Shown: one piece after another, positions 1-64,000 of the stretch
Position numbering within the stretch: the stretch's first letter is position 1
How the letters are laid out: the number at the start of each line of letters is the position of its first letter
DNA from: Candidatus Multivorans sp.
GTDB lineage: Bacteria; Acidobacteriota; Thermoanaerobaculia; Multivoradales; Multivoraceae
Assembly: GCA_965222875.1 (NCBI GenBank)
Contig: CBDCVC010000003.1
Location: forward strand, 706,567 to 770,566
DNA length: 64,000 bases
Direction of reading: 5' to 3'
Made by a program: the position numbers and the translations under genes
The notes under the pieces: generated by a model
What the model saw: the letters and a program-made list of their open reading frames with translations, nothing else
Databases searched by the model: none
Told to the model about the DNA's origin: nothing

Positions 1-547
1 GGAGCGCGGGCGACAGGAACGTGTTGTCGGCGACGACCAGCGTGCCGGCCCTTCCTGCGTGCCGGCGGACGGCTTCCAGGTCGGTGATTCGGAGCAGGGG
101 ATTGCTCGGCGTCTCGACCAGGACCAGCTTGGGGCGGGAGGCGAGGGCCGCCGCCATGGCCTCCGGGTCCGTCAGGTCGACGAACTCGACCTGGAGGAGA
201 CCGCGCCGCTGGAGCCGGTCGAAGAGCCGGAACGTGCCGCCGTAGCAGTCGTGGGCGGCGACGATCCGGTCGCCGGGGTCGAGCAGTTGGGACACCAGGG
301 TCACCGCGGCCATGCCCGAGGCGGTGACCACAGCGCCGTGGCCGCCCTCGGCCTCGGCGAGCGCGCCGGCGAGGGCGGAGCGCGTCGGGTTGCCGGAGCG
401 CGTGTAGTCGTACCGCCGCTTGCGGTCGAGGCCTTCAAAGGTGAAGTTGGCCGACAGGTGGAGCGGCGGAACGACCGCGCCGTGCTGCGTGTCGGTAGCG
501 AGCGCCGCCCGCACGGCGCGGGTTGCCGGGTGGTGGTTCGAAGTCAT
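1..547 (-). CDS. Cystathionine gamma-synthase / O-succinylhomoserine sulfhydrylase family PLP enzyme (5' part only; gene runs off the window start)
   Basis: Reverse-strand translation from ATG (complement of 545-547): MTSNHHPATRAVRAALATDTQHGAVVPPLHLSANFTF...RSGNPTR...VVADNTFLSPAL, the typical N-terminus of the Cys/Met-metabolism PLP family. Not in the ORF track because it is truncated by the window edge. Confidence 0.8.
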   Translation of the reverse strand, partial: MTSNHHPATRAVRAALATDTQHGAVVPPLHLSANFTFEGLDRKRRYDYTRSGNPTRSALAGALAEAEGGHGAVVTASGMAAVTLVSQLLDPGDRIVAAHDCYGGTFRLFDRLQRRGLLQVEFVDLTDPEAMAAALASRPKLVLVETPSNPLLRITDLEAVRRHAGRAGTLVVADNTFLSPAL

Positions 548-1011
548 GTGAGTCTCCGGTCGAGAAGGGGGTTGGTGGTCCCGCAAGCGAGACGGCTTCA
601 ACGCTCTCTCGAGAAGACTTCTACAGGAGAGTGAACCGGAGGAGGCGCCGAGACCGCGGATACGCGGCTCGTTGACTCATCTCTCGGTAGCCCCGCGAGC
701 GGACTCCCGTAGGAGTTGGCACCTTCCCTGGGTTGCGAAGCCCCGGTGGTTGCCCCGGCTTCAACGGGCCCAATCCCTCGGCCGGTCTCGATGAGTGCTC
801 CGGCGACGGGAACCGCACCGGAACGCAGGGGATCGTAGCAGATCGTCCGTTGGCGTTGCCAAGGTCAGAGCAGGCGACCTGCTATGCTGCGGCACGACAC
901 AGACCGAACCACGGTCGACGTTGATCGAAGTGCAGCGTCGGCCGTTCCGGCTTGCTTGACTTGGTTGCCCGCACTTCCAGTTCCGGGAGTGCATTTACTA
1001 GGAGACCTGGG

Positions 1012-4000
1012 ATGAGGAACTTGGCTGGTCGTGTTCTAGGGCATGCGCTCACCGCGCTTGCGATTGTCTTGTGTGCATCCGGCGCCTGGGCGCAGGCGAC
1101 GGGCCAATTGAGCGGCTTCGTCACGGATGACGAGGGCGGCGCCCTGCCGGGCGTCAGCGTTACGGTGACGAACGTCGCGACGAATCAGTCCCGGTTGGTG
1201 ATGACTGGCCAGGACGGGTACTTCGCGGCGCCGCTGCTGCCGCCGGGGGACTACAACGTGACGGCGGCGCTCGAGGGCTTCGTCCAGTTGAGCCGGGAAG
1301 GGGTCCGCGTCAGCGCCGCGGAGACAGCGCGGATCAGCATGACGCTGGCCGTGGGCGAGTTCTCGGAGACGATGACGGTGACGGGAGAAGCGCCCCTGAT
1401 CGAGACCTCGAACGCGACACTGGGCATCGTCGTCGACGAGGTGAAGATCGTCCAGTTGCCGCTCAACGGCCGGAACTTCACCCAGTTGGGCACCCTGATA
1501 CCGGGCGTGGTCGAACCGCCGGCCCGGCTCGGCGGAGCGCGGGGAGATGCCGACGCGGCGATCCACGGCTTCGGCGCGGTGACCTCGGGCTTCAGCGTCA
1601 ACGGCGTACGCAACCAGTCGAACAACTTCCTGCTCGACGGCGCCGCGAACAACGACACCTTCAACACCGGCTTCATCGTGCGGCCGCCGCCGGACGCGAT
1701 CGAGGAGTTCAAGATCCTGACCCACTCCTACACGGCCGAGTTCGGCAAGAGCGCCGGCTCGATCGTCAACGTGGTGACCAAGTCGGGCGGCAACAGCGTG
1801 CGGGGCAGCGTGTGGGAGTTCAACCGCGACGATTCGTTCGAATCGCGGAACTACTTCTCGCCGCCCGACCAGGACAAGCCGACGCTCGCGCAGGACCAGT
1901 TCGGCGGCAGCCTCGGCGGTCCGCTGATGACCGACCGGCTGTTCGGCTTCGGCTACTACGAGGGCTTCCGCAACACGCGCGGCACGACCCAGAACATCGC
2001 GGTGATGAGCGCTGCCCAGCGAATGGGAGACTTCTCCGGCGGGTCGACGATCGTCGATCCGATGACCGGCGAGCCGTTCCCGGGAAACGTGATCCCCGCC
2101 GACCGGCTGAGTCCGATCGCGGTGCGGCTGATCAACGACTTCATGCCGCTGCCGAACGTGGGCGGTCGGTACATCGTTTCGCCGGATGTCACGGATGACC
2201 GCGATCAGTTCGGATTGCGCCTCGACTACCGGATCACCGACGGGCAGAACGTGCTGTTGCGGGTGCTTCGCAGTTCGTCCGACCGCTTCGAGCCGCCCAC
2301 GGTGCGGCCGATCGGCAACACGTCCGCGTCGACCCTCGACGACTACATGCTCTCCCACACGTCGGCGATCGGTTCGAACGCCTTCAACCAGGCGCGCGTC
2401 CTGTCGAGCATGATCGACGCGGAACCGGTCGTGACCAGCGGCATCGCGACCTCCGAGTACGACATCAACCTGCCGAACATCAACGACCTGGCGGTCGGCC
2501 TGCCGCAGTTCTCGATCTCGGGGTTCTCCAGCATGGGCGACCGGAACCAGCCCTTCGTCAAGCGCGAGAATGAGGTCGAGCAATTCACCGACGACTTCAC
2601 GATTCTCGCCGGCCGCCACACGATCAAGGCCGGAGTGGACATCCGCAACGAGAAGATGTTCATCGGCTTCATCAATCGGCCGAACGGCGACTTTGCGTTC
2701 AACGGCCGCCACAGCGGCAGCGCCGCCGCCGACTTCCTGCTCGGCATGCCCTCCAGGTTCCGCACCGCGGTACCGGGCGCCGACTCGATCAACGAGGGCG
2801 AGGGCTCGCTCTACTCGTACTACGTCCAGGATGAGTTCCGGGTCACTCCGCGGATGACCCTGAACCTCGGGCTGCGCTACGAACTTGCGACGCCGTTCGA
2901 GGACTCGGGCGACGCCCTGAACAGCTTCCGGCCCGGTCAGCAGTCGACCCGCTTCCCGGAGGCGCCCACCGGTCTGGTCTATCCGGGCGATGAGGGTGTG
3001 CCCAAGGGGACCTACGACACGGACAGGAACAACTTCGCGCCCAGGCTGGCGCTGGCCTGGGACCCCACGGGGGACGGCCGCTCGAGCCTTCGCGCCGGTT
3101 GGGGACTCTTCTTCGACAGCATCCCGGGGCAGGGCGACTTCTTCCAGAACTCGGTCCTGGCGCCGCCTTTCAACCCGCTGCTGCAGCTCGATGCGCCGCC
3201 GACCATGGTCAGCCTTGCCGACCCGCTCGCCAACCTCGTGGGCGGGCCAACGAGATTCCCGCCGGGGATCATCTTCATCGGCTGGGGTTCTCACTTCACG
3301 ACGCCGAACTACCAGCACTTCAACCTCACCTATCAACGCCAGCTCGGGCAGAACATCGGCCTCGAGGTCGGCTACGTCGGGTCACGGGGCCGGAACCTGC
3401 CGATCTTCATGGAGGTCAATCCGCGAGTGGTCGAACCCGGCCAGACAACGCTCGGGCCGCGCACGTTCTCGGCCTTCAGCCTGGTGCGGCCGACCTTCAC
3501 GGTGGCGAAATCCTGGTACGACGCGTTGCAGGCGAGTGTGCGGATGCGGCCCACGCGCGGCCTCAACTTCCTCTTCTCGTACACCTACGGCACTGCGGAA
3601 GATCACGTCTCGGGCTTGAACATCGGCGGCGAGGAGCGGCCTATTTTTCCGGTGGACCTGGAGCGGCTGAGCTCGATCGACCGGGCGCTCGAGCGTGAGC
3701 GGGGCGATGCGCTGTTCGACGTCCGGCACCGCCTGGTGCTCAGCTTCGGCTACGACCTGCCGTCGCTCGAGAACAGCAGCGGCTTCGTGCGCGGACTGTT
3801 CGGCAACTGGCAGGTGAACGGGATTCTCCAGTACCAGACCGGCTATCCGTTCCCGATCCGGGTCCGCGGCGACGACATCCGCGGCCTCACCTCGAGGCCG
3901 AACCAGGTGTGCGACCCGAACCAGGGTGCGCCGCGCACCGTCGAGCAGTGGTTCAACACGGAGTGCTTCGTGCGACTGAGCCTGGCCGAGACCGCCACGC

Positions 4001-4251
4001 AGCGCGGCAACGCTGGCCGCAACGTCATCCGCGGGCCGGACTTCGAGCGGATCGACCTGTCTCTGATCAAGAACATCCCGCTGGGCGGCGACGACCGTTC
4101 GCTGCAGCTTCGGGTCGAGGCCTTCAACGTCTTCGACCGGGTCAACTTCGCCCAGCCGGGCAACCGGATCGGAGACCGGGGCTACGGCGTCATCACCGCG
4201 ACCAACGGCGACGGCAGGGTCGTTCAGCTCGGGATCAAGTACAACTTCTGA
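1012..4251 (+). CDS. TonB-dependent receptor-like outer membrane protein with N-terminal carboxypeptidase-regulatory-like domain
   Basis: GGAG about 8 nt upstream of ATG 1012. Signal peptide MRNLAGRVLGHALTALAIVLCASGAWAQ. CarbD_reg-like SGFVTDDEGGALPGVSVTV...GDYNVTAALEGF. Plug region ETMTVTGEAPLIET. C-terminal GIKYNF ending in Phe. Confidence 0.85.
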   Translation: MRNLAGRVLGHALTALAIVLCASGAWAQATGQLSGFVTDDEGGALPGVSVTVTNVATNQSRLVMTGQDGYFAAPLLPPGDYNVTAALEGFVQLSREGVRVSAAETARISMTLAVGEFSETMTVTGEAPLIETSNATLGIVVDEVKIVQLPLNGRNFTQLGTLIPGVVEPPARLGGARGDADAAIHGFGAVTSGFSVNGVRNQSNNFLLDGAANNDTFNTGFIVRPPPDAIEEFKILTHSYTAEFGKSAGSIVNVVTKSGGNSVRGSVWEFNRDDSFESRNYFSPPDQDKPTLAQDQFGGSLGGPLMTDRLFGFGYYEGFRNTRGTTQNIAVMSAAQRMGDFSGGSTIVDPMTGEPFPGNVIPADRLSPIAVRLINDFMPLPNVGGRYIVSPDVTDDRDQFGLRLDYRITDGQNVLLRVLRSSSDRFEPPTVRPIGNTSASTLDDYMLSHTSAIGSNAFNQARVLSSMIDAEPVVTSGIATSEYDINLPNINDLAVGLPQFSISGFSSMGDRNQPFVKRENEVEQFTDDFTILAGRHTIKAGVDIRNEKMFIGFINRPNGDFAFNGRHSGSAAADFLLGMPSRFRTAVPGADSINEGEGSLYSYYVQDEFRVTPRMTLNLGLRYELATPFEDSGDALNSFRPGQQSTRFPEAPTGLVYPGDEGVPKGTYDTDRNNFAPRLALAWDPTGDGRSSLRAGWGLFFDSIPGQGDFFQNSVLAPPFNPLLQLDAPPTMVSLADPLANLVGGPTRFPPGIIFIGWGSHFTTPNYQHFNLTYQRQLGQNIGLEVGYVGSRGRNLPIFMEVNPRVVEPGQTTLGPRTFSAFSLVRPTFTVAKSWYDALQASVRMRPTRGLNFLFSYTYGTAEDHVSGLNIGGEERPIFPVDLERLSSIDRALERERGDALFDVRHRLVLSFGYDLPSLENSSGFVRGLFGNWQVNGILQYQTGYPFPIRVRGDDIRGLTSRPNQVCDPNQGAPRTVEQWFNTECFVRLSLAETATQRGNAGRNVIRGPDFERIDLSLIKNIPLGGDDRSLQLRVEAFNVFDRVNFAQPGNRIGDRGYGVITATNGDGRVVQLGIKYNF

Positions 4252-4309
4252 TCACCCGGGGCCTCTCGCCCGCATCCTGAAGCCCGGGGTGCAGGCGACT
4301 CGCCGGCGC

Positions 4310-4591
4310 TCAGCCGGTCGCGTTCGCCTTGCCCCGATGCACGAACCAGAGGTTGCGGGAGTACACGAGAATGCCGCCGCTTTGGCCGACGATGAACACC
4401 CATTCCTGGATCCATACCGCGTAGCTCAGAAGCATCAGGCCGCCGCCCAGGCTCAGGTACCAGAACACGATCGGGACGACGCTCTGACGGCGGCGTTCGG
4501 TGGCGATCCACTGGACGAGGAAGCGAGAGCCGAAGAGGGCCTGCCCTCCGAATCCGACGGCTACCCAGATGTTCTCGGGCGTGAGTGATGG
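4310..4591 (-). CDS. Small membrane protein, lipid-A-disaccharide-synthase N-terminal (LAB_N) domain family
   Basis: MPSLTPENIWVAVGFGGQALFGSRFLVQWIATERRRQSVVPIVFWYLSLGGGLMLLSYAVWIQEWVFIVGQSGGILVYSRNLWFVHR matches the conserved LAB_N pattern. Lies immediately downstream of, and overlaps, a GT2 gene, which is the usual pairing. Real start is the internal Met of ORF 4310..4870. Confidence 0.75.
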   Translation of the reverse strand, partial: PSLTPENIWVAVGFGGQALFGSRFLVQWIATERRRQSVVPIVFWYLSLGGGLMLLSYAVWIQEWVFIVGQSGGILVYSRNLWFVHRGKANATG

Positions 4592-5313
4592 CATGGTGGG
4601 CTCTCCAGGGCGTGGGCGGTTATGGATACTGCGCGACGGCGGTACCAGGACACGCCGAACAGGTCCAGGACGCCGCGCAGGAAGCGACCCCGGATGTTGT
4701 ACTTGCTCGCGCCATGGGTGCGCGGACGGTGTCCAACCGGGATCTCGGCGTAGGTGCCGCCGTGCCGCAGGGCCAGCACGGGCAGGAACCGGTGAAGTCC
4801 GTCGAACGCGGGGAGATCGTCGAGCACGGCGGCCCGGTACCCCTTGAGCGCGCAGCCGATGTCGGTGCACGGGTCGCCGAGGACCAGCCGCCGGGCCCGG
4901 TTGGAGACCCGGCTCGTCAGTCGACGCAGGAGTGTGTCGCGGCGCTTTGCCCGGATGCCGGAAGCGACGTCGTGGTCGTCGAGCAGGGCGACGATGGCCG
5001 GGATGTCGGCGGGGTCGTTCTGCAGATCGGCGTCCATGGTCACGATCAAGGGCGCCCGGGCGGCGCGTATCCCCGCGAGCAGGGCCGCCGACTGGCCGGC
5101 GTGACGGTCGAGGCCGAAGACCCGCACCCTCGCGTCGCTCTCTGCCAGTACGGCAAGTTCATCGCGGCTGCCGTCCGTACTCAGGTCGTCAACGAGGATC
5201 AGCTCGTAGTCGATGCCGGCCGAGGCCATCGCGTCGGCGGTCTGGGCAGCCAGACGTTCCAGGTTGCCCGCTTCGTTGAGGACCGGGGCGACGATCGAGA
5301 GCTTTGGCGGCAT
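4561..5313 (-). CDS. Family 2 glycosyltransferase, polyprenyl-phosphate (dolichyl-phosphate mannose synthase / ArnC-like) type
   Basis: SIVAPVLNEAGNL...ELILVDDLSTDGS...VTMDADLQNDP motifs of GT2 / Dpm1-like enzymes. Confidence 0.85.
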   Translation of the reverse strand: MPPKLSIVAPVLNEAGNLERLAAQTADAMASAGIDYELILVDDLSTDGSRDELAVLAESDARVRVFGLDRHAGQSAALLAGIRAARAPLIVTMDADLQNDPADIPAIVALLDDHDVASGIRAKRRDTLLRRLTSRVSNRARRLVLGDPCTDIGCALKGYRAAVLDDLPAFDGLHRFLPVLALRHGGTYAEIPVGHRPRTHGASKYNIRGRFLRGVLDLFGVSWYRRRAVSITAHALESPPCHHSRPRTSG

Positions 5314-5419
5314 GGCGGCCTCGGGTTGCGATCCTAGCGCCGCCGGCGGTCCGCATCGTTTCCTGCGCGGGCTTGGCAGTTCGCTGCTGCTGGCGGTTCA
5401 CGTTGATACCCTGCCGCCC

Positions 5420-6040
5420 GTGCTGCTCATCGTGCGCCACGGCGAGACCGCCTCGAACGCCGCCCGGATCGTCCAGGTGCCGGAGACGCCGCTCAACGAG
5501 CGCGGCATGGCGCAGGCGGAGCAGTTGGCGACGCGGCTGATGAACGATCACCGGGAGCGTCCCATCGGGCGCGTCGTTGCCAGCCATCTGCGACGCGCCG
5601 AGATGACCGCGGCGCCGGTGGCCGCGGCTCTCGGCCTGCCGCTGATCATCGAGCCCCTGCTGGCCGAGCGCAACTTCGGCGACCTGCGTGGAAGGGCGTA
5701 CGCCGACCTCGGTCTCGACATCATGGAGCCCGGCTACGAACCGCCGGCTGGGGAGGACTGGCCGTCGTTCCACCGGCGGGTCACCCAGGCCTGGAGCAGA
5801 ATTCGTGAACTCGCGCGGGAAACCGAGGGCGACAGCGTCTTCGTCACCCACGGCCTCGTCTGCCACTCCCTGGCGCTGCATCACCTGCATCTTGGCGACG
5901 GTGTGGAGCAGCCCGATCGTTGGGGGAACACCTCGGTCACCCACGTCGAGGCTCGGGCGCCGTGGAGGGCGACCCGGATCAACTGCTGCGACCACCTGGA
6001 CGCGACGACCGCCGACGGCGGTCAGATGTCCGGCATCTGA
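5420..6040 (+). CDS. Histidine phosphatase (phosphoglycerate mutase-like) family protein
   Basis: LLIVRHGETASN catalytic RHG motif at the N-terminus, then THGLVCHSL. GTG at 5420 is in frame and avoids overlap with the GT2 gene. ORF-track start 5213 is probably too long. Confidence 0.65.
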   Translation: MLLIVRHGETASNAARIVQVPETPLNERGMAQAEQLATRLMNDHRERPIGRVVASHLRRAEMTAAPVAAALGLPLIIEPLLAERNFGDLRGRAYADLGLDIMEPGYEPPAGEDWPSFHRRVTQAWSRIRELARETEGDSVFVTHGLVCHSLALHHLHLGDGVEQPDRWGNTSVTHVEARAPWRATRINCCDHLDATTADGGQMSGI

Positions 6041-6241
6041 CGACGACGCGGCCGCGGTCCCCCGACCGCGCCGATCCTGCGGCCGTCGGGCCGCGGCTCG
6101 GATAGAGTTTTCCAGACTGCGCCGGCTCGGGAACAACCGAGGCGGGTGGCGGGTTGGAGAAGGCGTAGACGGGGCTACCCGTGCGCGAATCCGAGGCTTG
6201 TCCCTCCCTGGCCGGAACCCCTGCTGGCGCTCATCCAGGAA

Positions 6242-7333
<1,092 letters not shown>

Positions 7334-7354
7334 GGTCGCTTCGGAGCGTGATCG

Positions 7355-8356
7355 ATGTGGTTCTTCCGGCGTAACGAAACCGCGGACCAGGAGCGGCAGG
7401 AGGCGACCCTCTCGCCTGAGTTGCTGGCGCGGATCAAGACGATCCAGCTTCGCACCCAGCGCCTGGTGACCGACGCCCTCGCGGGCGAGTACCACAGCGC
7501 CTTCAAGGGGCGGGGCATGGAGTTCGAGCAGGTGCGCGAGTACACGGCGGGGGACGACATCCGCCACATCGACTGGAACGTGACGGCGAGGATGTCGAGC
7601 CCCTTCGTCAAGGAACACCGGGAGGAGCGGGAGCTGACGGTCATGCTGATCGTCGACGTCAGTTCGTCGGGCGCCTTCGGCACCGCCGAGAAGCAGAAGC
7701 GCGAGGTCGTCGCCGAAGTCGCCGCCGTGCTTGCCTACCTCGCGATCCAGAACAACGACCGTGTCGGGATGATCATCTTCTCGGACCGGATCGAGCACTT
7801 CATCCCGCCCAAGAAGGGGCGTTCCCACGTCTGGCGCGTGATCCGGGAAGTGCTGAGCTTTCGCCCGACAGGCCGGGGCACCGACCTCGACGGCGCTCTG
7901 GACTACCTTGGCCGGGTGGTGCCGCGCCGGTCGGTGGGCTTCGTCATCTCGGACTTCCTGGATGAGGGCTTCTCCGAGCGCTTGCGCGTTGCGGCTCGCC
8001 GCCACGACCTGACCGCGATCCGTGTCCTCGACCAGCGCGAGGTCAGCCTGCCGCGGATGGGTCTGGTCGAACTCGAGGACGCGGAGACCGGGGAGACGAT
8101 CGTGATCGACACGGCGAGCCGGCGGGTGTCGGAGAGCTTCGCGCGCCTGGCCCGCGAGGATCTGAGGCGGCGTTCCGAGCAGTTTCGCCAGGCCGGCGTC
8201 GGCGAGATCCAGGTCTGGGCGGACCGTCCGTGGATTGATCCGATCGTCCGCTACCTGCGGGCGCGCGAACACGGATGGCGCGATCCCGCGCCATCCGTGA
8301 ACCAGTCCGTGGGCCCGTCATCGGGCGCACGGATGGCACAGACGGTGCGGGTGTAG
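7355..8356 (+). CDS. DUF58-family protein (MoxR partner, vWA-like fold)
   Basis: EYTAGDDIRHIDWNVTARMSSPFVKEHREERELTVMLIVDVSSS is typical of DUF58. Sits directly downstream of MoxR. Confidence 0.85.
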   Translation: MWFFRRNETADQERQEATLSPELLARIKTIQLRTQRLVTDALAGEYHSAFKGRGMEFEQVREYTAGDDIRHIDWNVTARMSSPFVKEHREERELTVMLIVDVSSSGAFGTAEKQKREVVAEVAAVLAYLAIQNNDRVGMIIFSDRIEHFIPPKKGRSHVWRVIREVLSFRPTGRGTDLDGALDYLGRVVPRRSVGFVISDFLDEGFSERLRVAARRHDLTAIRVLDQREVSLPRMGLVELEDAETGETIVIDTASRRVSESFARLAREDLRRRSEQFRQAGVGEIQVWADRPWIDPIVRYLRAREHGWRDPAPSVNQSVGPSSGARMAQTVRV

Positions 8357-8359
8357 GTC

Positions 8360-9385
8360 GTGATCGTTCGCTTCGCTACCGGACTTGTCGCGGCGCTCTT
8401 CCTCCTGGCGTGCGGCGTCGGCGAATCCCCTGGGGACACGCCTCCCGGGCCGAAGCCGCCCGCCGAGCTACGGGCCGCGGTCGACCGCGCCACCGCCACG
8501 ACGGGCGACCTGATCACCTACGAAGTGGAAGTCGAGCGCGACCCGGACGTGAACGTCGAGCTGGCGGATCCCGGAGTCGACATCGCGGGCTTCCGGATCG
8601 TCGACCTCGGCCAGGACTCGCCGGAGACTCTTGCTTCGGGCCGCATTCTGGAACGGCGCTGGTTCCAGCTCCGCGCCGATCTGGTCGGCGCCTACGTGCT
8701 GCCGGCGCTCTCCGCTTCGTACAGCGGTACTGCGGGCGACGGGGGCGACCTCGAGACGCCGGAGATCCCGGTCGAAGTCGAGTCGGTGCTGCCGGCGGAC
8801 GGGACCGAGGTGACGGACATCCGCGACATCAAGCCGCTGCTGCGGGTCGAGACCGGCCGGCTGTGGCTGCTGTGGCTCGGACTTGCCGCCGCGGTTCTCG
8901 CGTTGGCGACAGCGGCATGGTGGTGGCGCCGTCGCCGGGGAAGTGGGGGCGATACTCCGAAAGTGCCCCGGATTCCGCCCTACGACCTGGCGATCCAGGA
9001 GTTGGAGCGGCTTCGGCGCACCGACTTCTCGAACCTGCGGGAACTGCGCCGCTACTACTTTGCCGTCTCGGCGGTCGTCCGGGCCTATGTCGAGGGTCGC
9101 TTCGGCCTGAACGCGACCGATCTGACGACGGAGGAGATCCTGAGCCGGCTGGCTCTGATCCGGCTCGATCCGGTGCAGGCGAGGCGCCTGGAGCGGTTCC
9201 TGGTCGCCACGGACCAGGTCAAGTTCGCGGCCCACCTGCCTCTGCCCGAGGAGATCGACCGCACCTACGAGCAGGCCCTGGGCTTCGTGCGCGCGACCGG
9301 GCGGCCGAAGGACGATGCCGGCGAGGACGGCGGCAACGCGGAGGCCCCCGCGTCGGCGCCCGACCAGGCGGGGAAGGCGGCATGA
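8360..9385 (+). CDS. Lipoprotein/transmembrane protein, DUF4381-like (third gene of the bat-type operon)
   Basis: Lipoprotein-like signal LFLLACGV. Central TM helix LWLLWLGLAAAVLALATAAWWW followed by RRRRG. Positioned between DUF58 and BatA, and overlaps BatA start by 4 nt. Confidence 0.6.
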   Translation: MIVRFATGLVAALFLLACGVGESPGDTPPGPKPPAELRAAVDRATATTGDLITYEVEVERDPDVNVELADPGVDIAGFRIVDLGQDSPETLASGRILERRWFQLRADLVGAYVLPALSASYSGTAGDGGDLETPEIPVEVESVLPADGTEVTDIRDIKPLLRVETGRLWLLWLGLAAAVLALATAAWWWRRRRGSGGDTPKVPRIPPYDLAIQELERLRRTDFSNLRELRRYYFAVSAVVRAYVEGRFGLNATDLTTEEILSRLALIRLDPVQARRLERFLVATDQVKFAAHLPLPEEIDRTYEQALGFVRATGRPKDDAGEDGGNAEAPASAPDQAGKAA

Positions 9386-10455
9386 ACGAGCAACTCCTGT
9401 TCGCCGATGCCCGCTGGCTCTGGATGCTGCTGCCGCTGTACGTGATCTGGTCGCTCCTGTGGTGGCTCCGGCCGCGCTGGCGTCACCTGGCGGAGCGGCG
9501 CGGTTTCTCCATCGGACACAACGCCGCGGGCAGAACCGCCGTGGCCTACTCGTCGCTAGTGCATGCGCGCCAGTCGGCGCGCTCGGGAACGCCCACGGCC
9601 CGTCGCCTGGTGTCGGCGCTGCGTCTCGTGGTCGTCGCCCTGGTGCTGCTCGCCGTGATGCGCCCCCAGACCGGGCGTGCACTCACCGAGGTGACCACTG
9701 AGGGCATCGACATCGTGCTCGTGATCGACACCTCGGGGTCGATGAGGGCGCTCGATCTCGACGCGCACGAGCGTTCGTTGAGTCGCCGGAGGGACCGTCT
9801 GGAGGTGGCCAAGGGAGTGGTCGAGACGTTCATCGGGCGTAGAACGAACGACCGCATCGGTCTCGTCGTCTTCGGCGAGGAGGCCTTCACGCAGTGTCCG
9901 CTCACTCTCGACCACGGCATCGCCGCGACCTTCCTCGAGCAGTTGGAGATCGGCATGGCGGGCGACGCCACGGCGATCGGATCGGCCGTCGGGGTGGCGA
10001 CCAAGCGCCTCAAGGACTCGGAGGCCGAATCGAAGGTCGCGGTCCTGCTGACGGATGGGCGGAGCAACGCCGGCGCCCTGACGCCGCTGCGGGCCGCCGA
10101 GGCCGCCGGGGCGCTCGGCGTCAAGCTGTACACGATCGGCGTCGGCACCCGCGGTCAGGCCCCCATCGTGGTGGAGACGCGGTTCGGGCCGCGCGTCGTC
10201 TATGAGGATGTGGAGATCGACGAGGACACCCTGCGGCAGATGGCGACGGTCACTGGCGGCGCCTACTTCCGGGCCGAAGACGTATCGGGACTGGAGGAGA
10301 TCTACGAGCGGATCGACGAACTCGAGAAAACCGAGATCAGCCAGGAGTCCTACATGGAGTACGAGGAGCGTTTCGCCTGGCTGGTGACGCCGGCGGTGTT
10401 CCTGCTCCTGCTCGAAGTGGTGCTGCTCGATACCCGCTTGAGGAAGTTGCCGTGA
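9382..10455 (+). CDS. batA: BatA-like von Willebrand factor A domain membrane protein
   Basis: N-terminal TM helix, then vWA/MIDAS region DIVLVIDTSGSM...GLVVFGEEAFTQCPLTLD...TDGRSNAG. ATG 9382 overlaps the upstream stop. Confidence 0.85.
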   Translation: MNEQLLFADARWLWMLLPLYVIWSLLWWLRPRWRHLAERRGFSIGHNAAGRTAVAYSSLVHARQSARSGTPTARRLVSALRLVVVALVLLAVMRPQTGRALTEVTTEGIDIVLVIDTSGSMRALDLDAHERSLSRRRDRLEVAKGVVETFIGRRTNDRIGLVVFGEEAFTQCPLTLDHGIAATFLEQLEIGMAGDATAIGSAVGVATKRLKDSEAESKVAVLLTDGRSNAGALTPLRAAEAAGALGVKLYTIGVGTRGQAPIVVETRFGPRVVYEDVEIDEDTLRQMATVTGGAYFRAEDVSGLEEIYERIDELEKTEISQESYMEYEERFAWLVTPAVFLLLLEVVLLDTRLRKLP

Positions 10456-11618
10456 GGGGGAACTGGATGATGTCCGGGTCGGCACGAAGCCGGGGTGAGC
10501 ACCGGGGCCGAACGCTGCTGGCGCTTGTGCCGGTCGCGTTCCTCGTGCTCGGTTGCGAGGTCCGCACGGGACGGCCGGACGCGCTCTGGCTGCTGTGGTT
10601 GGGGCCGGGCCTGCTGCTCTTCTACGCATACGCGTTCCGCACCCGGGCCCGGTTGCTCGGCCGCTTCGCTTCGCGCGAGATGTTGTCGGTCCTGGTCGCC
10701 GGAGTCAGCCGGCCCCGGCGTCGTCTGAAGGCGTTTCTCGTGCTGGTGGCGCTGCTCGCCCTGGTGGCGTCTCTTGCCCAGCCCCGCTGGGGCTTCGTCT
10801 GGGAGGAGGTCCACCGCGAGGGCGTCGACATCGTGGTCGCTCTCGATGTCTCGGACTCGATGCTGGTGCGTGACGCGGAAGCGGGCGGCGAACTCAGCCG
10901 GCTCGAGCGCGCCAAGCGCGAGATCGCCGATCTGCTCCGACGCCTGGAGGGCGATCGCATCGCCCTCGTGGCGTTTGCCGGTGCGGCCTTCCTGGAACTG
11001 CCGCTGACGCTCGACTACTCGGCGGCCGCTCTCTTTCTGGAGGCCATGGCGCCGGATCTGATCCCAACCAAGGGCACCGCGATCGGTGAGGCGCTGCGGG
11101 TCTCGCTCGATGCGTTCGACCGGGTCGCCTCGGTCGGATCGCGGCAGTCGCGCGCCGTGATCCTGATCACCGACGGGGAGGATCATCTCGGCGAGGCGCA
11201 GGAAGTCGCCGGGGCCGCCGCCGCGGCCGGCGTGAGGGTGTTCGCGATCGGCATCGGGCGCGACGAGGGTGCGCCCATTCCCAGGGCGGGCGGCGGTTTC
11301 CGCACCGACCGCCGGGGCGAGATCATCCTGAGCCGGCTGGACGAGGCGGCTCTGCAGCGGATCGCCCTGACCACCGGCGGCCGCTACGTCCGCTCGGTGA
11401 CCGGCGATGTGGACCTGGAGCAGATCTACGCCCAGGGCATCAAGGCACAGCTACAAGACCAGGAACTCGGTTCCAGCCGTCGCCAGCGCTGGCAGGAGCG
11501 CTTCCAGTGGCTGCTGGTCATCGCGCTGGTCGCGCTGATGCTGGAACCGCTGATCGGCGACCGCTTGCGGCGCCGCGACGTGACGCTCGAAGGAGGCGAC
11601 CATGCAGCCACGGCGTGA
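10452..11618 (+). CDS. batB: BatB-like vWA domain membrane protein
   Basis: VDIVVALDVSDSM...IALVAFAGAAFLELPLTLDYSAA...ITDGEDH, with flanking TM segments. GTG 10452 overlaps the BatA stop. Confidence 0.85.
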   Translation: MRGNWMMSGSARSRGEHRGRTLLALVPVAFLVLGCEVRTGRPDALWLLWLGPGLLLFYAYAFRTRARLLGRFASREMLSVLVAGVSRPRRRLKAFLVLVALLALVASLAQPRWGFVWEEVHREGVDIVVALDVSDSMLVRDAEAGGELSRLERAKREIADLLRRLEGDRIALVAFAGAAFLELPLTLDYSAAALFLEAMAPDLIPTKGTAIGEALRVSLDAFDRVASVGSRQSRAVILITDGEDHLGEAQEVAGAAAAAGVRVFAIGIGRDEGAPIPRAGGGFRTDRRGEIILSRLDEAALQRIALTTGGRYVRSVTGDVDLEQIYAQGIKAQLQDQELGSSRRQRWQERFQWLLVIALVALMLEPLIGDRLRRRDVTLEGGDHAATA

Positions 11619-12495
11619 AGCCCGCTTCGAGCCGCTCGTTCTCCTTGCGTGGGGGCTGTTGCTTCCGCTCACCGCGGGCGCACAGCCGCCGGCCGGGGGG
11701 CCGCCGCAACCGCTTCCGCCGCAGGCGGCGCCCGAGACGCCGCCGGTCGAGTACTCCTCGCCCTACGATGCGTTCGACGCCGGCGACTACGCCCAGGCCC
11801 TCGACGGCTTCGTGGACCGGCAGAGCAGGCGGCCCGACGATCCGGAACTGAGCCTCAACGTCGGCGCGGCGCACTTCAAGTTGAACGACTTCGAGTCTGC
11901 AGACGCCCAGTTCTACCGCGCCGCGGCGATCGGCGACGACGAGTTGCGGGCTCAGGCGCTCTACAACTTCGGCAACAGCGCCTACCGCCAGGGCAAGCTG
12001 GGAGAAGCGATCGACCTCTACATGGCTTCCCTGGAGGCGAATCCGGACGACGTGGACACGAAGTTCAATCTGGAGTTCGTGCGCGAGGAGTTGAAGAAGC
12101 AGCAACAGCAGCAGAACCAGAACGGTCAGGACCAAGAGCAGCAGGACCAGGAACAGCAGAGCCAGGAGGGCGCCGAGCAGCAGCCGGAGGACTCGGACCA
12201 GGGCGGGGACGAGCAGCCCGAAGACCAGCAGCAGGACCACGGCGCCCAGGGCCAGGACCAGTCGGAGGACCAGGCGCCGCAGGACAGCGACGGTGACGGC
12301 ATCCCCGACGCGGCGGATTCACCGCCCGAGGAGGATGGCTCGGACCCCGGCAATCAGGGCGGGCCCCAGGAACCGCCGCCGGGCATGACGCCGGAGGAGG
12401 CCGAGCGCTACCTGCAGGCACTGGAGGAGGGGCGCCTCGACCCGAATCGGCGTGGTCAGCGCGGCCGCAGTAGCCGTCAGGCGAAGGACTGGTAG
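11602..12495 (+). CDS. batC: BatC-like TPR-repeat protein with long acidic Q/E/D-rich low-complexity tail
   Basis: Signal peptide, then TPR-like AQALYNFGNSAYRQGKLGEAIDLYMASLEANPDD. Residues about 160-270 are KKQQQQQNQNGQDQEQQDQEQQSQEGAEQQPEDSDQGGDEQPEDQQQD... . Confidence 0.8.
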   Translation: MQPRREARFEPLVLLAWGLLLPLTAGAQPPAGGPPQPLPPQAAPETPPVEYSSPYDAFDAGDYAQALDGFVDRQSRRPDDPELSLNVGAAHFKLNDFESADAQFYRAAAIGDDELRAQALYNFGNSAYRQGKLGEAIDLYMASLEANPDDVDTKFNLEFVREELKKQQQQQNQNGQDQEQQDQEQQSQEGAEQQPEDSDQGGDEQPEDQQQDHGAQGQDQSEDQAPQDSDGDGIPDAADSPPEEDGSDPGNQGGPQEPPPGMTPEEAERYLQALEEGRLDPNRRGQRGRSSRQAKDW

Positions 12496-12499
12496 GTCG

Positions 12500-14350
12500 A
12501 TGGATTCGAGGAGACGACCGTTCCGTCGGCCGAGCAGGAGGCGCTCTGTCGCCCTCGGATGGTCTGCGGTCCTTTGTGCGTCGTTCTTGGCCATGCCGGG
12601 GGCAACGGCGGTCGGGGCACAGGAACCGGGGGCGATCCAGGTCACGGTGGACCGCAACCAGGTCGCTCTCGGGACCCAGATCTACCTGACGATCAGGCTC
12701 AACGGCTCCCCCGACGAGCCGCCGAGGCTGCCCGAGCTGCCGGACTTCCGGGTCGTGTCGCGTGGTGAAGAGCGGCAGACCCGGATCGACAACGGCAGGG
12801 TCAGCAACAGCACTTCCTACACCTACCTGCTGATCCCGGTGCGGGCCGGCACGTTCGAGGTCGGAGCGGCGACGGCCCTGGTCAACGGAGCCGAGGTCAG
12901 GAGCCAGCCGTTCACGGTCCAGGTCGCCGCTGCCGAGGAAGACGGCGGTGAGCAGAACCGGGATCTCTTCGTCACCGCCTCCGTCTCCACCGGCCGGCCA
13001 TGGCAGGGGCAGCAGGTGATCTACACGTGGCGCTTCTACAGCCGCGTGCAGGTCGGCCAGGGGTCGATCGAATCGATGGATTTCGGCGGCGATGTGGTGG
13101 CCGAAGACTTGGGCGAGGTACGCCAGTTTCCGACCGCGATCGAGGGCGTTCAGTACTCGGTGAACGAGGTGCGCAAGGCGCTCTTTCCACAGCGGGCCGG
13201 TGAGATCGTGCTGCCGCCGACCCAGCTCAGCGTGGAGGTGCTGGTGGAGGCGCCGCGCCGGCAGAGCCGGCGGCGCGGCATCTTCGACGACTTCGACAGT
13301 CTGCTCGGTCGTGGTGGACGCTGGGAGACGAAGTACCTGGTCACGGAACCCGTGACTCTCAACGTGCGGCCGCTGCCGCCGCCTCCCGCGGGTTGGAACG
13401 GTCTGGTCGGGGATTTCGACATCAGTGCCTCGCTGAGCCGGCGCGCGTTGCAGGTGGGTCAGTCGGCCACGCTGGAGGTGCGGGTCGCCGGCGCCGGCAA
13501 TGTGCAGCTTCTGTCCGAGCCGCCGTTTCCCGAACTGCCGGCGTTCAAGATCTATCCGGACCAACCGACCGGCACCGTCGACAACAGCGGCCGCCTGCTC
13601 AGCGGTCGCAAGGTCTTTCGCCGGGCGCTGGTGCCTCTCGTGGTCGGCGCGCTCGACATTCCGCCACTCGAGCTCGTCTACTTCGATCCGGAGCTTGGCG
13701 ACTACGTGGAGCGCTCGACGGATCGCATCGACCTGGAGGTGACCCCGGCGGATGGCGAGGAGGAGCTGATGCTTACCGAATCGCTGGCGCCGACCACCGG
13801 CAAGGTGGCGGTGCGGATCCTCGCCGACGACATTCTGCCGATCCGCCGGACGGCCGCCGGCATCGTGTCCGCCGCCCCTCAGGGCTGGCTGGCGTGGTTG
13901 TGGCTGGCCGGCGGCGTGCTGCCGCCGGTCCTGTACCTGGTCCTGCTCACCCAGTATCGGCGCGAGCGCCGGTACGCCGCCGACAGGACGCTGCGCCGGC
14001 GCCAGCGGGCTCTGCGGCAGGCTCTGGCCGGGGCGAAGAAGCTGCCATCCGGTTCGGGACAAGCAGCAGCGGCCGAAGCTTCCAGGGTGCTGCGGTCCTA
14101 CGTCGGCGACAAGTTGGGCATCGAGGGTGCGGCCCTGACGCCGGCCGAAGCGGAGACGGCGCTGGTTCAGGCCGGTGTGGCGCCGGGCGTGGCGGCGCAC
14201 TGCCGGGCGGAACTGGAACGGTTCGAGGCGGCTCAGTACGGCGTTGCGGCGGTTTCCGGGGGCGCCGAGGCTGTGGCTGGCGGCGCGGGCGACGGTTTGA
14301 GCGAGTTGATCCGGACCATCGACCGGCAGTTCCGGGGGAGAAGGACGTGA
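12500..14350 (+). CDS. batD: BatD-like (oxygen-tolerance) protein
   Basis: Signal peptide, BatD-type N-terminal region (VTVDRNQVALGTQIYLTIRLNG...FTVQVAAA) and C-terminal TM helix (WLAWLWLAGGVLPPVLYLVLL). Directly downstream of BatC. Confidence 0.8.
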   Translation: MDSRRRPFRRPSRRRSVALGWSAVLCASFLAMPGATAVGAQEPGAIQVTVDRNQVALGTQIYLTIRLNGSPDEPPRLPELPDFRVVSRGEERQTRIDNGRVSNSTSYTYLLIPVRAGTFEVGAATALVNGAEVRSQPFTVQVAAAEEDGGEQNRDLFVTASVSTGRPWQGQQVIYTWRFYSRVQVGQGSIESMDFGGDVVAEDLGEVRQFPTAIEGVQYSVNEVRKALFPQRAGEIVLPPTQLSVEVLVEAPRRQSRRRGIFDDFDSLLGRGGRWETKYLVTEPVTLNVRPLPPPPAGWNGLVGDFDISASLSRRALQVGQSATLEVRVAGAGNVQLLSEPPFPELPAFKIYPDQPTGTVDNSGRLLSGRKVFRRALVPLVVGALDIPPLELVYFDPELGDYVERSTDRIDLEVTPADGEEELMLTESLAPTTGKVAVRILADDILPIRRTAAGIVSAAPQGWLAWLWLAGGVLPPVLYLVLLTQYRRERRYAADRTLRRRQRALRQALAGAKKLPSGSGQAAAAEASRVLRSYVGDKLGIEGAALTPAEAETALVQAGVAPGVAAHCRAELERFEAAQYGVAAVSGGAEAVAGGAGDGLSELIRTIDRQFRGRRT

Positions 14351-15153
14351 GACGGGGTTTGGCGCTCTTCTTCGTTCTTGTGGCTGCGGCGGGATCCATC
14401 GCCGGCCAGCCGGCGCCGCTGCCCGTGGTCACCGAGGCCCCGGCCGTCGAGGAGACGCCGGAGGCGCCGGAGCCCGCGGAGCTCTGGGTCAACGGCAATG
14501 CCGCCTACGAGGCCGGGGACTTCGAGACCGCGGTGTCGCTCTACCGTGAAATGGACGGCATGGGGGTCGAGAACGGTCACCTCCACTACAACCTCGGGAA
14601 CGCCTACCTGCGCGCCGGCGAGCTGGGACGGGCGGTCGCGTCGTACCGCCGGTCGCTGCGCCTGTTGCCGCGCGACGAGGATGCTCTCGCGAACCTGGCT
14701 TTCGCTCGCCGCAGCGCCCGCGACGAGATCGCGCCGCCGGCGCCTCCGGTACTGCTGCGGACCCTGCTGTTCTGGCACTACAGCCTGGCGCCGGCCGAGG
14801 TTCTTCGCAGCGTCGTGCTGGTCAGCGCGGCGTTCTGGATCGTGCTCGCCCTGCGGCTCTACCGGCGCGCTTCGGAGGTGCTCCGGTGGTCCGCCGTCTG
14901 CCTGCTTGTCGTGGGGCTCGCGCTGGGCGGCTCGCTCGTCGCCCACGCGGCCTTCGCGCCCGCCACAGCCGTCGTCCTGCCGCAGGAGATCGACCTCCAC
15001 GCCGCCGCCGGGGAAGGCTCGGTTGTCCGCTTCCGCCTCCATGCCGGCACCGAGGTACAGGTCATCGAACAGCGACCGGAGTGGATCCGCATCGAGCTGC
15101 CGGATGGTCAGCGGGGCTGGTCGAAGCGCGAATACGTGGAGCTTGTAGAGTGA
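14347..15153 (+). CDS. batE: BatE-like TPR + SH3b domain protein
   Basis: GTG 14347 overlaps the BatD stop. TPR (GNAAYEAGDFETAVSLYREM...YNLGNAYLRAGELGRAVASYRRSL), TM helices, and a C-terminal SH3-like domain (VQVIEQRPEWIRIELPDGQRGWSKREYVELV). Confidence 0.8.
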   Translation: MRRGLALFFVLVAAAGSIAGQPAPLPVVTEAPAVEETPEAPEPAELWVNGNAAYEAGDFETAVSLYREMDGMGVENGHLHYNLGNAYLRAGELGRAVASYRRSLRLLPRDEDALANLAFARRSARDEIAPPAPPVLLRTLLFWHYSLAPAEVLRSVVLVSAAFWIVLALRLYRRASEVLRWSAVCLLVVGLALGGSLVAHAAFAPATAVVLPQEIDLHAAAGEGSVVRFRLHAGTEVQVIEQRPEWIRIELPDGQRGWSKREYVELVE

Positions 15154-15183
15154 GCGCAGCGCAGATGTCTTGAGGAGAATCGC

Positions 15184-15435
15184 ATGAGACGGATGTACTC
15201 GGTCACAGCAGTTTGGGACGATGAGGCCCAGGTGTTCTACTGCGAGAGCGACATCGAAGGCCTCCATATCGAGGCGGCTACGCTTGAGGAGTTCCAGGGC
15301 CTGATTGCCGAGCACGCGCCTGAGCTGATCATCGCGAACCACCTGAAGCCGAGGGACATCGCGAGAATGTCGCTCGGGGATCTCATCCCGGCGATCTTGT
15401 TGCAGGCACAGGTTCCAGCGGGGCACGCGGCTTGA
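15184..15435 (+). CDS. DUF1902-family small protein (HicB-like antitoxin N-terminal-domain type)
   Basis: MRRMYSVTAVWDDEAQVFYCESDIEGLHIEAATLEEFQGLIAEHAPELIIAN matches the DUF1902 pattern (..A.WD.EA.V....SD..GL..EA.T.EE.......PEL). Confidence 0.55.
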   Translation: MRRMYSVTAVWDDEAQVFYCESDIEGLHIEAATLEEFQGLIAEHAPELIIANHLKPRDIARMSLGDLIPAILLQAQVPAGHAA

Positions 15436-15436
15436 C

Positions 15437-15664
15437 GTGGCGCAGGGCTTCTACCGGCAGGTAGTCCGGCAGTTGTCGTTGCTCGGCTTTGAGCAGGTCA
15501 AGGGAGGCAAGGGCTCCCAAACGGCTCTGAGCCGTCAACGGTTCGCGGCGAAGCGACGTCCGACGATCCCGAAGAAGGCGGCAAGGAACCGGAACGTCAG
15601 GCCCCACACGATGTGCCGCTCGGATTCGCCGACGACGACGCCGGGGAAGCTCACCTCGGGATAG
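15437..15664 (+). pseudogene. HicA (YcfA)-like toxin remnant, probably degenerate
   Basis: LSLLGFEQVKGGKGSQ resembles the HicA core (..GFE.VRQKGSHH) but the catalytic His is replaced by Gln, the C-terminus diverges, and the ORF overlaps the 3' end of the convergent NUDIX gene by about 130 nt. Confidence 0.3.
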
Positions 15665-16149
15665 GGCGGATGGCGGTAGTCGATGACCCGGGAGGGATCC
15701 TCGAACCAGGCCAGGGGCACCCAGAACGCCTCGGCGACTTCGTAGTTCAGGACCAGGTCGTTGCCTGTAGTTCCCTCGACCTCGTAGACGAAGGCCGCGA
15801 TGCGGAGCTGCCTTCCCTGGCCGGCACGCTGTCCCGTCTGATCGTCGAGCCGGCCGATCAGGCGGGCGCTCTCGAGCGACAGGCCGACTTCCTCCGCGGT
15901 CTCCCGCTCGGCGGTGTGTTGCAGATCCCGGTCGGTGTCGTCATGGCGGCCGCCGGGAAACGCCATCTGACCCGACCACGGGTCTCCTGGTTTGCGGGCG
16001 CGCTCGATGAACAGTGACTCAGGTCCCGCAGCCGAAGGGCGAAGGATGATCCCTACGCTGGCCTCGAACTCGGCCGACGGACGGATGAGGGCCTCGTGAG
16101 CCGCCAGCCGGCGGCGTATCGTGACGAGATCGACTCCCGGCTGCGGCAC
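15535..16149 (-). CDS. NUDIX hydrolase (CoA pyrophosphatase-like)
   Basis: Nudix box GGRHDDTDRDLQHTAERETAEEVGL in the C-terminal part of ORF 15535..16881. Proposed GTG start at 16149 lies immediately after the upstream hydrolase stop. The remainder of the 448-aa ORF is an antisense artefact. Confidence 0.8.
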   Translation of the reverse strand: MPQPGVDLVTIRRRLAAHEALIRPSAEFEASVGIILRPSAAGPESLFIERARKPGDPWSGQMAFPGGRHDDTDRDLQHTAERETAEEVGLSLESARLIGRLDDQTGQRAGQGRQLRIAAFVYEVEGTTGNDLVLNYEVAEAFWVPLAWFEDPSRVIDYRHPPYPEVSFPGVVVGESERHIVWGLTFRFLAAFFGIVGRRFAANR

Positions 16150-16151
16150 CC

Positions 16152-17255
16152 CTACGCGCTGAACGTCGCAGTCAGCCAATCGATCAGCACCCGGTTGAAC
16201 TCCTCGGGCTTCTCCTGCTGGGTCCAGTGGCCGCAGTCCTTGATCGTGTGCTTGTCGATGTTCGGCGCCAGCGCTTCGATGCCGTCGGCGGACGAGGGGG
16301 GAAGGACGACGTCGTTCTCGGCGCCGATGTATAGGCACGGCTGCTCGATCTTCTGGTCGATGTCCTTCATCAACTCCCAGTTGCGGTCGATGTTCCGGTA
16401 CCAGTTGACGCCGCCGGTGAAGCCGGTGCGCTCGTAGGTGGTGACGAAATGGGCCAGTTCTTCCTCGGTGAGCAGGAGTTCGCCGCGCAAGTCGTCTGCC
16501 GTTCCGTGCTTGATGATCTCCAGCAACTGGAACTTCCGCTCCGGCGCGTCGGCGGGAAGCTTGTTGAAGGCTTCGGCATCCCACGTTCCGCGGCGCATGA
16601 AGGTGCGGAAGGTCTTCTCGGTGTCCGCCTCGAGCACTGCTTCCGCCCTGTACGGTTCCTGGAAAGCGACGACGTAGTTGTCCTCGCCGCGCACCCGGCG
16701 CAGGATCTCGATCGGCGGCGCGGTCGGTTGGCCGGTGGGCGTGTTCACGCCGACGACGCCGAGGACGCGGTCGGAGTGCAGCCGCGGCATCGCCCAGACC
16801 ACGCCGCCGCCCCAGTCGTGGCCCACGAAGACCGCTTTCTCGATGCCCCGGGCGTCGAGCAGACCGACCAGGTCGGCGCACAGCTCGGCCATGTTGTAGG
16901 CCTCGATCGCCAGCGGACGCTGGGTGTTGCCGTAGCCCCGCTGATCAGGCGCCAGGGCACGGAAGCCAGCCGCCGACACCTCCGGCAACTGGTGGCGCCA
17001 CGAGTAGGCGAGCTCGGGGAAGCCGTGGCTGAAGATGACCGGCACGCCTTCGGATCCCGCCTCGTAGACGGCCATCCGCAGGCCGGTGCCCGTGCGGATG
17101 TAGTTCGGTTCGGGCCAGGCCGGGGTCTCGTGCTCGGCGGCCGCCGCGGGTTTCGCGTTGGCCGCTAGCGCTGCGGCGCTCAGGGTCGAACCGGCGATCA
17201 GTGTGCGGCGGGTCATGGGTGTGTCGGAGTCGTTCGAATCGTCGTGTGTGGTCAT
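16152..17255 (-). CDS. Alpha/beta-fold hydrolase (epoxide-hydrolase-like) with twin-arginine signal peptide
   Basis: Tat motif MTRRTLIAGSTLSAAALAANA. HGFPELAYSWRHQ, VGHDWGG nucleophile elbow, and a C-terminal catalytic His region. Confidence 0.8.
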   Translation of the reverse strand: MTTHDDSNDSDTPMTRRTLIAGSTLSAAALAANAKPAAAAEHETPAWPEPNYIRTGTGLRMAVYEAGSEGVPVIFSHGFPELAYSWRHQLPEVSAAGFRALAPDQRGYGNTQRPLAIEAYNMAELCADLVGLLDARGIEKAVFVGHDWGGGVVWAMPRLHSDRVLGVVGVNTPTGQPTAPPIEILRRVRGEDNYVVAFQEPYRAEAVLEADTEKTFRTFMRRGTWDAEAFNKLPADAPERKFQLLEIIKHGTADDLRGELLLTEEELAHFVTTYERTGFTGGVNWYRNIDRNWELMKDIDQKIEQPCLYIGAENDVVLPPSSADGIEALAPNIDKHTIKDCGHWTQQEKPEEFNRVLIDWLTATFSA

Positions 17256-17292
17256 GGCGGGGAATCGTAGCTGAGGGCCCGGCCCCTGTTCT

Positions 17293-17805
17293 TCAGCCTG
17301 TCTCAGGCTCCGCACCCGTCGGTGGGGACGGCCAGGGTCTTGTGCGGATCACCCGGCCTACGTCGCTGGGACTGGCGATTCTGCGCTGAACCTGCAGAAC
17401 CTCGTTCATCCGCGCGTGGATCTCGGGCGGAAACGGCGTACTGCGCCGTGTGTCCAGATCGATGTGAATGCTCAGCAGTTCGTGGGTGGCGGCGACGTAG
17501 CCCTCGTCGGCGTGAAGCATGCGCATGAAGGTGTGGTACTTCTTGTCGTCGAAGCCGAGGAGTTCCGCTTCTACGATGATCGGCGCGCCCTCGGGCAACT
17601 CCCGCAGCCAGGTGAGGTGGCTGTCTATCGAGAAAGTGGAGCGCCGGTTCGACTTGCGGTACGTCTGATCGACGCCCAGGAACGCGGTCCAGGGGCCGGT
17701 CGCGTCGTCGAACACGACCAGGTAGTAGCCGGCATTCATGTGGCCATTGTGGTCGATCCACTCGGGCAGGACCGTGCCGGTCCAGATGGGCTGCGGGTCG
17801 GTCAT
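17293..17805 (-). CDS. Acyl-CoA thioesterase, hotdog (4HBT) fold
   Basis: MTDPQPIWTGTVLPEWIDHNGHMNAGYYLVVFDDATG... is the typical thioesterase N-terminus. Start at internal Met. Confidence 0.7.
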   Translation of the reverse strand: MTDPQPIWTGTVLPEWIDHNGHMNAGYYLVVFDDATGPWTAFLGVDQTYRKSNRRSTFSIDSHLTWLRELPEGAPIIVEAELLGFDDKKYHTFMRMLHADEGYVAATHELLSIHIDLDTRRSTPFPPEIHARMNEVLQVQRRIASPSDVGRVIRTRPWPSPPTGAEPETG

Positions 17806-17812
17806 GAAGGCG

Positions 17813-18229
17813 TTACAGAACCCGGAAGCCCTCGAGGCGCGCGGCCGCCGAGAGCCTCTCGTCGCTGCAGACGACGTCGATGACATCTGGATGATCCGCC
17901 GTCGCGGTCAACGCCGAGCCCAGTTGGAAGGCGTCGGCGGCGCGTAGCGGGTGGAGCCGAAGCAGAAGGGTCGCCCGTTGTCGTACGGCCTTGGTGGGAA
18001 GGACTTCCAGCCAGTCCTCCGCCAACCGGCGCAGTTGCTCCATGGGTCTGACCAACCCTTCCTCAAGGCGGCCTTCCCGGTCAATGCGGTTCAGGGCGGA
18101 CGTGCATTCGACGACCGAACCCCACCAGGTGACAATTTCATGGTCCCGGTCGAAGATCGCCTGGCGCTCTCCCGACCTCGGTTCGCTGACCAGCAGCGAG
18201 ACCAGCGCGGAGGAGTCCCAGTACTTCAG
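17813..18229 (-). CDS. PIN-domain toxin (VapC-like)
   Basis: LKYWDSSALVSLLVSEPRSGE...DAFQLGSAL is PIN-domain-like. Overlaps the upstream antitoxin stop by 4 nt. No canonical start codon at the domain N-terminus (CTG at 18229 or a rare start). Confidence 0.65.
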   Translation of the reverse strand: MKYWDSSALVSLLVSEPRSGERQAIFDRDHEIVTWWGSVVECTSALNRIDREGRLEEGLVRPMEQLRRLAEDWLEVLPTKAVRQRATLLLRLHPLRAADAFQLGSALTATADHPDVIDVVCSDERLSAAARLEGFRVL

Positions 18230-18525
18230 CGGCTTCCTCTGCGTTCGGCCACGACGATCTCGCTTGCGCTGAGGCCATCCTTCAGCTTGGGGAGCGGCTT
18301 GGCCAGAAAGCCCTCCACATCGAGCCGCTTGCGGGGAGGCGTCACGACTCCGCGCCGTACCAGCGCTTTGGCAGCCTCGCTCAACCCCAGCTCGTCCAGC
18401 CGGCAAGGCTCCAGCCGGGCCACGGGCTCGCCGCGGTGCGTGATCAGCACGCTCTCGCCGCGACGGACCTCCTTCAGCAGCGCACTGAATCCGTCCTTCG
18501 CTTCACTCACACTGGCTCGCTTCAT
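18226..18525 (-). CDS. Phd/YefM-family antitoxin
   Basis: MKRASVSEAKDGFSALLKEVRRGESVLITHRGEPVARLEP is canonical Phd/YefM. 99 aa. Confidence 0.8.
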   Translation of the reverse strand: MKRASVSEAKDGFSALLKEVRRGESVLITHRGEPVARLEPCRLDELGLSEAAKALVRRGVVTPPRKRLDVEGFLAKPLPKLKDGLSASEIVVAERRGSR

Positions 18526-18656
18526 CTGGCTATTCTGGCCAGGTCGATCTGGCCTGTCAAGCCTCTTCGATCCAGTGTGATCCGAACGGCGAGCCCCCGA
18601 GGCTGTCCGGCGGCGGCGGTCTCGCTCTGTCGCATGTCCAGACCCCGCCGCGCGGC

Positions 18657-18686
18657 TTGACATGGCGGAGCCTGAGCGCGCACAAT
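18657..18686 (+). promoter_or_regulatory. Candidate sigma70-like promoter (TTGACA, 18-nt spacer, CACAAT) about 230 nt upstream of the homocitrate synthase gene
   Basis: TTGACA at 18657-18662 and CACAAT at 18681-18686 on the + strand, in the divergent intergenic region between phd/vapC and the hcs-like gene. Confidence 0.3.
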
Positions 18687-18921
18687 CCGCGCTCACCGTC
18701 CTTCCGACTCGTCTGCGGGCGGGGGTTCGGTGCGGCGCGACAACCGCGACATGATCCACTCGACACACGCCTCGTCTCTGCTCAACCGGCTCGACAAGCC
18801 GGGCGCGAAGCCCCGGCTTCAGGACTGGGTGCCTACGGGCTAGAGATCAACGCAGCGAGACCTTTCGGCCGGCCATCCAGTTCTGGGATGCGCCGGCTTC
18901 TCTGTACCTAGAGGACAGTCC

Positions 18922-20103
18922 ATGGCTTCCCATCCAGCAACCATCGAATGGCATCCAGCCATCATCGAATCGACCCTCCGTGAAGGCGAGCAGTTCGCCA
19001 ACGCCTTCTTCGACAGTGAGCAGAAGGTGGAGATCGCACGTATGCTCGACGCGTTCGGGGTCGAGTACCTCGAATTGACCTCGCCTGCGGCCAGCCGCCG
19101 CAGCCGGGACGACTGTGAACGGGTGGCGAAGCTGGGGCTGCGAGCCAAGGTGCTGACCCATACCCGCTGTCACAAGGGCGACGCGAAACTGGCGCTCGAG
19201 ACCGGCGTCGACGGCATCGACGTCGTGTTCGGCACCTCCCGCTACCTGCGGGAGTACTCGCACGGCAAGAGCATGGACGAGGTGATCGAGACCGCGATCG
19301 AGGTGGTCCAGTACATCCGGTCGCACGATGTCGAGGTCCGCTTCAGCACCGAGGACTCGTTCCGCAGCGAGCTGGCCGACCTGATCCGCGCCTACCGGGC
19401 GGTGAACGCGGTGGGTGTGAACCGCGTGGGCGTCGCGGACACCGTGGGGGTGGCGAGTCCCCGGCAGGTCTACGACCTGGTGCGGCGTCTGCGGCAGGAA
19501 GTGGACTGCGACATCGAGTTCCATGGCCACAACGACACGGGTTGCGCGGTGGCCAACGCGTTCTGCGCCCTGGAGGCGGGGGCTACCCACGTCGACACCT
19601 CGGTGCTCGGGATCGGCGAACGGAACGGCATCACGCCGCTCGGGGGCCTGGTGGCGCGCCTCTACGCCGAGGATCCCCCGGGCGTGCGCGCGCGTTACGA
19701 CCTGCCGCTGCTGCGCGAGATCGAGAACTACGTCGCCTCCCTGGTCGAGGTCGACGTGCCGTTCAACAACTACATCACCGGCTACACGGCCTTCACCCAC
19801 AAAGCCGGCATTCACGCGAAGGCGATCCTCAACGATCCCTCGAGCTACGAGATCCTCGATCCGGCCGACTTCGGGCTCGACCGGTACGTCCATGTGGCCC
19901 ACCGGCTGACCGGTTGGAACGCGATCAAGTCCCGTGTCGAGCAGTTGCGCCTGGAGCTCACCGACGCGCAGATCAAGGAGATCACGGCCCACATCAAGGC
20001 GCTGGCGGACGAGAAGCCGCTTAGCCTCTCGGACGTGGACACGCTGCTACGCGAGTACCACACGGCGGAGCCGCTGCCGGCGGTCGCCGGAGCGACAGGG
20101 TGA
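18922..20103 (+). CDS. Homocitrate synthase (LeuA-family catalytic domain without LeuA regulatory domain)
   Basis: [12 protein letters not shown]...HTRCH...[16 protein letters not shown]. 393 aa, close in layout to Thermus-type HCS / NifV. A citramalate-synthase role cannot be fully excluded. Confidence 0.75.
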
Positions 20104-21455
20104 CCCAGTCCGGTCGGCCGGCCGACACCGCCCGCACCTTCGCGCAGAAGGCGCTGGCGCGAGCCAGCGGGCAGCAGACGGTGGCGGTCGGCGAGATCGT
20201 CGACGCGCGTCCCGACATCGCGCTCAGCCACGACAACACGGCGCCGATCGCAGAGATCTGGCGGCAGTTCGGGCAGCCCCGGGTCGCCATCCCGGAGCGG
20301 ATGGCCGTCACCCTCGACCACGCCGTGCCGGCGTCGACCGTTCGTCACGCCCAGAACCACTCGGAAGTCCGGGCCTTCGTCGCCGAGCAGGGCGTCGGTC
20401 ACTTCTTCGAGGTCGGTCGGGGCATCTGCCACCAGGTGCTGAGCGAGGAGGCGGTCGTGCTGCCGGGTGATGTGATCCTCGGTTCCGACTCCCATACGCC
20501 CCACTTCGGCTGGCTGGGAGCCTTCGGCGCCGGCGTCGGTCGAAGCGAGATGGCTGTCTTGTGGGCCACCGGCGAGCTGTGGCTGCGGGTGCCGGAGTCG
20601 ATCCGGATCGGGCTCGAAGGTGTGCTCGGCGACTGGGTGACCACGAAGGACGCGGCGCTGACGCTGATCGGCGATTTGGGGTCGGATGGCGCGCTCTACC
20701 GCAGCGTCGAGTTCGATGGGCCGGCGATCGCTGGTCTGAGCCTCGACTCGCGCGCGGCGCTCGTCAACATGATGGCCGAGATGGGGGCGAAGAACGCGTA
20801 CATGCAGTCGGACGAGGACGTGTTCCGGTACCTGGCCGAACGGCTGCTGGCACGGCCGGGACGTCGCGCGGGCCGCGGGGCGGAGGCCGGCGAGACGGCG
20901 GAGGCGGTGGCGGCCCGGCTGGAGAGGGGGGCGCTCTATCCCGATCCCGGTGCGGTCTACTCGGCCGATCACCTGCTCGATCTGTCGGCCGTCGAGCCCC
21001 GGGTGGCGCGCCCGCACCACGTCGACGACACGGTGGCGGTTGGCGAGCTCGACTCGGTGCGGGTCGACCAGGCGTTCATCGGCACCTGCACGAACGGGCG
21101 GATCGAGGATCTCGGCGCGGTTCACCGCGTGATGGCAGGACGCCGGCTCGCCCGCGGCACGCGCATGGTCATCGTGCCCGCGTCCAGTGAGGTCTGGAAC
21201 GAGGCCCTGGCGCGCGGCTGGGTCGCCGACCTCGCCGACGCCGGCGCCGTCTTCGGCACTCCGGGCTGCGGCCCGTGCATGGGCAATCATCTCGGTGTGC
21301 TGGCGCCGGGCGAGGTGTGCATCTCCAGCGCCAACCGGAACTTCCAGGGCCGGATGGGGGACCGGGGCGCGGAGATCTACCTGGCGTCGCCGGCTGTGGT
21401 CGCGGCCAGCGCGGTGGCGGGCCGGATCGTCCACCCGGGGGAGGTCGTGGGATGA
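20100..21455 (+). CDS. Homoaconitase / 3-isopropylmalate dehydratase large subunit (aconitase family)
   Basis: Aconitase-family cysteines and motifs (GICHQV, GSDSHTP, GTCTNGR, GCGPCMG). Start overlaps the upstream stop. Confidence 0.85.
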
Positions 21456-21967
21456 GCGTTCCGGTCGATGTGGGACGGCCCTTCCGAGGCCGGGTCTTCC
21501 GCTACGGCGACCACGTGAACACGGACGTCATCTTCCCCGGTCGCTACACGTACACGAAGAGCCGGCCGGAGGAGGTCGCGCCCCACGCCCTGGAGGACCT
21601 CGACCCGACGTTCGTTGAGCGCGTGGGCTCAGGCGACGTGATCGTCGCCGGCTGGAACTGGGGCTGCGGCTCGAGCCGCGAGCAGGCCGCGGTGTGCCTA
21701 CGCTACGCCGGTGTCGGCGCGGTGGCGCGCAGCTTTGGCCGCATCTTCTACCGCAATGCACTGAACAACGGTCTGCTCGCGATCGTCTGCCCGGAGGCGG
21801 TCGACTCGCTGGAGGAAGGTGCCGAAGTGGAGGTGGATCTTGAGGGGTCGATCATCCGCTGCGGCAGTTCCGGTTTCGGTTTCTCACCCTTCAGCCCGGC
21901 CGTCCGCTCGATGATCGCGGTCGGCGGCCTGATCGAGCAGACGAAACGGCGTCTGGCGGCGGGGTAG
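21452..21967 (+). CDS. Homoaconitase / 3-isopropylmalate dehydratase small subunit
   Basis: LeuD-like swivel domain ([14 protein letters not shown]...[14 protein letters not shown]). ATG 21452 overlaps the large-subunit stop. Confidence 0.85.
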
Positions 21968-21974
21968 CCGTACC

Positions 21975-23042
21975 GTGACGCGAAGCCGCGACGAATTGGC
22001 CTCGGCACCGGTCCGTCTCGCTCGGATTGGCGGCGACGGAATAGGCCCCGAGGTCGTTGACGCCGCGGTGCGCGTCGTCGACGCGGTCTGCGGCGGCCGG
22101 GTCGACTGGGTCGAAACCGAGATGGGCTGGGGGACCTTCGACCGGACCGGTCGCGCGCTGCCCGAGGCCACGGTCGAGATCCTCGAAGGCTGCGCCGGCG
22201 GCCTGTTCGGCGCCGTCTCGTCACCGAGCCATGCGGTTGGCGGCTACCGCAGTCCGATCGTCGAACTAAGGCGTCGTCTCGATCTCTACGCGAACGTGCG
22301 GCCGCTCCGCGGCGGAGCCGTCGACGCCGTCGTCGTCCGAGAGAACACGGAAGGTCTCTACGCCGGCCGCGAACGCTGGGAGCGGGAGAACGAAGTGGCG
22401 GTGGCGGAGCGGGTGATCAGCCGCCGGGCGACAGAACGGATCGCCCGCTTCGCCTGCGAACTCGCGGTGTCCCGCGCGGCTCGCTCAGGAAGCTCGCCTC
22501 GGCTCACCGTCGTTCACAAAGCAAACGTCCTGCGCCTGAGCGACGGCTTGTTCCGGGAGGCATCACTCGAAGTTGCCGCCGGTTTCCCGGAGATCGAGGT
22601 CGAGGAGCAGCTCGTCGACTCCATGGTCTACCGGCTGATCCTCGAGCCGGAGCGGTACGACGTGATCGTCGCCCCCAACCTCTACGGCGACATCCTGAGC
22701 GACGCCGGCGCCGCCCTGGTCGGCGGCCTCGGCGTCGTGGGCTCGGCCAACTGCGGCGAGCACTTCTGCCTCGCCGAGCCGGTGCACGGCAGTGCCCCGG
22801 ACATCGCCGGCCGGGGAATCGCGAATCCGATCGCCGCCTTGGCCGCCGCAGCGCTCTTGCTGGAGCGGGTCGGTCTTGCCGACGCCGCAGTCCGCGTCCA
22901 GGAGGTCCTCGCTGAGCACCGGGCGGCCGGCCCTCGAACCCCCGACCGGGGCGGCGCGGCGACGACGGCGGACGCGGTCGCGGACATGCTGGCGCGGTCG
23001 GACTCGGGTTTGGCCGCCGGAGAGGGACACTCGCCACCGTAG
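21975..23042 (+). CDS. Homoisocitrate / isopropylmalate / isocitrate dehydrogenase family (beta-decarboxylating dehydrogenase)
   Basis: VRLARIGGDGIGPEV...LYANVRPL...VVVRENTEGLYAG...NLYGDILSD...GSAPDIAG motifs. Confidence 0.85.
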   Translation: MTRSRDELASAPVRLARIGGDGIGPEVVDAAVRVVDAVCGGRVDWVETEMGWGTFDRTGRALPEATVEILEGCAGGLFGAVSSPSHAVGGYRSPIVELRRRLDLYANVRPLRGGAVDAVVVRENTEGLYAGRERWERENEVAVAERVISRRATERIARFACELAVSRAARSGSSPRLTVVHKANVLRLSDGLFREASLEVAAGFPEIEVEEQLVDSMVYRLILEPERYDVIVAPNLYGDILSDAGAALVGGLGVVGSANCGEHFCLAEPVHGSAPDIAGRGIANPIAALAAAALLLERVGLADAAVRVQEVLAEHRAAGPRTPDRGGAATTADAVADMLARSDSGLAAGEGHSPP

Positions 23043-23112
23043 AGGTATTGGACGCAGAGTTTGGTGTCGGAGCGGACGCGGTAGGCTCCCTGCAACCCAG
23101 AGGTTGGAGAAA

Positions 23113-23427
23113 ATGGTCGATCAAGAGACTCTCGACGAGATCATCCGCCGTGTGGTCGAGGTCGTTGAGCCTGAGCGGATCATTCTCTTCGGCTCGGCGG
23201 CGCGAGGCGAGATGGGACCGCACAGCGATGTTGACCTGCTGATCATCAAGGACGATTCGAATTTGCGCGGTCTGACCGGCAGGATCTATCGGCGGCTGCA
23301 CGGTGTCGGAGCCGCCGTGGACGCGGTCATGGTCACTCCCGAAGACGTGAGGCGATACAAGGACAGCCATGCACTGGTGATCAAACCCGCATTGCGGGAG
23401 GGCAAGGTGGTCTATGAAGCCGCCTGA
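23113..23427 (+). CDS. Minimal nucleotidyltransferase (MNT) antitoxin-type protein
   Basis: ILFGSAARGEMGPHSDVDLLII is the GS...D.D nucleotidyltransferase motif. Overlaps the downstream HEPN gene. Lower GC than surroundings. Confidence 0.75.
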   Translation: MVDQETLDEIIRRVVEVVEPERIILFGSAARGEMGPHSDVDLLIIKDDSNLRGLTGRIYRRLHGVGAAVDAVMVTPEDVRRYKDSHALVIKPALREGKVVYEAA

Positions 23428-23806
23428 ACGCTTCCCGCCGGATGATCCACGGGAGTGGATGAACCGGGCCAAGAGCAACCTGGCACTCGCCAGGGAGTCG
23501 AAACCGACCGTCTACCTCGAGGATCTGTGCTTCGACGCTCAGCAGGCGGCGGAGAAGGCGATCAAGGCCGTGATGATCGCGCGGGGCGTCGACTTTCCCT
23601 ACGTCCATGATCTCGCTCATTTGCTTTCTCTGCTTGAAGACGCAGGGGAGACGATCCCGGGCGAAGTCCGAAGAGCAGAAGCGCTTACGCAGTACGCCTG
23701 GGCGACTCGGTATCCCGGCACCGAGAGTCCGGTTACGCCGAATGAGCACTCGAAAGCAGTAGAGATGGCGGAGGCGGTTGTTTCATGGGCTCAGACGAGC
23801 TTGTGA
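23414..23806 (+). CDS. HEPN-domain protein (partner of the MNT gene)
   Basis: 130 aa all-alpha protein immediately downstream of and overlapping the MNT gene. Classic MNT-HEPN arrangement. Confidence 0.7.
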   Translation: MKPPERFPPDDPREWMNRAKSNLALARESKPTVYLEDLCFDAQQAAEKAIKAVMIARGVDFPYVHDLAHLLSLLEDAGETIPGEVRRAEALTQYAWATRYPGTESPVTPNEHSKAVEMAEAVVSWAQTSL

Positions 23807-23933
23807 ACTACTCACTCATGTCGCTAGGCAGGGCTGGTAGAGCCGCGAAGCCCGGCGACGGGCTCGGAAAAGAGGGCTGGCGGAACACTCCCGTTGGTAT
23901 TCTCCGCTCCTTTGGGGAGGGGGGTCCAGGCCG

Positions 23934-24536
23934 ATGACCACAACCGGGACGGTTTGGGCTGGAGCGTACGAACACCCGGACAAGGGCCGCCGTCTGGCGC
24001 AACCCGTCCAAGGATTTCCAGTTTGCGGCCTCGCTGCAGACGAACGAGGCCTTGGCCTAGCACAGCTATTGGCATCGCGAGCGGCCTGCAGAGATGCAAG
24101 ACGCATCGGCGTTTGGTTGGACCTTCATACGGCGCGAGTATTAGCCGGCACGATGCGCGGCGTAGGCAAGGAACCGCCTGCGCACGCGGTCTACTTGATC
24201 GGCGACCGAACGGACGGCTCAGCGTACGTCGGAGTCGCCGAGCGCGCATGGCACAGGCTGCGTGAACACCTCAAGGGCGAGGGCCTCGCTGACCGCCGTA
24301 TTCGGGCACGTGTCCTCTTGGGACATCGGTTGGAGTTCCGATTCCCCGGCGGCGGTCTGACCAGGAAGGAAGCGCTCGACTTCGAAACAAAGTTGATTCG
24401 CAGCCTTGAGCGACCGCTGAACGTGCGCAAGCAGCGCGGCCAATGGCGAGACTTGCTGCCGGAGGACCTCGATGTTCCGCCGCTACCAAGACTCGAACTC
24501 ATGCTGAACTGGGCCGCTGTCACCTTGCGCGCCTAG
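23934..24536 (+). CDS. Hypothetical protein with GIY-YIG-like nuclease motif
   Basis: AVYLIGDRTDGSAYVGVAERAWHRLREHLKG resembles the GIY-YIG core. Lower-GC region. Confidence 0.4.
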   Translation: MTTTGTVWAGAYEHPDKGRRLAQPVQGFPVCGLAADERGLGLAQLLASRAACRDARRIGVWLDLHTARVLAGTMRGVGKEPPAHAVYLIGDRTDGSAYVGVAERAWHRLREHLKGEGLADRRIRARVLLGHRLEFRFPGGGLTRKEALDFETKLIRSLERPLNVRKQRGQWRDLLPEDLDVPPLPRLELMLNWAAVTLRA

Positions 24537-24650
24537 GCGTCCTACTAGCGCTAGCCGGCGGCAACCGCCACCTGCGATCCCCCGTGGGCGTAGTCGAGAT
24601 GTTTCTTCTCTTGGATATCGGTGTGTACGGACATCACGCCCCGGCTGCTA

Positions 24651-25040
24651 CTAGGTCGGGTCTAAGGGGCTTAGCGGTCTTCGACGCTGGAACCAGAACG
24701 GCTTCCGCTGCAGCTTTTCGCCCGCGATCTCGTTCATCGACAGGGCATCGAAGATGCGGCCGCCTACCATGACGTAGCGGACGAGTTCGGAGTTGCGGAG
24801 GTTCTCGATCGGGGTCCCTTCGAGGCCGATCAGGTCGGCCAGCTTGACGGCCTCGAGCGAGCCGAGGTCGGCCTCCATGCCAATGTGGCGGGCGCCCTTG
24901 ATCGTGCTGGCGATCAGCGCGCGGTGCCGGTTCGTCCCGCCTTGCTCGAACATCCAGATTGCCCGTCGAGTGGCGAGACCTCCGCGCCGGTCGTGGGCGC
25001 CGTGCATGAGCGGCACGCCGGCCGGCCGTGGTCGTTGACG
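24651..25040 (-). pseudogene. Orphan 3'-terminal fragment, a paralogous copy of the C-terminus of the TolB-propeller/amidohydrolase gene at 25597..28953
   Basis: nt 24676-25040 align at about 85% identity with 25597-25960. The encoded peptide ...WMFEQGG..HRALIA...GMEADLGSLEA.KLADLI...SELVRYVMVGGRIFDALSMNEIAGEK.QRKPFWFQR is about 80% identical to the C-terminus of the full gene. Stop codon lost (TAG to TCG). No N-terminal part. Confidence 0.75.
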
Positions 25041-25157
25041 ACGCGGGCGGTGAGCATGCGGTTGTACGCGCCGTCCGGCGCCTTCTGGCAGCGGCCTGCG
25101 CGGGCGTCGATCTCCTTCTGCGGCGTCGTTCAGCAATCGCTCGTTGTCTCAGGCGTC

Positions 25158-25583
25158 TCAGTCTTCGACCAGGCGCTTACCCATGCTCAGAACATCGTCT
25201 TCCGCGTATCCGATCGAGCGGTAGAACTCGGCGGCCTCGGCGTTCGATCGCCTGACGTGGAGGCTGATCTTCGGACAGCCGATCTCGCGCAGCCGTGCTT
25301 CGGCCTCGTCCATCACGAGCCGCCTGAGCCCCTGCTCTCTGCTGTCCGGAGCAACGGCAATATAGTTGGTCCAACCGCGGTGGCCCTCGTACCCTGCCAT
25401 GCCGGTCGCGACCAGCCGGCCGTTGTCGAGTCCGACCAGAAACAGATCCCGCTGGATCCGCAGTTTGCGCTCAATATCCTTCACCGGGTCGTTCCAGGGC
25501 CTGACCAGCTCGCACTCCCGCCACAGGGCGACCACGGCGTCTTGGTCCGCCTTGCGATAGGGGCGGATCTCCAGCCGCTCCAT
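25158..25583 (-). CDS. GNAT-family N-acetyltransferase
   Basis: 141 aa: LVATGMAGYEGHRGWTNYIAVAPDSREQGLRRLVMDEAEARLREIGCPKISLHV is the GNAT motif A region. About 62% GC against about 70% background. Confidence 0.85.
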   Translation of the reverse strand: MERLEIRPYRKADQDAVVALWRECELVRPWNDPVKDIERKLRIQRDLFLVGLDNGRLVATGMAGYEGHRGWTNYIAVAPDSREQGLRRLVMDEAEARLREIGCPKISLHVRRSNAEAAEFYRSIGYAEDDVLSMGKRLVED

Positions 25584-25596
25584 TGACAGTGGGACC

Positions 25597-28953
<3,357 letters not shown>

Positions 28954-29003
28954 GCCCGGAGTCTACGACCGATTGCACAGACCTTAGCCCGGCGTGCCGC
29001 CCC

Positions 29004-30863
29004 TTAGACTGCCTTCGTCCGCTCGTCGGCGAGGCGGAACTCCTGGTGCCAGGTGGAGTCGCCGCCGTCGCCCTTGCGGTCGACGACCACGTCGACGAGG
29101 AAGGGTTCGCCGGCGCGGGTGGCTTCGATGCCGCGGCGGATCGCCGGCCGGAGGTCGGCCGCCGACTCGACGGTTGTGCCGTCGACGCCCTGGCTTCGGG
29201 CGAGACCGGCGAAGTCGATGTCGGGGTCGCCGAGGTGCATGCCGGTGTAGCGGTTCTCCGCCTTCATCTTGCCGTCGTAGCGGGCGTAGGCGAGGCGGAC
29301 GGTCTGGTAGTTCCGGTTGTTGGTGACCACCGTCAGGACCGGCACGCCGTAGCGGGCCTGGGTCCAGAAGCCGGAGGCGCTGTACATCACCGAGCCGTCG
29401 CCGATGTTGCAGACGACCTGGCGGTCGGGTTGGCCGAGCTTGGCGCCGGTCGAAGCGCCGATGCCCCAGCCGAGACCGGCGCCGGACGTAGCGAGCCAGG
29501 TCTTCTCGTTGTCGCGGTGGCCGGTGGAGAAGAACTGGTTCGAGCCGCTCAGGTTCTCACTGACGATGATCGCGTTCGGGTCGAGTTCCGTCTCGAGTAC
29601 ATGGCCCAGCTCGTCGGCGTGGATCGGACTGCGGCCGACATTCGCCCGGTCGAGCTGGGGCGGCTTGCGCGCGGCCTCCGGGCGCGACGCGCGGATCTTC
29701 TTGCGGCGCTCTTCCGTGGTCAGCGATTCGACCGCTTCCGCCAAGGCCTCGGCGGCCAGCTTCGTGTTCGCGACGAGGGCGCGGCCGAACGGCCGGTCGC
29801 CGCCGATCGCCCCCGTGTTGAGGCCGATCCAGGCGCTCTGCGAGCCCTCGGCGTCGGGGCCGGCGGCGGCGGTGCCGCCGATGTCGCCGACGCCGATGCG
29901 GAGAACGAAGTCACGGTCGCGGCTGCTGTAGCCGCCGGCATACAGCGGATGCATGCGCGGGAAGCTGTGGAACGGCCAGTTCACGTCGCCCACTGGGACC
30001 TGCAGCAGTTCGGCCAGCTCGAGCACGGCCTGCTGCGCGCCGGCCTTGCTGATCTCGTCGCCGACGTGGATGATCGGCGCCTCGGCCTCGATCAGCATCC
30101 GCGCCACCGCCTCGATGTCCTCGTCCCGGGCCGGGATGTCGTCCGGGATGATGAAGGAGGCCCGGTCGTGGATCGCGGCGCTGATGCCCTTCGCCTCCAG
30201 GGCGTGGTTGGCCAGGGCCAGGTAGGTCGGGCCGCCGGGAGCAGTCGTCGCCACCTTGAAGGCCCGGCGGAGCATCACCGGGATCGAGCCGGGGTCGCGG
30301 GTCTCCCAGGACATCTTCGTGAACTGGCGGTTCACGTCCTTCTGGTCGAAGCCGGGCCTGGGCCCCAGCAGCAGGTTGTCGTCCTGCATCTCGTTGTCGA
30401 GCAGGCCGGCGGTGACGATCAGCGCCGAGCCGTCCCGGCTCGAGTTGTAGAGCTGACCGGCGGACTGCGCGGTACCTGCGATGACGTGGACGTTGACGAA
30501 GCCGGGTTCGCCGGAGGCCTTGTGGTAGCCATCGGCCATCGAGATGACGATGCCTTCGTGCAGCCCCATGATGAGCTGCATGCCCGGTCGGTCGAGGAAG
30601 GCGTCGAAGAATCCGACCTCGAACGAGCCGGGGTTCGTGAACAGGAATCGGGTGCCGGCCGCGGCCATCTGCTCGACCATCAGTTCGCCGCCGGTTCCGC
30701 GGGCCGTGCGGCTGCCGGAATCGGGATCGGCGTTCGCCGCGGCTGCCGCCGCGTTCGCCGTGGACTCGGCGATCGTGCCGGTCAGACCGAGCGCCGTCAG
30801 GGCCTGGATGAAGCCGCGGCGAGAGAGATCGTTGCGGAGGAAGCGGTAGACCAGGTCGTTCAC
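29004..30863 (-). CDS. Thiamine-pyrophosphate-dependent enzyme (acetolactate-synthase / benzoylformate-decarboxylase superfamily) with twin-arginine signal
   Basis: Tat motif LSRRGFIQALTALGLTG. TPP-enzyme N-terminal Pyr domain and C-terminal PP domain (CNIGDGSVMYSASGFWTQARYGVPVLTVVTNNRNY). Confidence 0.8.
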   Translation of the reverse strand: MNDLVYRFLRNDLSRRGFIQALTALGLTGTIAESTANAAAAAANADPDSGSRTARGTGGELMVEQMAAAGTRFLFTNPGSFEVGFFDAFLDRPGMQLIMGLHEGIVISMADGYHKASGEPGFVNVHVIAGTAQSAGQLYNSSRDGSALIVTAGLLDNEMQDDNLLLGPRPGFDQKDVNRQFTKMSWETRDPGSIPVMLRRAFKVATTAPGGPTYLALANHALEAKGISAAIHDRASFIIPDDIPARDEDIEAVARMLIEAEAPIIHVGDEISKAGAQQAVLELAELLQVPVGDVNWPFHSFPRMHPLYAGGYSSRDRDFVLRIGVGDIGGTAAAGPDAEGSQSAWIGLNTGAIGGDRPFGRALVANTKLAAEALAEAVESLTTEERRKKIRASRPEAARKPPQLDRANVGRSPIHADELGHVLETELDPNAIIVSENLSGSNQFFSTGHRDNEKTWLATSGAGLGWGIGASTGAKLGQPDRQVVCNIGDGSVMYSASGFWTQARYGVPVLTVVTNNRNYQTVRLAYARYDGKMKAENRYTGMHLGDPDIDFAGLARSQGVDGTTVESAADLRPAIRRGIEATRAGEPFLVDVVVDRKGDGGDSTWHQEFRLADERTKAV

Positions 30864-31026
30864 GGTGGGCCTCCCTTGTCGTCAGGATGTGGTTGCGTCA
30901 GCGTAGCAGCCAGGCACGAGGCGCTCGGCAACGAAACGTCTTTCGCTGCTATGATCGCGCGCCCAACGAGACCGCCGCGGCGCCCGAAGCGGGCCTTCAG
31001 CACGATGGCGCGGCGATGGAGTCGAC

Positions 31027-31266
31027 ATGCCCAGAATCTGCCAGATCACCGGCAAGAAGCCGCTCAGCGGCCATAACATCTCCCACGCGCACAACGTCAC
31101 GAACAAGTGGCAGCGGCCGAACATTCAGGCCAAGCGGCTGTACGTCCCCGAACTCAAGCGGACGATCAAGCTCAAGGTGTCGACGCGCGCCCTGCGGACG
31201 ATCGACAAGAAGGGCCTGGTGACCTATCTCAAGAGTCAGGGCCTGACCCTGCGCGACGTCACGTAG
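31027..31266 (+). CDS. rpmB: 50S ribosomal protein L28
   Basis: MPRICQITGKKPLSGHNISHAHNVTNKWQRPNIQAKRLYVPELKRTIKLKVSTRALRTIDKKG is canonical L28. Confidence 0.9.
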   Translation: MPRICQITGKKPLSGHNISHAHNVTNKWQRPNIQAKRLYVPELKRTIKLKVSTRALRTIDKKGLVTYLKSQGLTLRDVT

Positions 31267-31270
31267 GCGT

Positions 31271-32731
31271 TCAGGGTTCGGGATCGGCCTCCGGTTCCTC
31301 GGGTGACGAAGCGGGCGAGGCGGCTTCGCCGTCGTCGCGGGCGCCGAGGTACTCCGGCAGCTTGATGCCGACGTTCTTCGTCAGCTCGTGCAGGGGCGGA
31401 AGGGCGCCGATCAGGCCGGAGACGAAGTCCGCTGTCGCGGTCTTGCCGTTGTCGCCTCGTCCCGCGTCCCACACGGTCACGTTGTCGATCTTGAGGCCCG
31501 CGATCGCCTTGACCTGCTCCTCGACCAGCTTCGGGAGCTGCTCGGTGACCAGCAGCAGGGCGGCGTTGTCGGCGCCGCCGATCGCTTCGACGATCCGGTC
31601 GAAACCCTGGGCCTTCTTCGTCAGCACCGCTTCGATACCGGCGGCTTCGGCCTCCATCAGGGCGCGCAGGCCGCCGGCCTCGCCCTCCTTCAGTCGCCGG
31701 ATGCGGTCCGCGTCGGCCGCCGTCAGCGACTGGATGCCGTCCGCCTCGCCCTTCTTCAGGCGACGGTTGCGTTCCGCTTCGGCCTCGGCCAGCGTGGCCA
31801 TCTCTTCCTTCTTGATCTCGGCTGGCACGACGACATCGGCGCGCTGTGTGGCTTGTTCGCGGCTGGCGCGCGCGACCTCGGACTCTTCCTGGGCGGCGTA
31901 TGCCTCCTGCAGCGCCTGCGCTGCCTTGACCTTCTCGGCGGCGGACGCGTCGCGCTCGGCCTCGGCCTCTTTCTTTCTTCGACTGGAGTCGGACTGGGCC
32001 ACCCGCACGGCGGATTCGTTCTCGCCCTCCTGGGCGGTCGCCAGGGACTGGGCGACCTGGATGCGCCGGTCGCGCTCGGCGGCCGCGGCGCCGACCTCGC
32101 CGTCGCGTTCCTGCTCGGCGACCTTGACCTTCGCCTCGTTGATCGCCCGCGCGGCGGCCTCCTTGCCGAGCGCGTCGATGTAGCCGGACTCGTCCGTGAT
32201 GTCCTGGATGTTCACGTTGATCAGCCGCAGGCCGACCTTCTTCAACTCGACCTCGACGCCGTTCGAGATGTTCTCGATCAGCTTGTCGCGGTCGGCGTTG
32301 ATCTCCTCGATCGGCATCGTCGCCAGAACGACGCGCATCTGACCGAAGATGATGTCGCGCGCGAGCGCGGAGACGCGCTCCATCTGCATACCGAGCAGAC
32401 GCTCGGCGGCGTTCTCCATCACGCCGGACTCGGTCGAGATGCCAACCGTGAACGTCGACGGGCAGTTGACGCGGATGTTCTGCTTCGAGAGCGCCCCGGT
32501 CAGGTTGATATCCATCGTCATCGGCTCGAGATCGAGGAACTGGTGGGCCTGCAGGATCGGGATGATGAAGGCGGCGCCGCCGTGGTAGCACCTCGCCGAG
32601 CCGGTGCCGCCGATCTTGCCGTAGACCACGAGGATGCGGTCCGACGGGCAGCGACGGTAGCGGTTCGAGAGCGAGAAGATGAGGATGAGGACCGCCGCCA
32701 GGGCGGACAGGATGAGGATGATGAGGTCCAC
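31271..32731 (-). CDS. Flotillin / SPFH (band 7) domain protein (YqiK/FloA-like)
   Basis: N-terminal TM anchor, SPFH domain, then a long Ala/Glu-rich coiled-coil with repeated EAEAER/AAQ motifs. Paired with the NfeD-like gene downstream. Confidence 0.85.
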   Translation of the reverse strand: MDLIILILSALAAVLILIFSLSNRYRRCPSDRILVVYGKIGGTGSARCYHGGAAFIIPILQAHQFLDLEPMTMDINLTGALSKQNIRVNCPSTFTVGISTESGVMENAAERLLGMQMERVSALARDIIFGQMRVVLATMPIEEINADRDKLIENISNGVEVELKKVGLRLINVNIQDITDESGYIDALGKEAAARAINEAKVKVAEQERDGEVGAAAAERDRRIQVAQSLATAQEGENESAVRVAQSDSSRRKKEAEAERDASAAEKVKAAQALQEAYAAQEESEVARASREQATQRADVVVPAEIKKEEMATLAEAEAERNRRLKKGEADGIQSLTAADADRIRRLKEGEAGGLRALMEAEAAGIEAVLTKKAQGFDRIVEAIGGADNAALLLVTEQLPKLVEEQVKAIAGLKIDNVTVWDAGRGDNGKTATADFVSGLIGALPPLHELTKNVGIKLPEYLGARDDGEAASPASSPEEPEADPEP

Positions 32732-32754
32732 GGATTGGTTCTCCTAACGGATTG

Positions 32755-33393
32755 CTATTGTTCTTGCCGATCTTGCCAGTGGCTGGCGCCGGATGCGGGC
32801 GAGAGGCCCGCGCTCCCAGGTTCGGCGTCGGCCTCAGCGGCCAGAGGCGCTACGAGCAGGGTGTTGGGATCGAGGATGTCGACCACGCGGATGCGGGTCA
32901 GGGTAGGCAGATCGGCATCGTGGCGCGTCATCGCGGCGACCGTCCGCAGCCTGCCCTGGACGAGGACTTCGACCTGGCCGGGCTTCCTGAGACTGGCGCC
33001 GATCGGCGTGTAGACCTTGCCCGCCACGCCGACCGCGTTCTGGTAGTCGACCGTGCCGCTGTGGCGCAAGCCCATCAGTACCCGCATGATCAGGAACAGG
33101 ATGCCGGCAAAGAGGAGACCGACGACGGTGCCGCCGACCGACGCGGCCAGGGTCGAGTAACCGGCTCGCATCAACACGACGCCGGTCCAGCCGAAACCGG
33201 CCAGGAACCCGCTGACGGTGCGCATCGAGAGCAGGGAAGTGCCTTCTCCGTCGGCGGCGTCGAGAAGATCGTCGAGCCCGAAGACGGTGAGGACGACCTG
33301 GATCAGGAGGGCCAGGGCGGAGACGATGCCGAGCGTGTAGAAGACGCGGTACGCCCCTTCCAGTGACCCCCACCAGTTGCTGACTGCCTCCAT
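32755..33393 (-). CDS. NfeD/YqiJ-like membrane protein (flotillin operon partner)
   Basis: Multi-TM N-terminus and C-terminal OB-fold-like region (VGVAGKVYTPIGASLRKPGQVEVLVQGRL). Immediately downstream of the flotillin gene. Confidence 0.7.
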   Translation of the reverse strand: MEAVSNWWGSLEGAYRVFYTLGIVSALALLIQVVLTVFGLDDLLDAADGEGTSLLSMRTVSGFLAGFGWTGVVLMRAGYSTLAASVGGTVVGLLFAGILFLIMRVLMGLRHSGTVDYQNAVGVAGKVYTPIGASLRKPGQVEVLVQGRLRTVAAMTRHDADLPTLTRIRVVDILDPNTLLVAPLAAEADAEPGSAGLSPASGASHWQDRQEQ

Positions 33394-33441
33394 CGCTCCC
33401 TTCTCCCTTCTACGTGGTTTCGGAGTCCATTGTTGATGCCG

Positions 33442-34722
33442 CTACGCTCCGCGCGCCGCCCGTTCGATGCCGCGCGCCTCATCGACCCGGAGCAGGAGCA
33501 GGCCGCCGACCAGGAAGAACACCAGAACCACCGCGATGCCGGCGCGCTGACCGTAGCCGGCGGTGATGAGACCCAGCAGCATCGGACCCAGGAACGCCGT
33601 CGCCTTGCCCGAAAAGGCGAAGAAGCCGAAGAACTCGGACTCGTAGCGCTTCGGCGCGAAGCGCCCCATCAGCGACCGGCTCGCGGACTGGTTGGGGCCC
33701 ATGAACAGGCCCAGCACCAGCGCCGCGGCCCAGAACCAGGTCCGGTTCGGCGCCGCGACCGCGACCAGGGAGCAGACGAACAGGCCGACCAGGCTCCAGA
33801 GCACGGTGGTGCGGCCGCCCACCCGGTCGTCGACGAGGCCGAACAGGAACGCGCCGAGTCCGGCCGCCACGTTCAGGGCGATGCCGAACACGATCACCTC
33901 CGCCGTGTCCATGCCGAAGGTGCCCGCGGCGTAGACGCCGCCGAAGGCGAACACGGTGATCAGGCCGTCGTTGTAGATCAGACGCGCGACAAGGAAGCGG
34001 ACGATGTCCTTGAAGTCGCGGATGCGGGTCAGGGTGCGGCGGAGATCCTGGAAAACGCTGCGAATGGAAGAGACCGCGCCGCCGGCGGACGTACCGGCGC
34101 GTGGCGCGACCTCATCGCGCAGAAGAATGAGCGCCGGAAGGCTGAAGAGCAGGAACCAAAGCCCTACCAGCAGGTTCGAGGCGCGGATGTTGAAGCCGTC
34201 CTCCGTGCTGAGCGGAAGCCAGGGCGCGCCGTCGCCCAGACCGATCAGCCCGAGCAACGCGACGACCAGGCAGACCAGGCCGCCGGCGTAGCCGAGTCCC
34301 CAGGCGTAGCCCGAGATCCGTCCGATCGTCCGGGGCGTCGACAACTGGGGGAGGAAGGAGTTGTAGAACACCATGCCGACCTCGAAACCGACGTTCGCGA
34401 TCACGAACAGGACGAGAGCCGCGAGGACGGCGTTGCCGCTTCCCGGGACGATGAAGGTCAGCCAGGCGGTGGCGCCGACCGAGACCAGGGTGGCGACTAC
34501 CAGGAAGCGGCGGCGAAGGCCCGAGCGGTCCGCCATCGCCCCCAGGACCGGTGCGATCAGCGCGATGATCAGGGAACTGATCGTGATCCCGCGTGACCAC
34601 AGCGCGGTGCCCCGGTCCGCGTCCTCGGCGAAAGTCTGGGTGAAGTAGGTGGCGTAGACGAAGGTCACCACCAGGGTGGTGAAGGCGGAGTTGGCCCAGT
34701 CGTAGAGACACCAGGACGCCAC
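33442..34722 (-). CDS. MFS transporter (UMF1-like)
   Basis: 12-TM profile. WCLYDWANSAFTT N-terminus is typical of UMF1-type MFS. Proposed GTG start just below the enoyl-CoA hydratase stop. The upstream 140 codons of ORF 33442..35178 overlap another gene in the wrong frame. Confidence 0.7.
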   Translation of the reverse strand: MASWCLYDWANSAFTTLVVTFVYATYFTQTFAEDADRGTALWSRGITISSLIIALIAPVLGAMADRSGLRRRFLVVATLVSVGATAWLTFIVPGSGNAVLAALVLFVIANVGFEVGMVFYNSFLPQLSTPRTIGRISGYAWGLGYAGGLVCLVVALLGLIGLGDGAPWLPLSTEDGFNIRASNLLVGLWFLLFSLPALILLRDEVAPRAGTSAGGAVSSIRSVFQDLRRTLTRIRDFKDIVRFLVARLIYNDGLITVFAFGGVYAAGTFGMDTAEVIVFGIALNVAAGLGAFLFGLVDDRVGGRTTVLWSLVGLFVCSLVAVAAPNRTWFWAAALVLGLFMGPNQSASRSLMGRFAPKRYESEFFGFFAFSGKATAFLGPMLLGLITAGYGQRAGIAVVLVFFLVGGLLLLRVDEARGIERAARGA

Positions 34723-34766
34723 CGCCCCGCGGCGAGCGGCGGGCCGCGATCCGCTGCCGTCGCTAT

Positions 34767-35624
34767 CTAGAACGGTTCGTCCTCCCACCAGGGAAAGTAC
34801 GACGGCATGTCCGAGCTGACTTTCATCGGAAACGCGGCCGGTCGCTTGTCGAGGAAGGAAGTGACCCCCTCTCTCGCATCGTCGCTCCTGCCGCGCGTGT
34901 AGATGCCCTTCGACTCGACCCGGTGCGCGGCCATCGGCGAGTCGGCGTCGAGCCCCTTCCACAGCATGTGCCGGGTAAGCGCAACCGACACGGGCGACGT
35001 GTTTGCGGCGATCTCCGAGGCGAGTTCGCAGGCCGCCGGCAGCAGCTCGTCGGGCGGCAGAACGCGGCTGACGAGACCGGCTTCGAGCGCTTCGGCGGCG
35101 GGAAAGACCCGGCCGGTCAGCGCCCACTCGGAGGCTCTGCCCATGCCGACCAGGCGGGGCAGAAAGTAGCTGCTGCACGCTTCGGGCACCATGCCGCGGC
35201 GGACGAAGACGAAGCCCATTCGCGCCTCGGTCGAGGCCAGCCGGATGTCCATCGGCAGGGTCATCGTGATCCCGATGCCGACCGCGGGGCCGTTGATCGC
35301 GGCGATGACCGGCTTGCGCACCTTGTAGATCGCCAGCGACAGAACGCCGCCGCCGTCGCGGTAGGTGTCGATGTTCGCCTCCGGACGGGAGAAGGTGTCG
35401 CCGCCGGAGGACAGATCGGCGCCGGCGCAGAAGCCGCGCCCTTCGCCGGTGACGATCACCGCGCGCACGGAATCGTCTCCATCGGCACGTTCGAGGGCGT
35501 CCATCATCTCGCGCATCATCTCGCCGTTGAAGGCGTTCAAGCGCTCGGGACGGTTCAGCGTGATCACCAGCACGCCATTGTCCGTCTCGTATCGGATCGC
35601 TTCGTAGGTGGGTTCCTGGGGCAT
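34767..35624 (-). CDS. Enoyl-CoA hydratase/isomerase (crotonase) family
   Basis: LITLNRPERLNAF...VIVTGEGRGFCAGADL crotonase signature. Confidence 0.85.
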   Translation of the reverse strand: MPQEPTYEAIRYETDNGVLVITLNRPERLNAFNGEMMREMMDALERADGDDSVRAVIVTGEGRGFCAGADLSSGGDTFSRPEANIDTYRDGGGVLSLAIYKVRKPVIAAINGPAVGIGITMTLPMDIRLASTEARMGFVFVRRGMVPEACSSYFLPRLVGMGRASEWALTGRVFPAAEALEAGLVSRVLPPDELLPAACELASEIAANTSPVSVALTRHMLWKGLDADSPMAAHRVESKGIYTRGRSDDAREGVTSFLDKRPAAFPMKVSSDMPSYFPWWEDEPF

Positions 35625-35684
35625 CTCGTCGTTCCTACCTGTCTGTCTTCCGTTGGGTCTGCCCTGCCGCCGTTCCCGCAGCGG

Positions 35685-36956
35685 TCAAGCGGCGCCTGAC
35701 ACGCCGGGCACCGGGAAACGCAGGCAGAAGCGCTCGATGTCCTGCCGCATCGCGTCCAGCCGCTCGTCGTCGGTGTGTCGCCGCAATGCGTCAACGATCC
35801 ACTCGGCTAGCAGCTTCATCTCGGCTTCTTCCATGCCACGCGTGGTTGCCGCGGGACTGCCGAGCCGGATGCCGCTGGGCCTGAGCGGCGGCCGGGGGTC
35901 GTCGGGGATCAGTTGCTTGTTGACCGTAATCGACACTTTGTCGAGGGTCTCCTCGGCGACCCGTCCGTCGATGCCGAAGCTCTTCTGGGTGTCGAGCACC
36001 ATCATGTGGTTGTCGGTGCCGCCTGTCACCAGCTCGGCGTCCCGGTCGATCAGTTCCTCGGCCATCACCTTCGCGTTGGTCAGCACCTGCCGGGCGTAGA
36101 CCGCGAACTCGGGCTCAAGCGCCTTGCCGAGGGTGATCGCCAGCGCCGCCACGGCGTTCATGTGGGGTCCGCCCTGGAGGCCGGGGAAGACCGCCTTGTC
36201 GATCTTCCGCCGGTGTTCGGCGCGGCACAGGATCAGGCCGCTGCGGGGCCCGCGCAGGGTCTTGTGGCCGGTCGTCGTCATCACGTCGAAACCGTGGTCC
36301 ATCGGGTTGGACATCGCGTTGCCGGCGATCAGGCCGCCGATGTGCGATACGTCGGCCATCGTGAGCGCGCCGATGTCGTCCGCGATCCGCTTGAACTCGC
36401 GATAGTCGTAGTCCCGGGGATAGGACGAGTAGCCGCAGAGAATCATCTGCGGCCGGTGCTCGCGGGCCTGGGCGAGCATGGCGTCGAAGTCGATCGCGCC
36501 GGCATTGTCCGGATCCGTCTTGTAGCGGATGAAGTTGAACACGCGGCCCATGTGGGACACCGGCGCTCCGTGCGTCAGGTGGCCTCCGTGCGACAGGTCC
36601 ATTGCCAGCACCGTGTCACCGGGGTCGAGGAACGCGAAGTAGGCCGCCTGGTTCATCGGTGAGCCGGACAGCGCCTGCACGTTCGCGTGCTCGGATCGGA
36701 ACACCCGGCAGGCGCGCTCGATCGCAAGCCGTTCGACCGCGTCCGTGAACTCCTGCCCGCCGTAGTAGCGGCGGCCGGGGTAGCCCTCGGCGTACTTGTT
36801 GGTCAACACCGAGCCGTTCGCGGCGAACACCTCGGGGTAGGTGTAGTTCTCGGACGGAATCAGCTCGATGCCGCGCCGTTCGCGCTCTTCCTCGCCGACG
36901 ATTGCCGCCCAGACGGCGGGATCGTTGCGCGCCAGCGCCTGCCGGTTCGCTTCCAT
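35685..36956 (-). CDS. glyA: Serine hydroxymethyltransferase
   Basis: IELIPSENYTYPEV...NKYAEGYPGRRYYGG...TTTGHKTLRGPRSGLI (PLP-Lys region) is canonical SHMT. Confidence 0.95.
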   Translation of the reverse strand: MEANRQALARNDPAVWAAIVGEEERERRGIELIPSENYTYPEVFAANGSVLTNKYAEGYPGRRYYGGQEFTDAVERLAIERACRVFRSEHANVQALSGSPMNQAAYFAFLDPGDTVLAMDLSHGGHLTHGAPVSHMGRVFNFIRYKTDPDNAGAIDFDAMLAQAREHRPQMILCGYSSYPRDYDYREFKRIADDIGALTMADVSHIGGLIAGNAMSNPMDHGFDVMTTTGHKTLRGPRSGLILCRAEHRRKIDKAVFPGLQGGPHMNAVAALAITLGKALEPEFAVYARQVLTNAKVMAEELIDRDAELVTGGTDNHMMVLDTQKSFGIDGRVAEETLDKVSITVNKQLIPDDPRPPLRPSGIRLGSPAATTRGMEEAEMKLLAEWIVDALRRHTDDERLDAMRQDIERFCLRFPVPGVSGAA

Positions 36957-37001
36957 TGCACTTGACTCAGGCCTGCGCCGGGCTCAGCTTGTCCCGAGTG
37001 A

Positions 37002-37628
37002 CTACTGGACTGCCGCCCTGGCGGCCTCGAGCAGGACGGTTTCCGGTAGACGGACCTTGTAGTCCGGATTCACGTAGTGGAAAGCGATCCGGCCCTCGGT
37101 ATCCAGCACGAAGACGGCAGGCACGGGCAGCATGTGGTGATCGTCCCCGGCGTACTCCTCGAGGTCGAGCCGGTAGGACTCCCGATACCGCCGGACAATC
37201 TCCTCGTCGCGGAAGGCGATCCCGAACGCCCGCGAGGCCTCCATGCCCCGGTCGGAGAGCAGCCGGTACTTCAGCTCGTTCTTGTCGACGGTGGCCTGCA
37301 GTTGGTCCGCGATATCGGGTGAGATGGCGAACAACTGGTAGCCGAGGTTGATCAGATCCTGCTCGATTTCTTGCAACTGACCCAGTTGCGTATTGCAGTA
37401 CGGTCACCAGCCGCCGCGGTAGAAGATCAGGATCGTCGGCTTGGCCTGCGCCTCGGTGAGCAGATCGACTTCGCCGCCGTCGGCGGTGGGGAGTCGAACG
37501 TCCGGTACGGCGCTGCCAACCAGGAGCGGCCGAATGTCCTCTGCCGAGGCCGGAACGTCGGCGGCGGAAGCGGAAGAAACGGTAGCGCTGACAAGGGCCG
37601 CGCCGGCTAGGAAAGTCGTGGTTCGCAT
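37002..37628 (-). CDS. Peroxiredoxin-like / redoxin (AhpC-TSA fold) selenoprotein candidate with in-frame UGA (Sec) replacing the first Cys of the CxxC motif
   Basis: ORFs 37404..37628 and 37002..37376 are in the same frame, separated only by TGA (complement of 37404-37406). Read-through gives signal peptide ...PTILIFYRGGW-U-PYCNTQLGQLQEIEQDLINLGYQLFAISPD..., i.e. the redoxin FYRG.WCPYC motif with U in place of C. Candidate SECIS hairpin 15 nt downstream. Confidence 0.7.
37370..37392 (-). promoter_or_regulatory. Candidate bacterial SECIS stem-loop downstream of the in-frame UGA
   Basis: mRNA sense: UGA-ccguacugcaauacg-CAACUG-ggu-CAGUUG. Perfect 6-bp stem with a GGU apical loop beginning 16 nt after the UGA. 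Spacing and G/U-containing loop fit bSECIS expectations. Confidence 0.55.
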
Positions 37629-37933
37629 GGCGGGCAGAGTATCACGCAGGCCGGTGTCGAGAACCCTGGTTTGCTTCGCGCGCGGCTCTCCGCCGTTCGA
37701 TGAGTTGCGACGATGCCGCCGCCCTCGGCGATCCTCTCCGGCCAGTGAACGATCAGCGGCGAGGCGATCCCGCCCTCGTGGACCCAGTCCTTGTACACGC
37801 GGGAGGGCGTGTTGCTGACGTGCGCCCAGTGCGGGCCGTAGCCGCTAAGATGCTGGTAGATTGGGGACGAGGGACTCTGGACGAGTCGCAGGTTCCCGGC
37901 TCAGCGACTCCTATTGATCGACGGCCCCTGTGA

Positions 37934-40900
37934 GTGGAGGCTCTCATGTCTTGTTTCTTGATGTCGCGCAGCGCGGCGCGGCGGATCGCCGGCATCCGTG
38001 GGCATCTCTTGGGTACAGCGCGAGCGGGTCTACTGGCGATGACGGCGATCATGCTGGTCGCGGCGCCGGTCCAGGGCCAACGCTTGTTGAGTCTGGTGTC
38101 GCAGGCGGCTCAGCCCGTATCTGCCGGCGCTCCGGACCTGCCGTTCGCTAACCCTTCGTTTGCCGCGCAAGTCGATCTGGACCTGCTTCGTAGCGGGCCA
38201 CCGCGGCTGGAGTTGCCGACACCGGACGGCCGTGTGCTGGTTGCGGAGCGCAACGTGTTCGAGGATCGCGGCAGCGGAGACCTGATGTGGTCCGGCGGTC
38301 TACCGGGCGCAGGCTACGACAGCGTAGTCCTCACGTTGGAAGGTGGCCGCTTCGTGGGTTGGTTCCACGAGCCCGGGGGAGTGAGGTACCGGATCAGCGC
38401 CCGTCCTGACGGCGTCGGTCGCATGGAGTCCGGGTTCGCCCTGCCGGGTCGAGAGCCGGAGGCCGTCTGTGCGGTGGGCGCCGGCGCCGACCGGCAAGCA
38501 CCGGTCGCTCCGGTGCGTATGGCTGGGGCGCTGTTCCACGATCCGCCCACGCGAGTGGGCGCCGCGCAGAGTCACGACGCGCTTGACATCGTTGTCGTCT
38601 ACAACCCCGAGGCGGCGCGGAACTGGGCGAATCGCGGCGGCGCCCAAGCGGCGATCCAGAGCGCCGGCGACTACCTGAACATGGTTCTGCGAAATGGCCG
38701 CGTGGATGTGAGCGCGAACATCGTCCATAGCGCCCAGATTTCCGGCATCGATCGGGTGGGCAGGAATGGGAGTGGTCTGTACGGCGCCTCGATCATCGAT
38801 CAGCTCGGCTTCCACGGGGAGGCGCTCCGACTGCGAAGAGAGCACAGAGCCGACCTGGTCCACCTGTTCACCGGTGAGTCTCCGTGGTTGTTCGAAGCCT
38901 GCGGCCAGCACTACGTCCTTAGTCGCGATCAGACCGCCGAAGACTTCTCGGAGTTGGCCTACGGATGGACGTCGAACGCGTGCTCGGGCGACGGACCGAT
39001 CTTCGCCCACGAAGTGGGCCACGGTCTGGGCGCCCACCACGACCCGGCAAACGGCCCCCCTCCGGTGTTTGCGTTCAGGCCTTATGCCTTCGGTCACGGC
39101 AATCACGATCACATCCCGAACGTCGGCACGATCATGAGCTACACCGGCCAGGGCGAGCCGTACCTTTCGAGTGTCCGGGTCAAGCCCCAGGGTCGGGTCA
39201 TCGGTGTCGCCGGCGAGCGCGAGAACGAACGCGCGCTGCAGGAGACGATTCACATCGGCGTCCATTACAGCGATTCGGTCGCTCGGCTGCCGCCGGACGC
39301 TCCGGCGGCGCCGACGAGTCTGCAGGTGGTGATGGAGAGCGAAACCTCGGTTCGGCTCAACTGGCAGGACAACGCGACGGACGAGGATGGCTATGAAGTG
39401 ACGTTCTGGCGTCTAGGACAGGATGAGGCCACGAGGCCGTTGGAAGGTCGCACGACGGCGGTGGTCGACCTTCCCGTGGCCGATGCCGGTGCGCGGTACT
39501 TCTTCTGGGTCAATGCCGTAAGGGGCGAAACCGATTCCGCGAGGTCAAGCACCGTCACACTCGTGACTCCGGGCGCTGAGCCAGCGGCACCGTCCGGTCT
39601 CATGTGGCAACCGGTGCCTGTGGAGGATCCGGCCCGGATGGGAACGAACAGCGCGCGGGTGACCTGGGTGGACGACTCGGACGACGACGCCTACTTGTTC
39701 GAAGTACATCTGCTGTCTGACGGGCAGCTATTGCGGCGCAGTTACGTATCAGGGAACGCGGATTCGACCGTGATCTCGCGGCTGGCGCCCGGCCGCCGCT
39801 ACCAGGTGCGCGTGTATGCCCTTGGTCCGGGGGGCATCTCCCGCAGCAGCGAGTTATTGGGTCTCCTGTCGCCCGCCGCGCCCGGCCCGAGGCCGGTCAT
39901 GAACCTGACAGCGAGTGCCGATAGCGCCTCGTCGGTTCGTCTGACCTGGACCGACAACTCCGACGACGAACGCGGCTTCCGGGTCCTGGCCTTGGTCTCG
40001 GGCTGGTTCGGTCTGTTCGAGGCGGAAGCCGGCAGCGAGTCGATCGAGATCGATGGGCTCGCGCGCGGCGGCAGCTACGTCTTTTTTGTGTGGCCGTACA
40101 ACGATGCGGGCCCTGGCGATCGCATCGGGGTCGCCCTGCCGCTGGAGACCGCCGGGCGAGGTCCCGCCGCGCCGACGAAGCTCCGCTGGGGTGTCTCTGG
40201 TGGCGTTGCCCGTCTCACCTGGGACGACAACTCGCGCGACGAGACGGGATTCGAGATTCAGTCGCGTCCCGACTACGAGACTCAGGACACCGTCGTCGTC
40301 GGGGGCGGCCGCTGGACCCGGGTGGCCATGGCGCCCACTGGCGCCAGATCGTTCGACTTGGATCGCAGCGAGGAAGTCGACTACCGCGTCTTTGCCTACA
40401 ACGAGACCGGTTTCTCGAAGAGCAGCAACACGGTCAGAGGGAACCCGTTTCAGGACCCCGACCCGCCGCCGGCGGAGGACGGCCGGCTGACGGCGATTCC
40501 ATCCGGCGAAACCTCGGTGGAGCTGTCCTGGACGGGCAGGTGGACTCGGGCGGCTCGGGGCACGCTCTCTATCGAGGCGCGAAACCCGGCCAGCGGCTGG
40601 GTCGAAGTGGCGGCTGCCGCCCCGACGCTCGGGAACACCGTTGTCACGGGTTTGGAGGCGGAGACGCCCTACACGTTCCGGCTTCGTGCCGGCCGGGCGG
40701 ACTACTCCGAAGATGTCAGTGTGACGACCGGCGCCTTTGAGGGTGCTTGCCGGGAGGGCTCGGGGTACCTCTGTCTGCGAGACGGGCGCTTTGAAGTGCG
40801 GGTGCACTGGAGCAAGCCGGACAGCGTCGGTGAGTACGGCTTGGGCACGGCCGTGCCGGTGGATGTTTCGGACGAGTCCGGACTGTTCTGGTTCTTTGAA

Positions 40901-41575
40901 CCGGAGAACATCGAGTTGGTGGTGAAGGTCCTGGACGGCCGGACATTCAATGACCGTTACTGGGTGTTCTTTGGCGCGTTGTCCGATGTTGAGTACTGGA
41001 TCACCGTAAGAGATGCGGCGAGCGTTGGGTGGCAGACGTACCACAACCCGCCGAGGGAGGTGTGCGGGCAGAGGGACCTCGTAGCGTTCAGCGATGCGAC
41101 CGTGAGGTCGGGCCGGCAGGCCGCCGGTGGGCTCGGTCCAGGTCTACCGGGTGTCGACCTGCTGCGGATGAACGCGGTGCCGCTCGACGTGAAAGGCATC
41201 GGCCGAGCGAGCCATGAAGGCGGTCACTGCGAGGCGGGTGACTATCGGCTGTGTCTCCTGGACGGCCGCTTTTCCGTTGAGGTCGGCTTCGTCGATCCGA
41301 ACGGCGAGACCGGCCTTCAGGAGCCTGCGAAGGCGATCTCGTCGCTCGCCATGGAGAAGACCGGGTTCTTCTGGTTCTTCAGCCCCTCGAACATCGAGCT
41401 GGCTGTGAAGATGCTGGACGGCCGCGCCCTCAACAGCCACTTCTGGCTCCTCTATGGGGGCCTGTCGGATGTCGAGTACGAGATCACGGTCACGGACACG
41501 GTGACCGGCAGTGCCAAGCCCTATCGCAACGAAGCGGGAAGCATCTGCGGTGTGATCGATACAGAGGCCTTCTAG
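37934..41575 (+). CDS. Secreted multidomain zinc metalloprotease (metzincin-type HExxHxxGxxH) with several fibronectin type III domains and two tandem C-terminal Cys-flanked domains
   Basis: Signal peptide. IFAHEVGHGLGAHHD zinc motif at about nt 39008. At least four FN3-like units (VRLNWQDNATDEDGYEV, VRLTWTDNSDDERGFRV, ARLTWDDNSRDETGFEI, VELSWTG). Two about-110-aa C-terminal repeats (C.LCL.DGRF.V.V......SGLFWFF.P.NIEL.VK.LDGR..N..W...G.LSDVEY.ITV.D...G.......CG). Confidence 0.75.
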   Translation: MEALMSCFLMSRSAARRIAGIRGHLLGTARAGLLAMTAIMLVAAPVQGQRLLSLVSQAAQPVSAGAPDLPFANPSFAAQVDLDLLRSGPPRLELPTPDGRVLVAERNVFEDRGSGDLMWSGGLPGAGYDSVVLTLEGGRFVGWFHEPGGVRYRISARPDGVGRMESGFALPGREPEAVCAVGAGADRQAPVAPVRMAGALFHDPPTRVGAAQSHDALDIVVVYNPEAARNWANRGGAQAAIQSAGDYLNMVLRNGRVDVSANIVHSAQISGIDRVGRNGSGLYGASIIDQLGFHGEALRLRREHRADLVHLFTGESPWLFEACGQHYVLSRDQTAEDFSELAYGWTSNACSGDGPIFAHEVGHGLGAHHDPANGPPPVFAFRPYAFGHGNHDHIPNVGTIMSYTGQGEPYLSSVRVKPQGRVIGVAGERENERALQETIHIGVHYSDSVARLPPDAPAAPTSLQVVMESETSVRLNWQDNATDEDGYEVTFWRLGQDEATRPLEGRTTAVVDLPVADAGARYFFWVNAVRGETDSARSSTVTLVTPGAEPAAPSGLMWQPVPVEDPARMGTNSARVTWVDDSDDDAYLFEVHLLSDGQLLRRSYVSGNADSTVISRLAPGRRYQVRVYALGPGGISRSSELLGLLSPAAPGPRPVMNLTASADSASSVRLTWTDNSDDERGFRVLALVSGWFGLFEAEAGSESIEIDGLARGGSYVFFVWPYNDAGPGDRIGVALPLETAGRGPAAPTKLRWGVSGGVARLTWDDNSRDETGFEIQSRPDYETQDTVVVGGGRWTRVAMAPTGARSFDLDRSEEVDYRVFAYNETGFSKSSNTVRGNPFQDPDPPPAEDGRLTAIPSGETSVELSWTGRWTRAARGTLSIEARNPASGWVEVAAAAPTLGNTVVTGLEAETPYTFRLRAGRADYSEDVSVTTGAFEGACREGSGYLCLRDGRFEVRVHWSKPDSVGEYGLGTAVPVDVSDESGLFWFFEPENIELVVKVLDGRTFNDRYWVFFGALSDVEYWITVRDAASVGWQTYHNPPREVCGQRDLVAFSDATVRSGRQAAGGLGPGLPGVDLLRMNAVPLDVKGIGRASHEGGHCEAGDYRLCLLDGRFSVEVGFVDPNGETGLQEPAKAISSLAMEKTGFFWFFSPSNIELAVKMLDGRALNSHFWLLYGGLSDVEYEITVTDTVTGSAKPYRNEAGSICGVIDTEAF

Positions 41576-41616
41576 TCGACACCGACGCCTCTTCGAAGTC
41601 GCACGATCCCTCTACA

Positions 41617-42102
41617 TTGACGATGGACGAGGACACGTACCGAGGCTTGATCGGCCGCTTCGCCACCGGCGTGACGGTGGTGACGACGAACGTCGGCGGC
41701 TGCCTTCACGGGATGACGGCGAATGCAGTCTGCTCGCTTTCGCTCGAGCCGCTTCAGCTACTCGTCTGCGTCGACCGAGAGTCGAACTGCTACGTGCAGA
41801 TGCTGGAGGCGGGGGCTTTCGGCGTCAGCGTTCTCGCGGCCGACCAGGAGGGTATCTCGAACCGGTTTGCTCGCACCACAGAACCCACGGAAGGCTCGTT
41901 GCTGGGTGTCGACTACCGGCTCGGCAGTCTGGGTGAGCCCCTGATCGAGAACGCGCTCGTCCACCTGGAGTGCCGGGTCGCGGAGCGTATCTGTGGCGGC
42001 GACCACATCATCGTGATCGGTGACGTGGTGGCCGGTAGGCAGGTGCGGGATGCCGAACCGCTGCTCTTCTACGGCGGCCGCTACGCGAGATTGTCCGGTT
42101 GA
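41617..42102 (+). CDS. Flavin reductase family protein (HpaC-like, FMN-binding split barrel)
   Basis: FATGVTVVTT...GMTANAVCSLSLEPLQLLVCVD...VHLECRV pattern. Confidence 0.85.
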   Translation: MTMDEDTYRGLIGRFATGVTVVTTNVGGCLHGMTANAVCSLSLEPLQLLVCVDRESNCYVQMLEAGAFGVSVLAADQEGISNRFARTTEPTEGSLLGVDYRLGSLGEPLIENALVHLECRVAERICGGDHIIVIGDVVAGRQVRDAEPLLFYGGRYARLSG

Positions 42103-42131
42103 GCTCGTCCGGGTCGGGCTGAACGTTGTCG

Positions 42132-43286
42132 TCAGGCCACCAGCGGACAGCTCGGGTCGAACGCCCGGTCGACCGCGGCCAGGTCGACGATCGCCTCTCT
42201 GATCACCTCGGGGGGCGTTGCGCCCTGCTCGATCCGACGCAGCCACTGCATCGCCGGGTTGCCCTGTTCGAGGATCTCCTCGATCGGGCCGAGAAGGGCG
42301 CCGAAGCCATGGCGGTGGGCGGTCTCGCGGGCGCTCTCGAGCATCGATGCGGCCCAGTCCCGGAACGTGACGGTGCTGCCGTCGACCCAGTTCGTGCCCT
42401 CCGCTTCGAGGCTCGCGGCGCCCGCGGCGCGTTCATTGGCGGCGGCGAGCTCTTCCAGCTCGCGCGACGACCGTCCGCGCAGGGGATCGAGTTTCGGCCG
42501 CTCCAGGACCTGCCACACCCGTGCCTCGTAGAGAGCGGTGACCGCCTGCAGGATGTCCGGTTCGCTGATCCGGTCGCAGATCCTGAGTTCCAGGCGATCC
42601 AGAACCCTGGGCGTCGCTGGTCCGTTCGGCCGGATGCCGAGCCAGAGGTGACGCCGATTCTGCATCGCGCCGGTCTCGAGCTGTTCGTCCATCCAGGTGG
42701 CGAACGATGCGGCGTCGGGGAAGAAGGGAACCCGCTCCGGGGTCAGGGGGAAGCGCAGCCAGCGCGCCGAGTGCTGCCCGGTGGTCTCGCCCGCCAGAAA
42801 GGGCGACGCCGCGGTCAGGGCGAGGAACAGCGAGGCCTCGAGCCGCAGGACCCGGTAGGCGCGCAGCAACTCCTCCGGGTCGTCTACGCCTAAGTTGATG
42901 TGCGTCGAAGCGGTGACGACACGGGTGCCGTAGGTGTCGCGGATGTAGCGGTAGTACGAGTTCGCCGGATCCGAGAGGTAGAAGGAGTCGGGATCGGCCA
43001 GGGCCAACGCGCCTCCCGGCACCAGGGTGCAGCCATGCTTTGCCTCCAGGTAGCGCCTGAGCGCGCACCGCTTCGCCATCAGGCGGTCGACGAGGACCTG
43101 GTAGTTGCGGTAGGGAGCGGTCGTGAACTCGACGTTGCGGCCGTCCGGCTCTGTTGTGTAGCCGTCCAGGGCGGCCTTCACGTGCGGCGAGAGCGGCAGC
43201 ACGTGGCCGTCGGGGGTGCCGGTGTAGACCTCTTCCTCGAGGCCCTTCAGCAACTGACGATGCAACGAATGGTGGTCGGCGGTCAT
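42132..43286 (-). CDS. Carboxylate-amine ligase, glutamate-cysteine ligase family 2 (YbdK-like)
   Basis: C-terminal 385 aa of ORF 42132..45440 from MTADHHSLHRQLLKGLEEEVYTG...NYQVLVD...HINLGV match GCS2. The upstream 700 codons of that ORF are high-GC artefact overlapping real + strand genes. Confidence 0.85.
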   Translation of the reverse strand: MTADHHSLHRQLLKGLEEEVYTGTPDGHVLPLSPHVKAALDGYTTEPDGRNVEFTTAPYRNYQVLVDRLMAKRCALRRYLEAKHGCTLVPGGALALADPDSFYLSDPANSYYRYIRDTYGTRVVTASTHINLGVDDPEELLRAYRVLRLEASLFLALTAASPFLAGETTGQHSARWLRFPLTPERVPFFPDAASFATWMDEQLETGAMQNRRHLWLGIRPNGPATPRVLDRLELRICDRISEPDILQAVTALYEARVWQVLERPKLDPLRGRSSRELEELAAANERAAGAASLEAEGTNWVDGSTVTFRDWAASMLESARETAHRHGFGALLGPIEEILEQGNPAMQWLRRIEQGATPPEVIREAIVDLAAVDRAFDPSCPLVA

Positions 43287-43418
43287 GGGTAACTCAGGCG
43301 CAGCACGGGCAGCTGCCAATCCGTGAAGCGCTGAGCGACGGAGGGGCCGCGGCGCCGGTTGAGGCGCGATTCTAGCAATTGCGGCAAAGACGTTATCGAC
43401 GTTGCTACGATCGGCCTC

Positions 43419-43690
43419 ATGGAGATACGGGGCAGGACGTGCGTCGTCACCGGCGGCGCGAGTGGCATCGGCAGGGCGCTTTGCTGCCGATTCGCGGCCG
43501 ACGGCGTCAGGGGAGTCGTGGTCGCCGACCGCGACGGCGAGGGCGCCGCGGCGGTGGCGAGTGAGATCGGCGAAGGAGCAATCGCCGTGACCGTCGCCGT
43601 GGCGGTGGAGGAACAAGTGCAGGAGATGGTCGCGCAGGCCGAGGCGGCGTTCGGCGACATCGACCTGATGTTCTCCAACGCCGGTCCGCG
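43419..43690 (+). pseudogene. Truncated short-chain dehydrogenase/reductase (N-terminal about 90 aa only)
   Basis: MEIRGRTCVVTGGASGIGRALCCRFAADG...GDIDLMFSNAG gives the Rossmann TGxxxGIG and NNAG motifs. The frame then degenerates and runs into the convergent membrane-protein gene. No catalytic YxxxK part. Confidence 0.45.
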
Positions 43691-43711
43691 AGCGCTCCGA
43701 CGGGAGCGCTG

Positions 43712-44110
43712 CTACTGCTCTTCCGAGCCGCCGAGCAGGCTGGCGCCCAGGTGGGCGCTGGGCAGGAACAGGAGGATGCCGACGACCCAGAACCAGAGCG
43801 GGGACGGGATCGTGGCCATGTTGTAGATCCCGGCGATGAGAAAGAAGGCGCCGACGATCAGGGCCAACCGCCGCTTCGCCTGCCGCGCGATGCGCGCCGC
43901 CGTTCCGCCGCCAATGAACGCGCCGGCGGCCCAGGCGATGAGGACGAAGGCCATGTTCACGGCCGGAATGTCGCCCGGTTCGATCAACGCCCGGTCGGTC
44001 GGCACCCCTTCGGGCAGCGGAAGCAGCGTGGTCGCCGCGATCTGAACGATGCTGATCACGATGCCGCCGGCGATCAGGCCAGCGGGAACGGCGAGGACGA
44101 TTCTCAGCAT
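43712..44110 (-). CDS. Hypothetical small integral membrane protein (4 predicted TM helices)
   Basis: 132 aa, strongly hydrophobic (MLRIVLAVPAGLIAGGIVISIVQIAATTLL...IVGAFFLIAGIYNMATIPSPLWFWVVGILLFL). No family recognised. Confidence 0.45.
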   Translation of the reverse strand: MLRIVLAVPAGLIAGGIVISIVQIAATTLLPLPEGVPTDRALIEPGDIPAVNMAFVLIAWAAGAFIGGGTAARIARQAKRRLALIVGAFFLIAGIYNMATIPSPLWFWVVGILLFLPSAHLGASLLGGSEEQ

Positions 44111-44228
44111 GCTTTTGGTAGTTCCATAGCCCCTGAGGTCCTCTGGCGACCCGCCGGATTCCGTGACGCTCGGGGCGAGTGAGAACTATACTGCCCGGCT
44201 CACGACTGGAGTCCGAGGAGTCTTGCCG

Positions 44229-45152
44229 ATGAAGCTCGCCGTTGAGTTCCCGAGTGTGGTGTACAGGGAAGGGCCGGAGGCCGTCGCCCGTCTGGCCGGG
44301 GCGATGGACGAGATCGGTTTCGATCAACTGGACATCTTCGATCATGTGGTGATGGGCCACGACACCGAGGGCCGGGAGAGAAACCGCTACCCGGCCAAGA
44401 TGCCGATCATGGAGGCGTTGGCCACCCTCGGATACATGGCGGCCTGCACCTCGCGCATCGGGCTCGGCACCGAGGTGCTGGTCCTGCCGCAGCGCGATCC
44501 GGTCTTGACCGCGAAGCAGGCGTCGACCCTGGATACGCTCTCCGGTGGCCGGCTGCGCCTGGGTCTCGGGGTCGGTTGGCAGGAATCCGAGTACGAGGCG
44601 ATGGGGCAGGACTTCCACAACCGCGGGCGGCGCATGGACGAGGCGATCGCGGTGCTCCGCACCTGCTGGGGTCAGGACCCGATCGACTTCGAGGGTGAGT
44701 TCTACCGCGTGGAGGCGATGGCGATGGAGCCGAAGCCGCCGCGCGGAGCGGACATACCGGTCTGGATCGGAGGCCACAGCGAGGCGGCGTTTCGCCGTGC
44801 AGGCCGGTTCGGCGACGGCTGGATGGGTGTCGCCTCGAAAGAGCTGTTCGAGAACGGAGATCAGGCCATCGCCTCGATCCGCGGCTACGCGGAGAAGGCC
44901 GGTCGCGATCCAGAGGCGCTCGAGTTCCAGGCCCAGGTCTCGCCGCCGCCGCGACCGGGGAACGAGGGCGACCGCACCTTCTACACCGAGCCGGACCGCG
45001 TCGCCGCGGCGGCCGCGAAGCTGTGCGAGTTGGGGTTCGACGGTGTGGCGCTCAACCTGACCGGCCTCTTCCTGGCCGGGGCCCGCAGCGTCGATGCGAT
45101 GATCGACGGCGCGGGCGCCCTCCACGACAAGCTGCGGGCCGAGCTGGGCTAG
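44229..45152 (+). CDS. LLM-class (luciferase-like) flavin/F420-dependent oxidoreductase
   Basis: MKLAVEFPS...RIGLGTEVLVLPQRDPVLTAKQASTLDTLSGGRLRLGLGVGW is the LLM TIM-barrel signature. ATG at 44229. Confidence 0.8.
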   Translation: MKLAVEFPSVVYREGPEAVARLAGAMDEIGFDQLDIFDHVVMGHDTEGRERNRYPAKMPIMEALATLGYMAACTSRIGLGTEVLVLPQRDPVLTAKQASTLDTLSGGRLRLGLGVGWQESEYEAMGQDFHNRGRRMDEAIAVLRTCWGQDPIDFEGEFYRVEAMAMEPKPPRGADIPVWIGGHSEAAFRRAGRFGDGWMGVASKELFENGDQAIASIRGYAEKAGRDPEALEFQAQVSPPPRPGNEGDRTFYTEPDRVAAAAAKLCELGFDGVALNLTGLFLAGARSVDAMIDGAGALHDKLRAELG

Positions 45153-45775
45153 GCCGACTCGTCCCGGTTGCGGCGCCACTGCCGGTAGGCGCCGATCATC
45201 AGCCAGGCGCCGGCCGCGAGCAAGCCGAGGGGCCAGAACTCCCACACGCGGTCGATGTCGTAGCCGAACGTGTGGTCGAGCAGGGCCAGGAAGCCGATGA
45301 CGAACAGGCCGGCGCCGGCCAGGAGGCCGAGCTGGCCGTTGGCGGGCGGCTTCGGGGTGTCCTGCAGACCCAGGTCGGTACCGTGGCCGAGTTCGATCAG
45401 GGTGGCCTGCCGGTAGGCGTCGATGATGTTGAAGAGCCACACGAAGGCCACGACCATGCCCATCACCCCCTCCTCGGTGGCGAGGTAGATGGAGCCGACC
45501 GCGAGCAGGAAGAGCACGATGCCCCGCTGGTAGAGGCCGTTGTAGATGTGGCCAAGTCCGGGGAAGAGGGCGAGGATCACGCTCACGACGTGGCGGGCGG
45601 TGAGGCTTCCCTGGGCGGGCGCCGGCGGCGGCGGTTCTGGGGGCGGCGCCGCCTGCCCGGAGGCGTCCTGCGGCGGTGGAGGCGGCGGAGCGTCCGCTAC
45701 CGGGGCGGGCTCATGGCCGGCAGTCTCCGTGCCCTCGGTCTGCGACGGGTCCTGTTCGTGCTCGACGTTCATGCG
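45149..45775 (-). CDS. Hypothetical membrane protein with Pro-rich N-terminal region
   Basis: MNVEHEQDPSQTEGTETAGHEPAPVADAPPPPPPQD...PPEPPPPAPAQ followed by 4 TM helices (ILALFPGLGHIYNGLYQRGIVLFLLAVGSIYL...). Confidence 0.5.
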   Translation of the reverse strand, partial: RMNVEHEQDPSQTEGTETAGHEPAPVADAPPPPPPQDASGQAAPPPEPPPPAPAQGSLTARHVVSVILALFPGLGHIYNGLYQRGIVLFLLAVGSIYLATEEGVMGMVVAFVWLFNIIDAYRQATLIELGHGTDLGLQDTPKPPANGQLGLLAGAGLFVIGFLALLDHTFGYDIDRVWEFWPLGLLAAGAWLMIGAYRQWRRNRDESA

Positions 45776-46467
45776 GAACTCCTCTCCTGGTGGGTCTGCG
45801 TGCGGTTTCGAGTCGTTGGCGGTGGTTTGTCGTCGCTGCCGGAATCGCTGAGCGGCCATAGACCGGCCAGCTCACGGAAGGCCCCGGACGACGAGTCGAC
45901 GGCGCCCTGGAACCAGGCCCGGACGCGGTCGGTGGGAAGATCCAGCGGTTCGGCGAAGAACCCGGCCGGGCGCCAGAGTCCCTGGAGGGCGCCAAGGCGC
46001 CGGCTCAGGCCCGCCTGCACCGATGCACCGGCGTCCGCAGCCGGTTCGAGCAGGTGCTCGCCGGCCGCCGCGCCCAGGTTCGTCGCGGCCGTGCGGCCCG
46101 CGGCGACCGGGTCGCCGAGGACGAGGGTGAGGGCGACCGCGAGCAGGTAGCTGGCGGCGAGTGCCATGCCGGTTCCGGGTAGGTTGGCGAAGACCGCGGA
46201 CCGGCGAGCCGGGCTGCGCGCGGGGATCTCGCGGAGCCGCTGCATCAGGGCCGGCGACGGTTCGAGTTCGGACCAGACCAGCGATTCCAGCTCCGGGGCG
46301 CGCGCCTCGCCGTCGCGGTCGTAGGAAGCGCCGACAGCGATCTCGAGCAGCCCGGCGCGGAGTTCGTCGGAGATCGGGAGGTCGGCGCCGAGTTCGCCGA
46401 TGCCTGGCATCCGTTCCAGGGGCGCCGTTCCCGGACGGGTATCCGTGTGCTGGCGCTCGCTGCTCAC
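45769..46467 (-). CDS. Putative anti-sigma factor (single TM) cognate to the upstream ECF sigma
   Basis: GTG start (complement 46467-46465) overlaps the sigma-factor stop in a GTGA arrangement. Single TM helix (MALAASYLLAVALTLVL) and a position typical of RseA-like anti-sigmas. No strong sequence family call. Confidence 0.5.
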   Translation of the reverse strand: MSSERQHTDTRPGTAPLERMPGIGELGADLPISDELRAGLLEIAVGASYDRDGEARAPELESLVWSELEPSPALMQRLREIPARSPARRSAVFANLPGTGMALAASYLLAVALTLVLGDPVAAGRTAATNLGAAAGEHLLEPAADAGASVQAGLSRRLGALQGLWRPAGFFAEPLDLPTDRVRAWFQGAVDSSSGAFRELAGLWPLSDSGSDDKPPPTTRNRTQTHQERSSA

Positions 46468-47081
46468 TTGTAGGCCCCGCTGCGGGTCGGAGTGGGATCG
46501 CCAAGGGCTCGCCGCCTGCGGTCGATCCGGCGCATGAGCTCCAGACGCGCGCGCCTCAGGCGGGACTTCATCGTTCCCTCGGGCAGGTCGAGGAAGGCGC
46601 AGATGTCGGCGTAGCTCAAGCCCTGCAGATCCCGCAGCATGAGGATCTCGGCGAACGCCTCCGGCATCTTCTCGAGCGTCTGGTAGACCATGCGCAGCCG
46701 TTCGCGCCGTTCGGCGCGTGCCGCAGTGTCCATGCCGCCGGCCTGGTGCTTCAACAACTCCTCTGAGACGACCACGGTCCGTCGCTCGGTGCGTGTCCGG
46801 CGGTAGTGGTCGACGCACAGGTTCCGCGACAGCCGAAGCGTCCAGCCGGCGAGCGGCACGTCGCCCCGGTAGCGGCCGAGGTTGCGGTAGAGCTTCAGGA
46901 AGATCTCCTGGGTCAGGTCCTCGGCCTCCGCGGTGTTGCCGGCGAACTGGAAGGCGATGTTGTAGATGCGGCGGCCGTAGCGTTCGATCAGTTCGGTCCA
47001 GGCGTCGGCATGGCCGGCAGCGGCCCGCCGGGCCAGGAACAGGTCGGGATTCGGGCCCGGAGTTTGTGGCGAAGTCGTCAT
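46464..47081 (-). CDS. ECF (sigma-70 group IV) RNA polymerase sigma factor
   Basis: Region 2 ([30 protein letters not shown]...[25 protein letters not shown]) and region 4 ([25 protein letters not shown]). Confidence 0.85.
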
Positions 47082-47232
47082 CGGGGTCTGTTCAGGAAGA
47101 CGTATGCCGGCACGCCCGGGTTGCATCTGCGCGCCCGATGACGGGCGGACGGATCGCGCCACGCGGGTGGCAACCACGCGGATGCTGCATAATCCCGGTC
47201 CGCCGGGCGCCGGGCGCTTCGGCGGAATCGCC

Positions 47233-48888
47233 ATGCCGGAACGACGACGCATCCTGGTCACGAGCGGCCTGCCCTACGCCAACGGTCCGATCCACATGGG
47301 CCATCTGGTGGAGGCGGTCCAGACGGACATCTGGTGCCGCGTGCAACGGATGCGCGGTCACGAGTGCTACTACGTCTGCGCCGAGGACGCGCACGGCACG
47401 CCGATCATGCTTCGCGCCGAGCGGGAAGGAATCACGCCGGAGGAACTCATCGTCCGGCTGGCGGACGAGCATCTGGAGGACTACAGAGCGTTCCAGGTTC
47501 ACTTCGACAATTTCTACACGACCCACTCTCCGGAGAACCGGGAACTGGTGGAGGGCATCTACGGCCGTCTGCGCGACCGGGGTTCCATCGACCGCCGGAC
47601 GGTGCGGCAGTTCTACGACCCGGAACGAGAGATGTTCCTGCCGGACCGCTTCGTCAAGGGTGCCTGCCCGCGGTGCGGGTCGAAGGACCAGAACGGCGAC
47701 AGTTGCGACGAATGCGGCTCGACCTACACGCCGGCGGACCTGATCGACCCGCGCTCGATCGTCACCGGCGCGCTGCCGGTCGAGCGGGAGTCCGAGCACT
47801 TCTTCCTGCGCCTCTCCGACTACCGGGAACTGCTCCTGGAGTGGGTCGGGGACGGCCGCCTGCAGGCCGAGGTCGTCAACAAGCTCCGCGAGTGGTTCGA
47901 CGACGGACTGCGGGACTGGGACATCTCGCGCGACGCGCCGTACTTCGGCTTCGAGATCCCGGACGCGCCGAACAAGTACTTCTACGTCTGGGTCGACGCG
48001 CCTATCGGCTACATGGCGAGCTTCCGCCAGTTCTGCGACCGCCGGGGCATCGCCTTCGACGACTTCTGGGGTCCGGACAGCGACGCCGAGCTGTACCACT
48101 TCATCGGCAAGGACATCCTCTACTTCCACTGCCTGTTCTGGCCGGCCATGCTTCACGGCGGCGGCTACCGGACGCCGTCCTCGGTCTTCGTTCACGGCTT
48201 CCTGACCGTCGACGGCGCCAAGATGTCCAAGTCGCGCGGCACGTTCGTGATGGCGCGCACGTACCTGGAGCATCTCGATCCGGAGGCGTTCCGCTACTAC
48301 ATCGCCGCGAAGTTCAGCAAGGGCCTCGCCGACATCGACATCAACCTCGAGGACTTCGTTCTGCGCGTCAACTCGGATCTGGTCGGCAAGGTGGTCAACA
48401 TCGCCAGCCGCTGCGCCGGGTTCCTGCACCGTCAGTCAGGCGGCCGGATGGCGGCGTCGCTGGACGCCCCCGAACTCGCGGCGGCGGCCGCCTCCCAGGC
48501 GGAGGAGATTGCGGAACTCTACGAGGGCCGCGACTACAACCGGGCCCTGCGGCGTGTCATCGCCATGGCGGACCGGGCGAACCGCTACATCGACGACCGG
48601 CGACCCTGGGAACTGGCGCGTGATCCGGAGCGCGCCGCCGAGGTCCAGACGGTGTGCACCACGGGCATCGAGCTGTTCCGTCAGTTGATCGTCTATCTCA
48701 AGCCGGTCGTGCCGACGATCGCGGCCCGGGCGGAGAGCTTTCTGGGCATCGACCCGCTGGTCTGGGATGATGTCCACACGCCCCTGGTGGACCACAAGAT
48801 CCTGCCCTTCAAGCCCCTGATCACCCGGGTGCAGCCGGAGCATGTGGCCGCGATGATCGCCGCCTCGGGTGAGGGCGACGCCGGGTGA
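47233..48888 (+). CDS. metG: Methionyl-tRNA synthetase (short form without C-terminal tRNA-binding domain)
   Basis: [18 protein letters not shown] (HIGH), zinc knuckle [23 protein letters not shown] ([11 protein letters not shown]). Confidence 0.95.
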
Positions 48889-48892
48889 GGGC

Positions 48893-50170
48893 ATGACGAC
48901 CGCCGGCAACAAAGCGGTCGTCCCCGACCGGCAGGATTCCGCTAAAGCGGTCGTCCCCGACCGGCAGGAGAAAGCGGTAGTTCCCGACCGGCCGGCGCCC
49001 GCGGTCTCGGCAGATCGTCTGACCAAGGTCTACAAGATCTACGACACTCCATGGGGCCGGTTGCGGGAGGCGGTGCTGAGGCGCCCCGCGCACCGGCCGT
49101 TCCGGGCTCTCAGTGACGTCAGCTTCGCACTGCCCCCAGGCGAGGGTCTCGGCATCGTGGGGGAGAATGGCGCCGGCAAGAGCACGCTGCTCAAGATCGT
49201 CGCCGGCGTGACGCGGCCGACTTCGGGTGAACTCGCGATCCGGGGAAGGGTCGCCTCGATCCTGGAACTCGGCTCGGGCTTTCACCACGAGTTCACGGGA
49301 CGCCAGAACATCCGGCTCAGCGCGGCGATAGTCGGTCTCGACGAGCGGGAGCTGCGCGAGCGCACACGGGACATCATCGAGTTCAGCGAACTCGGCGCCG
49401 CGATCGATCAGCCGGTCCGTTCGTACTCGACCGGCATGACCATGCGGCTCGGCTTCTCGATCGCGGTCCAGGTCGAGCCGGACATTCTGGTCGTCGACGA
49501 GGCGCTCTCGGTCGGCGACGGCTACTTCCAGAAGAAGTGCATGGACCGCCTGCAGAGGTTCATGGCGGACGGCGGCACACTGCTGTTCTGCTCCCACGCG
49601 ATGTACTACGTCACCGCGTTCTGCCAGCAGGCGCTGTGGCTGCGCGGCGGCGAAGTGGCGGGGGCGGGGCCTGCGCTCGGCGTGGTCGGCGAGTACGAGC
49701 GGTTTCTGATGGCGAAGACCGGCGAGAGCGCCGAGGCGGAAGAGGAGACGACCGATGATCCGGCGGCGACCGCGGCGCGGATCGTCGCGATCCGGCCGCT
49801 CCGCGGCGAGGCGCACAAGCGTGCCTCGGAGTCCTGGGCTCTGGAGGTCGAATGGGAGAGTCGGGACGACGATCTCGGTTTCCACCTGGCGGTCGGACTC
49901 GACACCGCGGACGGCGTACAGGTCTGCGCGTTCACCACCCAGCGCGCCGGACTCGCCCCGATGACCGGCGCCGGCCTTCACCGCGCCGTGGTCCGCGTGC
50001 CGCGGTTGCCGATGACCAAGGGCGACTACTCCGCCTGCGTCTTCCTGCTGGACGAAGAGTCCCTGCACGTCTACGACCGCAAGGTGGAGGCGAACGTGCT
50101 GGAGATCGAGGCGAAGCGCTTCGAACCCAGCCTGTTCGAGGTCGGGCATGAGTGGGAGATCGATGGATGA
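48893..50170 (+). CDS. Wzt/TagH-like ABC transporter ATP-binding protein (polysaccharide-export type) with C-terminal extension domain
   Basis: Walker A GENGAGKSTLLK, ABC signature YSTGMTMRLGFS, Walker B ILVVDEALSVGD, plus an about-140-aa C-terminal Wzt-C-like domain. N-terminus contains a 3x peptide repeat. Exact start uncertain. Confidence 0.8.
   Translation: MTTAGNKAVVPDRQDSAKAVVPDRQEKAVVPDRPAPAVSADRLTKVYKIYDTPWGRLREAVLRRPAHRPFRALSDVSFALPPGEGLGIVGENGAGKSTLLKIVAGVTRPTSGELAIRGRVASILELGSGFHHEFTGRQNIRLSAAIVGLDERELRERTRDIIEFSELGAAIDQPVRSYSTGMTMRLGFSIAVQVEPDILVVDEALSVGDGYFQKKCMDRLQRFMADGGTLLFCSHAMYYVTAFCQQALWLRGGEVAGAGPALGVVGEYERFLMAKTGESAEAEEETTDDPAATAARIVAIRPLRGEAHKRASESWALEVEWESRDDDLGFHLAVGLDTADGVQVCAFTTQRAGLAPMTGAGLHRAVVRVPRLPMTKGDYSACVFLLDEESLHVYDRKVEANVLEIEAKRFEPSLFEVGHEWEIDG
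48909..48990 (+). repeat. Imperfect tandem repeat (33/27-nt units, 3 copies) encoding KAVVPDRQ at the 5' end of the Wzt-like gene
   Basis: aaagcggtcgtccccgaccggcagga at 48909 and 48942 (period 33), and a variant aaagcggtagttcccgaccggc at 48969. Confidence 0.8.
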
Positions 50171-51138
50171 AGCTGCTGGTGACCCGGCCGATTCCCGAGC
50201 AGGCGGTGACGCGGTTGCGCGCCGAGCCGGGCCTGGAGACGACCGTGCTCGAAGAGGACGTTGCCATGGACCGCACGGTGCTGCTCGAAGCGGCCGCGGG
50301 CGCGGACGTGATCCTGGCCCTGCTCACCGAGCGCATGGACGCGGAACTCTTCGATCGGTCGCCGAACCTGCGCATGGTGGCGAACATGGCGGTCGGCTTC
50401 GACAACGTCGACATCGACGCGGCGGCTGCGCGCGGAATCCGGGTCACGAACACGCCGGGAGTGCTCGACGGCGCCACCGCGGACCTGGCGATGGCGCTGC
50501 TGCTGGCGGCTGCACGGCGGCTGCCGGAGGCCGAGCGTTTCCTGCGCGCCGGCCGCTACCGGCGCTGGGGACCGATGCTCCTGTGTGGCCAGGAGGTCCA
50601 CGGCCGCACGCTCGGCATCCTCGGTATGGGCCGTATCGGCGAGGCGGTCGCCCGCCGCGCGCAGCTCGGGTTCGGCATGGAGATTCTCTACTGGGACGAA
50701 CGGGGCCGCCCGGACCTGGAGGAGGAACTCGGGGTCCGCAGAACCGATCTCGACACGCTCCTCGGCGCCGCGGACTTCGTCTCCATCCACTTGCCGCTGA
50801 CCGAGGGCACTGCCGGGCTGATCGACGCCGAACGGCTCGCGCAGATGAAGCCGACCGCTGTGCTCGTCAACACGGCCCGCGGGCCGATCGTCGACGAAGC
50901 GGCACTGTCCGCGGCGCTCCGCTCAGGCGCCATCTGGGCCGCCGGCCTGGACGTCTTCGAACGCGAACCGGAAGTTCACCCGGAGCTCCTTGGGCTCGAC
51001 AACGCGGTCCTGCTGCCGCACATCGCGAGCGCCTCGATCCCGACCCGTCTGGCCATGGCCGAACTCGCCGTGGACAACGTCCTGGCGCTTCACCGGGGCG
51101 AGGATCCGCCGACGCCGGTCGTCCGCGGGACACGCTAG
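50167..51138 (+). CDS. D-2-hydroxyacid dehydrogenase (glyoxylate/hydroxypyruvate reductase GhrB-like)
   Basis: NAD-binding GILGMGRIGEAVARRA, catalytic region ...LPHIASAS.... ATG 50167 overlaps the upstream stop. Confidence 0.9.
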   Translation: MKLLVTRPIPEQAVTRLRAEPGLETTVLEEDVAMDRTVLLEAAAGADVILALLTERMDAELFDRSPNLRMVANMAVGFDNVDIDAAAARGIRVTNTPGVLDGATADLAMALLLAAARRLPEAERFLRAGRYRRWGPMLLCGQEVHGRTLGILGMGRIGEAVARRAQLGFGMEILYWDERGRPDLEEELGVRRTDLDTLLGAADFVSIHLPLTEGTAGLIDAERLAQMKPTAVLVNTARGPIVDEAALSAALRSGAIWAAGLDVFEREPEVHPELLGLDNAVLLPHIASASIPTRLAMAELAVDNVLALHRGEDPPTPVVRGTR

Positions 51139-51142
51139 CGGC

Positions 51143-51763
51143 GTGATTCCACTGGCGGCAGCGCTCGCGGCGCCGATCCTGGGCGCGGCGTTCTACGGAT
51201 TGCTGCATCACCGATCGGGGGCGACCCGGGTGGTGGACGGGCTGGTGTACCTGGCGGTACCCATCCTCGTGGCGGTGCAGGTGTTTCCGCATTCCTTGAA
51301 CACCGAGGACCTGTTGAGCTTGGTGGCGGTGGCTCTCGGCGCCGGCCTCTACTTCGTCCTCGAGCGGATGTCGAGGGTGCTTGCCGCGCAGGCGGACAAT
51401 CTCGCGATCCTGGTTGCTCTCTCGGGGCTGGTGTTACACGCGCTCCTGGAGGGTGCTGCGCTGGCGCCAGGTATGGATCAGTCAGACGCGTTCTTCGTCT
51501 TCGCCGTCGTGCTGCACCGGTTTCCGGTTGGCCTGGTGGTCTGGTGGTTGATCCGTCCGCGGCACGGGGGAGCGGCGGCTTTGGTAGGGGTCGGGGCGAT
51601 CGTTGCGGCGACCCTGACGGGTGCTGCCGGAGGGAGTCTGTTGGCGTCGCCCTCGAACGGCATGGGCCTGGACCTGTTCCAGGCGTTCGTGGCCGGTTCC
51701 CTGTTGCACGTCGTCTTCCACCAGGGCCGGAGTGATCACCGGCACGAGGACGGCGGTCCCTAA
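51143..51763 (+). CDS. Small polytopic membrane protein, possibly divergent ZIP-family metal transporter
   Basis: 6 hydrophobic helices. LHALLEGAALAPG and VLHRFPVGLVVW resemble ZIP motifs (HNFPEGLAV), and HVVFHQG is also ZIP-like. GTG start 51143 after the GhrB stop. Weak call. Confidence 0.4.
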   Translation: MIPLAAALAAPILGAAFYGLLHHRSGATRVVDGLVYLAVPILVAVQVFPHSLNTEDLLSLVAVALGAGLYFVLERMSRVLAAQADNLAILVALSGLVLHALLEGAALAPGMDQSDAFFVFAVVLHRFPVGLVVWWLIRPRHGGAAALVGVGAIVAATLTGAAGGSLLASPSNGMGLDLFQAFVAGSLLHVVFHQGRSDHRHEDGGP

Positions 51764-52470
51764 CTTCGGAACGAGCGGGCGACACGGAAGCCCGTGTCGT
51801 CGGCCGCGAAGTCGGTGGATTCGCGCTTCCGTAGGCCGCAGTGAAGTTCAGCAGCTTCAAGCCGGAAGGAACCGCCGCAGAGCGATCGGTGGCGTTCGTC
51901 GTCGTCCGGGTCGGAGGCGACCCATTCCCAGACACTGCCCAGCATGCCGTGGAGGCCGAAATCGTTTGCAGCCAGGTGCTCGGGCGGCTGGACAAGCCCG
52001 TCCGAGTTGCCGGCGTGCCAGCAACATCGGTCGATCGACTCCGGTGTGGTGTTCCAGGAGGGAACCTCGTTGGCCACGGAAGTGCCTCGGCAGGCATAGC
52101 GCCACTCGACTTCGGTCGGCAGCCGCATCGGTTTGCGGGAGACCTCTGCGTACCACCGGCAGTAGGCGTCGGCCTGCCGCCAGCTCACCCCGACGGCGAG
52201 GTCGCGGTCGCCCGCTGACAGCGGTGGCCGCTGGTAGTCCGGGTCGAAGGCCTCGAACTGTTCGTTCGTGACCGGCCACTTGCTGAGGTAGAAGGGCTCG
52301 ACCGGCGCCGGGCGCCCCTCGGTCTCGATCTCGCCACCCGGGATCAACCACAGGATGGTGCGCGGAACGTGGGCGTAGGAGCGGGGCAGCGGGCGGCGCT
52401 CGGTGCTGGCCACGGGGCTACCTGAGTCAGGACGGTCGGCCGAACACCTTGGGCGTCGGCATCCGGGCAC
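51760..52470 (-). CDS. Formylglycine-generating-enzyme (SUMF1/FGE-sulfatase domain) family protein
   Basis: YLSKWPVTNEQFEAF...VGVSWRQADAYCRWY...RLPTEVEWRYACRG...GNVWEW-like GSVWEWVAS...GGSF are FGE-domain hallmarks. N-terminus/start uncertain (overlaps the rSAM gene end by about 40 nt if 52470 is used). Confidence 0.75.
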   Translation of the reverse strand: MPGCRRPRCSADRPDSGSPVASTERRPLPRSYAHVPRTILWLIPGGEIETEGRPAPVEPFYLSKWPVTNEQFEAFDPDYQRPPLSAGDRDLAVGVSWRQADAYCRWYAEVSRKPMRLPTEVEWRYACRGTSVANEVPSWNTTPESIDRCCWHAGNSDGLVQPPEHLAANDFGLHGMLGSVWEWVASDPDDDERHRSLCGGSFRLEAAELHCGLRKRESTDFAADDTGFRVARSFRS

Positions 52471-53794
52471 GGATCGCGTCGAGTTCCTCGACGGTCACGG
52501 TCGAAATGCCGTTCTTGCGGCAGTGGGACTCCACCGAGCGGACGACCATGCCGCGGACAAAGGCCGGCACCCGCTTCATCCGCGCTTCCGCCTCGGGTTC
52601 CCAGGCGATGCTGGTCGAGGTGTCCTCGCCGTAGCGGGAAAGGGACGCGAGCCCGGTTCGGTCCCCGAGCGCCGCGAGTTGCTGCGGCGAGAAGGACCCG
52701 GGGTCGTGGGTGCACAGCGGATCTTCCGCCATGAGGTCGCCGGTCATGCCGTAGGCGCGGGCGCGGCAGCCGCCGCAGACCGACTGCAGCTCGCAGGAAC
52801 CGCACCGGCCGCCGAGGTCCTTGCGGCGCCGGATGTCCTGGAACAGCTCGGAGTCGTTCCAGACCGCGGACAGCGTCGAACGCTTCAGGTTGCCGCCGAA
52901 GACGGGCAGGTACGGGCAAGGGGTGACGTCGCCGTTCGGGCGGATCCCCATGTAGTGGGTGCCGGCCGGGCAGCCGCCGGCGCCGCCGTCGAAGGCCTTG
53001 AGGAAGGGCGAGTCGGGATCGCCGGACAGCAGTTGACGAACGTAGTGGGGCGCGCACTTCGCGTTGACCACCATGCGGCCGCGGTAGTCGCGCTGAATCT
53101 GTTCCAGGGAGGCGAGGACGTCGTCGTAGTCGGACGGCGAGAGGTCGGACACGAACTGGCCGCGGCCCGTGGGCACCAGGAAGTACAGGTTCCAGACCCG
53201 GGCCTGGAGCTCGGTATAGGCGAACGCGGCGATCTCCTCCAGTTCCCCGCGGTTGTGTGCCCCGGCGGTGGTCTGGATGATGAAGGGAAGGCTGGCTGCG
53301 GCCAGGTGTTTGGCGCCGTCGACCGTGTTCTGCCAGGCGCCGCGCACGCGGCGGAAACCGTCGTGGACCGACGGATCCAGCGCGTCCAGCGACAGGGCGA
53401 GACCGCGGACTCCTTCGCCGGCCAGGATGCGGGCCAGGTTCTCGGTGATCCGGACGCCGTTGCTGCCGACCACGACCCACAGCTCGCGCTCCGCGGCGTA
53501 GCGGACGATGTCGAGGATGTCGCGCCGCAGCAGCGGTTCGCCGCCGGTGAGGATGACCAGGGCCTCGGGCGCGAACTCGCAGATGTCGTCGATCACCTTC
53601 CGGCACTGGTCGGTGGAGAGTTCCGAGCGATCGGCGAAGTTGGCGGTCTCGACCAGGGGCTTGCCGCCGGCGTCGAGGTAGCAGTGTTCGCAGGCCAGGT
53701 TGCAGCGGTACGTCAGGTTCCAGGAGATGACGTAGGGGCGGGCGAACGCCGCCGGCACGGCGCTCGTCGGTCGCTCCAAGGGTGACAGGGTCAT
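52427..53794 (-). CDS. Radical SAM / SPASM-domain enzyme (anSME-like) fused to a C-terminal PCP_red (BchB C-terminal-like) domain
   Basis: CX3CX2C = CNLACEHC near the N-terminus. SPASM-type Cys clusters (CAPHYV, CPAG, CPYLP, CGSCELQSVCGGCRARA). C-terminal 55 aa IAWEPEAEARMKRVPAFVRGMVVRSVESHCRKNGISTVTVEELDAIRARM match the BchB C-terminal motif W.PEAE..L..IPFFVRGK.....E.FAR..G...I. Confidence 0.8.
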   Translation of the reverse strand: MTLSPLERPTSAVPAAFARPYVISWNLTYRCNLACEHCYLDAGGKPLVETANFADRSELSTDQCRKVIDDICEFAPEALVILTGGEPLLRRDILDIVRYAAERELWVVVGSNGVRITENLARILAGEGVRGLALSLDALDPSVHDGFRRVRGAWQNTVDGAKHLAAASLPFIIQTTAGAHNRGELEEIAAFAYTELQARVWNLYFLVPTGRGQFVSDLSPSDYDDVLASLEQIQRDYRGRMVVNAKCAPHYVRQLLSGDPDSPFLKAFDGGAGGCPAGTHYMGIRPNGDVTPCPYLPVFGGNLKRSTLSAVWNDSELFQDIRRRKDLGGRCGSCELQSVCGGCRARAYGMTGDLMAEDPLCTHDPGSFSPQQLAALGDRTGLASLSRYGEDTSTSIAWEPEAEARMKRVPAFVRGMVVRSVESHCRKNGISTVTVEELDAIRARMPTPKVFGRPS

Positions 53795-53818
53795 GGCGAG
53801 AGCCTCGTGCGCACTCGA

Positions 53819-54292
53819 TCAGGCAATGCCGAAGAAGGAGCGGGCCCGCTCCAGCACCGCCGCGTCGACCTCCTCGTAGCCATGGTCGAGAGCGAACTTC
53901 TCGATTCCGGCGACCGCCGAAGTGCGCACGATGTCCGGGATGTTCGCCAACCGCTCGCGGGCCTCGGCGGTCCAGGGGATGCCTCCTGATTCACCGTTGC
54001 CGGTAGCGCCGCCGCTGCCGGCCGAGTCGGTCCCGGTAGTCGGCATGCCCATCTCGGCCAGCATGCCCGTGAAGGGACACTTCGATGACGTGGCCCCGGC
54101 CTCGGTGCCGGTCTCGGGGCCGATCCGTACGCCGAGCGATCCGACCACCTGGGTCTCGTGGGGATTGGTCATCATGGCCATCTCGGCGGAGCAGGAAGGG
54201 CAGGCATAGACCAGAGCCACGGAACCGCCATCGGGGCCCAGGGCGTGCTTCAGCTTCATCTGTTCGTCGCAGGGTACGCAGAGGAACTTCAT
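53819..54292 (-). CDS. Zn-ribbon + PCP_red-domain small protein
   Basis: N-terminal CxxC...CxxC (FLCVPCDEQ...VYACPSCSAEM). C-terminal IPWTAEARERLANIPDIVRTSAVAGIEKFALDHGYEEVDAAVLERARSFF is a PCP_red-like motif. Confidence 0.6.
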   Translation of the reverse strand: MKFLCVPCDEQMKLKHALGPDGGSVALVYACPSCSAEMAMMTNPHETQVVGSLGVRIGPETGTEAGATSSKCPFTGMLAEMGMPTTGTDSAGSGGATGNGESGGIPWTAEARERLANIPDIVRTSAVAGIEKFALDHGYEEVDAAVLERARSFFGIA

Positions 54293-54372
54293 TCTTTGGT
54301 CTCTGTCGGTGGGAATTAGGTTGGCTTGGTGGGGATCAGGTTGGCCGATCAGAATCAGGTGCTTGGTCCGAT

Positions 54373-55245
54373 TCAGGTTGGCTTGGCGAGGCGGCTCAGG
54401 ATCGAAGCGGCTGCCTCCTCGATCGCGCGGATGACCGGTCCTGGGGCCAGGTCCGCTTCACCGGCATCGGAGGCCGCAGCCAGACGCGGGTCGAACGGTA
54501 CCTTAGCCAGGCAGGGGAGTCCAAGCTCGGGCGCTTCGCCGGCGGCGCCATCGAACAGCGGGCGGACCCCTTCGCACGTTCCGCAGTAGTAGCCGCTCAT
54601 GTTCTCGATGTACCCGAGCACCTCGTTCGGCGTCGTGCCGAGCGCCGCCGCCGAGCGCGCGACGACCCCGCGGGCCAGCGCGGCAGGAATCGTGACGAGC
54701 ACGAAGCGTGCGGTCGGCCCCAGGACCTCGGCGTACTGCAGGGTGCGCTCGGCGCCGGGCGGCAGGTCGACCAGCAGGAAGTCGAGACGACCCCAGTCCA
54801 CCAGGCCGAGCAACTGCTGGAACAGGTTGAACTCGCGGGTTGCGCGCCACACGTGGGAGTCGCCCTTCGCGACGCTCTCGAACTCGAGGTGCTCCGATGC
54901 GGGTACCATGGAGCCCACCGACAGGACGCCCAGACCGTCAGGCGTGCGCGGCAGGGCCATGCCCCGATCGCCAGGCAGCAGCGGAACCTGTTCCAGTCCG
55001 GCCAACCGGGCCTGGCAGGGACCGTTCAGGTCGGCGTCGAGGATCGCGCACCGGCAGCCGGCGCGCCCGAGCGCCAGGGCGAGCTGCATGGTCAGCGTGC
55101 TCTTGCCCACGCCTCCCTTGCCGGAACCGATCGCGACCACGTGATCGATGCCGGCCATGGCCTCGGCGATGCGCTCACGCTGCTGGAGAACCTGCCCGAG
55201 AACGTCGGAACCGCCGTCTCCGGCGACGTCGAAGTAGGTCTTCAT
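54373..55245 (-). CDS. Mrp/NBP35 (ApbC) family iron-sulfur cluster carrier ATPase
   Basis: VAIGSGKGGVGKST (deviant Walker A) and GYIENMSGYYCGTCEG (CxxC Fe-S bridging motif). ATG at 55245. Confidence 0.85.
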   Translation of the reverse strand: MKTYFDVAGDGGSDVLGQVLQQRERIAEAMAGIDHVVAIGSGKGGVGKSTLTMQLALALGRAGCRCAILDADLNGPCQARLAGLEQVPLLPGDRGMALPRTPDGLGVLSVGSMVPASEHLEFESVAKGDSHVWRATREFNLFQQLLGLVDWGRLDFLLVDLPPGAERTLQYAEVLGPTARFVLVTIPAALARGVVARSAAALGTTPNEVLGYIENMSGYYCGTCEGVRPLFDGAAGEAPELGLPCLAKVPFDPRLAAASDAGEADLAPGPVIRAIEEAAASILSRLAKPT

Positions 55246-56087
55246 GGCCCGCGGATGCATTCGAGAAGGCCGGTTCGTCCAGCCAGCGAGCGGGCCGCGG
55301 CGCGAAGCCGCCCGCGGCGGCCGAGTTCCGGATAGGCCGCGCGCTGAAAGATGAGCCCATCGTTCACGATCCAGGGGCGGCTGCGACCGAAGGCGTGACG
55401 ATGCCTCTTCATGTAGACGAGTTCGAAACCGTTCTTCGCCAGCAGGCCGATCAACTCCTGGGGACGGATTCCAAACTGCCAGTACCAATGGTTGTCCCGC
55501 TCCAGCCGTCCGTCTTCGTCACGTTGGTGATGCTTGTCAAACCACGCCTCCAGCCGGGCGCGCGTGTTCCAATCGTCTTCCCAAACGTAGACATTCCTGT
55601 AGTACCAGTCGAGGCCGCGATCGACGAACCGTATGGTTCGTGCAGTCTTCAACCAGTTCTGATTGAAGACAATCAGAACGTTCGTGTGCGGCAGCCAGTT
55701 CAGCAGGAACCTGTCCCAGTCCGGCTTGACCTGGTGCAGCAGGATGTCGTACATGATGAGGGCATCGACCTCGCCGACCGCGTCGAGCGCCTGCTGCGAT
55801 CCGAGGAGGGCCTCGACGAGTTCCACTCTTGGATGTTCCTTCGCGCGCTCCCGGGTCAGAGGAGTCAGGTTGCCGTCGACGATCACCGCTCTCTCCAGCT
55901 CGTTTCCGCAGAGTTCGGCGGCGTGGAACGTGTAGGCGCCATCGACGCCCCAGCAGGCGCCAAGGTCGGCGAAAGACCGGAAGTCGGCGAGCTCGAAGGC
56001 CGTCTCGAGCAGTTCGAGTTTCTCCGGTTTGGGCTGAACCTCGGACTGCGCTCCGATTGGCGTTTCTTCGGCGGAATGAGCGGACAT
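55242..56087 (-). CDS. Hypothetical protein (possible class I methyltransferase-like fold)
   Basis: 281 aa from MSAHSAEETPIGAQ. FADLGACWGVDGAYTF is weakly reminiscent of SAM-MTase motif I. No firm family assignment. Confidence 0.4.
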   Translation of the reverse strand: MSAHSAEETPIGAQSEVQPKPEKLELLETAFELADFRSFADLGACWGVDGAYTFHAAELCGNELERAVIVDGNLTPLTRERAKEHPRVELVEALLGSQQALDAVGEVDALIMYDILLHQVKPDWDRFLLNWLPHTNVLIVFNQNWLKTARTIRFVDRGLDWYYRNVYVWEDDWNTRARLEAWFDKHHQRDEDGRLERDNHWYWQFGIRPQELIGLLAKNGFELVYMKRHRHAFGRSRPWIVNDGLIFQRAAYPELGRRGRLRAAARSLAGRTGLLECIRGP

Positions 56088-56104
56088 GATGGGCAGCGTA
56101 ACAG

Positions 56105-57097
56105 TCACGACCGGGCCGCGTCGCTTTCGTATCGGAGGGTCTTCCGCGTCGCCTGGAAGCCGCAGTCTTCGAGCCGATCCGCCAATGGTTCGGCGGGGTG
56201 CACCCGCGGCAGGTAGAGCGGTCGTTTGGAATCGTTGGCGGCGAAGGCGAGGAGGGGTCCAAGAAGCGCGGGCACCGGCCGCTTGCCGCCGATCGCGAGG
56301 ATCTCGCAGGCTGTGGAGTCGGCAGGCAGGGCGCCGGCCGACGTGGGAGGCAGCGGGCGGGCGATGAACGGCAGGGGGTCGTCGGCGTTCCGGACGCCCC
56401 GGTAGAGAAGATAGGCCTCGAAGCCGCGGTCGGTGGCGATGCCGACGCCCAGTGCTCGCTCCCGCAGGTTGCGGATCGTCTGAGCGGAGCGCTGCCAGCA
56501 ACGGTTCCGCTCCGAGACATCGGCGAACTCGGCGCCGGCGGTGATCTCCGTCGGTGCAACAGTCCCGACCAGGGCGAGGAAGGGGCTGGCGGCAGGGCTT
56601 TCGCCTGTGTGGAGGTAGTCGATCAGGGTTTGCCGTTCAGCGAAACCGCAGGCGTTGAGGAAACGGTGGGCGGCGACGGCTTCCGCCGGAACTTCGACGA
56701 GCATGCGGGTCGGCTCGAGGATCGCCATCTTCTGGCTGAGCGAGGTCATCATGTGGCGGGCATGGCCCTGCCGGCGGTGTTCGGGGTGGACCGCGATGTG
56801 GAGCACGAGGTTGGCCGTGGGCGCCCTCTTCGCTGCGATCAGGACGCCGATCGGGTCGGATCCTGCGAACGCGACCATGCAACTGCTGGTCCAGAGGTTG
56901 ATCTCCCTGGCGAGCCGCTTCATGTGGTCGACTGTGAGCCGCCACGGGACGGCGCCGGGTCCCACGTTGCAGCGGTGGAAGGCCTCGACGATCAGGGGAA
57001 CGTCGTCGGAGCGGCAGAAGCGGTACGCGGACACCGGCCTACTCGGACTGCGGACCGGCAGGCGCCCCGAGCGCGGCCGCCGTGGGGGTCGCGCCAT
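56105..57097 (-). CDS. GNAT acetyltransferase-domain protein with C-terminal extension
   Basis: LVLHIAVHPEHRRQGHARHMM is the GNAT motif A. N-terminal start uncertain (Met at 57097 chosen to avoid overlap with the upstream gene). Confidence 0.5.
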   Translation of the reverse strand: MARPPRRPRSGRLPVRSPSRPVSAYRFCRSDDVPLIVEAFHRCNVGPGAVPWRLTVDHMKRLAREINLWTSSCMVAFAGSDPIGVLIAAKRAPTANLVLHIAVHPEHRRQGHARHMMTSLSQKMAILEPTRMLVEVPAEAVAAHRFLNACGFAERQTLIDYLHTGESPAASPFLALVGTVAPTEITAGAEFADVSERNRCWQRSAQTIRNLRERALGVGIATDRGFEAYLLYRGVRNADDPLPFIARPLPPTSAGALPADSTACEILAIGGKRPVPALLGPLLAFAANDSKRPLYLPRVHPAEPLADRLEDCGFQATRKTLRYESDAARS

Positions 57098-57182
57098 CCG
57101 GGTTCGTTGCGTTCTGCGGTGCAGCCTCCTGGCCGAGCAGATCGTCCAGCTTGAACACGGCGGCCGGCGGAGAAAGCGGAAC

Positions 57183-59339
57183 TCAGGCTTCCGGTTCGCC
57201 GGCCTTGCGCTTCTCGTCAAGTGCCGACATCAGGCCGACCTCGTTCAGGTAAGCGCCGGCCTTCGCGTCCTTCGCCGCCTCGACCTGTGCCTCGCTCGCG
57301 CCGGCTTCGGCGAGAGCGGAGAAGGGACACCGGCCGGCGGCCGTCGCGGCCTTCGTCTCGGCCTCCGCGACCTCGGTCGCCTGGGTTCCTTCGCCCTTGC
57401 CGATCTCGTAGGCGGCGATCATCTGCTCCATCAGCTCGCGGCCGAGCTCGATGCCCTCTTCGACCGTCTTGATCCCGATCCGCGAGATGTGCTTCTCACG
57501 GGCCACCAACTCGACACGCTCCTGGGTCCGGTCCCGCATGAAGCCGGCGGGAACCCGGAGGATGCGGGAGGTCGCTTCGGCCGTCCACTCGTAGCTCGAG
57601 AGCATCGGCACCCGGTCGGCGTCGCGGGCGATGAGCTTCCGCTCGTCGGCCGCCTCGGACGCGCCGTTGCCGGCCGTCTCGGCCGCCTGCTCACGGGCCT
57701 CGATCGTCACCGGCTCACCGGTCTCGTCCTCGATCAGCGCGCGGGCGAACTCGAAGGTGACGGTCGGCAGCTTGCTCATCCGCGCCTTCTTCTCGATCCG
57801 GGCCTTGGCGCGGCGGCGCCGGTAGGCGTCCTCGATCGTCTTGAGGGCCAGACGGGCGTCCGCGGTCCACTTCAGCTTGCGGCCGTCGTAGGTCGTCTCG
57901 ACCTCGAAACCGCCCTCCATCTCGGCGATCCGGTCCAGCATCTCCTCCGTGATCTGCTCGAACGATTCGCTGCCGCAGACGCCGCAGCGGACCGGATCCG
58001 GCTCGGCCGAGGTCACGCCGCACTTGCGGCAGATGAAGGTGGGCCGGCTGCGCGCGAGCTCCAGGGCGACCTGCTCGGCCAGCGCCTCCGTCTCGCGTGC
58101 CGTGTACTTCGGCATGTAGCGGTCCATCGCCTCGTCCAGCACGTCGCTCGAGATCACGCTGTGTCCCTGCTCGACTGCCAGCCGGTAGAGCGCGGTGCGG
58201 GCGATCCCGCGGACCTGCTCGGGGACGCGCTCGAAGCGCTCCTCGGCCTCGGGCGTCCAGCGGATGCTCTCCTCGGCCTTGACGTCGAGTTCGGGGTACT
58301 CGAGACGGGTGGTCAGCAGGAGGTCGCAGGGGCAGGAACGGAGCAGGTTCTCGGCGTTGCTGCCGAGGCCGGTCTCGCTCTCGTCGCTATGCACGCCGAC
58401 GCGGCCGATCACGAGCATCCAGGGATCGATCTTCCGGGCGTGGTCGAGGACCTTCTGGAACGCCTTGCCGTCGAGCAGGCTCTTCGTCAGCTCGACGCCG
58501 ACCCCGGTTGCCATCGTCTCGGCGACGTCCAGGTGCGACTGGTAGATCTGCGCCAAGCCGGTGTCGATGATCTCCTCGTGGAGCTGGTTCTGCTCCTCGA
58601 AGCGGAAGATCTTCGCGGCGCGCTCCGTCAGCACGTTGACCACGCCCTTGAACACGGAGTAATGGAGGTACGGATCGTAGACCGAGATCGCCTCGACCTT
58701 CTTGCCGAAGCGCTTCGCCAGGTCGATGGCGGTCATCAGGGCGCCGAAGGACTGGGGCGAACCGTCGACTCCGACCAGGATCGTGTCGCGGCCGTCGGCC
58801 TTGTCGTGGTGGCCGTTGCCGTTGGTCGCCGTGCCGTTGCTCTTCGAAGGCAGGCGCTTGATCACCAGCACGTCCTTGTCGGCGGTGCGGGCGACCCGCT
58901 CGCAGACCGAGCCGATCTGCGTGTCGCGGACGCGGCCGATGCCCATCACGCCGAGCACGGTCAGGTCGTAACCGGACTCGCGGATGTCGCGCACGATCTC
59001 GACGTGGTGCTTGCCGTCCATCATCTTCGGCTCGAACTCGAGGTCGGCTTCGTCGCAGACCGCCTTCATCGGCTCGAGGTAGCTCTCCGAGATGAGCTCC
59101 AGCCCCATCGTGATCAGGGAGTCGTGGATCTTCCGCTGGCGGTCGAGTTCCGTCTCCTCGAGGTACTCGTCCGGCAGCGTGTACTCCATCTGCTTGAAGC
59201 GGTAGTCGTGCATGCTGGCCGCGTAGACGTGGCAGCCGACCATCCTGGAGTCGAACTTCCGGCCCAGTTCGACCGCGGAGGCGATCGCCTGGTTGGAGTA
59301 GTCCGAGTTGTCGAGCGGGACGTAGATCGTCTTGTACAT
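57183..59339 (-). CDS. Multidomain protein: two universal-stress-protein (UspA) domains + Zn ribbon + three PCP_red-like repeats
   Basis: USP 1 (YKTIYVPLDNSDYS...VLGVMGIG...VCERVARTADKDVLVI) and USP 2 (ILVGVDGSPQS...WMLVIGRVG...LLRSCPCDLLL). PCP_red-like segments IRWTPEAEERFERVPEQVRGIARTALYRLAVEQGHSVISSDVLDEA, LKWTADARLALKTIEDAYRRRRAKARIEKKAR and YEWTAEATSRILRVPAGFMRDRTQERVELVAREKHISRIGIKTVEEG. Zn ribbon CRKCGV...CGVCG. Confidence 0.7.
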   Translation of the reverse strand: MYKTIYVPLDNSDYSNQAIASAVELGRKFDSRMVGCHVYAASMHDYRFKQMEYTLPDEYLEETELDRQRKIHDSLITMGLELISESYLEPMKAVCDEADLEFEPKMMDGKHHVEIVRDIRESGYDLTVLGVMGIGRVRDTQIGSVCERVARTADKDVLVIKRLPSKSNGTATNGNGHHDKADGRDTILVGVDGSPQSFGALMTAIDLAKRFGKKVEAISVYDPYLHYSVFKGVVNVLTERAAKIFRFEEQNQLHEEIIDTGLAQIYQSHLDVAETMATGVGVELTKSLLDGKAFQKVLDHARKIDPWMLVIGRVGVHSDESETGLGSNAENLLRSCPCDLLLTTRLEYPELDVKAEESIRWTPEAEERFERVPEQVRGIARTALYRLAVEQGHSVISSDVLDEAMDRYMPKYTARETEALAEQVALELARSRPTFICRKCGVTSAEPDPVRCGVCGSESFEQITEEMLDRIAEMEGGFEVETTYDGRKLKWTADARLALKTIEDAYRRRRAKARIEKKARMSKLPTVTFEFARALIEDETGEPVTIEAREQAAETAGNGASEAADERKLIARDADRVPMLSSYEWTAEATSRILRVPAGFMRDRTQERVELVAREKHISRIGIKTVEEGIELGRELMEQMIAAYEIGKGEGTQATEVAEAETKAATAAGRCPFSALAEAGASEAQVEAAKDAKAGAYLNEVGLMSALDEKRKAGEPEA

Positions 59340-59450
59340 GGCGGTTTCTCTTGAGTTGGGCTCAGGTGGTGTCCGAGAGAGGAGAGTAGTCCGAGAGAGG
59401 AGAAGTGGTCTTCCGAGATGTGGGGCTATCGATGCCGGAATGGGCTGCGG

Positions 59451-61184
59451 TCAGACGGCGGTGGCCTCGGTACCCGCGAGGGCGGTCTCGTCGCCGGCCG
59501 ATGCCTGGTTCGCGCGTCGGCGGACCAGGAACACGACGAGCAATTCGATCACAAGCACGATGAAGGCGGCGCGCAGCACCGGGATCGTCGCTGCCTGCCT
59601 CACGCTGGGTTCGGTGTAGACGTAGAACCAGGACGACAGGGCGCGCTTGTTGCCGCGTTCCCGGTTGAAGCCGTCCCAGACGCTGAAGGCGATCGGGGTG
59701 TACTGCTGCTCGGCGAAGCTGACGCCGGCGCGCGACGCGCGCCGGCGCTTGGTTGTCACCGTCCACTCGCCCTGGTCGTAGGAGGTCACGGCCTCGACGA
59801 TGTCGGCCTCGGTCGGCTCGATCGCGTCGCTGCCGCGACCGCGGAAGGTGTCCGCGACGCCATAGGTCAGGTTGACGAACCAGAGGTCGACGGGGTTCGA
59901 GCTGTCGCCGAACAGGAAGTACGGTTTGAGCTGGGGGGTGTCCTCGGGCGCGAGCGAGGCCGGGAACTGGAGCGCCACCGCATCCGAGAACTCGGCGCCG
60001 TCGCTGCCGGCGTCGTCGCCGCCGCCAAAGAAGTCGTCGTCCGTGCCGAAGAAGTCGTCGGCGCTGTCGTCCTCGGGCTCCTCCTCGACGCCGAAGAAGC
60101 CGCCGTCCCCTCCGTCACTGTCTCCCGAGTCGATGTCGTTGTCCTCGTCCCACATCGGTACTTCGAGGGCCGGACTGTTCCGGCCGGTGTTGTCGGCGCG
60201 CAGGTCGTTCCAACGCACACGGAAGGCGATCTCGCCGCGGTTGTAGACGGCCTGAGCCTCGATCGAGGTCACGGACGGATAGAAGTTGCGACCCGGTTCG
60301 GTGATCTGCCCGACCAGGGGGAAGCGGGTCATCGGCGCGGTCTCGAACAGGGCGTCGAGCGCTTCCGCGTCCTGCAGGTCGATCGCCTCCTCGGTCCAGG
60401 CAGCGGTGATCAGGGTGCCGTAGCCGGAGTCGTCTCCGTCGCCCAGGAAGTACACGTAGTTCACCAGGTGCTGGCGGTCCTCCACTTCCAGCGAGTCGGC
60501 GTACGACGGCATCGGGGTGCCGTTCAGCCCGGTGGAGAAGGTGCGGTAGATGTCCTCCTTGGTCGGACCGCCGCGGAACGTCCAGCGTTGGGTCAGGTCG
60601 GCGATCTTGATGGGATCGCCCTTGTCGTTGACCAGGGTCGGTGCCGAAGAGCCGTCGCCGCGACCGACGTCGCCGTGGCATGCGCCGCAAGCCTGCTCCT
60701 CGTACAACTGCCGGCCACGGGCGATCGACTCCTCGGTCGACTCGAGCGGCCGGGGAATGTCGATGGGCTCACCGTAGCGGTCCGGGTTCTCGAAGTCGGG
60801 CGAGAAGGACTTGATGTAGTAGATGACGTTGTCGATTTCGGTGCTCGTCAGGTTGGGCCAGCCCGGCATCGACGTGTAGGGGAGGCCGATTTCGATCGCG
60901 CGGCGCAGGTCGTCGTCCGTGGGAAGCATCCCGTTCGGCGTGGTGCGGAACTTGTACTTGCCGGACGTGAAGTCGCGCGGCTTCGGCTTGACCCGTAGTG
61001 TGGCGTGGCCGTTGCCGTCGCCGGTGTCACCGTGGCACTGGCCGCAGTACTTGTCGTAGACCACCTTGCCGGCCGCTCGCTGTTCCTCGGTGCCGAGGTC
61101 GACCTGGGCGGCCAGGGGCGCGGCCAGCAGGGCGGCGCCCACGGCTACGGACGGTACGGCCGCGAGAATGTGACGCACGGACAT
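59451..61184 (-). CDS. Periplasmic di-heme c-type cytochrome (large, Asp/Gly-rich linker)
   Basis: Signal peptide. Two CxxCH (CGQCHGDTGDGNG and CGACHGDVGRGDG). Acidic linker (EDNDIDSGDSDGGDGGFFGVEEEPEDDSADDFFGTDDDFFGGGDD). Confidence 0.7.
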   Translation of the reverse strand: MSVRHILAAVPSVAVGAALLAAPLAAQVDLGTEEQRAAGKVVYDKYCGQCHGDTGDGNGHATLRVKPKPRDFTSGKYKFRTTPNGMLPTDDDLRRAIEIGLPYTSMPGWPNLTSTEIDNVIYYIKSFSPDFENPDRYGEPIDIPRPLESTEESIARGRQLYEEQACGACHGDVGRGDGSSAPTLVNDKGDPIKIADLTQRWTFRGGPTKEDIYRTFSTGLNGTPMPSYADSLEVEDRQHLVNYVYFLGDGDDSGYGTLITAAWTEEAIDLQDAEALDALFETAPMTRFPLVGQITEPGRNFYPSVTSIEAQAVYNRGEIAFRVRWNDLRADNTGRNSPALEVPMWDEDNDIDSGDSDGGDGGFFGVEEEPEDDSADDFFGTDDDFFGGGDDAGSDGAEFSDAVALQFPASLAPEDTPQLKPYFLFGDSSNPVDLWFVNLTYGVADTFRGRGSDAIEPTEADIVEAVTSYDQGEWTVTTKRRRASRAGVSFAEQQYTPIAFSVWDGFNRERGNKRALSSWFYVYTEPSVRQAATIPVLRAAFIVLVIELLVVFLVRRRANQASAGDETALAGTEATAV

Positions 61185-61242
61185 CAGTGCTGCCCCGGGA
61201 CGCGTGGCTCGTAGGCGGCGAAGCGGATGGAATGACCCGACA

Positions 61243-62121
61243 TCAGTGCTGCCCCAGCGCGCGCGGCTCGTAGCCGTTGAAGTCGTAGAGGAACAGGTTG
61301 ACGTCCCACATCTCCTCGGTGGTCAGGAACAGCTCCCACGCGGGCATGGCGCTGTCCCAGGGAGTGCCTCCCGCGGGAAGACCGGGTCCCCCCTTGGCGA
61401 TCCGCCAGTGAACAAAGGAGGACTGCAGGATCGGCAAGGTGCCGACGTCGTTGAAGTTGCTGGGCACCGGGTTCAGGCCGTGGGCGAACATGCCGTCGCC
61501 GCCCATGCCGTCGCCGTGGCACCAGAAGCAGTTCTCGTAGTAGACGCGGCGGCCGTTCTCCAGGTGCTCCTCGTACGCTTCCGGGTCGTCCTCGTGAAGA
61601 TCGGTGTACGGGTTGTCGGCGGTCGCCATGTCGATCGTCTCGTCGTGGACGGTGATCTCCGCGGGCGGAGGCGGATGAACCTCGCGCCCGAAACCGGGCG
61701 CCTCGAGCGGAACATTCATGTCCGCGTAGACGTTGTAGGCGGCCAGGGCCGGCAGCGCCACGAGTACCGCGGCCAGAAGCGGCCGGCGCCGCGGTTCAAG
61801 GATGAGCCGCACGATCGGCCCGACGGTCTCGGACAGGCGCTCGCGGCTCGACGAGGCGTAGCAGACCAGAGCGAGCGTAGCGATCCCGAGGTAGATCGTC
61901 GCCACCGACTGCGGGATCGGTACGGCGAAGCCGAACTTGAAGAAGGCCCACAGCGCGATCCAACTGAAGAGCAGCCAGGTGAGTGTGTTCGCCCGGCGCC
62001 AGATCAGCACGCCGGCGACCGCGGCCAGGCCAAGAAGAACCGGTAGGTTGAGTCCCCACATGATCGAGTCAGTTCCGTGAAGGTTCGGGGGCCGGGTGGC
62101 TGCCCACCAGGGAGCAGTCAC
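61243..62121 (-). CDS. Membrane-anchored mono-heme c-type cytochrome (3 N-terminal TM helices + cytochrome c domain)
   Basis: TM helices in residues 20-110. CFWCHGDGMGGDG heme-binding motif. Confidence 0.65.
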   Translation of the reverse strand: MTAPWWAATRPPNLHGTDSIMWGLNLPVLLGLAAVAGVLIWRRANTLTWLLFSWIALWAFFKFGFAVPIPQSVATIYLGIATLALVCYASSSRERLSETVGPIVRLILEPRRRPLLAAVLVALPALAAYNVYADMNVPLEAPGFGREVHPPPPAEITVHDETIDMATADNPYTDLHEDDPEAYEEHLENGRRVYYENCFWCHGDGMGGDGMFAHGLNPVPSNFNDVGTLPILQSSFVHWRIAKGGPGLPAGGTPWDSAMPAWELFLTTEEMWDVNLFLYDFNGYEPRALGQH

Positions 62122-62185
62122 TCTTCAGAACGGAGGGGTGCCGATAGTTGTTCCTCATGATTTCAGAAGTTTCTGAAAACTCGGT

Positions 62186-62653
62186 TCAATAGCCCAGATC
62201 CGTATCCAGGGTGACGGTCGGGGCGCCGCCCTGGCTTTGCAGCCAAGCGATGACGGCCTTCATTTCATCGTCGCTGAAACTGATTGGAGGTTCGTTCATC
62301 TTCTGCATTCCCTGGGCGAAGCCGGGAACGAGGAACGCGTCGGGATCGTACAGCGATTGCGCCAGGTACTCGATGTCGGAATACCCTTCGATGCGGCTGC
62401 CGGCCCGCGAGCCGACGCCGTCGAGTGCCGGAGCGCGGACCTCGTTGTGACAGTCCATGCATATGCCCTTGCCGTTGACCAGCTCGCGGCCGACCTCAAT
62501 CAGGTCTTCGGTCGTCATCTCCGCGCTGATCAGCACCGGCGGCGGGGGATGCACCTCCTTCTGGGGCACGATCTGGCCCAGGTACATGTAGAAGGCCGTG
62601 GTGCCCAACACCAGGAGGACCATCTTGAGCGGCATCGGGACGTTCAGCTTCAT
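62186..62653 (-). CDS. Small membrane-anchored c-type cytochrome
   Basis: N-terminal TM anchor. CMDCH heme-binding site. Overlaps the upstream gene stop by 4 nt. Confidence 0.7.
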   Translation of the reverse strand: MKLNVPMPLKMVLLVLGTTAFYMYLGQIVPQKEVHPPPPVLISAEMTTEDLIEVGRELVNGKGICMDCHNEVRAPALDGVGSRAGSRIEGYSDIEYLAQSLYDPDAFLVPGFAQGMQKMNEPPISFSDDEMKAVIAWLQSQGGAPTVTLDTDLGY

Positions 62654-64000
62654 GCCGTCTGCCCCTCCTTGAGCCGGCCGCCGCCTTCAGTGGCGGTCTT
62701 CGGCTGCCACGGCTTCTTGCCGGCGAGGCTGCTGAGCCAGAAGACGACGCCGATCAGGCCGAAGAAGATGAGAACGGTGACCGAGACGACCTGGGTGGCG
62801 AAGCCGAGGGTGGGCGTATAGGCGTCCGGGGAGGTGTCGAGGACGACGCCGTACACGTGCCATTCCTGTCGCAGGCCGGAGCGGACGTAGCCCATCAGCC
62901 CCATCAGCCAGGTGAAGCTGAGCGCGATGAAGATCAGCGCGTACTGCGAGATCGCGGGCATCTTGCCCCATTGCGTCTCGCCGGACCGCTTGGCGTTTCG
63001 GTACAGAGGCAGGTCGATGATGGTGATCACGGCCATCGCCGCGAGCACCGAGTAGACCTGGGGTATTGCGAATCGGACTCGCGTTGCGGCGTCGACTTGG
63101 TAGCCGTAGACGCCGAAGAAGATGACCAGCGCGGCGGTAGCGGCGAAGACCACCACCTGGGCGCGGCTCAGGAGCTGCCTCCGCGGGTGAATCGACTGCT
63201 TGCCGGTCCGCCGGTAGAGCAGGAAGCTCATGTAGGTCGACAGGATCAGGATGTTGACCGCCGTGTTCTTGGCCGACATCTGGCCCAGGACGTCGAGCTG
63301 CGGGTGGCTGCTGCCGCCCATGGCGGCGATCTCGGAAACGGACGAGATCGCATAGCGCGGCGTTGCCCAGACGGCGAAGCAGAGAGCGATCGCGATCAGC
63401 AGCCACTTGATGAACTTCTGAAAGTGGGCTGTGCCCTCGATCCGGCCCATCCCCAGCCACAGGTAGTAGTTCGCGCCCAGGAACAGGTTGCCGATCAGAG
63501 CCGCCTGGAGGACGAAGAGCCAGGAGAAGGTGCCGCCCATCATCTGGATACCCAGGGTCTGGCTGTAGGCGTAGATCTCGCTTGCCAGGTAGTAGCCGGC
63601 GAAGGGCAGGGGCAGGAAGGCGATGATGGCGACGAAGTTGCCGATGTAGCCCATCCAGTCGAAGTGGGCCTTCTCCTCGTCGGTCTTCGCTTGGAGGTAG
63701 CGGAAGGCGGCGTAGGCGGCGGCAATCGAGCCGCCGAAGGCGACATTGGCGATGATCCGGTGGATGTTGATCGGCATCCAGGTGAAGTTGAAGAACGCGT
63801 CCCGGAGGCTCAGCAGGGCGCCGCTTTCCGAGACGGCGGAGACGAAGTCCGGGATGCCGTCGCCGTCCACGTCCTCCCGCTTGCCGGGCGACATCATGAA
63901 GGTCAGCCAGGCATTGGCGATGAACATGATCGCGGTGCCGACCACGTTCAGCATGAAACCGAGGAACAGGTGCATCTTCGGCCCGAACTTGCCCCAGCCG
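62650..64000 (-). CDS. Cytochrome bd ubiquinol oxidase subunit I (CydA)-like membrane protein (C-terminal about 450 aa; N-terminus beyond window end)
   Basis: ANAWLTFMMSP (compare CydA ANGWMQNP) and IHRIIANVAFGG (compare CydA FVHTVASGY heme-ligand region). Polytopic. ORF remains open to the window edge. No cydB follows; three cytochrome c genes follow instead. Confidence 0.6.
   Translation of the reverse strand, partial: GWGKFGPKMHLFLGFMLNVVGTAIMFIANAWLTFMMSPGKREDVDGDGIPDFVSAVSESGALLSLRDAFFNFTWMPINIHRIIANVAFGGSIAAAYAAFRYLQAKTDEEKAHFDWMGYIGNFVAIIAFLPLPFAGYYLASEIYAYSQTLGIQMMGGTFSWLFVLQAALIGNLFLGANYYLWLGMGRIEGTAHFQKFIKWLLIAIALCFAVWATPRYAISSVSEIAAMGGSSHPQLDVLGQMSAKNTAVNILILSTYMSFLLYRRTGKQSIHPRRQLLSRAQVVVFAATAALVIFFGVYGYQVDAATRVRFAIPQVYSVLAAMAVITIIDLPLYRNAKRSGETQWGKMPAISQYALIFIALSFTWLMGLMGYVRSGLRQEWHVYGVVLDTSPDAYTPTLGFATQVVSVTVLIFFGLIGVVFWLSSLAGKKPWQPKTATEGGGRLKEGQTA

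Follow-up and report, generated by a model that had tools for sequence, protein, structure and literature searches.

Our analysis supports the minus-strand interval 37002..37628 of the window (the whole 64,000-nucleotide stretch of "Candidatus Multivorans" DNA analyzed here) as a real selenoprotein gene, in which selenocysteine (Sec) stands in for an active-site Cys and which gene callers cut in two. We consider it highly probable that this single gene encodes an exported thiol/selenol:disulfide oxidoreductase of the Prx-like 1 family, built on a BCP/PrxQ-like scaffold with a U-P-Y-C site, and that its UGA is recoded as Sec through a bacterial SECIS element (bSECIS).

The interval forms a single reading frame of 209 codons, running from an ATG at 37626-37628 to a TAG at 37002-37004 and specifying 208 residues, including Sec, before the terminal stop. 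Its only internal stop is a TGA at 37404-37406, corresponding to codon 75, in the context ...ILIFYRGGW-TGA-PYCNTQLGQLQ...; read as Sec, this codon supplies position 1 of a U-P-Y-C (CxxC-type) redox motif, and the peptide across it becomes GGW-U-PYCNTQLGQLQEIEQ. An earlier, sequence-only reading of this DNA had described two ORFs sharing a frame and parted by a lone TGA, and this proved correct: ORFs 37404..37628 and 37002..37376 correspond to the first and second halves of the 37628..37002 frame, the apparent start of the second at 37376 being merely the first TTG past the TGA. When Cys is put in place of the stop, PF00578 matches residues 37-183, spanning the UGA, at 94.5 bits against a cut-off of 26, which bears out the redoxin- or peroxiredoxin-like product proposed at the outset. 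No promoter or terminator motif was found. At the N-terminus, residues 1-22 (37563..37628, minus strand), MRTTTFLAGAALVSATVSSASA followed by ADVP, form a predicted Sec-type signal peptide with an A-S-A cleavage motif, as judged from the sequence, and a hydrophobic, signal-peptide-like N-terminal segment recurs in every orthologue and in every full-length Cys homologue. The protein thus appears to be exported, either to the periplasm or out of the cell, through this predicted signal peptide.

Database searches recovered the closest relatives (81-94% identity, several of them on 4-5 Mb chromosomes) exclusively as stored 124-residue pieces covering the C-terminal 60% of the protein, just as expected from the earlier suspicion that gene callers would cut the gene short. 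Complete chromosomes bearing the orthologue include OZ245033.1, OZ244786.1, OZ242167.1 and OY762911.1. Relatives at ~55% identity, in turn, are full-length CxxC "peroxiredoxin-like family proteins" of ~200-340 residues. Taken at face value, the public gene calls and the ORF-finder output both match an arrangement of two genes, one for a 74-residue secreted peptide and the other for a 124-residue protein initiated at the internal TTG (37374-37376). The probability of such an arrangement is close to nil: the Pfam AhpC-TSA/Redoxin domain bridges the junction, full-length homologues run collinearly through it and keep FYRGGWCPxC invariant, the 124-residue piece would be missing the initial strands of the predicted fold as well as its active site, and the supposed TTG start is a Leu codon lying within the 3' arm of a hairpin described below.

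To place the TGA in an evolutionary context, we scanned species-representative genomes and obtained 80 loci, with 34 close orthologues, all from Acidobacteriota and labeled as Thermoanaerobaculia, "Ca. Multivorans", Holophagales or Vicinamibacteraceae. Going by isolate names, many of the orthologue genomes are perhaps sponge or coral MAGs. The codon-75 column reads TGA in all 34 close orthologues and also in three distant acidobacterial loci (L037, L039 and L040; 51-58% identity), such that the TGA is kept across 37 acidobacterial genomes spanning 51-94% protein identity. The same column holds Cys in every readable Cys-type genome locus (41/41), these loci coming from many other phyla, and in an alignment of 24 full-length proteins it coincides with the invariant first Cys of WCPxC; the placement of the TGA at the first-Cys position of the redoxin motif, as originally read from the sequence, is thereby upheld. 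A DNA pattern for G-W-TGA-P-Y-C-N/K run on metagenomes matched at least 120 contigs. About 110 of the 120 matches listed carry FYRGGW-U-PYCN in a frame that stays open for at least 130 codons past the TGA, and the metagenomic UGA genes among the matches listed fall into several subfamilies.

Selection was compared on the two sides of the UGA. Among the orthologues, dN/dS is 0.208 over the 50 codons 5' of the UGA and 0.136 over the 133 codons 3' of it. Purifying selection therefore acts on both sides, and both halves must be translated and functional; the sequence is conserved on either side of the UGA, in line with what the sequence-only reading required. In three orthologues (L032, L033 and L034), the stop is lost, the frame is disturbed or an additional stop is present. 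These further defects would fit a pseudogene, namely a Cys-encoding Prx-like gene inactivated by a TGC/TGT to TGA nonsense mutation, as would the single base separating TGC or TGT from TGA, the storage of just the 124-residue C-terminal piece in databases, and the absence of Sec machinery from the window and the orthologue flanks. Nonetheless, we judge decay of this kind extremely improbable, as the TGA is retained in the 37 genomes and in the ~110 metagenome genes among the matches listed, selection is stronger after the stop than before it (0.14 against 0.21), and the TGA genes share a covarying, synonymously constrained hairpin after the stop, the full stem of which occurs in only 1 of 41 Cys-type genes.

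This hairpin, a perfect 7-bp stem with a GGU loop, lies at 37373..37389 on the minus strand, with its 5' arm GCAACUG at 37383-37389, its loop at 37380-37382 and its 3' arm CAGUUGC at 37373-37379. The hairpin starts 14 nt and its loop 21 nt past the UGA, and the folding energy is -8.9 kcal/mol. The sequence-only reading had noted a perfect 6-bp stem sixteen nucleotides downstream; the perfect stem and the GGU loop stand, but the stem is 7 bp long rather than 6 and begins 14 nt past the UGA, the CAACUG noted earlier beginning at the 16th nucleotide. Published criteria for bSECIS elements specify a loop of 3-9 nt, an upper stem of 4-16 bp, a G within the first two loop positions, a UGA-to-loop distance of 16-37 nt and a minimum free energy of at most -7.5 kcal/mol (PMC13188914), and the hairpin falls within all of them with its 3-nt GGU loop, 7-bp stem, 21-nt spacing and -8.9 kcal/mol. 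When the 71-nt stretch around the UGA is folded alone, it is no better than shuffled sequences (z = +0.56), and the case for the hairpin accordingly rests on comparative data.

These comparative data are consistent across the family. At the same place, 37/37 Sec-type genome loci have a fully paired stem of 7-8 bp capped by a GGY loop, in three versions: GCAACUG/CAGUUGC, GCAGUUG/CAACUGC and CUCAGCUC/GAGCUGAG. For the covariation test, we used 48 distinct sequences that share the register of the window gene. Pairing was seen in 92.2% of cells, as against 23-44% when the partner was slid by 1-3 columns, and five of the eight stem pairs have changed on both sides. Double-change cells numbered 49, compared with 19.4 +/- 3.0 in shuffles, with 0/500 shuffles as high, although these shuffle statistics overstate independence, since the Sec-type sequences include many close relatives. 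RNAalifold independently recovers the 37373-37389 stem. The hairpin arms also encode a near-palindromic peptide, QLGQL, and for this reason Cys-type genes served as the control: there, 58.5% of cells pair, the full stem is present in 1/41 genes, and a comparable fold at the hairpin site occurs in 3/41. One Cys-type locus, L068, has the identical QLGQLQ peptide without the hairpin, whereas the hairpins that do occur in Cys-type genes, such as L047, may represent fossil SECIS elements. Synonymous diversity points the same way as pairing, with a codon heterozygosity of 0.019 in the hairpin codons vs 0.239 elsewhere. The hairpin register shifts between subfamilies. A long-range lower stem enclosing the UGA, suggested by RNAalifold, was rejected as a Sec-specific feature because Cys-type sequences pair there nearly equally (86.6% vs 80.7%). 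With the published criteria, the covariation and the near-absence of the full stem from Cys-type genes all in agreement, the hairpin is compatible with a bacterial SECIS element, as had been suggested, and we infer that it acts as a bSECIS recruiting SelB.

Elsewhere in the window, TGA behaves as a normal stop. It ends 20 of the 37 coding-like frames, and no other credible internal TGA or selenoprotein candidate is present in the 64 kb, the remaining TGA bridges being ordinary gene ends; hence there is no general reassignment of UGA. A related possibility is that, in place of Sec decoding, a suppressor tRNA or a variant genetic code lets the ribosome pass the codon or assigns it to Trp, Gly or Cys. 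Full-length translation is indeed implied, but this does not tell which residue is inserted. We nevertheless hold this to be very improbable: beyond the ordinary use of TGA throughout the window, the UGA occupies precisely the column of the redox Cys, the arrangement seen in every known Sec/Cys pair, the hairpin 3' of it fits the bSECIS model, genes with an identical WUPYC already figure in selenoprotein catalogues, and in another acidobacterium a family member adjoins a tRNA-Sec-selDAB cluster.

The cluster in question was recovered while surveying the loci for Sec machinery. The 64-kb window has no tRNA, and a Pfam scan of 30 of its genes revealed no sel gene. At the 37 acidobacterial loci, including +/-10 kb of flanking sequence, neither tRNA-Sec nor selA, selB or selD was detected. 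In tblastn searches over 2.0 Mb of locus sequence, approximate E. coli SelA, SelB and SelD queries matched only L182. In this metagenome contig, a UxxC member of the broad family adjoins tRNA-Sec (anticodon UCA), a Sec-containing selD, selA and selB. In a search with 120 matches, the L182 SelA showed 97% identity to the SelA of a "Candidatus Acidiferrales bacterium", which identifies the contig as acidobacterial. Another selD-selA-selB operon is found at P0211/L201. Selenoproteins were recorded in Acidobacteria by 2006 (PMC1794560), and our literature search found nothing on "Candidatus Multivorans" or on selenocysteine in Thermoanaerobaculia. We regard the window's own lineage as probably capable of decoding Sec.

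Gene neighborhoods offered no functional partner, with no recurrent partner gene or conserved operon neighbor across 166 loci. In the window, the gene is flanked by glyA, an enoyl-CoA hydratase gene and a gene for an M12/FN3 protein, and its vicinity showed neither a cytochrome c maturation gene nor a DsbD/CcdA gene. The sole Rfam match in the window is a SAM riboswitch.

Sequence comparisons place the window gene within an established selenoprotein family. The GOS study counted 225 Sec sequences and 2,740 Cys homologues under "Prx-like 1, pfam00578, UxxC" (PMC2398784), and a 2026 review lists a "Prx-like thiol:disulfide oxidoreductase, PF00578, UxxC/UxxU", predicted with high confidence and exemplified by the Geobacter protein WP_010940744.1 (PMC13188914). 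The window protein aligns without gaps to JCVI_READ_1091141146517, labeled '#Prx-like 1' in the GOS data, at 31% identity over 174 residues (E = 1e-28), and the '#Prx-like 1' sequences of the GOS supplement include the same W-U-P-Y-C signature. The window gene thus belongs to a selenoprotein family known since 2004-2005, Prx-like 1 or Prx-like thiol:disulfide oxidoreductase. With Prx-like 1, which is the same as the Sargasso Sea 'Prx-like protein', it shares PF00578, UxxC, W-U-P-Y-C, a SECIS hairpin directly 3' of the UGA and widespread Cys homologues. It differs in having a signal peptide, in reading HHxLPVP for SWTLPIP and NPDYKVR for DPDYTRRPEP, and in that the Sec form of its subfamily is fixed across an acidobacterial (Thermoanaerobaculia) clade. 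The gene represents a distinct, signal-peptide-bearing subfamily, and throughout marine and sponge-associated Thermoanaerobaculia ("Ca. Multivorans") this subfamily is fixed for Sec.

Profile searches separate the window protein from better-known relatives of the same superfamily, as no NCBIfam equivalog came near its cut-off. Peroxiredoxin models stayed well below threshold (PRK09437, 51.7 bits vs 140; AhpC, 27.1 vs 272; PrxQ, 19 vs 260). Sec-peroxiredoxin (Prx, TxxU) belongs to the same superfamily and is also a bacterial selenoprotein, but there Sec is peroxidatic and occupies the fourth position of the motif, whereas here it is the first (UxxC), and the PrxU model gives 22.5 bits vs a cut-off of 270. 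The second-best NCBIfam match is to the SelL-related model NF040769, which covers selenoprotein relatives with a Prx-like fold; at 42.8 bits, below the 120-bit cut-off, the window protein is not a member. It resembles ResA/TlpA/CcmG (DsbE) proteins in its predicted export and in having its W-C-x-x-C-type motif where the active-site helix begins, with sequence matches to 3hdc and ResA 4nmu. Unlike them, it has a fold closer to BCP-type peroxiredoxins, and it falls short of the NCBIfam models for ResA (27.9 vs 170), DsbE (19.8 vs 123) and StoA (20.1 vs 210).

At the active site, Sec75 aligns with the first Cys of the thioredoxin-type WCPYC in 3hdc. Against the BCP-type peroxiredoxin 2cx3, FFPAAFSPVC aligns with FYRGGWUPYC, such that Sec occupies the Ser/Thr position of PxxxT/SxxC and Cys78 (37395..37397, minus strand), the second residue of UxxC and an invariant column, coincides with the peroxidatic Cys of BCP/PrxQ peroxiredoxins. 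The peroxiredoxin Pro is replaced by Arg and the Thr/Ser by Sec, leaving only the Cys of PxxxT/SxxC. The sequence-only reading had expected U to align with the resolving or peroxidatic Cys of Cys-containing homologues; it does align with a Cys, the first of CxxC, but this is neither the peroxidatic nor the resolving one. A weak second alignment segment (1.5 bits) sets BCP KRAVF against VPAVF, with Pro at the Arg position. P168 may accordingly correspond to the catalytic Arg position of peroxiredoxins and to the cis-Pro loop position of thioredoxin-fold oxidoreductases. This residue belongs to the family-specific motif H164-H165-M-L-P168-V-P170 (37119..37139, minus strand), of which H164, H165, L167, P168 and P170 are invariant. 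The full-length homologues share the invariant motifs FYRGGWCPxC, SPD, LSD, HHxLPxP and NPxYxxR.

For the fold, an AlphaFold model was made on a 56%-identical Cys homologue (pLDDT 87.9, pTM 0.82). Matched against the PDB, this model came closest to Bcp4, BcpB, AhpE and PrxQ (target TM-scores 0.8-0.9, 18-24% identity). BCP/PrxQ and AhpE (3hjp, 5epf, 1xvw, 2cx3 and 5iiz) are thus the closest solved folds, from which the window family differs by an extra helical insertion with the HH motif. Judged by these alignments and the predicted structure, the protein is best described as a peroxiredoxin fold bearing a thioredoxin-like active site, that is, 'Prx-like' and not a true peroxiredoxin. Among the homologues, one carries a fused TRASH-like tail that scores below threshold.

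The same structural kinship raises the possibility that the gene encodes a true selenoprotein that works as a peroxidase, either a Sec-dependent peroxiredoxin or a GPx-like hydroperoxide reductase, instead of a disulfide oxidoreductase. The nearest folds are BCP/PrxQ/AhpE peroxidases, and Cys78 holds the peroxidatic position. By analogy with Sec in GPx, a selenolate placed where the active-site helix begins could act as a reductant of peroxides. We consider this unlikely, while granting it some weight. The active-site Pro and Thr of peroxiredoxins are replaced (FYRGGWUPYC vs FFPAAFSPVC), with Pro apparently standing at the Arg position; one homologue, P0049, carries a second, fused thioredoxin-like domain; and UxxC Prx-like proteins have been classed as thioredoxin-like, apart from the TxxU Sec-peroxiredoxins (PMC1088965).

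On the favored reading as an exported oxidoreductase, UGA codon 75 would be recoded as Sec during translation, the 7-bp GGU-looped hairpin presumably bringing SelB-GTP-Sec-tRNA(Sec) to the ribosome through SelB binding. Export through the predicted signal peptide would precede activity. The Sec75 selenolate would then attack an oxidized substrate (disulfide, sulfenic acid or conceivably peroxide), after which Cys78 would resolve the adduct, forming a selenenylsulfide with Sec75, and an envelope thiol relay would re-reduce this bond. We propose the Sec75/Cys78 chemistry because of the motif, the fold and the family.

A more specialized role can also be conceived, in which the signal-peptide-bearing subfamily is an envelope selenoenzyme with a chemistry of its own, acting on a metal, a metalloid or a specific oxidant at a Sec-Cys-His-His site, and in which Sec has been fixed for an advantage in the oxidative environment of a sponge or coral host. 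The hints toward it are the two invariant His residues, the sub-threshold TRASH-like fusion and the clade-wide fixation of Sec, and we regard it as improbable.

The value of the finding lies mainly in annotation. The 124-residue pieces, the form stored for all public genomes of this acidobacterial clade, have neither the signal peptide nor the active site and, with no NCBIfam model reaching its cut-off, automatic pipelines will go on missing this gene. The hairpin provides a clean, well-controlled example of a bSECIS, combining 48 sequences in one register with a Cys-type negative control and register shifts. The gene changes neither the known selenoprotein families nor the recoding mechanism and would not surprise a specialist. 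For the organisms themselves, Sec use is very probably a trait found throughout the marine host-associated Thermoanaerobaculia group, with one of their selenoproteins probably exported.

Among the orthologues compared, synonymous diversity was very low not only in the SECIS hairpin of the selenoprotein gene but also outside it, both around the UGA and at the EQDLIxLG motif; the low-diversity stretch spans window 37341-37439 (-), covering codons -11 to +3 and +14 to +21 relative to the UGA. A long-range stem could account for this low diversity beyond the hairpin, but its pairing was not Sec-specific. Irregularities occur in three of the 34 orthologues: in L032 the normal stop is missing and 553 codons stay open, L033 has its N-terminal portion out of frame, and in L034 the UGA is preceded, 12 codons earlier, by an extra stop. 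They reflect either assembly errors or gene decay in some genomes.

Comparison of the metagenome contigs listed as matching the G-W-TGA-P-Y-C-N/K pattern (L081-L200) revealed that the register of the SECIS hairpin differs by subfamily. Among these listed matches, the 3-nt loop of the QLGQL/QLGEL types falls on the Gly codon, the LELEAL types have the register moved by 1 nt, and the LELRSLQ types have a 5-nt loop 3 nt further along. Within one protein family, the SECIS element seems to have repeatedly slid or been rebuilt. We also observed an 8-bp hairpin (-11.2 kcal/mol, loop AGC) in L047, a Cys-type homologue from Lysobacterales, located at the exact SECIS site of the Sec-type genes (equivalent to window 37373-37389), with weaker hairpins at the equivalent site in loci L070 and L063. 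The L047 hairpin may be a relic left by a Sec-to-Cys conversion, or a chance product of the palindromic peptide encoded there.

Immediately upstream of the selenoprotein gene lies a short frame, GYGPHWAHVSNTPSRVYKDWVHEGGIASPLIVHWPERI (window 37661-37900, -), which starts out similar to a sulfatase C-terminus before the resemblance decays; the sole Pfam match was SGSH_C (E = 0.32), and the frame is possibly a gene remnant. Divergent from the selenoprotein gene is a 1213-residue protein (window 37934-41575, +) that combines an M12/reprolysin-like metallopeptidase domain with fibronectin type III repeats; its C-terminal region holds two copies of an unassigned Cys-containing module, C.EG..YLCL.DGRF.V.... 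Elsewhere in the window, consecutive genes for a MoxR AAA ATPase, DUF58/VWA, TPR and BatD proteins (6146-14350, +) form an aerotolerance (Bat)-type operon. A further cluster (51760-62121, -) encodes an FGE-sulfatase domain protein, a radical SAM/SPASM protein with a PCP_red domain, a Usp plus PCP_red protein, and multihaem cytochrome c/EB_dh-domain proteins, and has the look of a redox or maturation locus of an unusual kind. Of the Rfam families, the SAM riboswitch alone (RF00162, 73.3 bits; 674-797, -) exceeded its gathering score in the window.

A complete Sec cluster was recovered on L182 (1148-7481), an acidobacterial (Acidoferrales-like) metagenome contig, where tRNA-Sec (2760-2854) is followed by selD (2921-3973), itself Sec-containing (SSCAG-U-AGK), and then by selA and selB. 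Its divergent neighbour, on the minus strand with a TGA at 1745, is a UxxC gene of the same broad Prx-like family as the window protein. A selenoprotein gene immediately adjoining the Sec machinery is an uncommon arrangement, and the two may be functionally linked.

What the first reader, a model, noticed from the sequence alone, without database searches (positions are those of the whole stretch)
51760..59339. Seven-gene co-directional cluster built around three different PCP_red (BchB C-terminal-like) domain fusions, a radical-SAM/SPASM enzyme, an Mrp/NBP35 Fe-S carrier and an FGE-like gene
Three consecutive or near-consecutive genes on the minus strand each carry a domain with the motif W[TE]xEAxxRxxx[IV]PxFVRxxxxxxxExxAxxxGxxxVTxE. 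In BchB/ChlB this motif is the C-terminal substrate-capping PCP_red domain.

(a) An anSME-like radical SAM/SPASM protein (52427..53794; CX3CX2C plus SPASM cysteines) has one copy at its C-terminus.
(b) A 157-aa Zn-ribbon protein (53819..54292) has one copy.
(c) A 718-aa protein (57183..59339) has two UspA domains, a Zn ribbon and three copies.

Between them lie an Mrp/NBP35 Fe-S-cluster-carrier ATPase, a methyltransferase-like ORF and a GNAT protein. The cluster ends with an FGE/SUMF1-like gene, and intergenic gaps are 0-80 nt, consistent with one operon. The window contains no sulfatase, so the FGE + anSME-like combination is not a conventional sulfatase-maturation pair. A SPASM rSAM fused to a tetrapyrrole-binding-type cap domain, with a Zn-ribbon-PCP_red module occurring twice, suggests an uncharacterised Fe-S/radical enzyme system. 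The substrate could be a tetrapyrrole or a peptide. The location next to c-type cytochrome / bd-like oxidase genes hints at a redox or haem-related role. I do not recognise this combination as a described pathway.
Basis: partly seen in the sequence, partly recalled or inferred. Interest (0 to 1): 0.8.

Follow-up and report, generated by a model that had tools for sequence, protein, structure and literature searches.

The report
Haem-tailoring helper genes beside bd-like oxidase
Next to an unusual respiratory oxidase, this acidobacterium carries an undescribed helper gene set built around a radical-SAM enzyme related to the last enzyme of haem synthesis; the same set sits beside the same oxidase in several bacterial phyla, so it probably prepares or delivers that oxidase's haem.

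Summary
Pfam finds PCP_red above threshold in all three proteins, and the radical-SAM/SPASM, Mrp/NBP35, GNAT, Usp and FGE-like assignments are confirmed. Three details are wrong:
- The radical-SAM enzyme is AhbD/NirJ2-like (haem b synthase clade, 288 bits against a cutoff of 500), not anSME-like.
- The 'methyltransferase-like' ORF matches no family.
- FGE and that ORF occur only in the window's own clade (Ca. Multivorans, Acidobacteriota).

The conserved core differs from the seven genes proposed. Mrp, a small Zn-ribbon/Cys-Pro/PCP_red protein and the rSAM-PCP_red enzyme form a triad in 77 of 79 acidobacterial loci. A Usp-PCP_red protein is the enzyme's immediate neighbour in 61 of 81 distant metagenome loci.

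In Acidobacteriota, Nitrospirota, Gamma- and Betaproteobacteria the Usp/rSAM pair lies beside the same cluster: a CydA-like 'bd-like' oxidase with c-type cytochromes and a cytochrome c/EB_dh protein. Outside Acidobacteriota a HemY-type porphyrinogen oxidase gene often follows directly.

Best reading (about 0.5): a dedicated haem (tetrapyrrole) maturation or hand-off module for this oxidase. I found no description of it. I rate it a new variant of a known enzyme kind, with interest of about 0.7.

The parts
62650..64000 (-). CydA-like 'bd-like' oxidase subunit, cut by the window end
   Evidence: The ORF has no upstream stop before the window end. It is 74% identical to the 617-aa L002 protein that carries PF01654 Cyt_bd_oxida_I. 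The fragment itself has no Pfam hit.
62186..62653 (-). Small monohaem cytochrome c (155 aa)
   Evidence: A CMDCH motif is read directly from the translation. The L002 orthologue carries PF00034. Its start overlaps the stop of the oxidase gene by 4 nt.
61243..62121 (-). Cytochrome c (292 aa)
   Evidence: Pfam Cytochrome_CBB3 and Cytochrom_C.
59451..61184 (-). Dihaem cytochrome c fused to an EB_dh (haem b, DMSO-reductase type II gamma-like) domain, 577 aa
   Evidence: Pfam Cytochrom_C x2 and EB_dh at 52.6 bits. NCBIfam TIGR03477-like, below its cutoff.
57183..59339 (-). Usp-Usp-PCP_red-Zn ribbon-PCP_red-PCP_red protein (718 aa). PCP_red copies lie at about 58128-58259, 57735-57869 and 57450-57587. 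A C-terminal RCPF motif is present.
   Evidence: Pfam Usp x2 (128 bits), PCP_red x3 (74.9 bits) and a weak HypA-like ribbon. The RCPF motif occurs only in the Thermoanaerobaculia clade.
56105..57000 (-). GNAT acetyltransferase. The start is uncertain; orthologues are 285-289 aa.
   Evidence: Pfam Acetyltransf_7/_1. It follows Usp-PCP_red in L001-L003 and is detected upstream in 30 of 32 close and 23 of 36 distant acidobacterial loci. It is absent from the other phyla.
55242..56087 (-). Orphan ORF5 (281 aa), a lineage-specific insertion
   Evidence: No Pfam, NCBIfam or PDB match. Codon-position GC supports coding from aa 139 of the listed ORF. It is present in 16 of 33 close loci and 0 of 40 distant loci.
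54373..55245 (-). Mrp/NBP35-type Fe-S cluster carrier ATPase (about 290 aa)
   Evidence: Pfam ParA/NUBPL at 168.8 bits. The best NCBIfam match is MrpORP at 166 bits, below its cutoff of 450. A deviant Walker A (GKGGVGKS) and a CGTC motif are read from the sequence.
53819..54292 (-). Small partner protein 'sPCP' (157 aa): Zn-ribbon, a disordered linker with an invariant Cys72-Pro73(-Phe) at 54071-54079, and PCP_red at 53840-53974
   Evidence: Pfam. Alignments A2 and A7 show C72 and P73 invariant in 19 and 95 sequences. The motif is present in nearly all loci. The AlphaFold model is confident for the ribbon and PCP_red and low for the linker. Foldseek matches 2KRU with TM 0.80.
52427..53794 (-). 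AhbD/NirJ2-like radical-SAM/SPASM enzyme with a C-terminal PCP_red domain (455 aa). The CX3CX2C motif lies at 53681-53704 and PCP_red at 52472-52603.
   Evidence: Pfam Radical_SAM, SPASM and PCP_red. NCBIfam AhbD 288 bits and NirJ2 277 bits. It is 65-73% identical across acidobacterial classes.
51760..52470 (-). FGE-sulfatase-domain protein (236 aa), a clade-specific addition
   Evidence: Pfam FGE-sulfatase at 101.6 bits. NCBIfam gives only weak partial matches (GldK, PvdO, EgtB). It is present in 35 of 35 close loci and 0 of 44 distant loci.

Best explanation
The window holds the acidobacterial version of a widespread, undescribed accessory module of a cytochrome-c-linked 'bd-like' (CydA-family) terminal oxidase.

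**Shown**
- The catalytic part is a radical-SAM/SPASM enzyme of the AhbD/NirJ clade with a C-terminal PCP_red domain.
- Its general partner is an ATP-binding-type tandem Usp protein with several PCP_red domains.
- In three lineages a dedicated Mrp-type Fe-S carrier is also present, paired with a small Zn-ribbon/Cys-Pro/PCP_red protein.
- The module recurs beside the same oxidase cluster in four phyla or classes.

**Inferred**
- The enzyme performs AhbD/NirJ-type side-chain chemistry on an iron tetrapyrrole. SAM is cleaved at the CX3CX2C cluster, a hydrogen atom is abstracted from a propionate, and electrons leave through the two SPASM clusters.
- Mrp loads its three [4Fe-4S] clusters.
- The PCP_red domains, spread over the enzyme, the Usp protein and the small protein, dock the partners into one complex.
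- The Cys-Pro motif in the small protein's disordered linker ligates haem iron transiently during hand-off.
- The product is haem b made locally, or a modified haem, and it goes to the co-encoded oxidase and its cytochrome c/EB_dh partner.

FGE, ORF5 and GNAT are lineage-specific additions.
For: 1. **Enzyme class.** The best models are AhbD (288 bits), NirJ2 (277 bits) and TIGR04053 (263 bits). The CX3CX2C motif and a full set of SPASM cysteines are present. Distant family members give the same ranking at 278-329 bits.
2. **Triad.** Mrp, sPCP and the rSAM enzyme occur in order in 34 of 34 close and 43 of 45 distant acidobacterial loci. The same set plus Usp-PCP_red occurs in a lineage whose rSAM is only 37% identical (L085, L088).
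3. **Usp partner.** Usp-PCP_red is the gene immediately upstream of the rSAM in 61 of 81 metagenome loci.
4. **Trading of copies.** PCP_red copy numbers trade between the two proteins: Usp x3 with rSAM x1 in Acidobacteriota and lineage E, and Usp x1 with rSAM x3 in lineages B and C.
5. **Oxidase linkage.**
   - Acidobacteriota: bd-like, three cytochrome c genes and cytochrome c/EB_dh lie directly upstream in the window and L002. Among distant loci the bd-like gene is found in 12 of 33 and the cytochrome c/EB_dh gene in 17 of 33.
   - Nitrospirota-type (L168): bd-like, cytochrome c, cytochrome c/EB_dh, Usp-PCP_red, rSAM-PCP_red and a HemY-like gene, all on one strand.
   - Ca. Sedimenticola (L169) and Gallionella (L170) have equivalent clusters.
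   - L163, L089 and L090 also carry bd-like or cytochrome c/EB_dh genes.
6. **Tetrapyrrole link.** A HemY-family protoporphyrinogen/coproporphyrinogen oxidase follows the rSAM directly in L106-L109 and L163. Two of these were scored against TIGR00562, giving 249 and 285 bits against a cutoff of 98. An Amino_oxidase-family homologue, not scored against TIGR00562, follows in L168-L170. HmuY-like haem-binding proteins flank the pair in L089 and L090.
7. **Oxidase-assembly neighbours.**
   - A DUF420/CtaM-like gene in lineage C.
   - A CopD-like gene in 46 loci. CtaM and CopD serve copper supply to haem-copper oxidases (PMC13344008, PMC4958251).
   - An aa3-type COX operon convergent downstream in 34 of 52 acidobacterial loci.
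8. **Cys-Pro motif.** It is invariant in sPCP and lies in a low-confidence linker. CP[FV] motifs number 41 in 150 PCP_red proteins against 2.9 expected. They resemble haem regulatory motifs of the HO-2 and Irr type (own knowledge; the topic is covered in PMC10377097).
9. **Not a housekeeping role.** The family occurs in Gamma- and Betaproteobacteria. [quoted passage not shown] This argues for a dedicated role.
Against: - No activity was tested here, and every AhbD/NirJ model score is far below its equivalog cutoff.
- AhbD homologues with extra domains can act on lipids (Gms; PMC11214058), so similarity alone does not fix the substrate.
- In 57 Nitrospirota-type loci (lineage E) and in the low-GC lineage H, no oxidase gene lies within 10 kb.
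- In about half of the distant acidobacterial loci the triad is not next to Usp-PCP_red or the oxidase.
- The window itself has no HemY-like gene or any other haem-biosynthesis gene.
- Haem binding by PCP_red or by the Cys-Pro motif is unproven. The role of PCP_red in DPOR is itself unclear.
- The AlphaFold model of the enzyme is too weak to show domain docking (pLDDT 67; SPASM region below 50).
Confidence: 0.5

Rival explanations
1. The enzyme is a housekeeping O2-independent coproheme decarboxylase (a true AhbD) that completes the coproporphyrin-dependent pathway. It merely lies within respiratory gene islands, and the PCP_red partners only tune or protect it.
For: - AhbD is the top NCBIfam model, and JGI annotates several members as AdoMet-dependent haem synthase.
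- Acidobacteria are reported to use the coproporphyrin pathway, and AhbD occurs in some such organisms without other Ahb genes (PMC10991733, PMC13564367).
- A HemY-family gene lies directly downstream in several lineages.
- Conservation is very high, 65-73% identity across acidobacterial classes.
Against: - The score of 288 bits is well below the cutoff of 500.
- Canonical AhbD needs no Usp, PCP_red or Mrp partners.
- The family is common in Gamma- and Betaproteobacteria, where HemQ/AhbD are largely absent and not needed (PMC5095920).
- It is linked repeatedly to one particular oxidase cluster rather than to hemE, hemH or other pathway genes.
Confidence: 0.2
2. The enzyme is a protein- or peptide-modifying SPASM maturase. 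It modifies the invariant Cys-Pro site of the small PCP_red protein, the Usp-PCP_red protein or an oxidase subunit, for example by a thioether or other cross-link. PCP_red would act as the recognition domain.
For: - Most SPASM enzymes act on peptides together with a small partner protein. The nearest solved structures are PqqE, SkfB, SuiB and anSME.
- The small partner carries an invariant Cys in a flexible linker and is always encoded next to the enzyme in Acidobacteriota.
Against: - Sequence similarity is clearly highest to the tetrapyrrole-acting AhbD/NirJ2/NirJ/AhbC group: 141-288 bits, against 141 bits for MftC and 116 bits for PqqE.
- sPCP is absent from the loci of most other lineages, while the enzyme keeps its PCP_red domain.
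- The HemY-like and HmuY-like neighbours point to tetrapyrroles.
Confidence: 0.12
3. This is a quinone-biosynthesis enzyme. The AhbD-like oxidative decarboxylase would supply the missing decarboxylation or C1 step of methyl-plastoquinone or related quinone pathways.
For: - In 24-36 Nitrospirota-type loci the order is MpqE (400.6 bits against a cutoff of 335), a B12 radical-SAM gene, Usp-PCP_red, rSAM-PCP_red and a CopD-like gene.
- Elling et al. report that mpqD/X decarboxylases are absent from Nitrospira and Leptospirillum, and that the C1 hydroxylase is unresolved (10.1101/2024.07.27.605408).
Against: - The linkage is seen in one narrow lineage, where housekeeping genes (UvrA, LolA, FtsK) are equally syntenic.
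- Methyl-plastoquinone is confined to Nitrospirota according to that paper, whereas the module occurs in Acidobacteriota and Proteobacteria.
Confidence: 0.04
4. One reading: an unconventional FGE + anSME-like pair that makes formylglycine or a related residue on a non-sulfatase target.
For: - An FGE-sulfatase-domain gene follows the rSAM gene in all 35 close relatives.
- Another FGE-domain gene lies 7 kb from the module in Gallionella.
Against: - The enzyme is not anSME-like.
- FGE is absent from 44 of 44 more distant acidobacterial loci, and no FGE-domain gene was called next to the module in the loci of other phyla.
- The Cys-Pro site lacks the C-x-P-x-R spacing that FGE and anSME recognise (own knowledge of the motif, read).
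Confidence: 0.02
5. ATP-driven electron delivery. The Mrp-type ATPase, a relative of NifH and BchL, would carry a bridging [4Fe-4S] cluster and dock on PCP_red domains, as BchL might on BchB. It would then inject low-potential electrons into the radical-SAM enzyme rather than only loading its clusters.
For: - Mrp and sPCP are always adjacent in three lineages.
- PCP_red is otherwise known from the BchB subunit of an enzyme driven by a NifH-like ATPase.
- The only DPOR chain that Foldseek returned for the PCP_red model is 2YNM_D, from the ChlL-bound complex.
Against: - Most lineages have no Mrp gene next to the module.
- Contact between PCP_red and ChlL could not be examined with these tools.
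- Mrp/NBP35 proteins are established cluster carriers, not reductases (own knowledge).
Confidence: 0.07

Closest known systems
AhbD (haem b synthase) / NirJ2, TIGR04545 / TIGR04055
   Same: - It is a radical-SAM enzyme with a CX3CX2C motif and a full SPASM domain.
- These are the highest-scoring curated models, aligned end to end over the 339-position profile.
- HemY-type genes are adjacent in other lineages, as expected for a coproporphyrin-type route.
   Different: - It scores 288 and 277 bits against cutoffs of 500.
- It carries one to four C-terminal PCP_red domains.
- It has obligate-looking partners (Usp-PCP_red, and Mrp with sPCP).
- It is tied to a bd-like oxidase cluster.
- It occurs in proteobacteria that should not need a coproheme decarboxylase.
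C-terminal PCP_red domain of DPOR subunit BchB/ChlB (PF08369; 2KRU, 2L09, 2YNM chain D)
   Same: It has the same three-helix domain by profile (46-75 bits) and by fold (TM 0.80, rmsd 0.8 A to 2KRU).
   Different: - Here it is fused to radical-SAM, Usp and Zn-ribbon modules, often in arrays of up to six copies.
- No nitrogenase-like catalytic domains are present.
- Its role in DPOR is itself undefined. The Pchlide-contacting helix is a different segment (PMC12022308).
HemW (radical-SAM-family haem chaperone for respiratory enzymes)
   Same: The concept is shared: a radical-SAM-fold Fe-S protein that handles haem for insertion into a respiratory complex (own knowledge; related review PMC10114771).
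   Different: - HemW belongs to the HemN-like class, not the SPASM/AhbD clade.
- It has no PCP_red, Usp or Mrp partners.
anSME + FGE (sulfatase maturation)
   Same: It shares the SPASM architecture, and an FGE-domain gene lies downstream in this clade.
   Different: - anSME is only a distant structural neighbour (rank 17, 14% identity).
- No sulfatase gene was found among the window proteins scanned.
- FGE is not conserved with the module.
Gms (GMGT synthase, an AhbD homologue with an extra domain)
   Same: It is a precedent for an AhbD-like core being retargeted by an added domain (PMC11214058).
   Different: - Gms carries an N-terminal COG4001 lipid-binding domain and clusters with tes/mss lipid genes.
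- The protein here has a C-terminal PCP_red domain, with oxidase and haem-related neighbours.
Cytochrome bd-family OR-C / OR-N 'bd-like' oxidases (Murali, Gennis & Hemp)
   Same: The neighbouring CydA-like gene with c-type cytochromes fits the quinol-site-lacking, cytochrome-c-linked members described there (10.1101/2021.01.16.426971).
   Different: That work does not mention radical-SAM or universal stress protein accessory genes; both terms have zero occurrences in the text and supplements. The subfamily of the window's oxidase was not determined here.

Membership tests
AhbD haem b synthase (TIGR04545) | Radical-SAM CX3CX2C cluster motif | tested here: met
   C31-x3-C35-x2-C38 is invariant in alignment A1. 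Pfam Radical_SAM scores 78 bits.
AhbD haem b synthase (TIGR04545) | SPASM domain with cysteines for two auxiliary [4Fe-4S] clusters | tested here: met
   Pfam SPASM scores 40.9 bits. C275, C293, C331, C334, C340, C343 and C361 are invariant.
AhbD haem b synthase (TIGR04545) | Score at or above the curated equivalog cutoff (500 bits) | tested here: not met
   It scores 288.2 bits. Distant members score 278-317 bits.
AhbD haem b synthase (TIGR04545) | Conversion of coproheme to haem b | not testable with these tools
   This needs an enzyme assay or genetic complementation.
AhbD haem b synthase (TIGR04545) | Genomic context with other terminal haem-pathway genes | tested here: inconclusive
   The window has none. 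A HemY-family gene lies directly downstream in L106-L109, L163 and L168-L170.
anSME (anaerobic sulfatase-maturing enzyme) | Best match to anSME models and a sulfatase substrate gene nearby | tested here: not met
   No anSME model is among the 25 best listed. No sulfatase was found among the window proteins scanned.
PCP_red domain (PF08369) | Score above the Pfam gathering threshold (32.5 bits) | tested here: met
   The three proteins score 49.2, 46.2 and 74.9 bits.
PCP_red domain (PF08369) | Three-helix fold of 2KRU and 2L09 | tested here: met
   The sPCP model covers residues 105-155 with pLDDT 86-89. Foldseek gives TM 0.80 and rmsd 0.8 A to 2KRU.
Mrp/NBP35/ApbC Fe-S carrier | NUBPL P-loop domain, deviant Walker A and a C-terminal CxxC motif | tested here: met
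   PF10609 scores 168.8 bits. GKGGVGKS and CGTC are read from the sequence. It is below the equivalog cutoffs of MrpORP (166 against 450) and ApbC (100 against 348).
Universal stress protein, ATP-binding type | Usp domain with a G-x2-G-x9-G-[ST] motif | tested here: met
   PF00582 is found twice, 128 bits in total. GVMGIGRVRDTQIGS is read from the translation. The PDB match to the MJ0577 ATP-binding domain is weak (E 5.7e-05).
Formylglycine-generating enzyme | FGE-sulfatase domain | tested here: met
   PF03781 scores 101.6 bits.
Formylglycine-generating enzyme | Catalytic cysteine pair and a CxPxR substrate | tested here: inconclusive
   Only one Cys (the HCGL motif) is visible where I recall the C-x4-C pair of human FGE; this rests on memory and was not aligned. 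No CxPxR-bearing sulfatase was found in the window.
Haem regulatory (Cys-Pro) motif | A Cys-Pro dipeptide followed by a hydrophobic residue, in a flexible region | tested here: met
   K-C72-P73-F74 is invariant or nearly so. The surrounding linker has pLDDT below 55.
Haem regulatory (Cys-Pro) motif | Haem binding through the cysteine thiolate | not testable with these tools
   This needs spectroscopy of wild-type and C72A protein.
Cytochrome bd superfamily, cytochrome-c-linked bd-like oxidase | CydA-like subunit (PF01654) encoded with c-type cytochromes | tested here: inconclusive
   The window fragment has no Pfam hit. Its 74%-identical orthologue in L002 carries PF01654. The subfamily (OR-C or OR-N) and the haem ligands were not examined.

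The most novel reading that the evidence does not exclude
The module is a self-contained tetrapyrrole branch attached to the oxidase operon: a HemY-like oxidase, an AhbD/NirJ-like radical-SAM enzyme and a PCP_red/Cys-Pro relay. It would make a non-standard haem that serves as the active-site cofactor of the cytochrome-c-linked bd-like oxidases. The haem could be a partly decarboxylated or otherwise side-chain-modified coproheme derivative, analogous in role to haem d or d1. The PCP_red arrays would then be a new kind of haem-carrier scaffold.
Probability: 0.2. Interest if true: 0.85.

Novelty: new variant of a known kind. Interest (0 to 1): 0.7.

Why it matters
- **Oxidase cofactors.** The bd-like oxidases of Nitrospirota, Acidobacteriota and many sulfur- and iron-oxidising proteobacteria are abundant in the environment but biochemically uncharacterised. 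Their haem cofactors are inferred only from sequence.
- **A testable handle.** A conserved helper set with an AhbD/NirJ-type enzyme and, in many lineages, its own HemY-type oxidase gives a concrete way to find out which haem these oxidases use and how it is made and delivered.
- **Role of PCP_red.** The module gives the first functional context for PCP_red outside chlorophyll synthesis. There are 1,819 representative clusters, mostly Usp fusions.
- **A new motif.** It also points to a recurrent Cys-Pro motif that may mark a bacterial family of transient haem binders.
- **Annotation.** These proteins are currently annotated as 'radical SAM protein', 'AdoMet-dependent heme synthase' or even 'MftC'. 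At least the MftC name conflicts with the family's best model matches (AhbD/NirJ2).

Tried and rejected
- **Literature searches.** Searches for PCP_red, PF08369, 'PCP reductase family', and bd-like combined with radical SAM, Usp or HemY found nothing relevant. The one hit (P. stutzeri RB-TnSeq) concerns ordinary nir genes.
- **Papers not held.** The DPOR structure papers that might define the role of PCP_red are not in the library.
- **Enzyme model.** AlphaFold of the enzyme on a shallow 20-sequence alignment gave pLDDT 67 with the SPASM region disordered. I did not use it to judge how PCP_red docks. Its fold search only returned generic SPASM and viperin-type radical-SAM structures.
- **Failed look-ups.** Exact-sequence look-ups of two window cytochromes, meant to extend past the window end, found no record.
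- **No context.** Look-ups of P0290 and P0241 gave contigs too short to show context.
- **Low-GC lineage H.** Its neighbours are unrelated housekeeping genes (Tdh, CorA, LpxB, PrfA) and say nothing about function.
- **CopD-like protein.** I considered that the 169-aa CopD-like protein might be a HemJ-type porphyrinogen oxidase, but only a weak CopD match was found.
- **UspPCP tail motif.** I considered the C-terminal RCPF motif of Usp-PCP_red as a general feature, but it is confined to the Thermoanaerobaculia clade.
- **ORF5.** The methyltransferase idea is rejected.
- **Rest of the window.** It was scanned for haem genes and none were found.

Full report
**1. What is in the window**

The region is high in GC (about 68%). 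Codon-position GC was used to separate real genes from shadow ORFs. On the minus strand, from 64000 down to 51760, lie eleven co-directional genes:
- a CydA-like 'bd-like' oxidase gene that runs off the window end;
- three cytochrome c genes, the last fused to an EB_dh haem b domain;
- a 718-aa Usp-Usp-PCP_red-Zn ribbon-PCP_red-PCP_red protein;
- a GNAT;
- an orphan 281-aa ORF;
- an Mrp/NBP35-type ATPase;
- a 157-aa Zn-ribbon/PCP_red protein ('sPCP');
- a 455-aa radical-SAM/SPASM/PCP_red enzyme;
- an FGE-domain protein.

Gaps range from overlaps to 111 nt. The simple scan finds no terminator-like site between the genes. The rest of the window is housekeeping: a TonB-type outer membrane protein, a MoxR/Bat operon, a homocitrate-synthase/aconitase/IPMDH cluster, SHMT, MetG and an ABC transporter. 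It contains no haem-biosynthesis gene. The nearest genomes are Candidatus Multivorans and other Thermoanaerobaculia (Acidobacteriota), at 87-98% identity for the enzyme.

**2. Checking the observation**

All five copies of the repeated motif are PCP_red above Pfam's threshold. They align to the last 50-70 residues of BchB/ChlB and to the stand-alone domains 2L09 and 2KRU.

Three points are wrong:
- The enzyme is not anSME-like. The best curated models are AhbD haem b synthase (288 bits), NirJ2 (277 bits) and TIGR04053 (263 bits). All are below their cutoffs, and the peptide maturases score far lower.
- The 'methyltransferase-like' ORF has no detectable relatives in Pfam, NCBIfam or the PDB.
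- PCP_red is probably not the Pchlide 'cap'. Recent DPOR structures place the in-trans substrate contact on BchB helix 398-420 (PMC12022308), whereas PCP_red aligns to residues about 468-521.

**3. What is conserved within Acidobacteriota**

The fused enzyme is very widespread and strongly conserved: hundreds of 90%-identity clusters at 65-73% identity. A pattern scan found it in 398 GTDB species representatives. I mapped the window proteins onto 84 loci by tblastn.

| Feature | Close loci (≥85% id) | Distant loci (<85% id) |
|---|---|---|
| Mrp-sPCP-enzyme triad | 34 of 34 | 43 of 45 |
| Usp-PCP_red | 30 of 32 | 19 of 36 |
| GNAT | 30 of 32 | 23 of 36 |
| bd-like oxidase gene | 5 of 32 (flank-limited) | 12 of 33 |
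| FGE | 35 of 35 | 0 of 44 |
| ORF5 | 16 of 33 | 0 of 40 |

Downstream of the enzyme, on the opposite strand, 34 of the 52 loci clustered (mainly the distant ones) carry an aa3-type COX operon followed by alternative complex III genes. The triad is the local core, Usp-PCP_red with GNAT is a frequent second block, and the whole lies in a respiratory gene island.

**4. The small protein**

Alignments of 19 and 95 homologues show three parts:
- a conserved N-terminal four-cysteine ribbon;
- two variable linkers flanking an invariant Cys-Pro, mostly K/R/G-C-P-F-x-x-M;
- the PCP_red domain.

The motif is present in nearly every locus. In the AlphaFold model the ribbon and PCP_red are confident, and the linker that carries the motif is not.

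The same kind of motif (CPF, or CPV often followed by His) recurs in other PCP_red proteins. There are 41 occurrences in 34 of 150 representatives, against 2.9 expected and a maximum of 9 in 200 shuffles. They usually lie in inter-domain linkers or C-terminal tails. By form and setting these resemble haem regulatory motifs. That is a resemblance only, not a test.

**5. The domain family at large**

A profile of the five window copies finds 1,819 representative clusters at 50% identity. The best-scoring proteins carry up to six copies. Of 79 long ones, 45 have Usp domains, 23 have a rubredoxin-like ribbon, and three or four are radical-SAM/SPASM fusions. PCP_red is therefore mostly a repeated module of Usp proteins, not a chlorophyll-specific element.

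**6. Distant lineages**

Radical-SAM/PCP_red fusions that are only 37-45% identical to the window enzyme still rank NirJ2 and AhbD first, at 278-329 bits. One such lineage has Crp, Mrp, sPCP, Usp-PCP_red and the enzyme in a row.

A metagenome scan returned 80 more loci. Usp-PCP_red is the gene immediately upstream of the enzyme in 61 of 81 loci. PCP_red copy numbers trade between the two proteins: three on Usp and one on the enzyme in Acidobacteriota and lineage E, and one and three in lineages B and C. This is what one expects of two parts of a single complex.

Neighbours in these lineages are:
- a HemY-family porphyrinogen oxidase directly downstream (249 and 285 bits for the two scored, against a cutoff of 98);
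- HmuY-like haem-binding proteins and a DUF420/CtaM-like membrane protein;
- a CopD-like membrane protein in 46 loci.

CtaM and CopD domains are implicated in copper supply to haem-copper oxidases (PMC13344008, PMC4958251).

A large lineage, assigned to Nitrospirota by an MpqE match above cutoff, has MpqE, a B12 radical-SAM gene, Usp-PCP_red, the enzyme and the CopD-like gene in that order. This raises a quinone-pathway rival (10.1101/2024.07.27.605408). However, housekeeping genes are equally syntenic in that narrow lineage.

**7. The decisive contexts**

A final homologue search showed that the fusion is also common in Nitrospirota MAGs and in many Gamma- and Betaproteobacteria: Sedimenticola, Thiodiazotropha, Thiolapillus, Thiothrix, Gallionella, Nitrosomonadales and Sulfuricellaceae. 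Three long contigs were read with precomputed Pfam labels:
- **Nitrospirota-type contig (L168).** Cyt_bd_oxida_I, cytochrome c, cytochrome c/EB_dh, Usp-PCP_red, the enzyme and a HemY-like gene lie on one strand.
- **Ca. Sedimenticola (L169).** The oxidase, cytochrome c and cytochrome c/EB_dh genes lie divergently from a HEAT-repeat gene, a CarboxypepD_reg-like gene, Usp-PCP_red, the enzyme and a HemY-like gene.
- **Gallionella (L170).** The oxidase, two cytochrome c genes and cytochrome c/EB_dh are followed by Usp-PCP_red, the enzyme, a HemY-like gene and another cytochrome c.

Loci L163, L089 and L090 show the same linkage. The window's arrangement therefore recurs in four phyla or classes. 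The study that defined the bd-like families does not mention these accessory genes.

**8. Interpretation**

*Shown:* the architecture, the partner set, and the recurrent linkage to one oxidase cluster and to HemY-type genes.

*Inferred:*
- The enzyme does AhbD/NirJ-type chemistry on an iron tetrapyrrole.
- Mrp loads its clusters.
- The PCP_red domains hold the partners together.
- The Cys-Pro linker handles haem.
- The product goes to the neighbouring oxidase.

A purely housekeeping AhbD role is less likely, because proteobacteria that use the protoporphyrin pathway largely lack and do not need such an enzyme (PMC5095920). It remains a serious rival for Acidobacteriota, which are reported to use the coproporphyrin pathway (PMC10991733). 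A protein-modifying role cannot be excluded. AhbD homologues with added domains have been shown to act on lipids (PMC11214058), so the substrate must be tested directly.

**9. Verdict**

- The finding is real and conserved, and I found no description of it.
- It is best filed as a new variant of a known enzyme kind (an AhbD/NirJ-like radical-SAM enzyme) with a new domain and partner network and a new biological attachment.
- It fails the curated membership cutoffs for AhbD and NirJ2, so it should not be named haem b synthase.
- Interest is about 0.7. It offers a direct experimental route to the cofactor chemistry of the environmentally abundant bd-like oxidases.

Noticed in passing
window 674-797 (-): A SAM riboswitch (RF00162, 73.3 bits against a gathering score of 44.4) lies directly upstream of a Cys/Met-metabolism PLP enzyme gene at 2-676 (-), which is cut by the window start.
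   Followed up: no
window 6041-14350 (+): A MoxR AAA ATPase, DUF58/VWA, VWA, TPR and BatD gene string (a Bat/aerotolerance-type operon) follows a His-phosphatase gene.
   Followed up: no
window 18844-23042 (+): Homocitrate-synthase-like (HMGL + HCS_D2), aconitase-family and isocitrate/isopropylmalate dehydrogenase genes lie in a row. This suggests an alpha-aminoadipate-type lysine or leucine-like chain-elongation cluster.
   Followed up: no
L110-L167, e.g. L145:6313-13129: In a Nitrospirota-type lineage the Usp-PCP_red/rSAM-PCP_red pair is preceded by the methyl-plastoquinone methyltransferase MpqE and a B12-binding radical-SAM gene (slr0320-like, 445 bits against a cutoff of 775). It is followed by a CopD-like membrane protein. 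The published pathway lacks a decarboxylase and a C1 hydroxylase in Nitrospira.
   Followed up: partly
150 PCP_red representatives (alignment A4); window 54071-54079 and 57252-57263: Cys-Pro-Phe/Val motifs (KCPFA, GCPVH and similar) are strongly enriched in the linkers and tails of PCP_red repeat proteins: 41 observed against 2.9 expected. Many are followed by His, as in the Irr haem regulatory motif (own knowledge).
   Followed up: partly
L001-L084 (e.g. L002:15719-16441), L163:7195-7938, L169:6628-7371: A CarboxypepD_reg-like periplasmic protein recurs in two settings. It sits next to COX1 in 27 of 49 distant acidobacterial loci, and directly upstream of Usp-PCP_red in Sedimenticola-type loci. 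Its C-x2-H-x2-M motif (KCDVHPWM) looks copper-binding.
   Followed up: no
PDB 2YNM chain D against other DPOR entries: Among the top 50 Foldseek hits for the sPCP model, the only DPOR chain was 2YNM_D, from the ChlL-bound complex. Sequence searches had matched several BchB/ChlB entries. The domain may be ordered only when the NifH-like partner is bound.
   Followed up: no
L005, L009, L011, L013 and others (close relatives): In several Ca. Multivorans genomes the distance between the Usp-PCP_red and GNAT hits is 2-4 kb larger than in the window. In L009 the FGE gene is displaced by about 4 kb. This suggests insertions inside the cluster.
   Followed up: no
L170:19304-20047 (-): In Gallionella an FGE-sulfatase-domain protein sits next to a cytochrome b gene, 7 kb from the module. 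This echoes the FGE gene at the end of the window cluster.
   Followed up: no
window 55242-56087 (-): ORF5 is a 281-aa protein with good coding statistics but no detectable family. It is inserted between GNAT and Mrp only in the closest relatives.
   Followed up: partly
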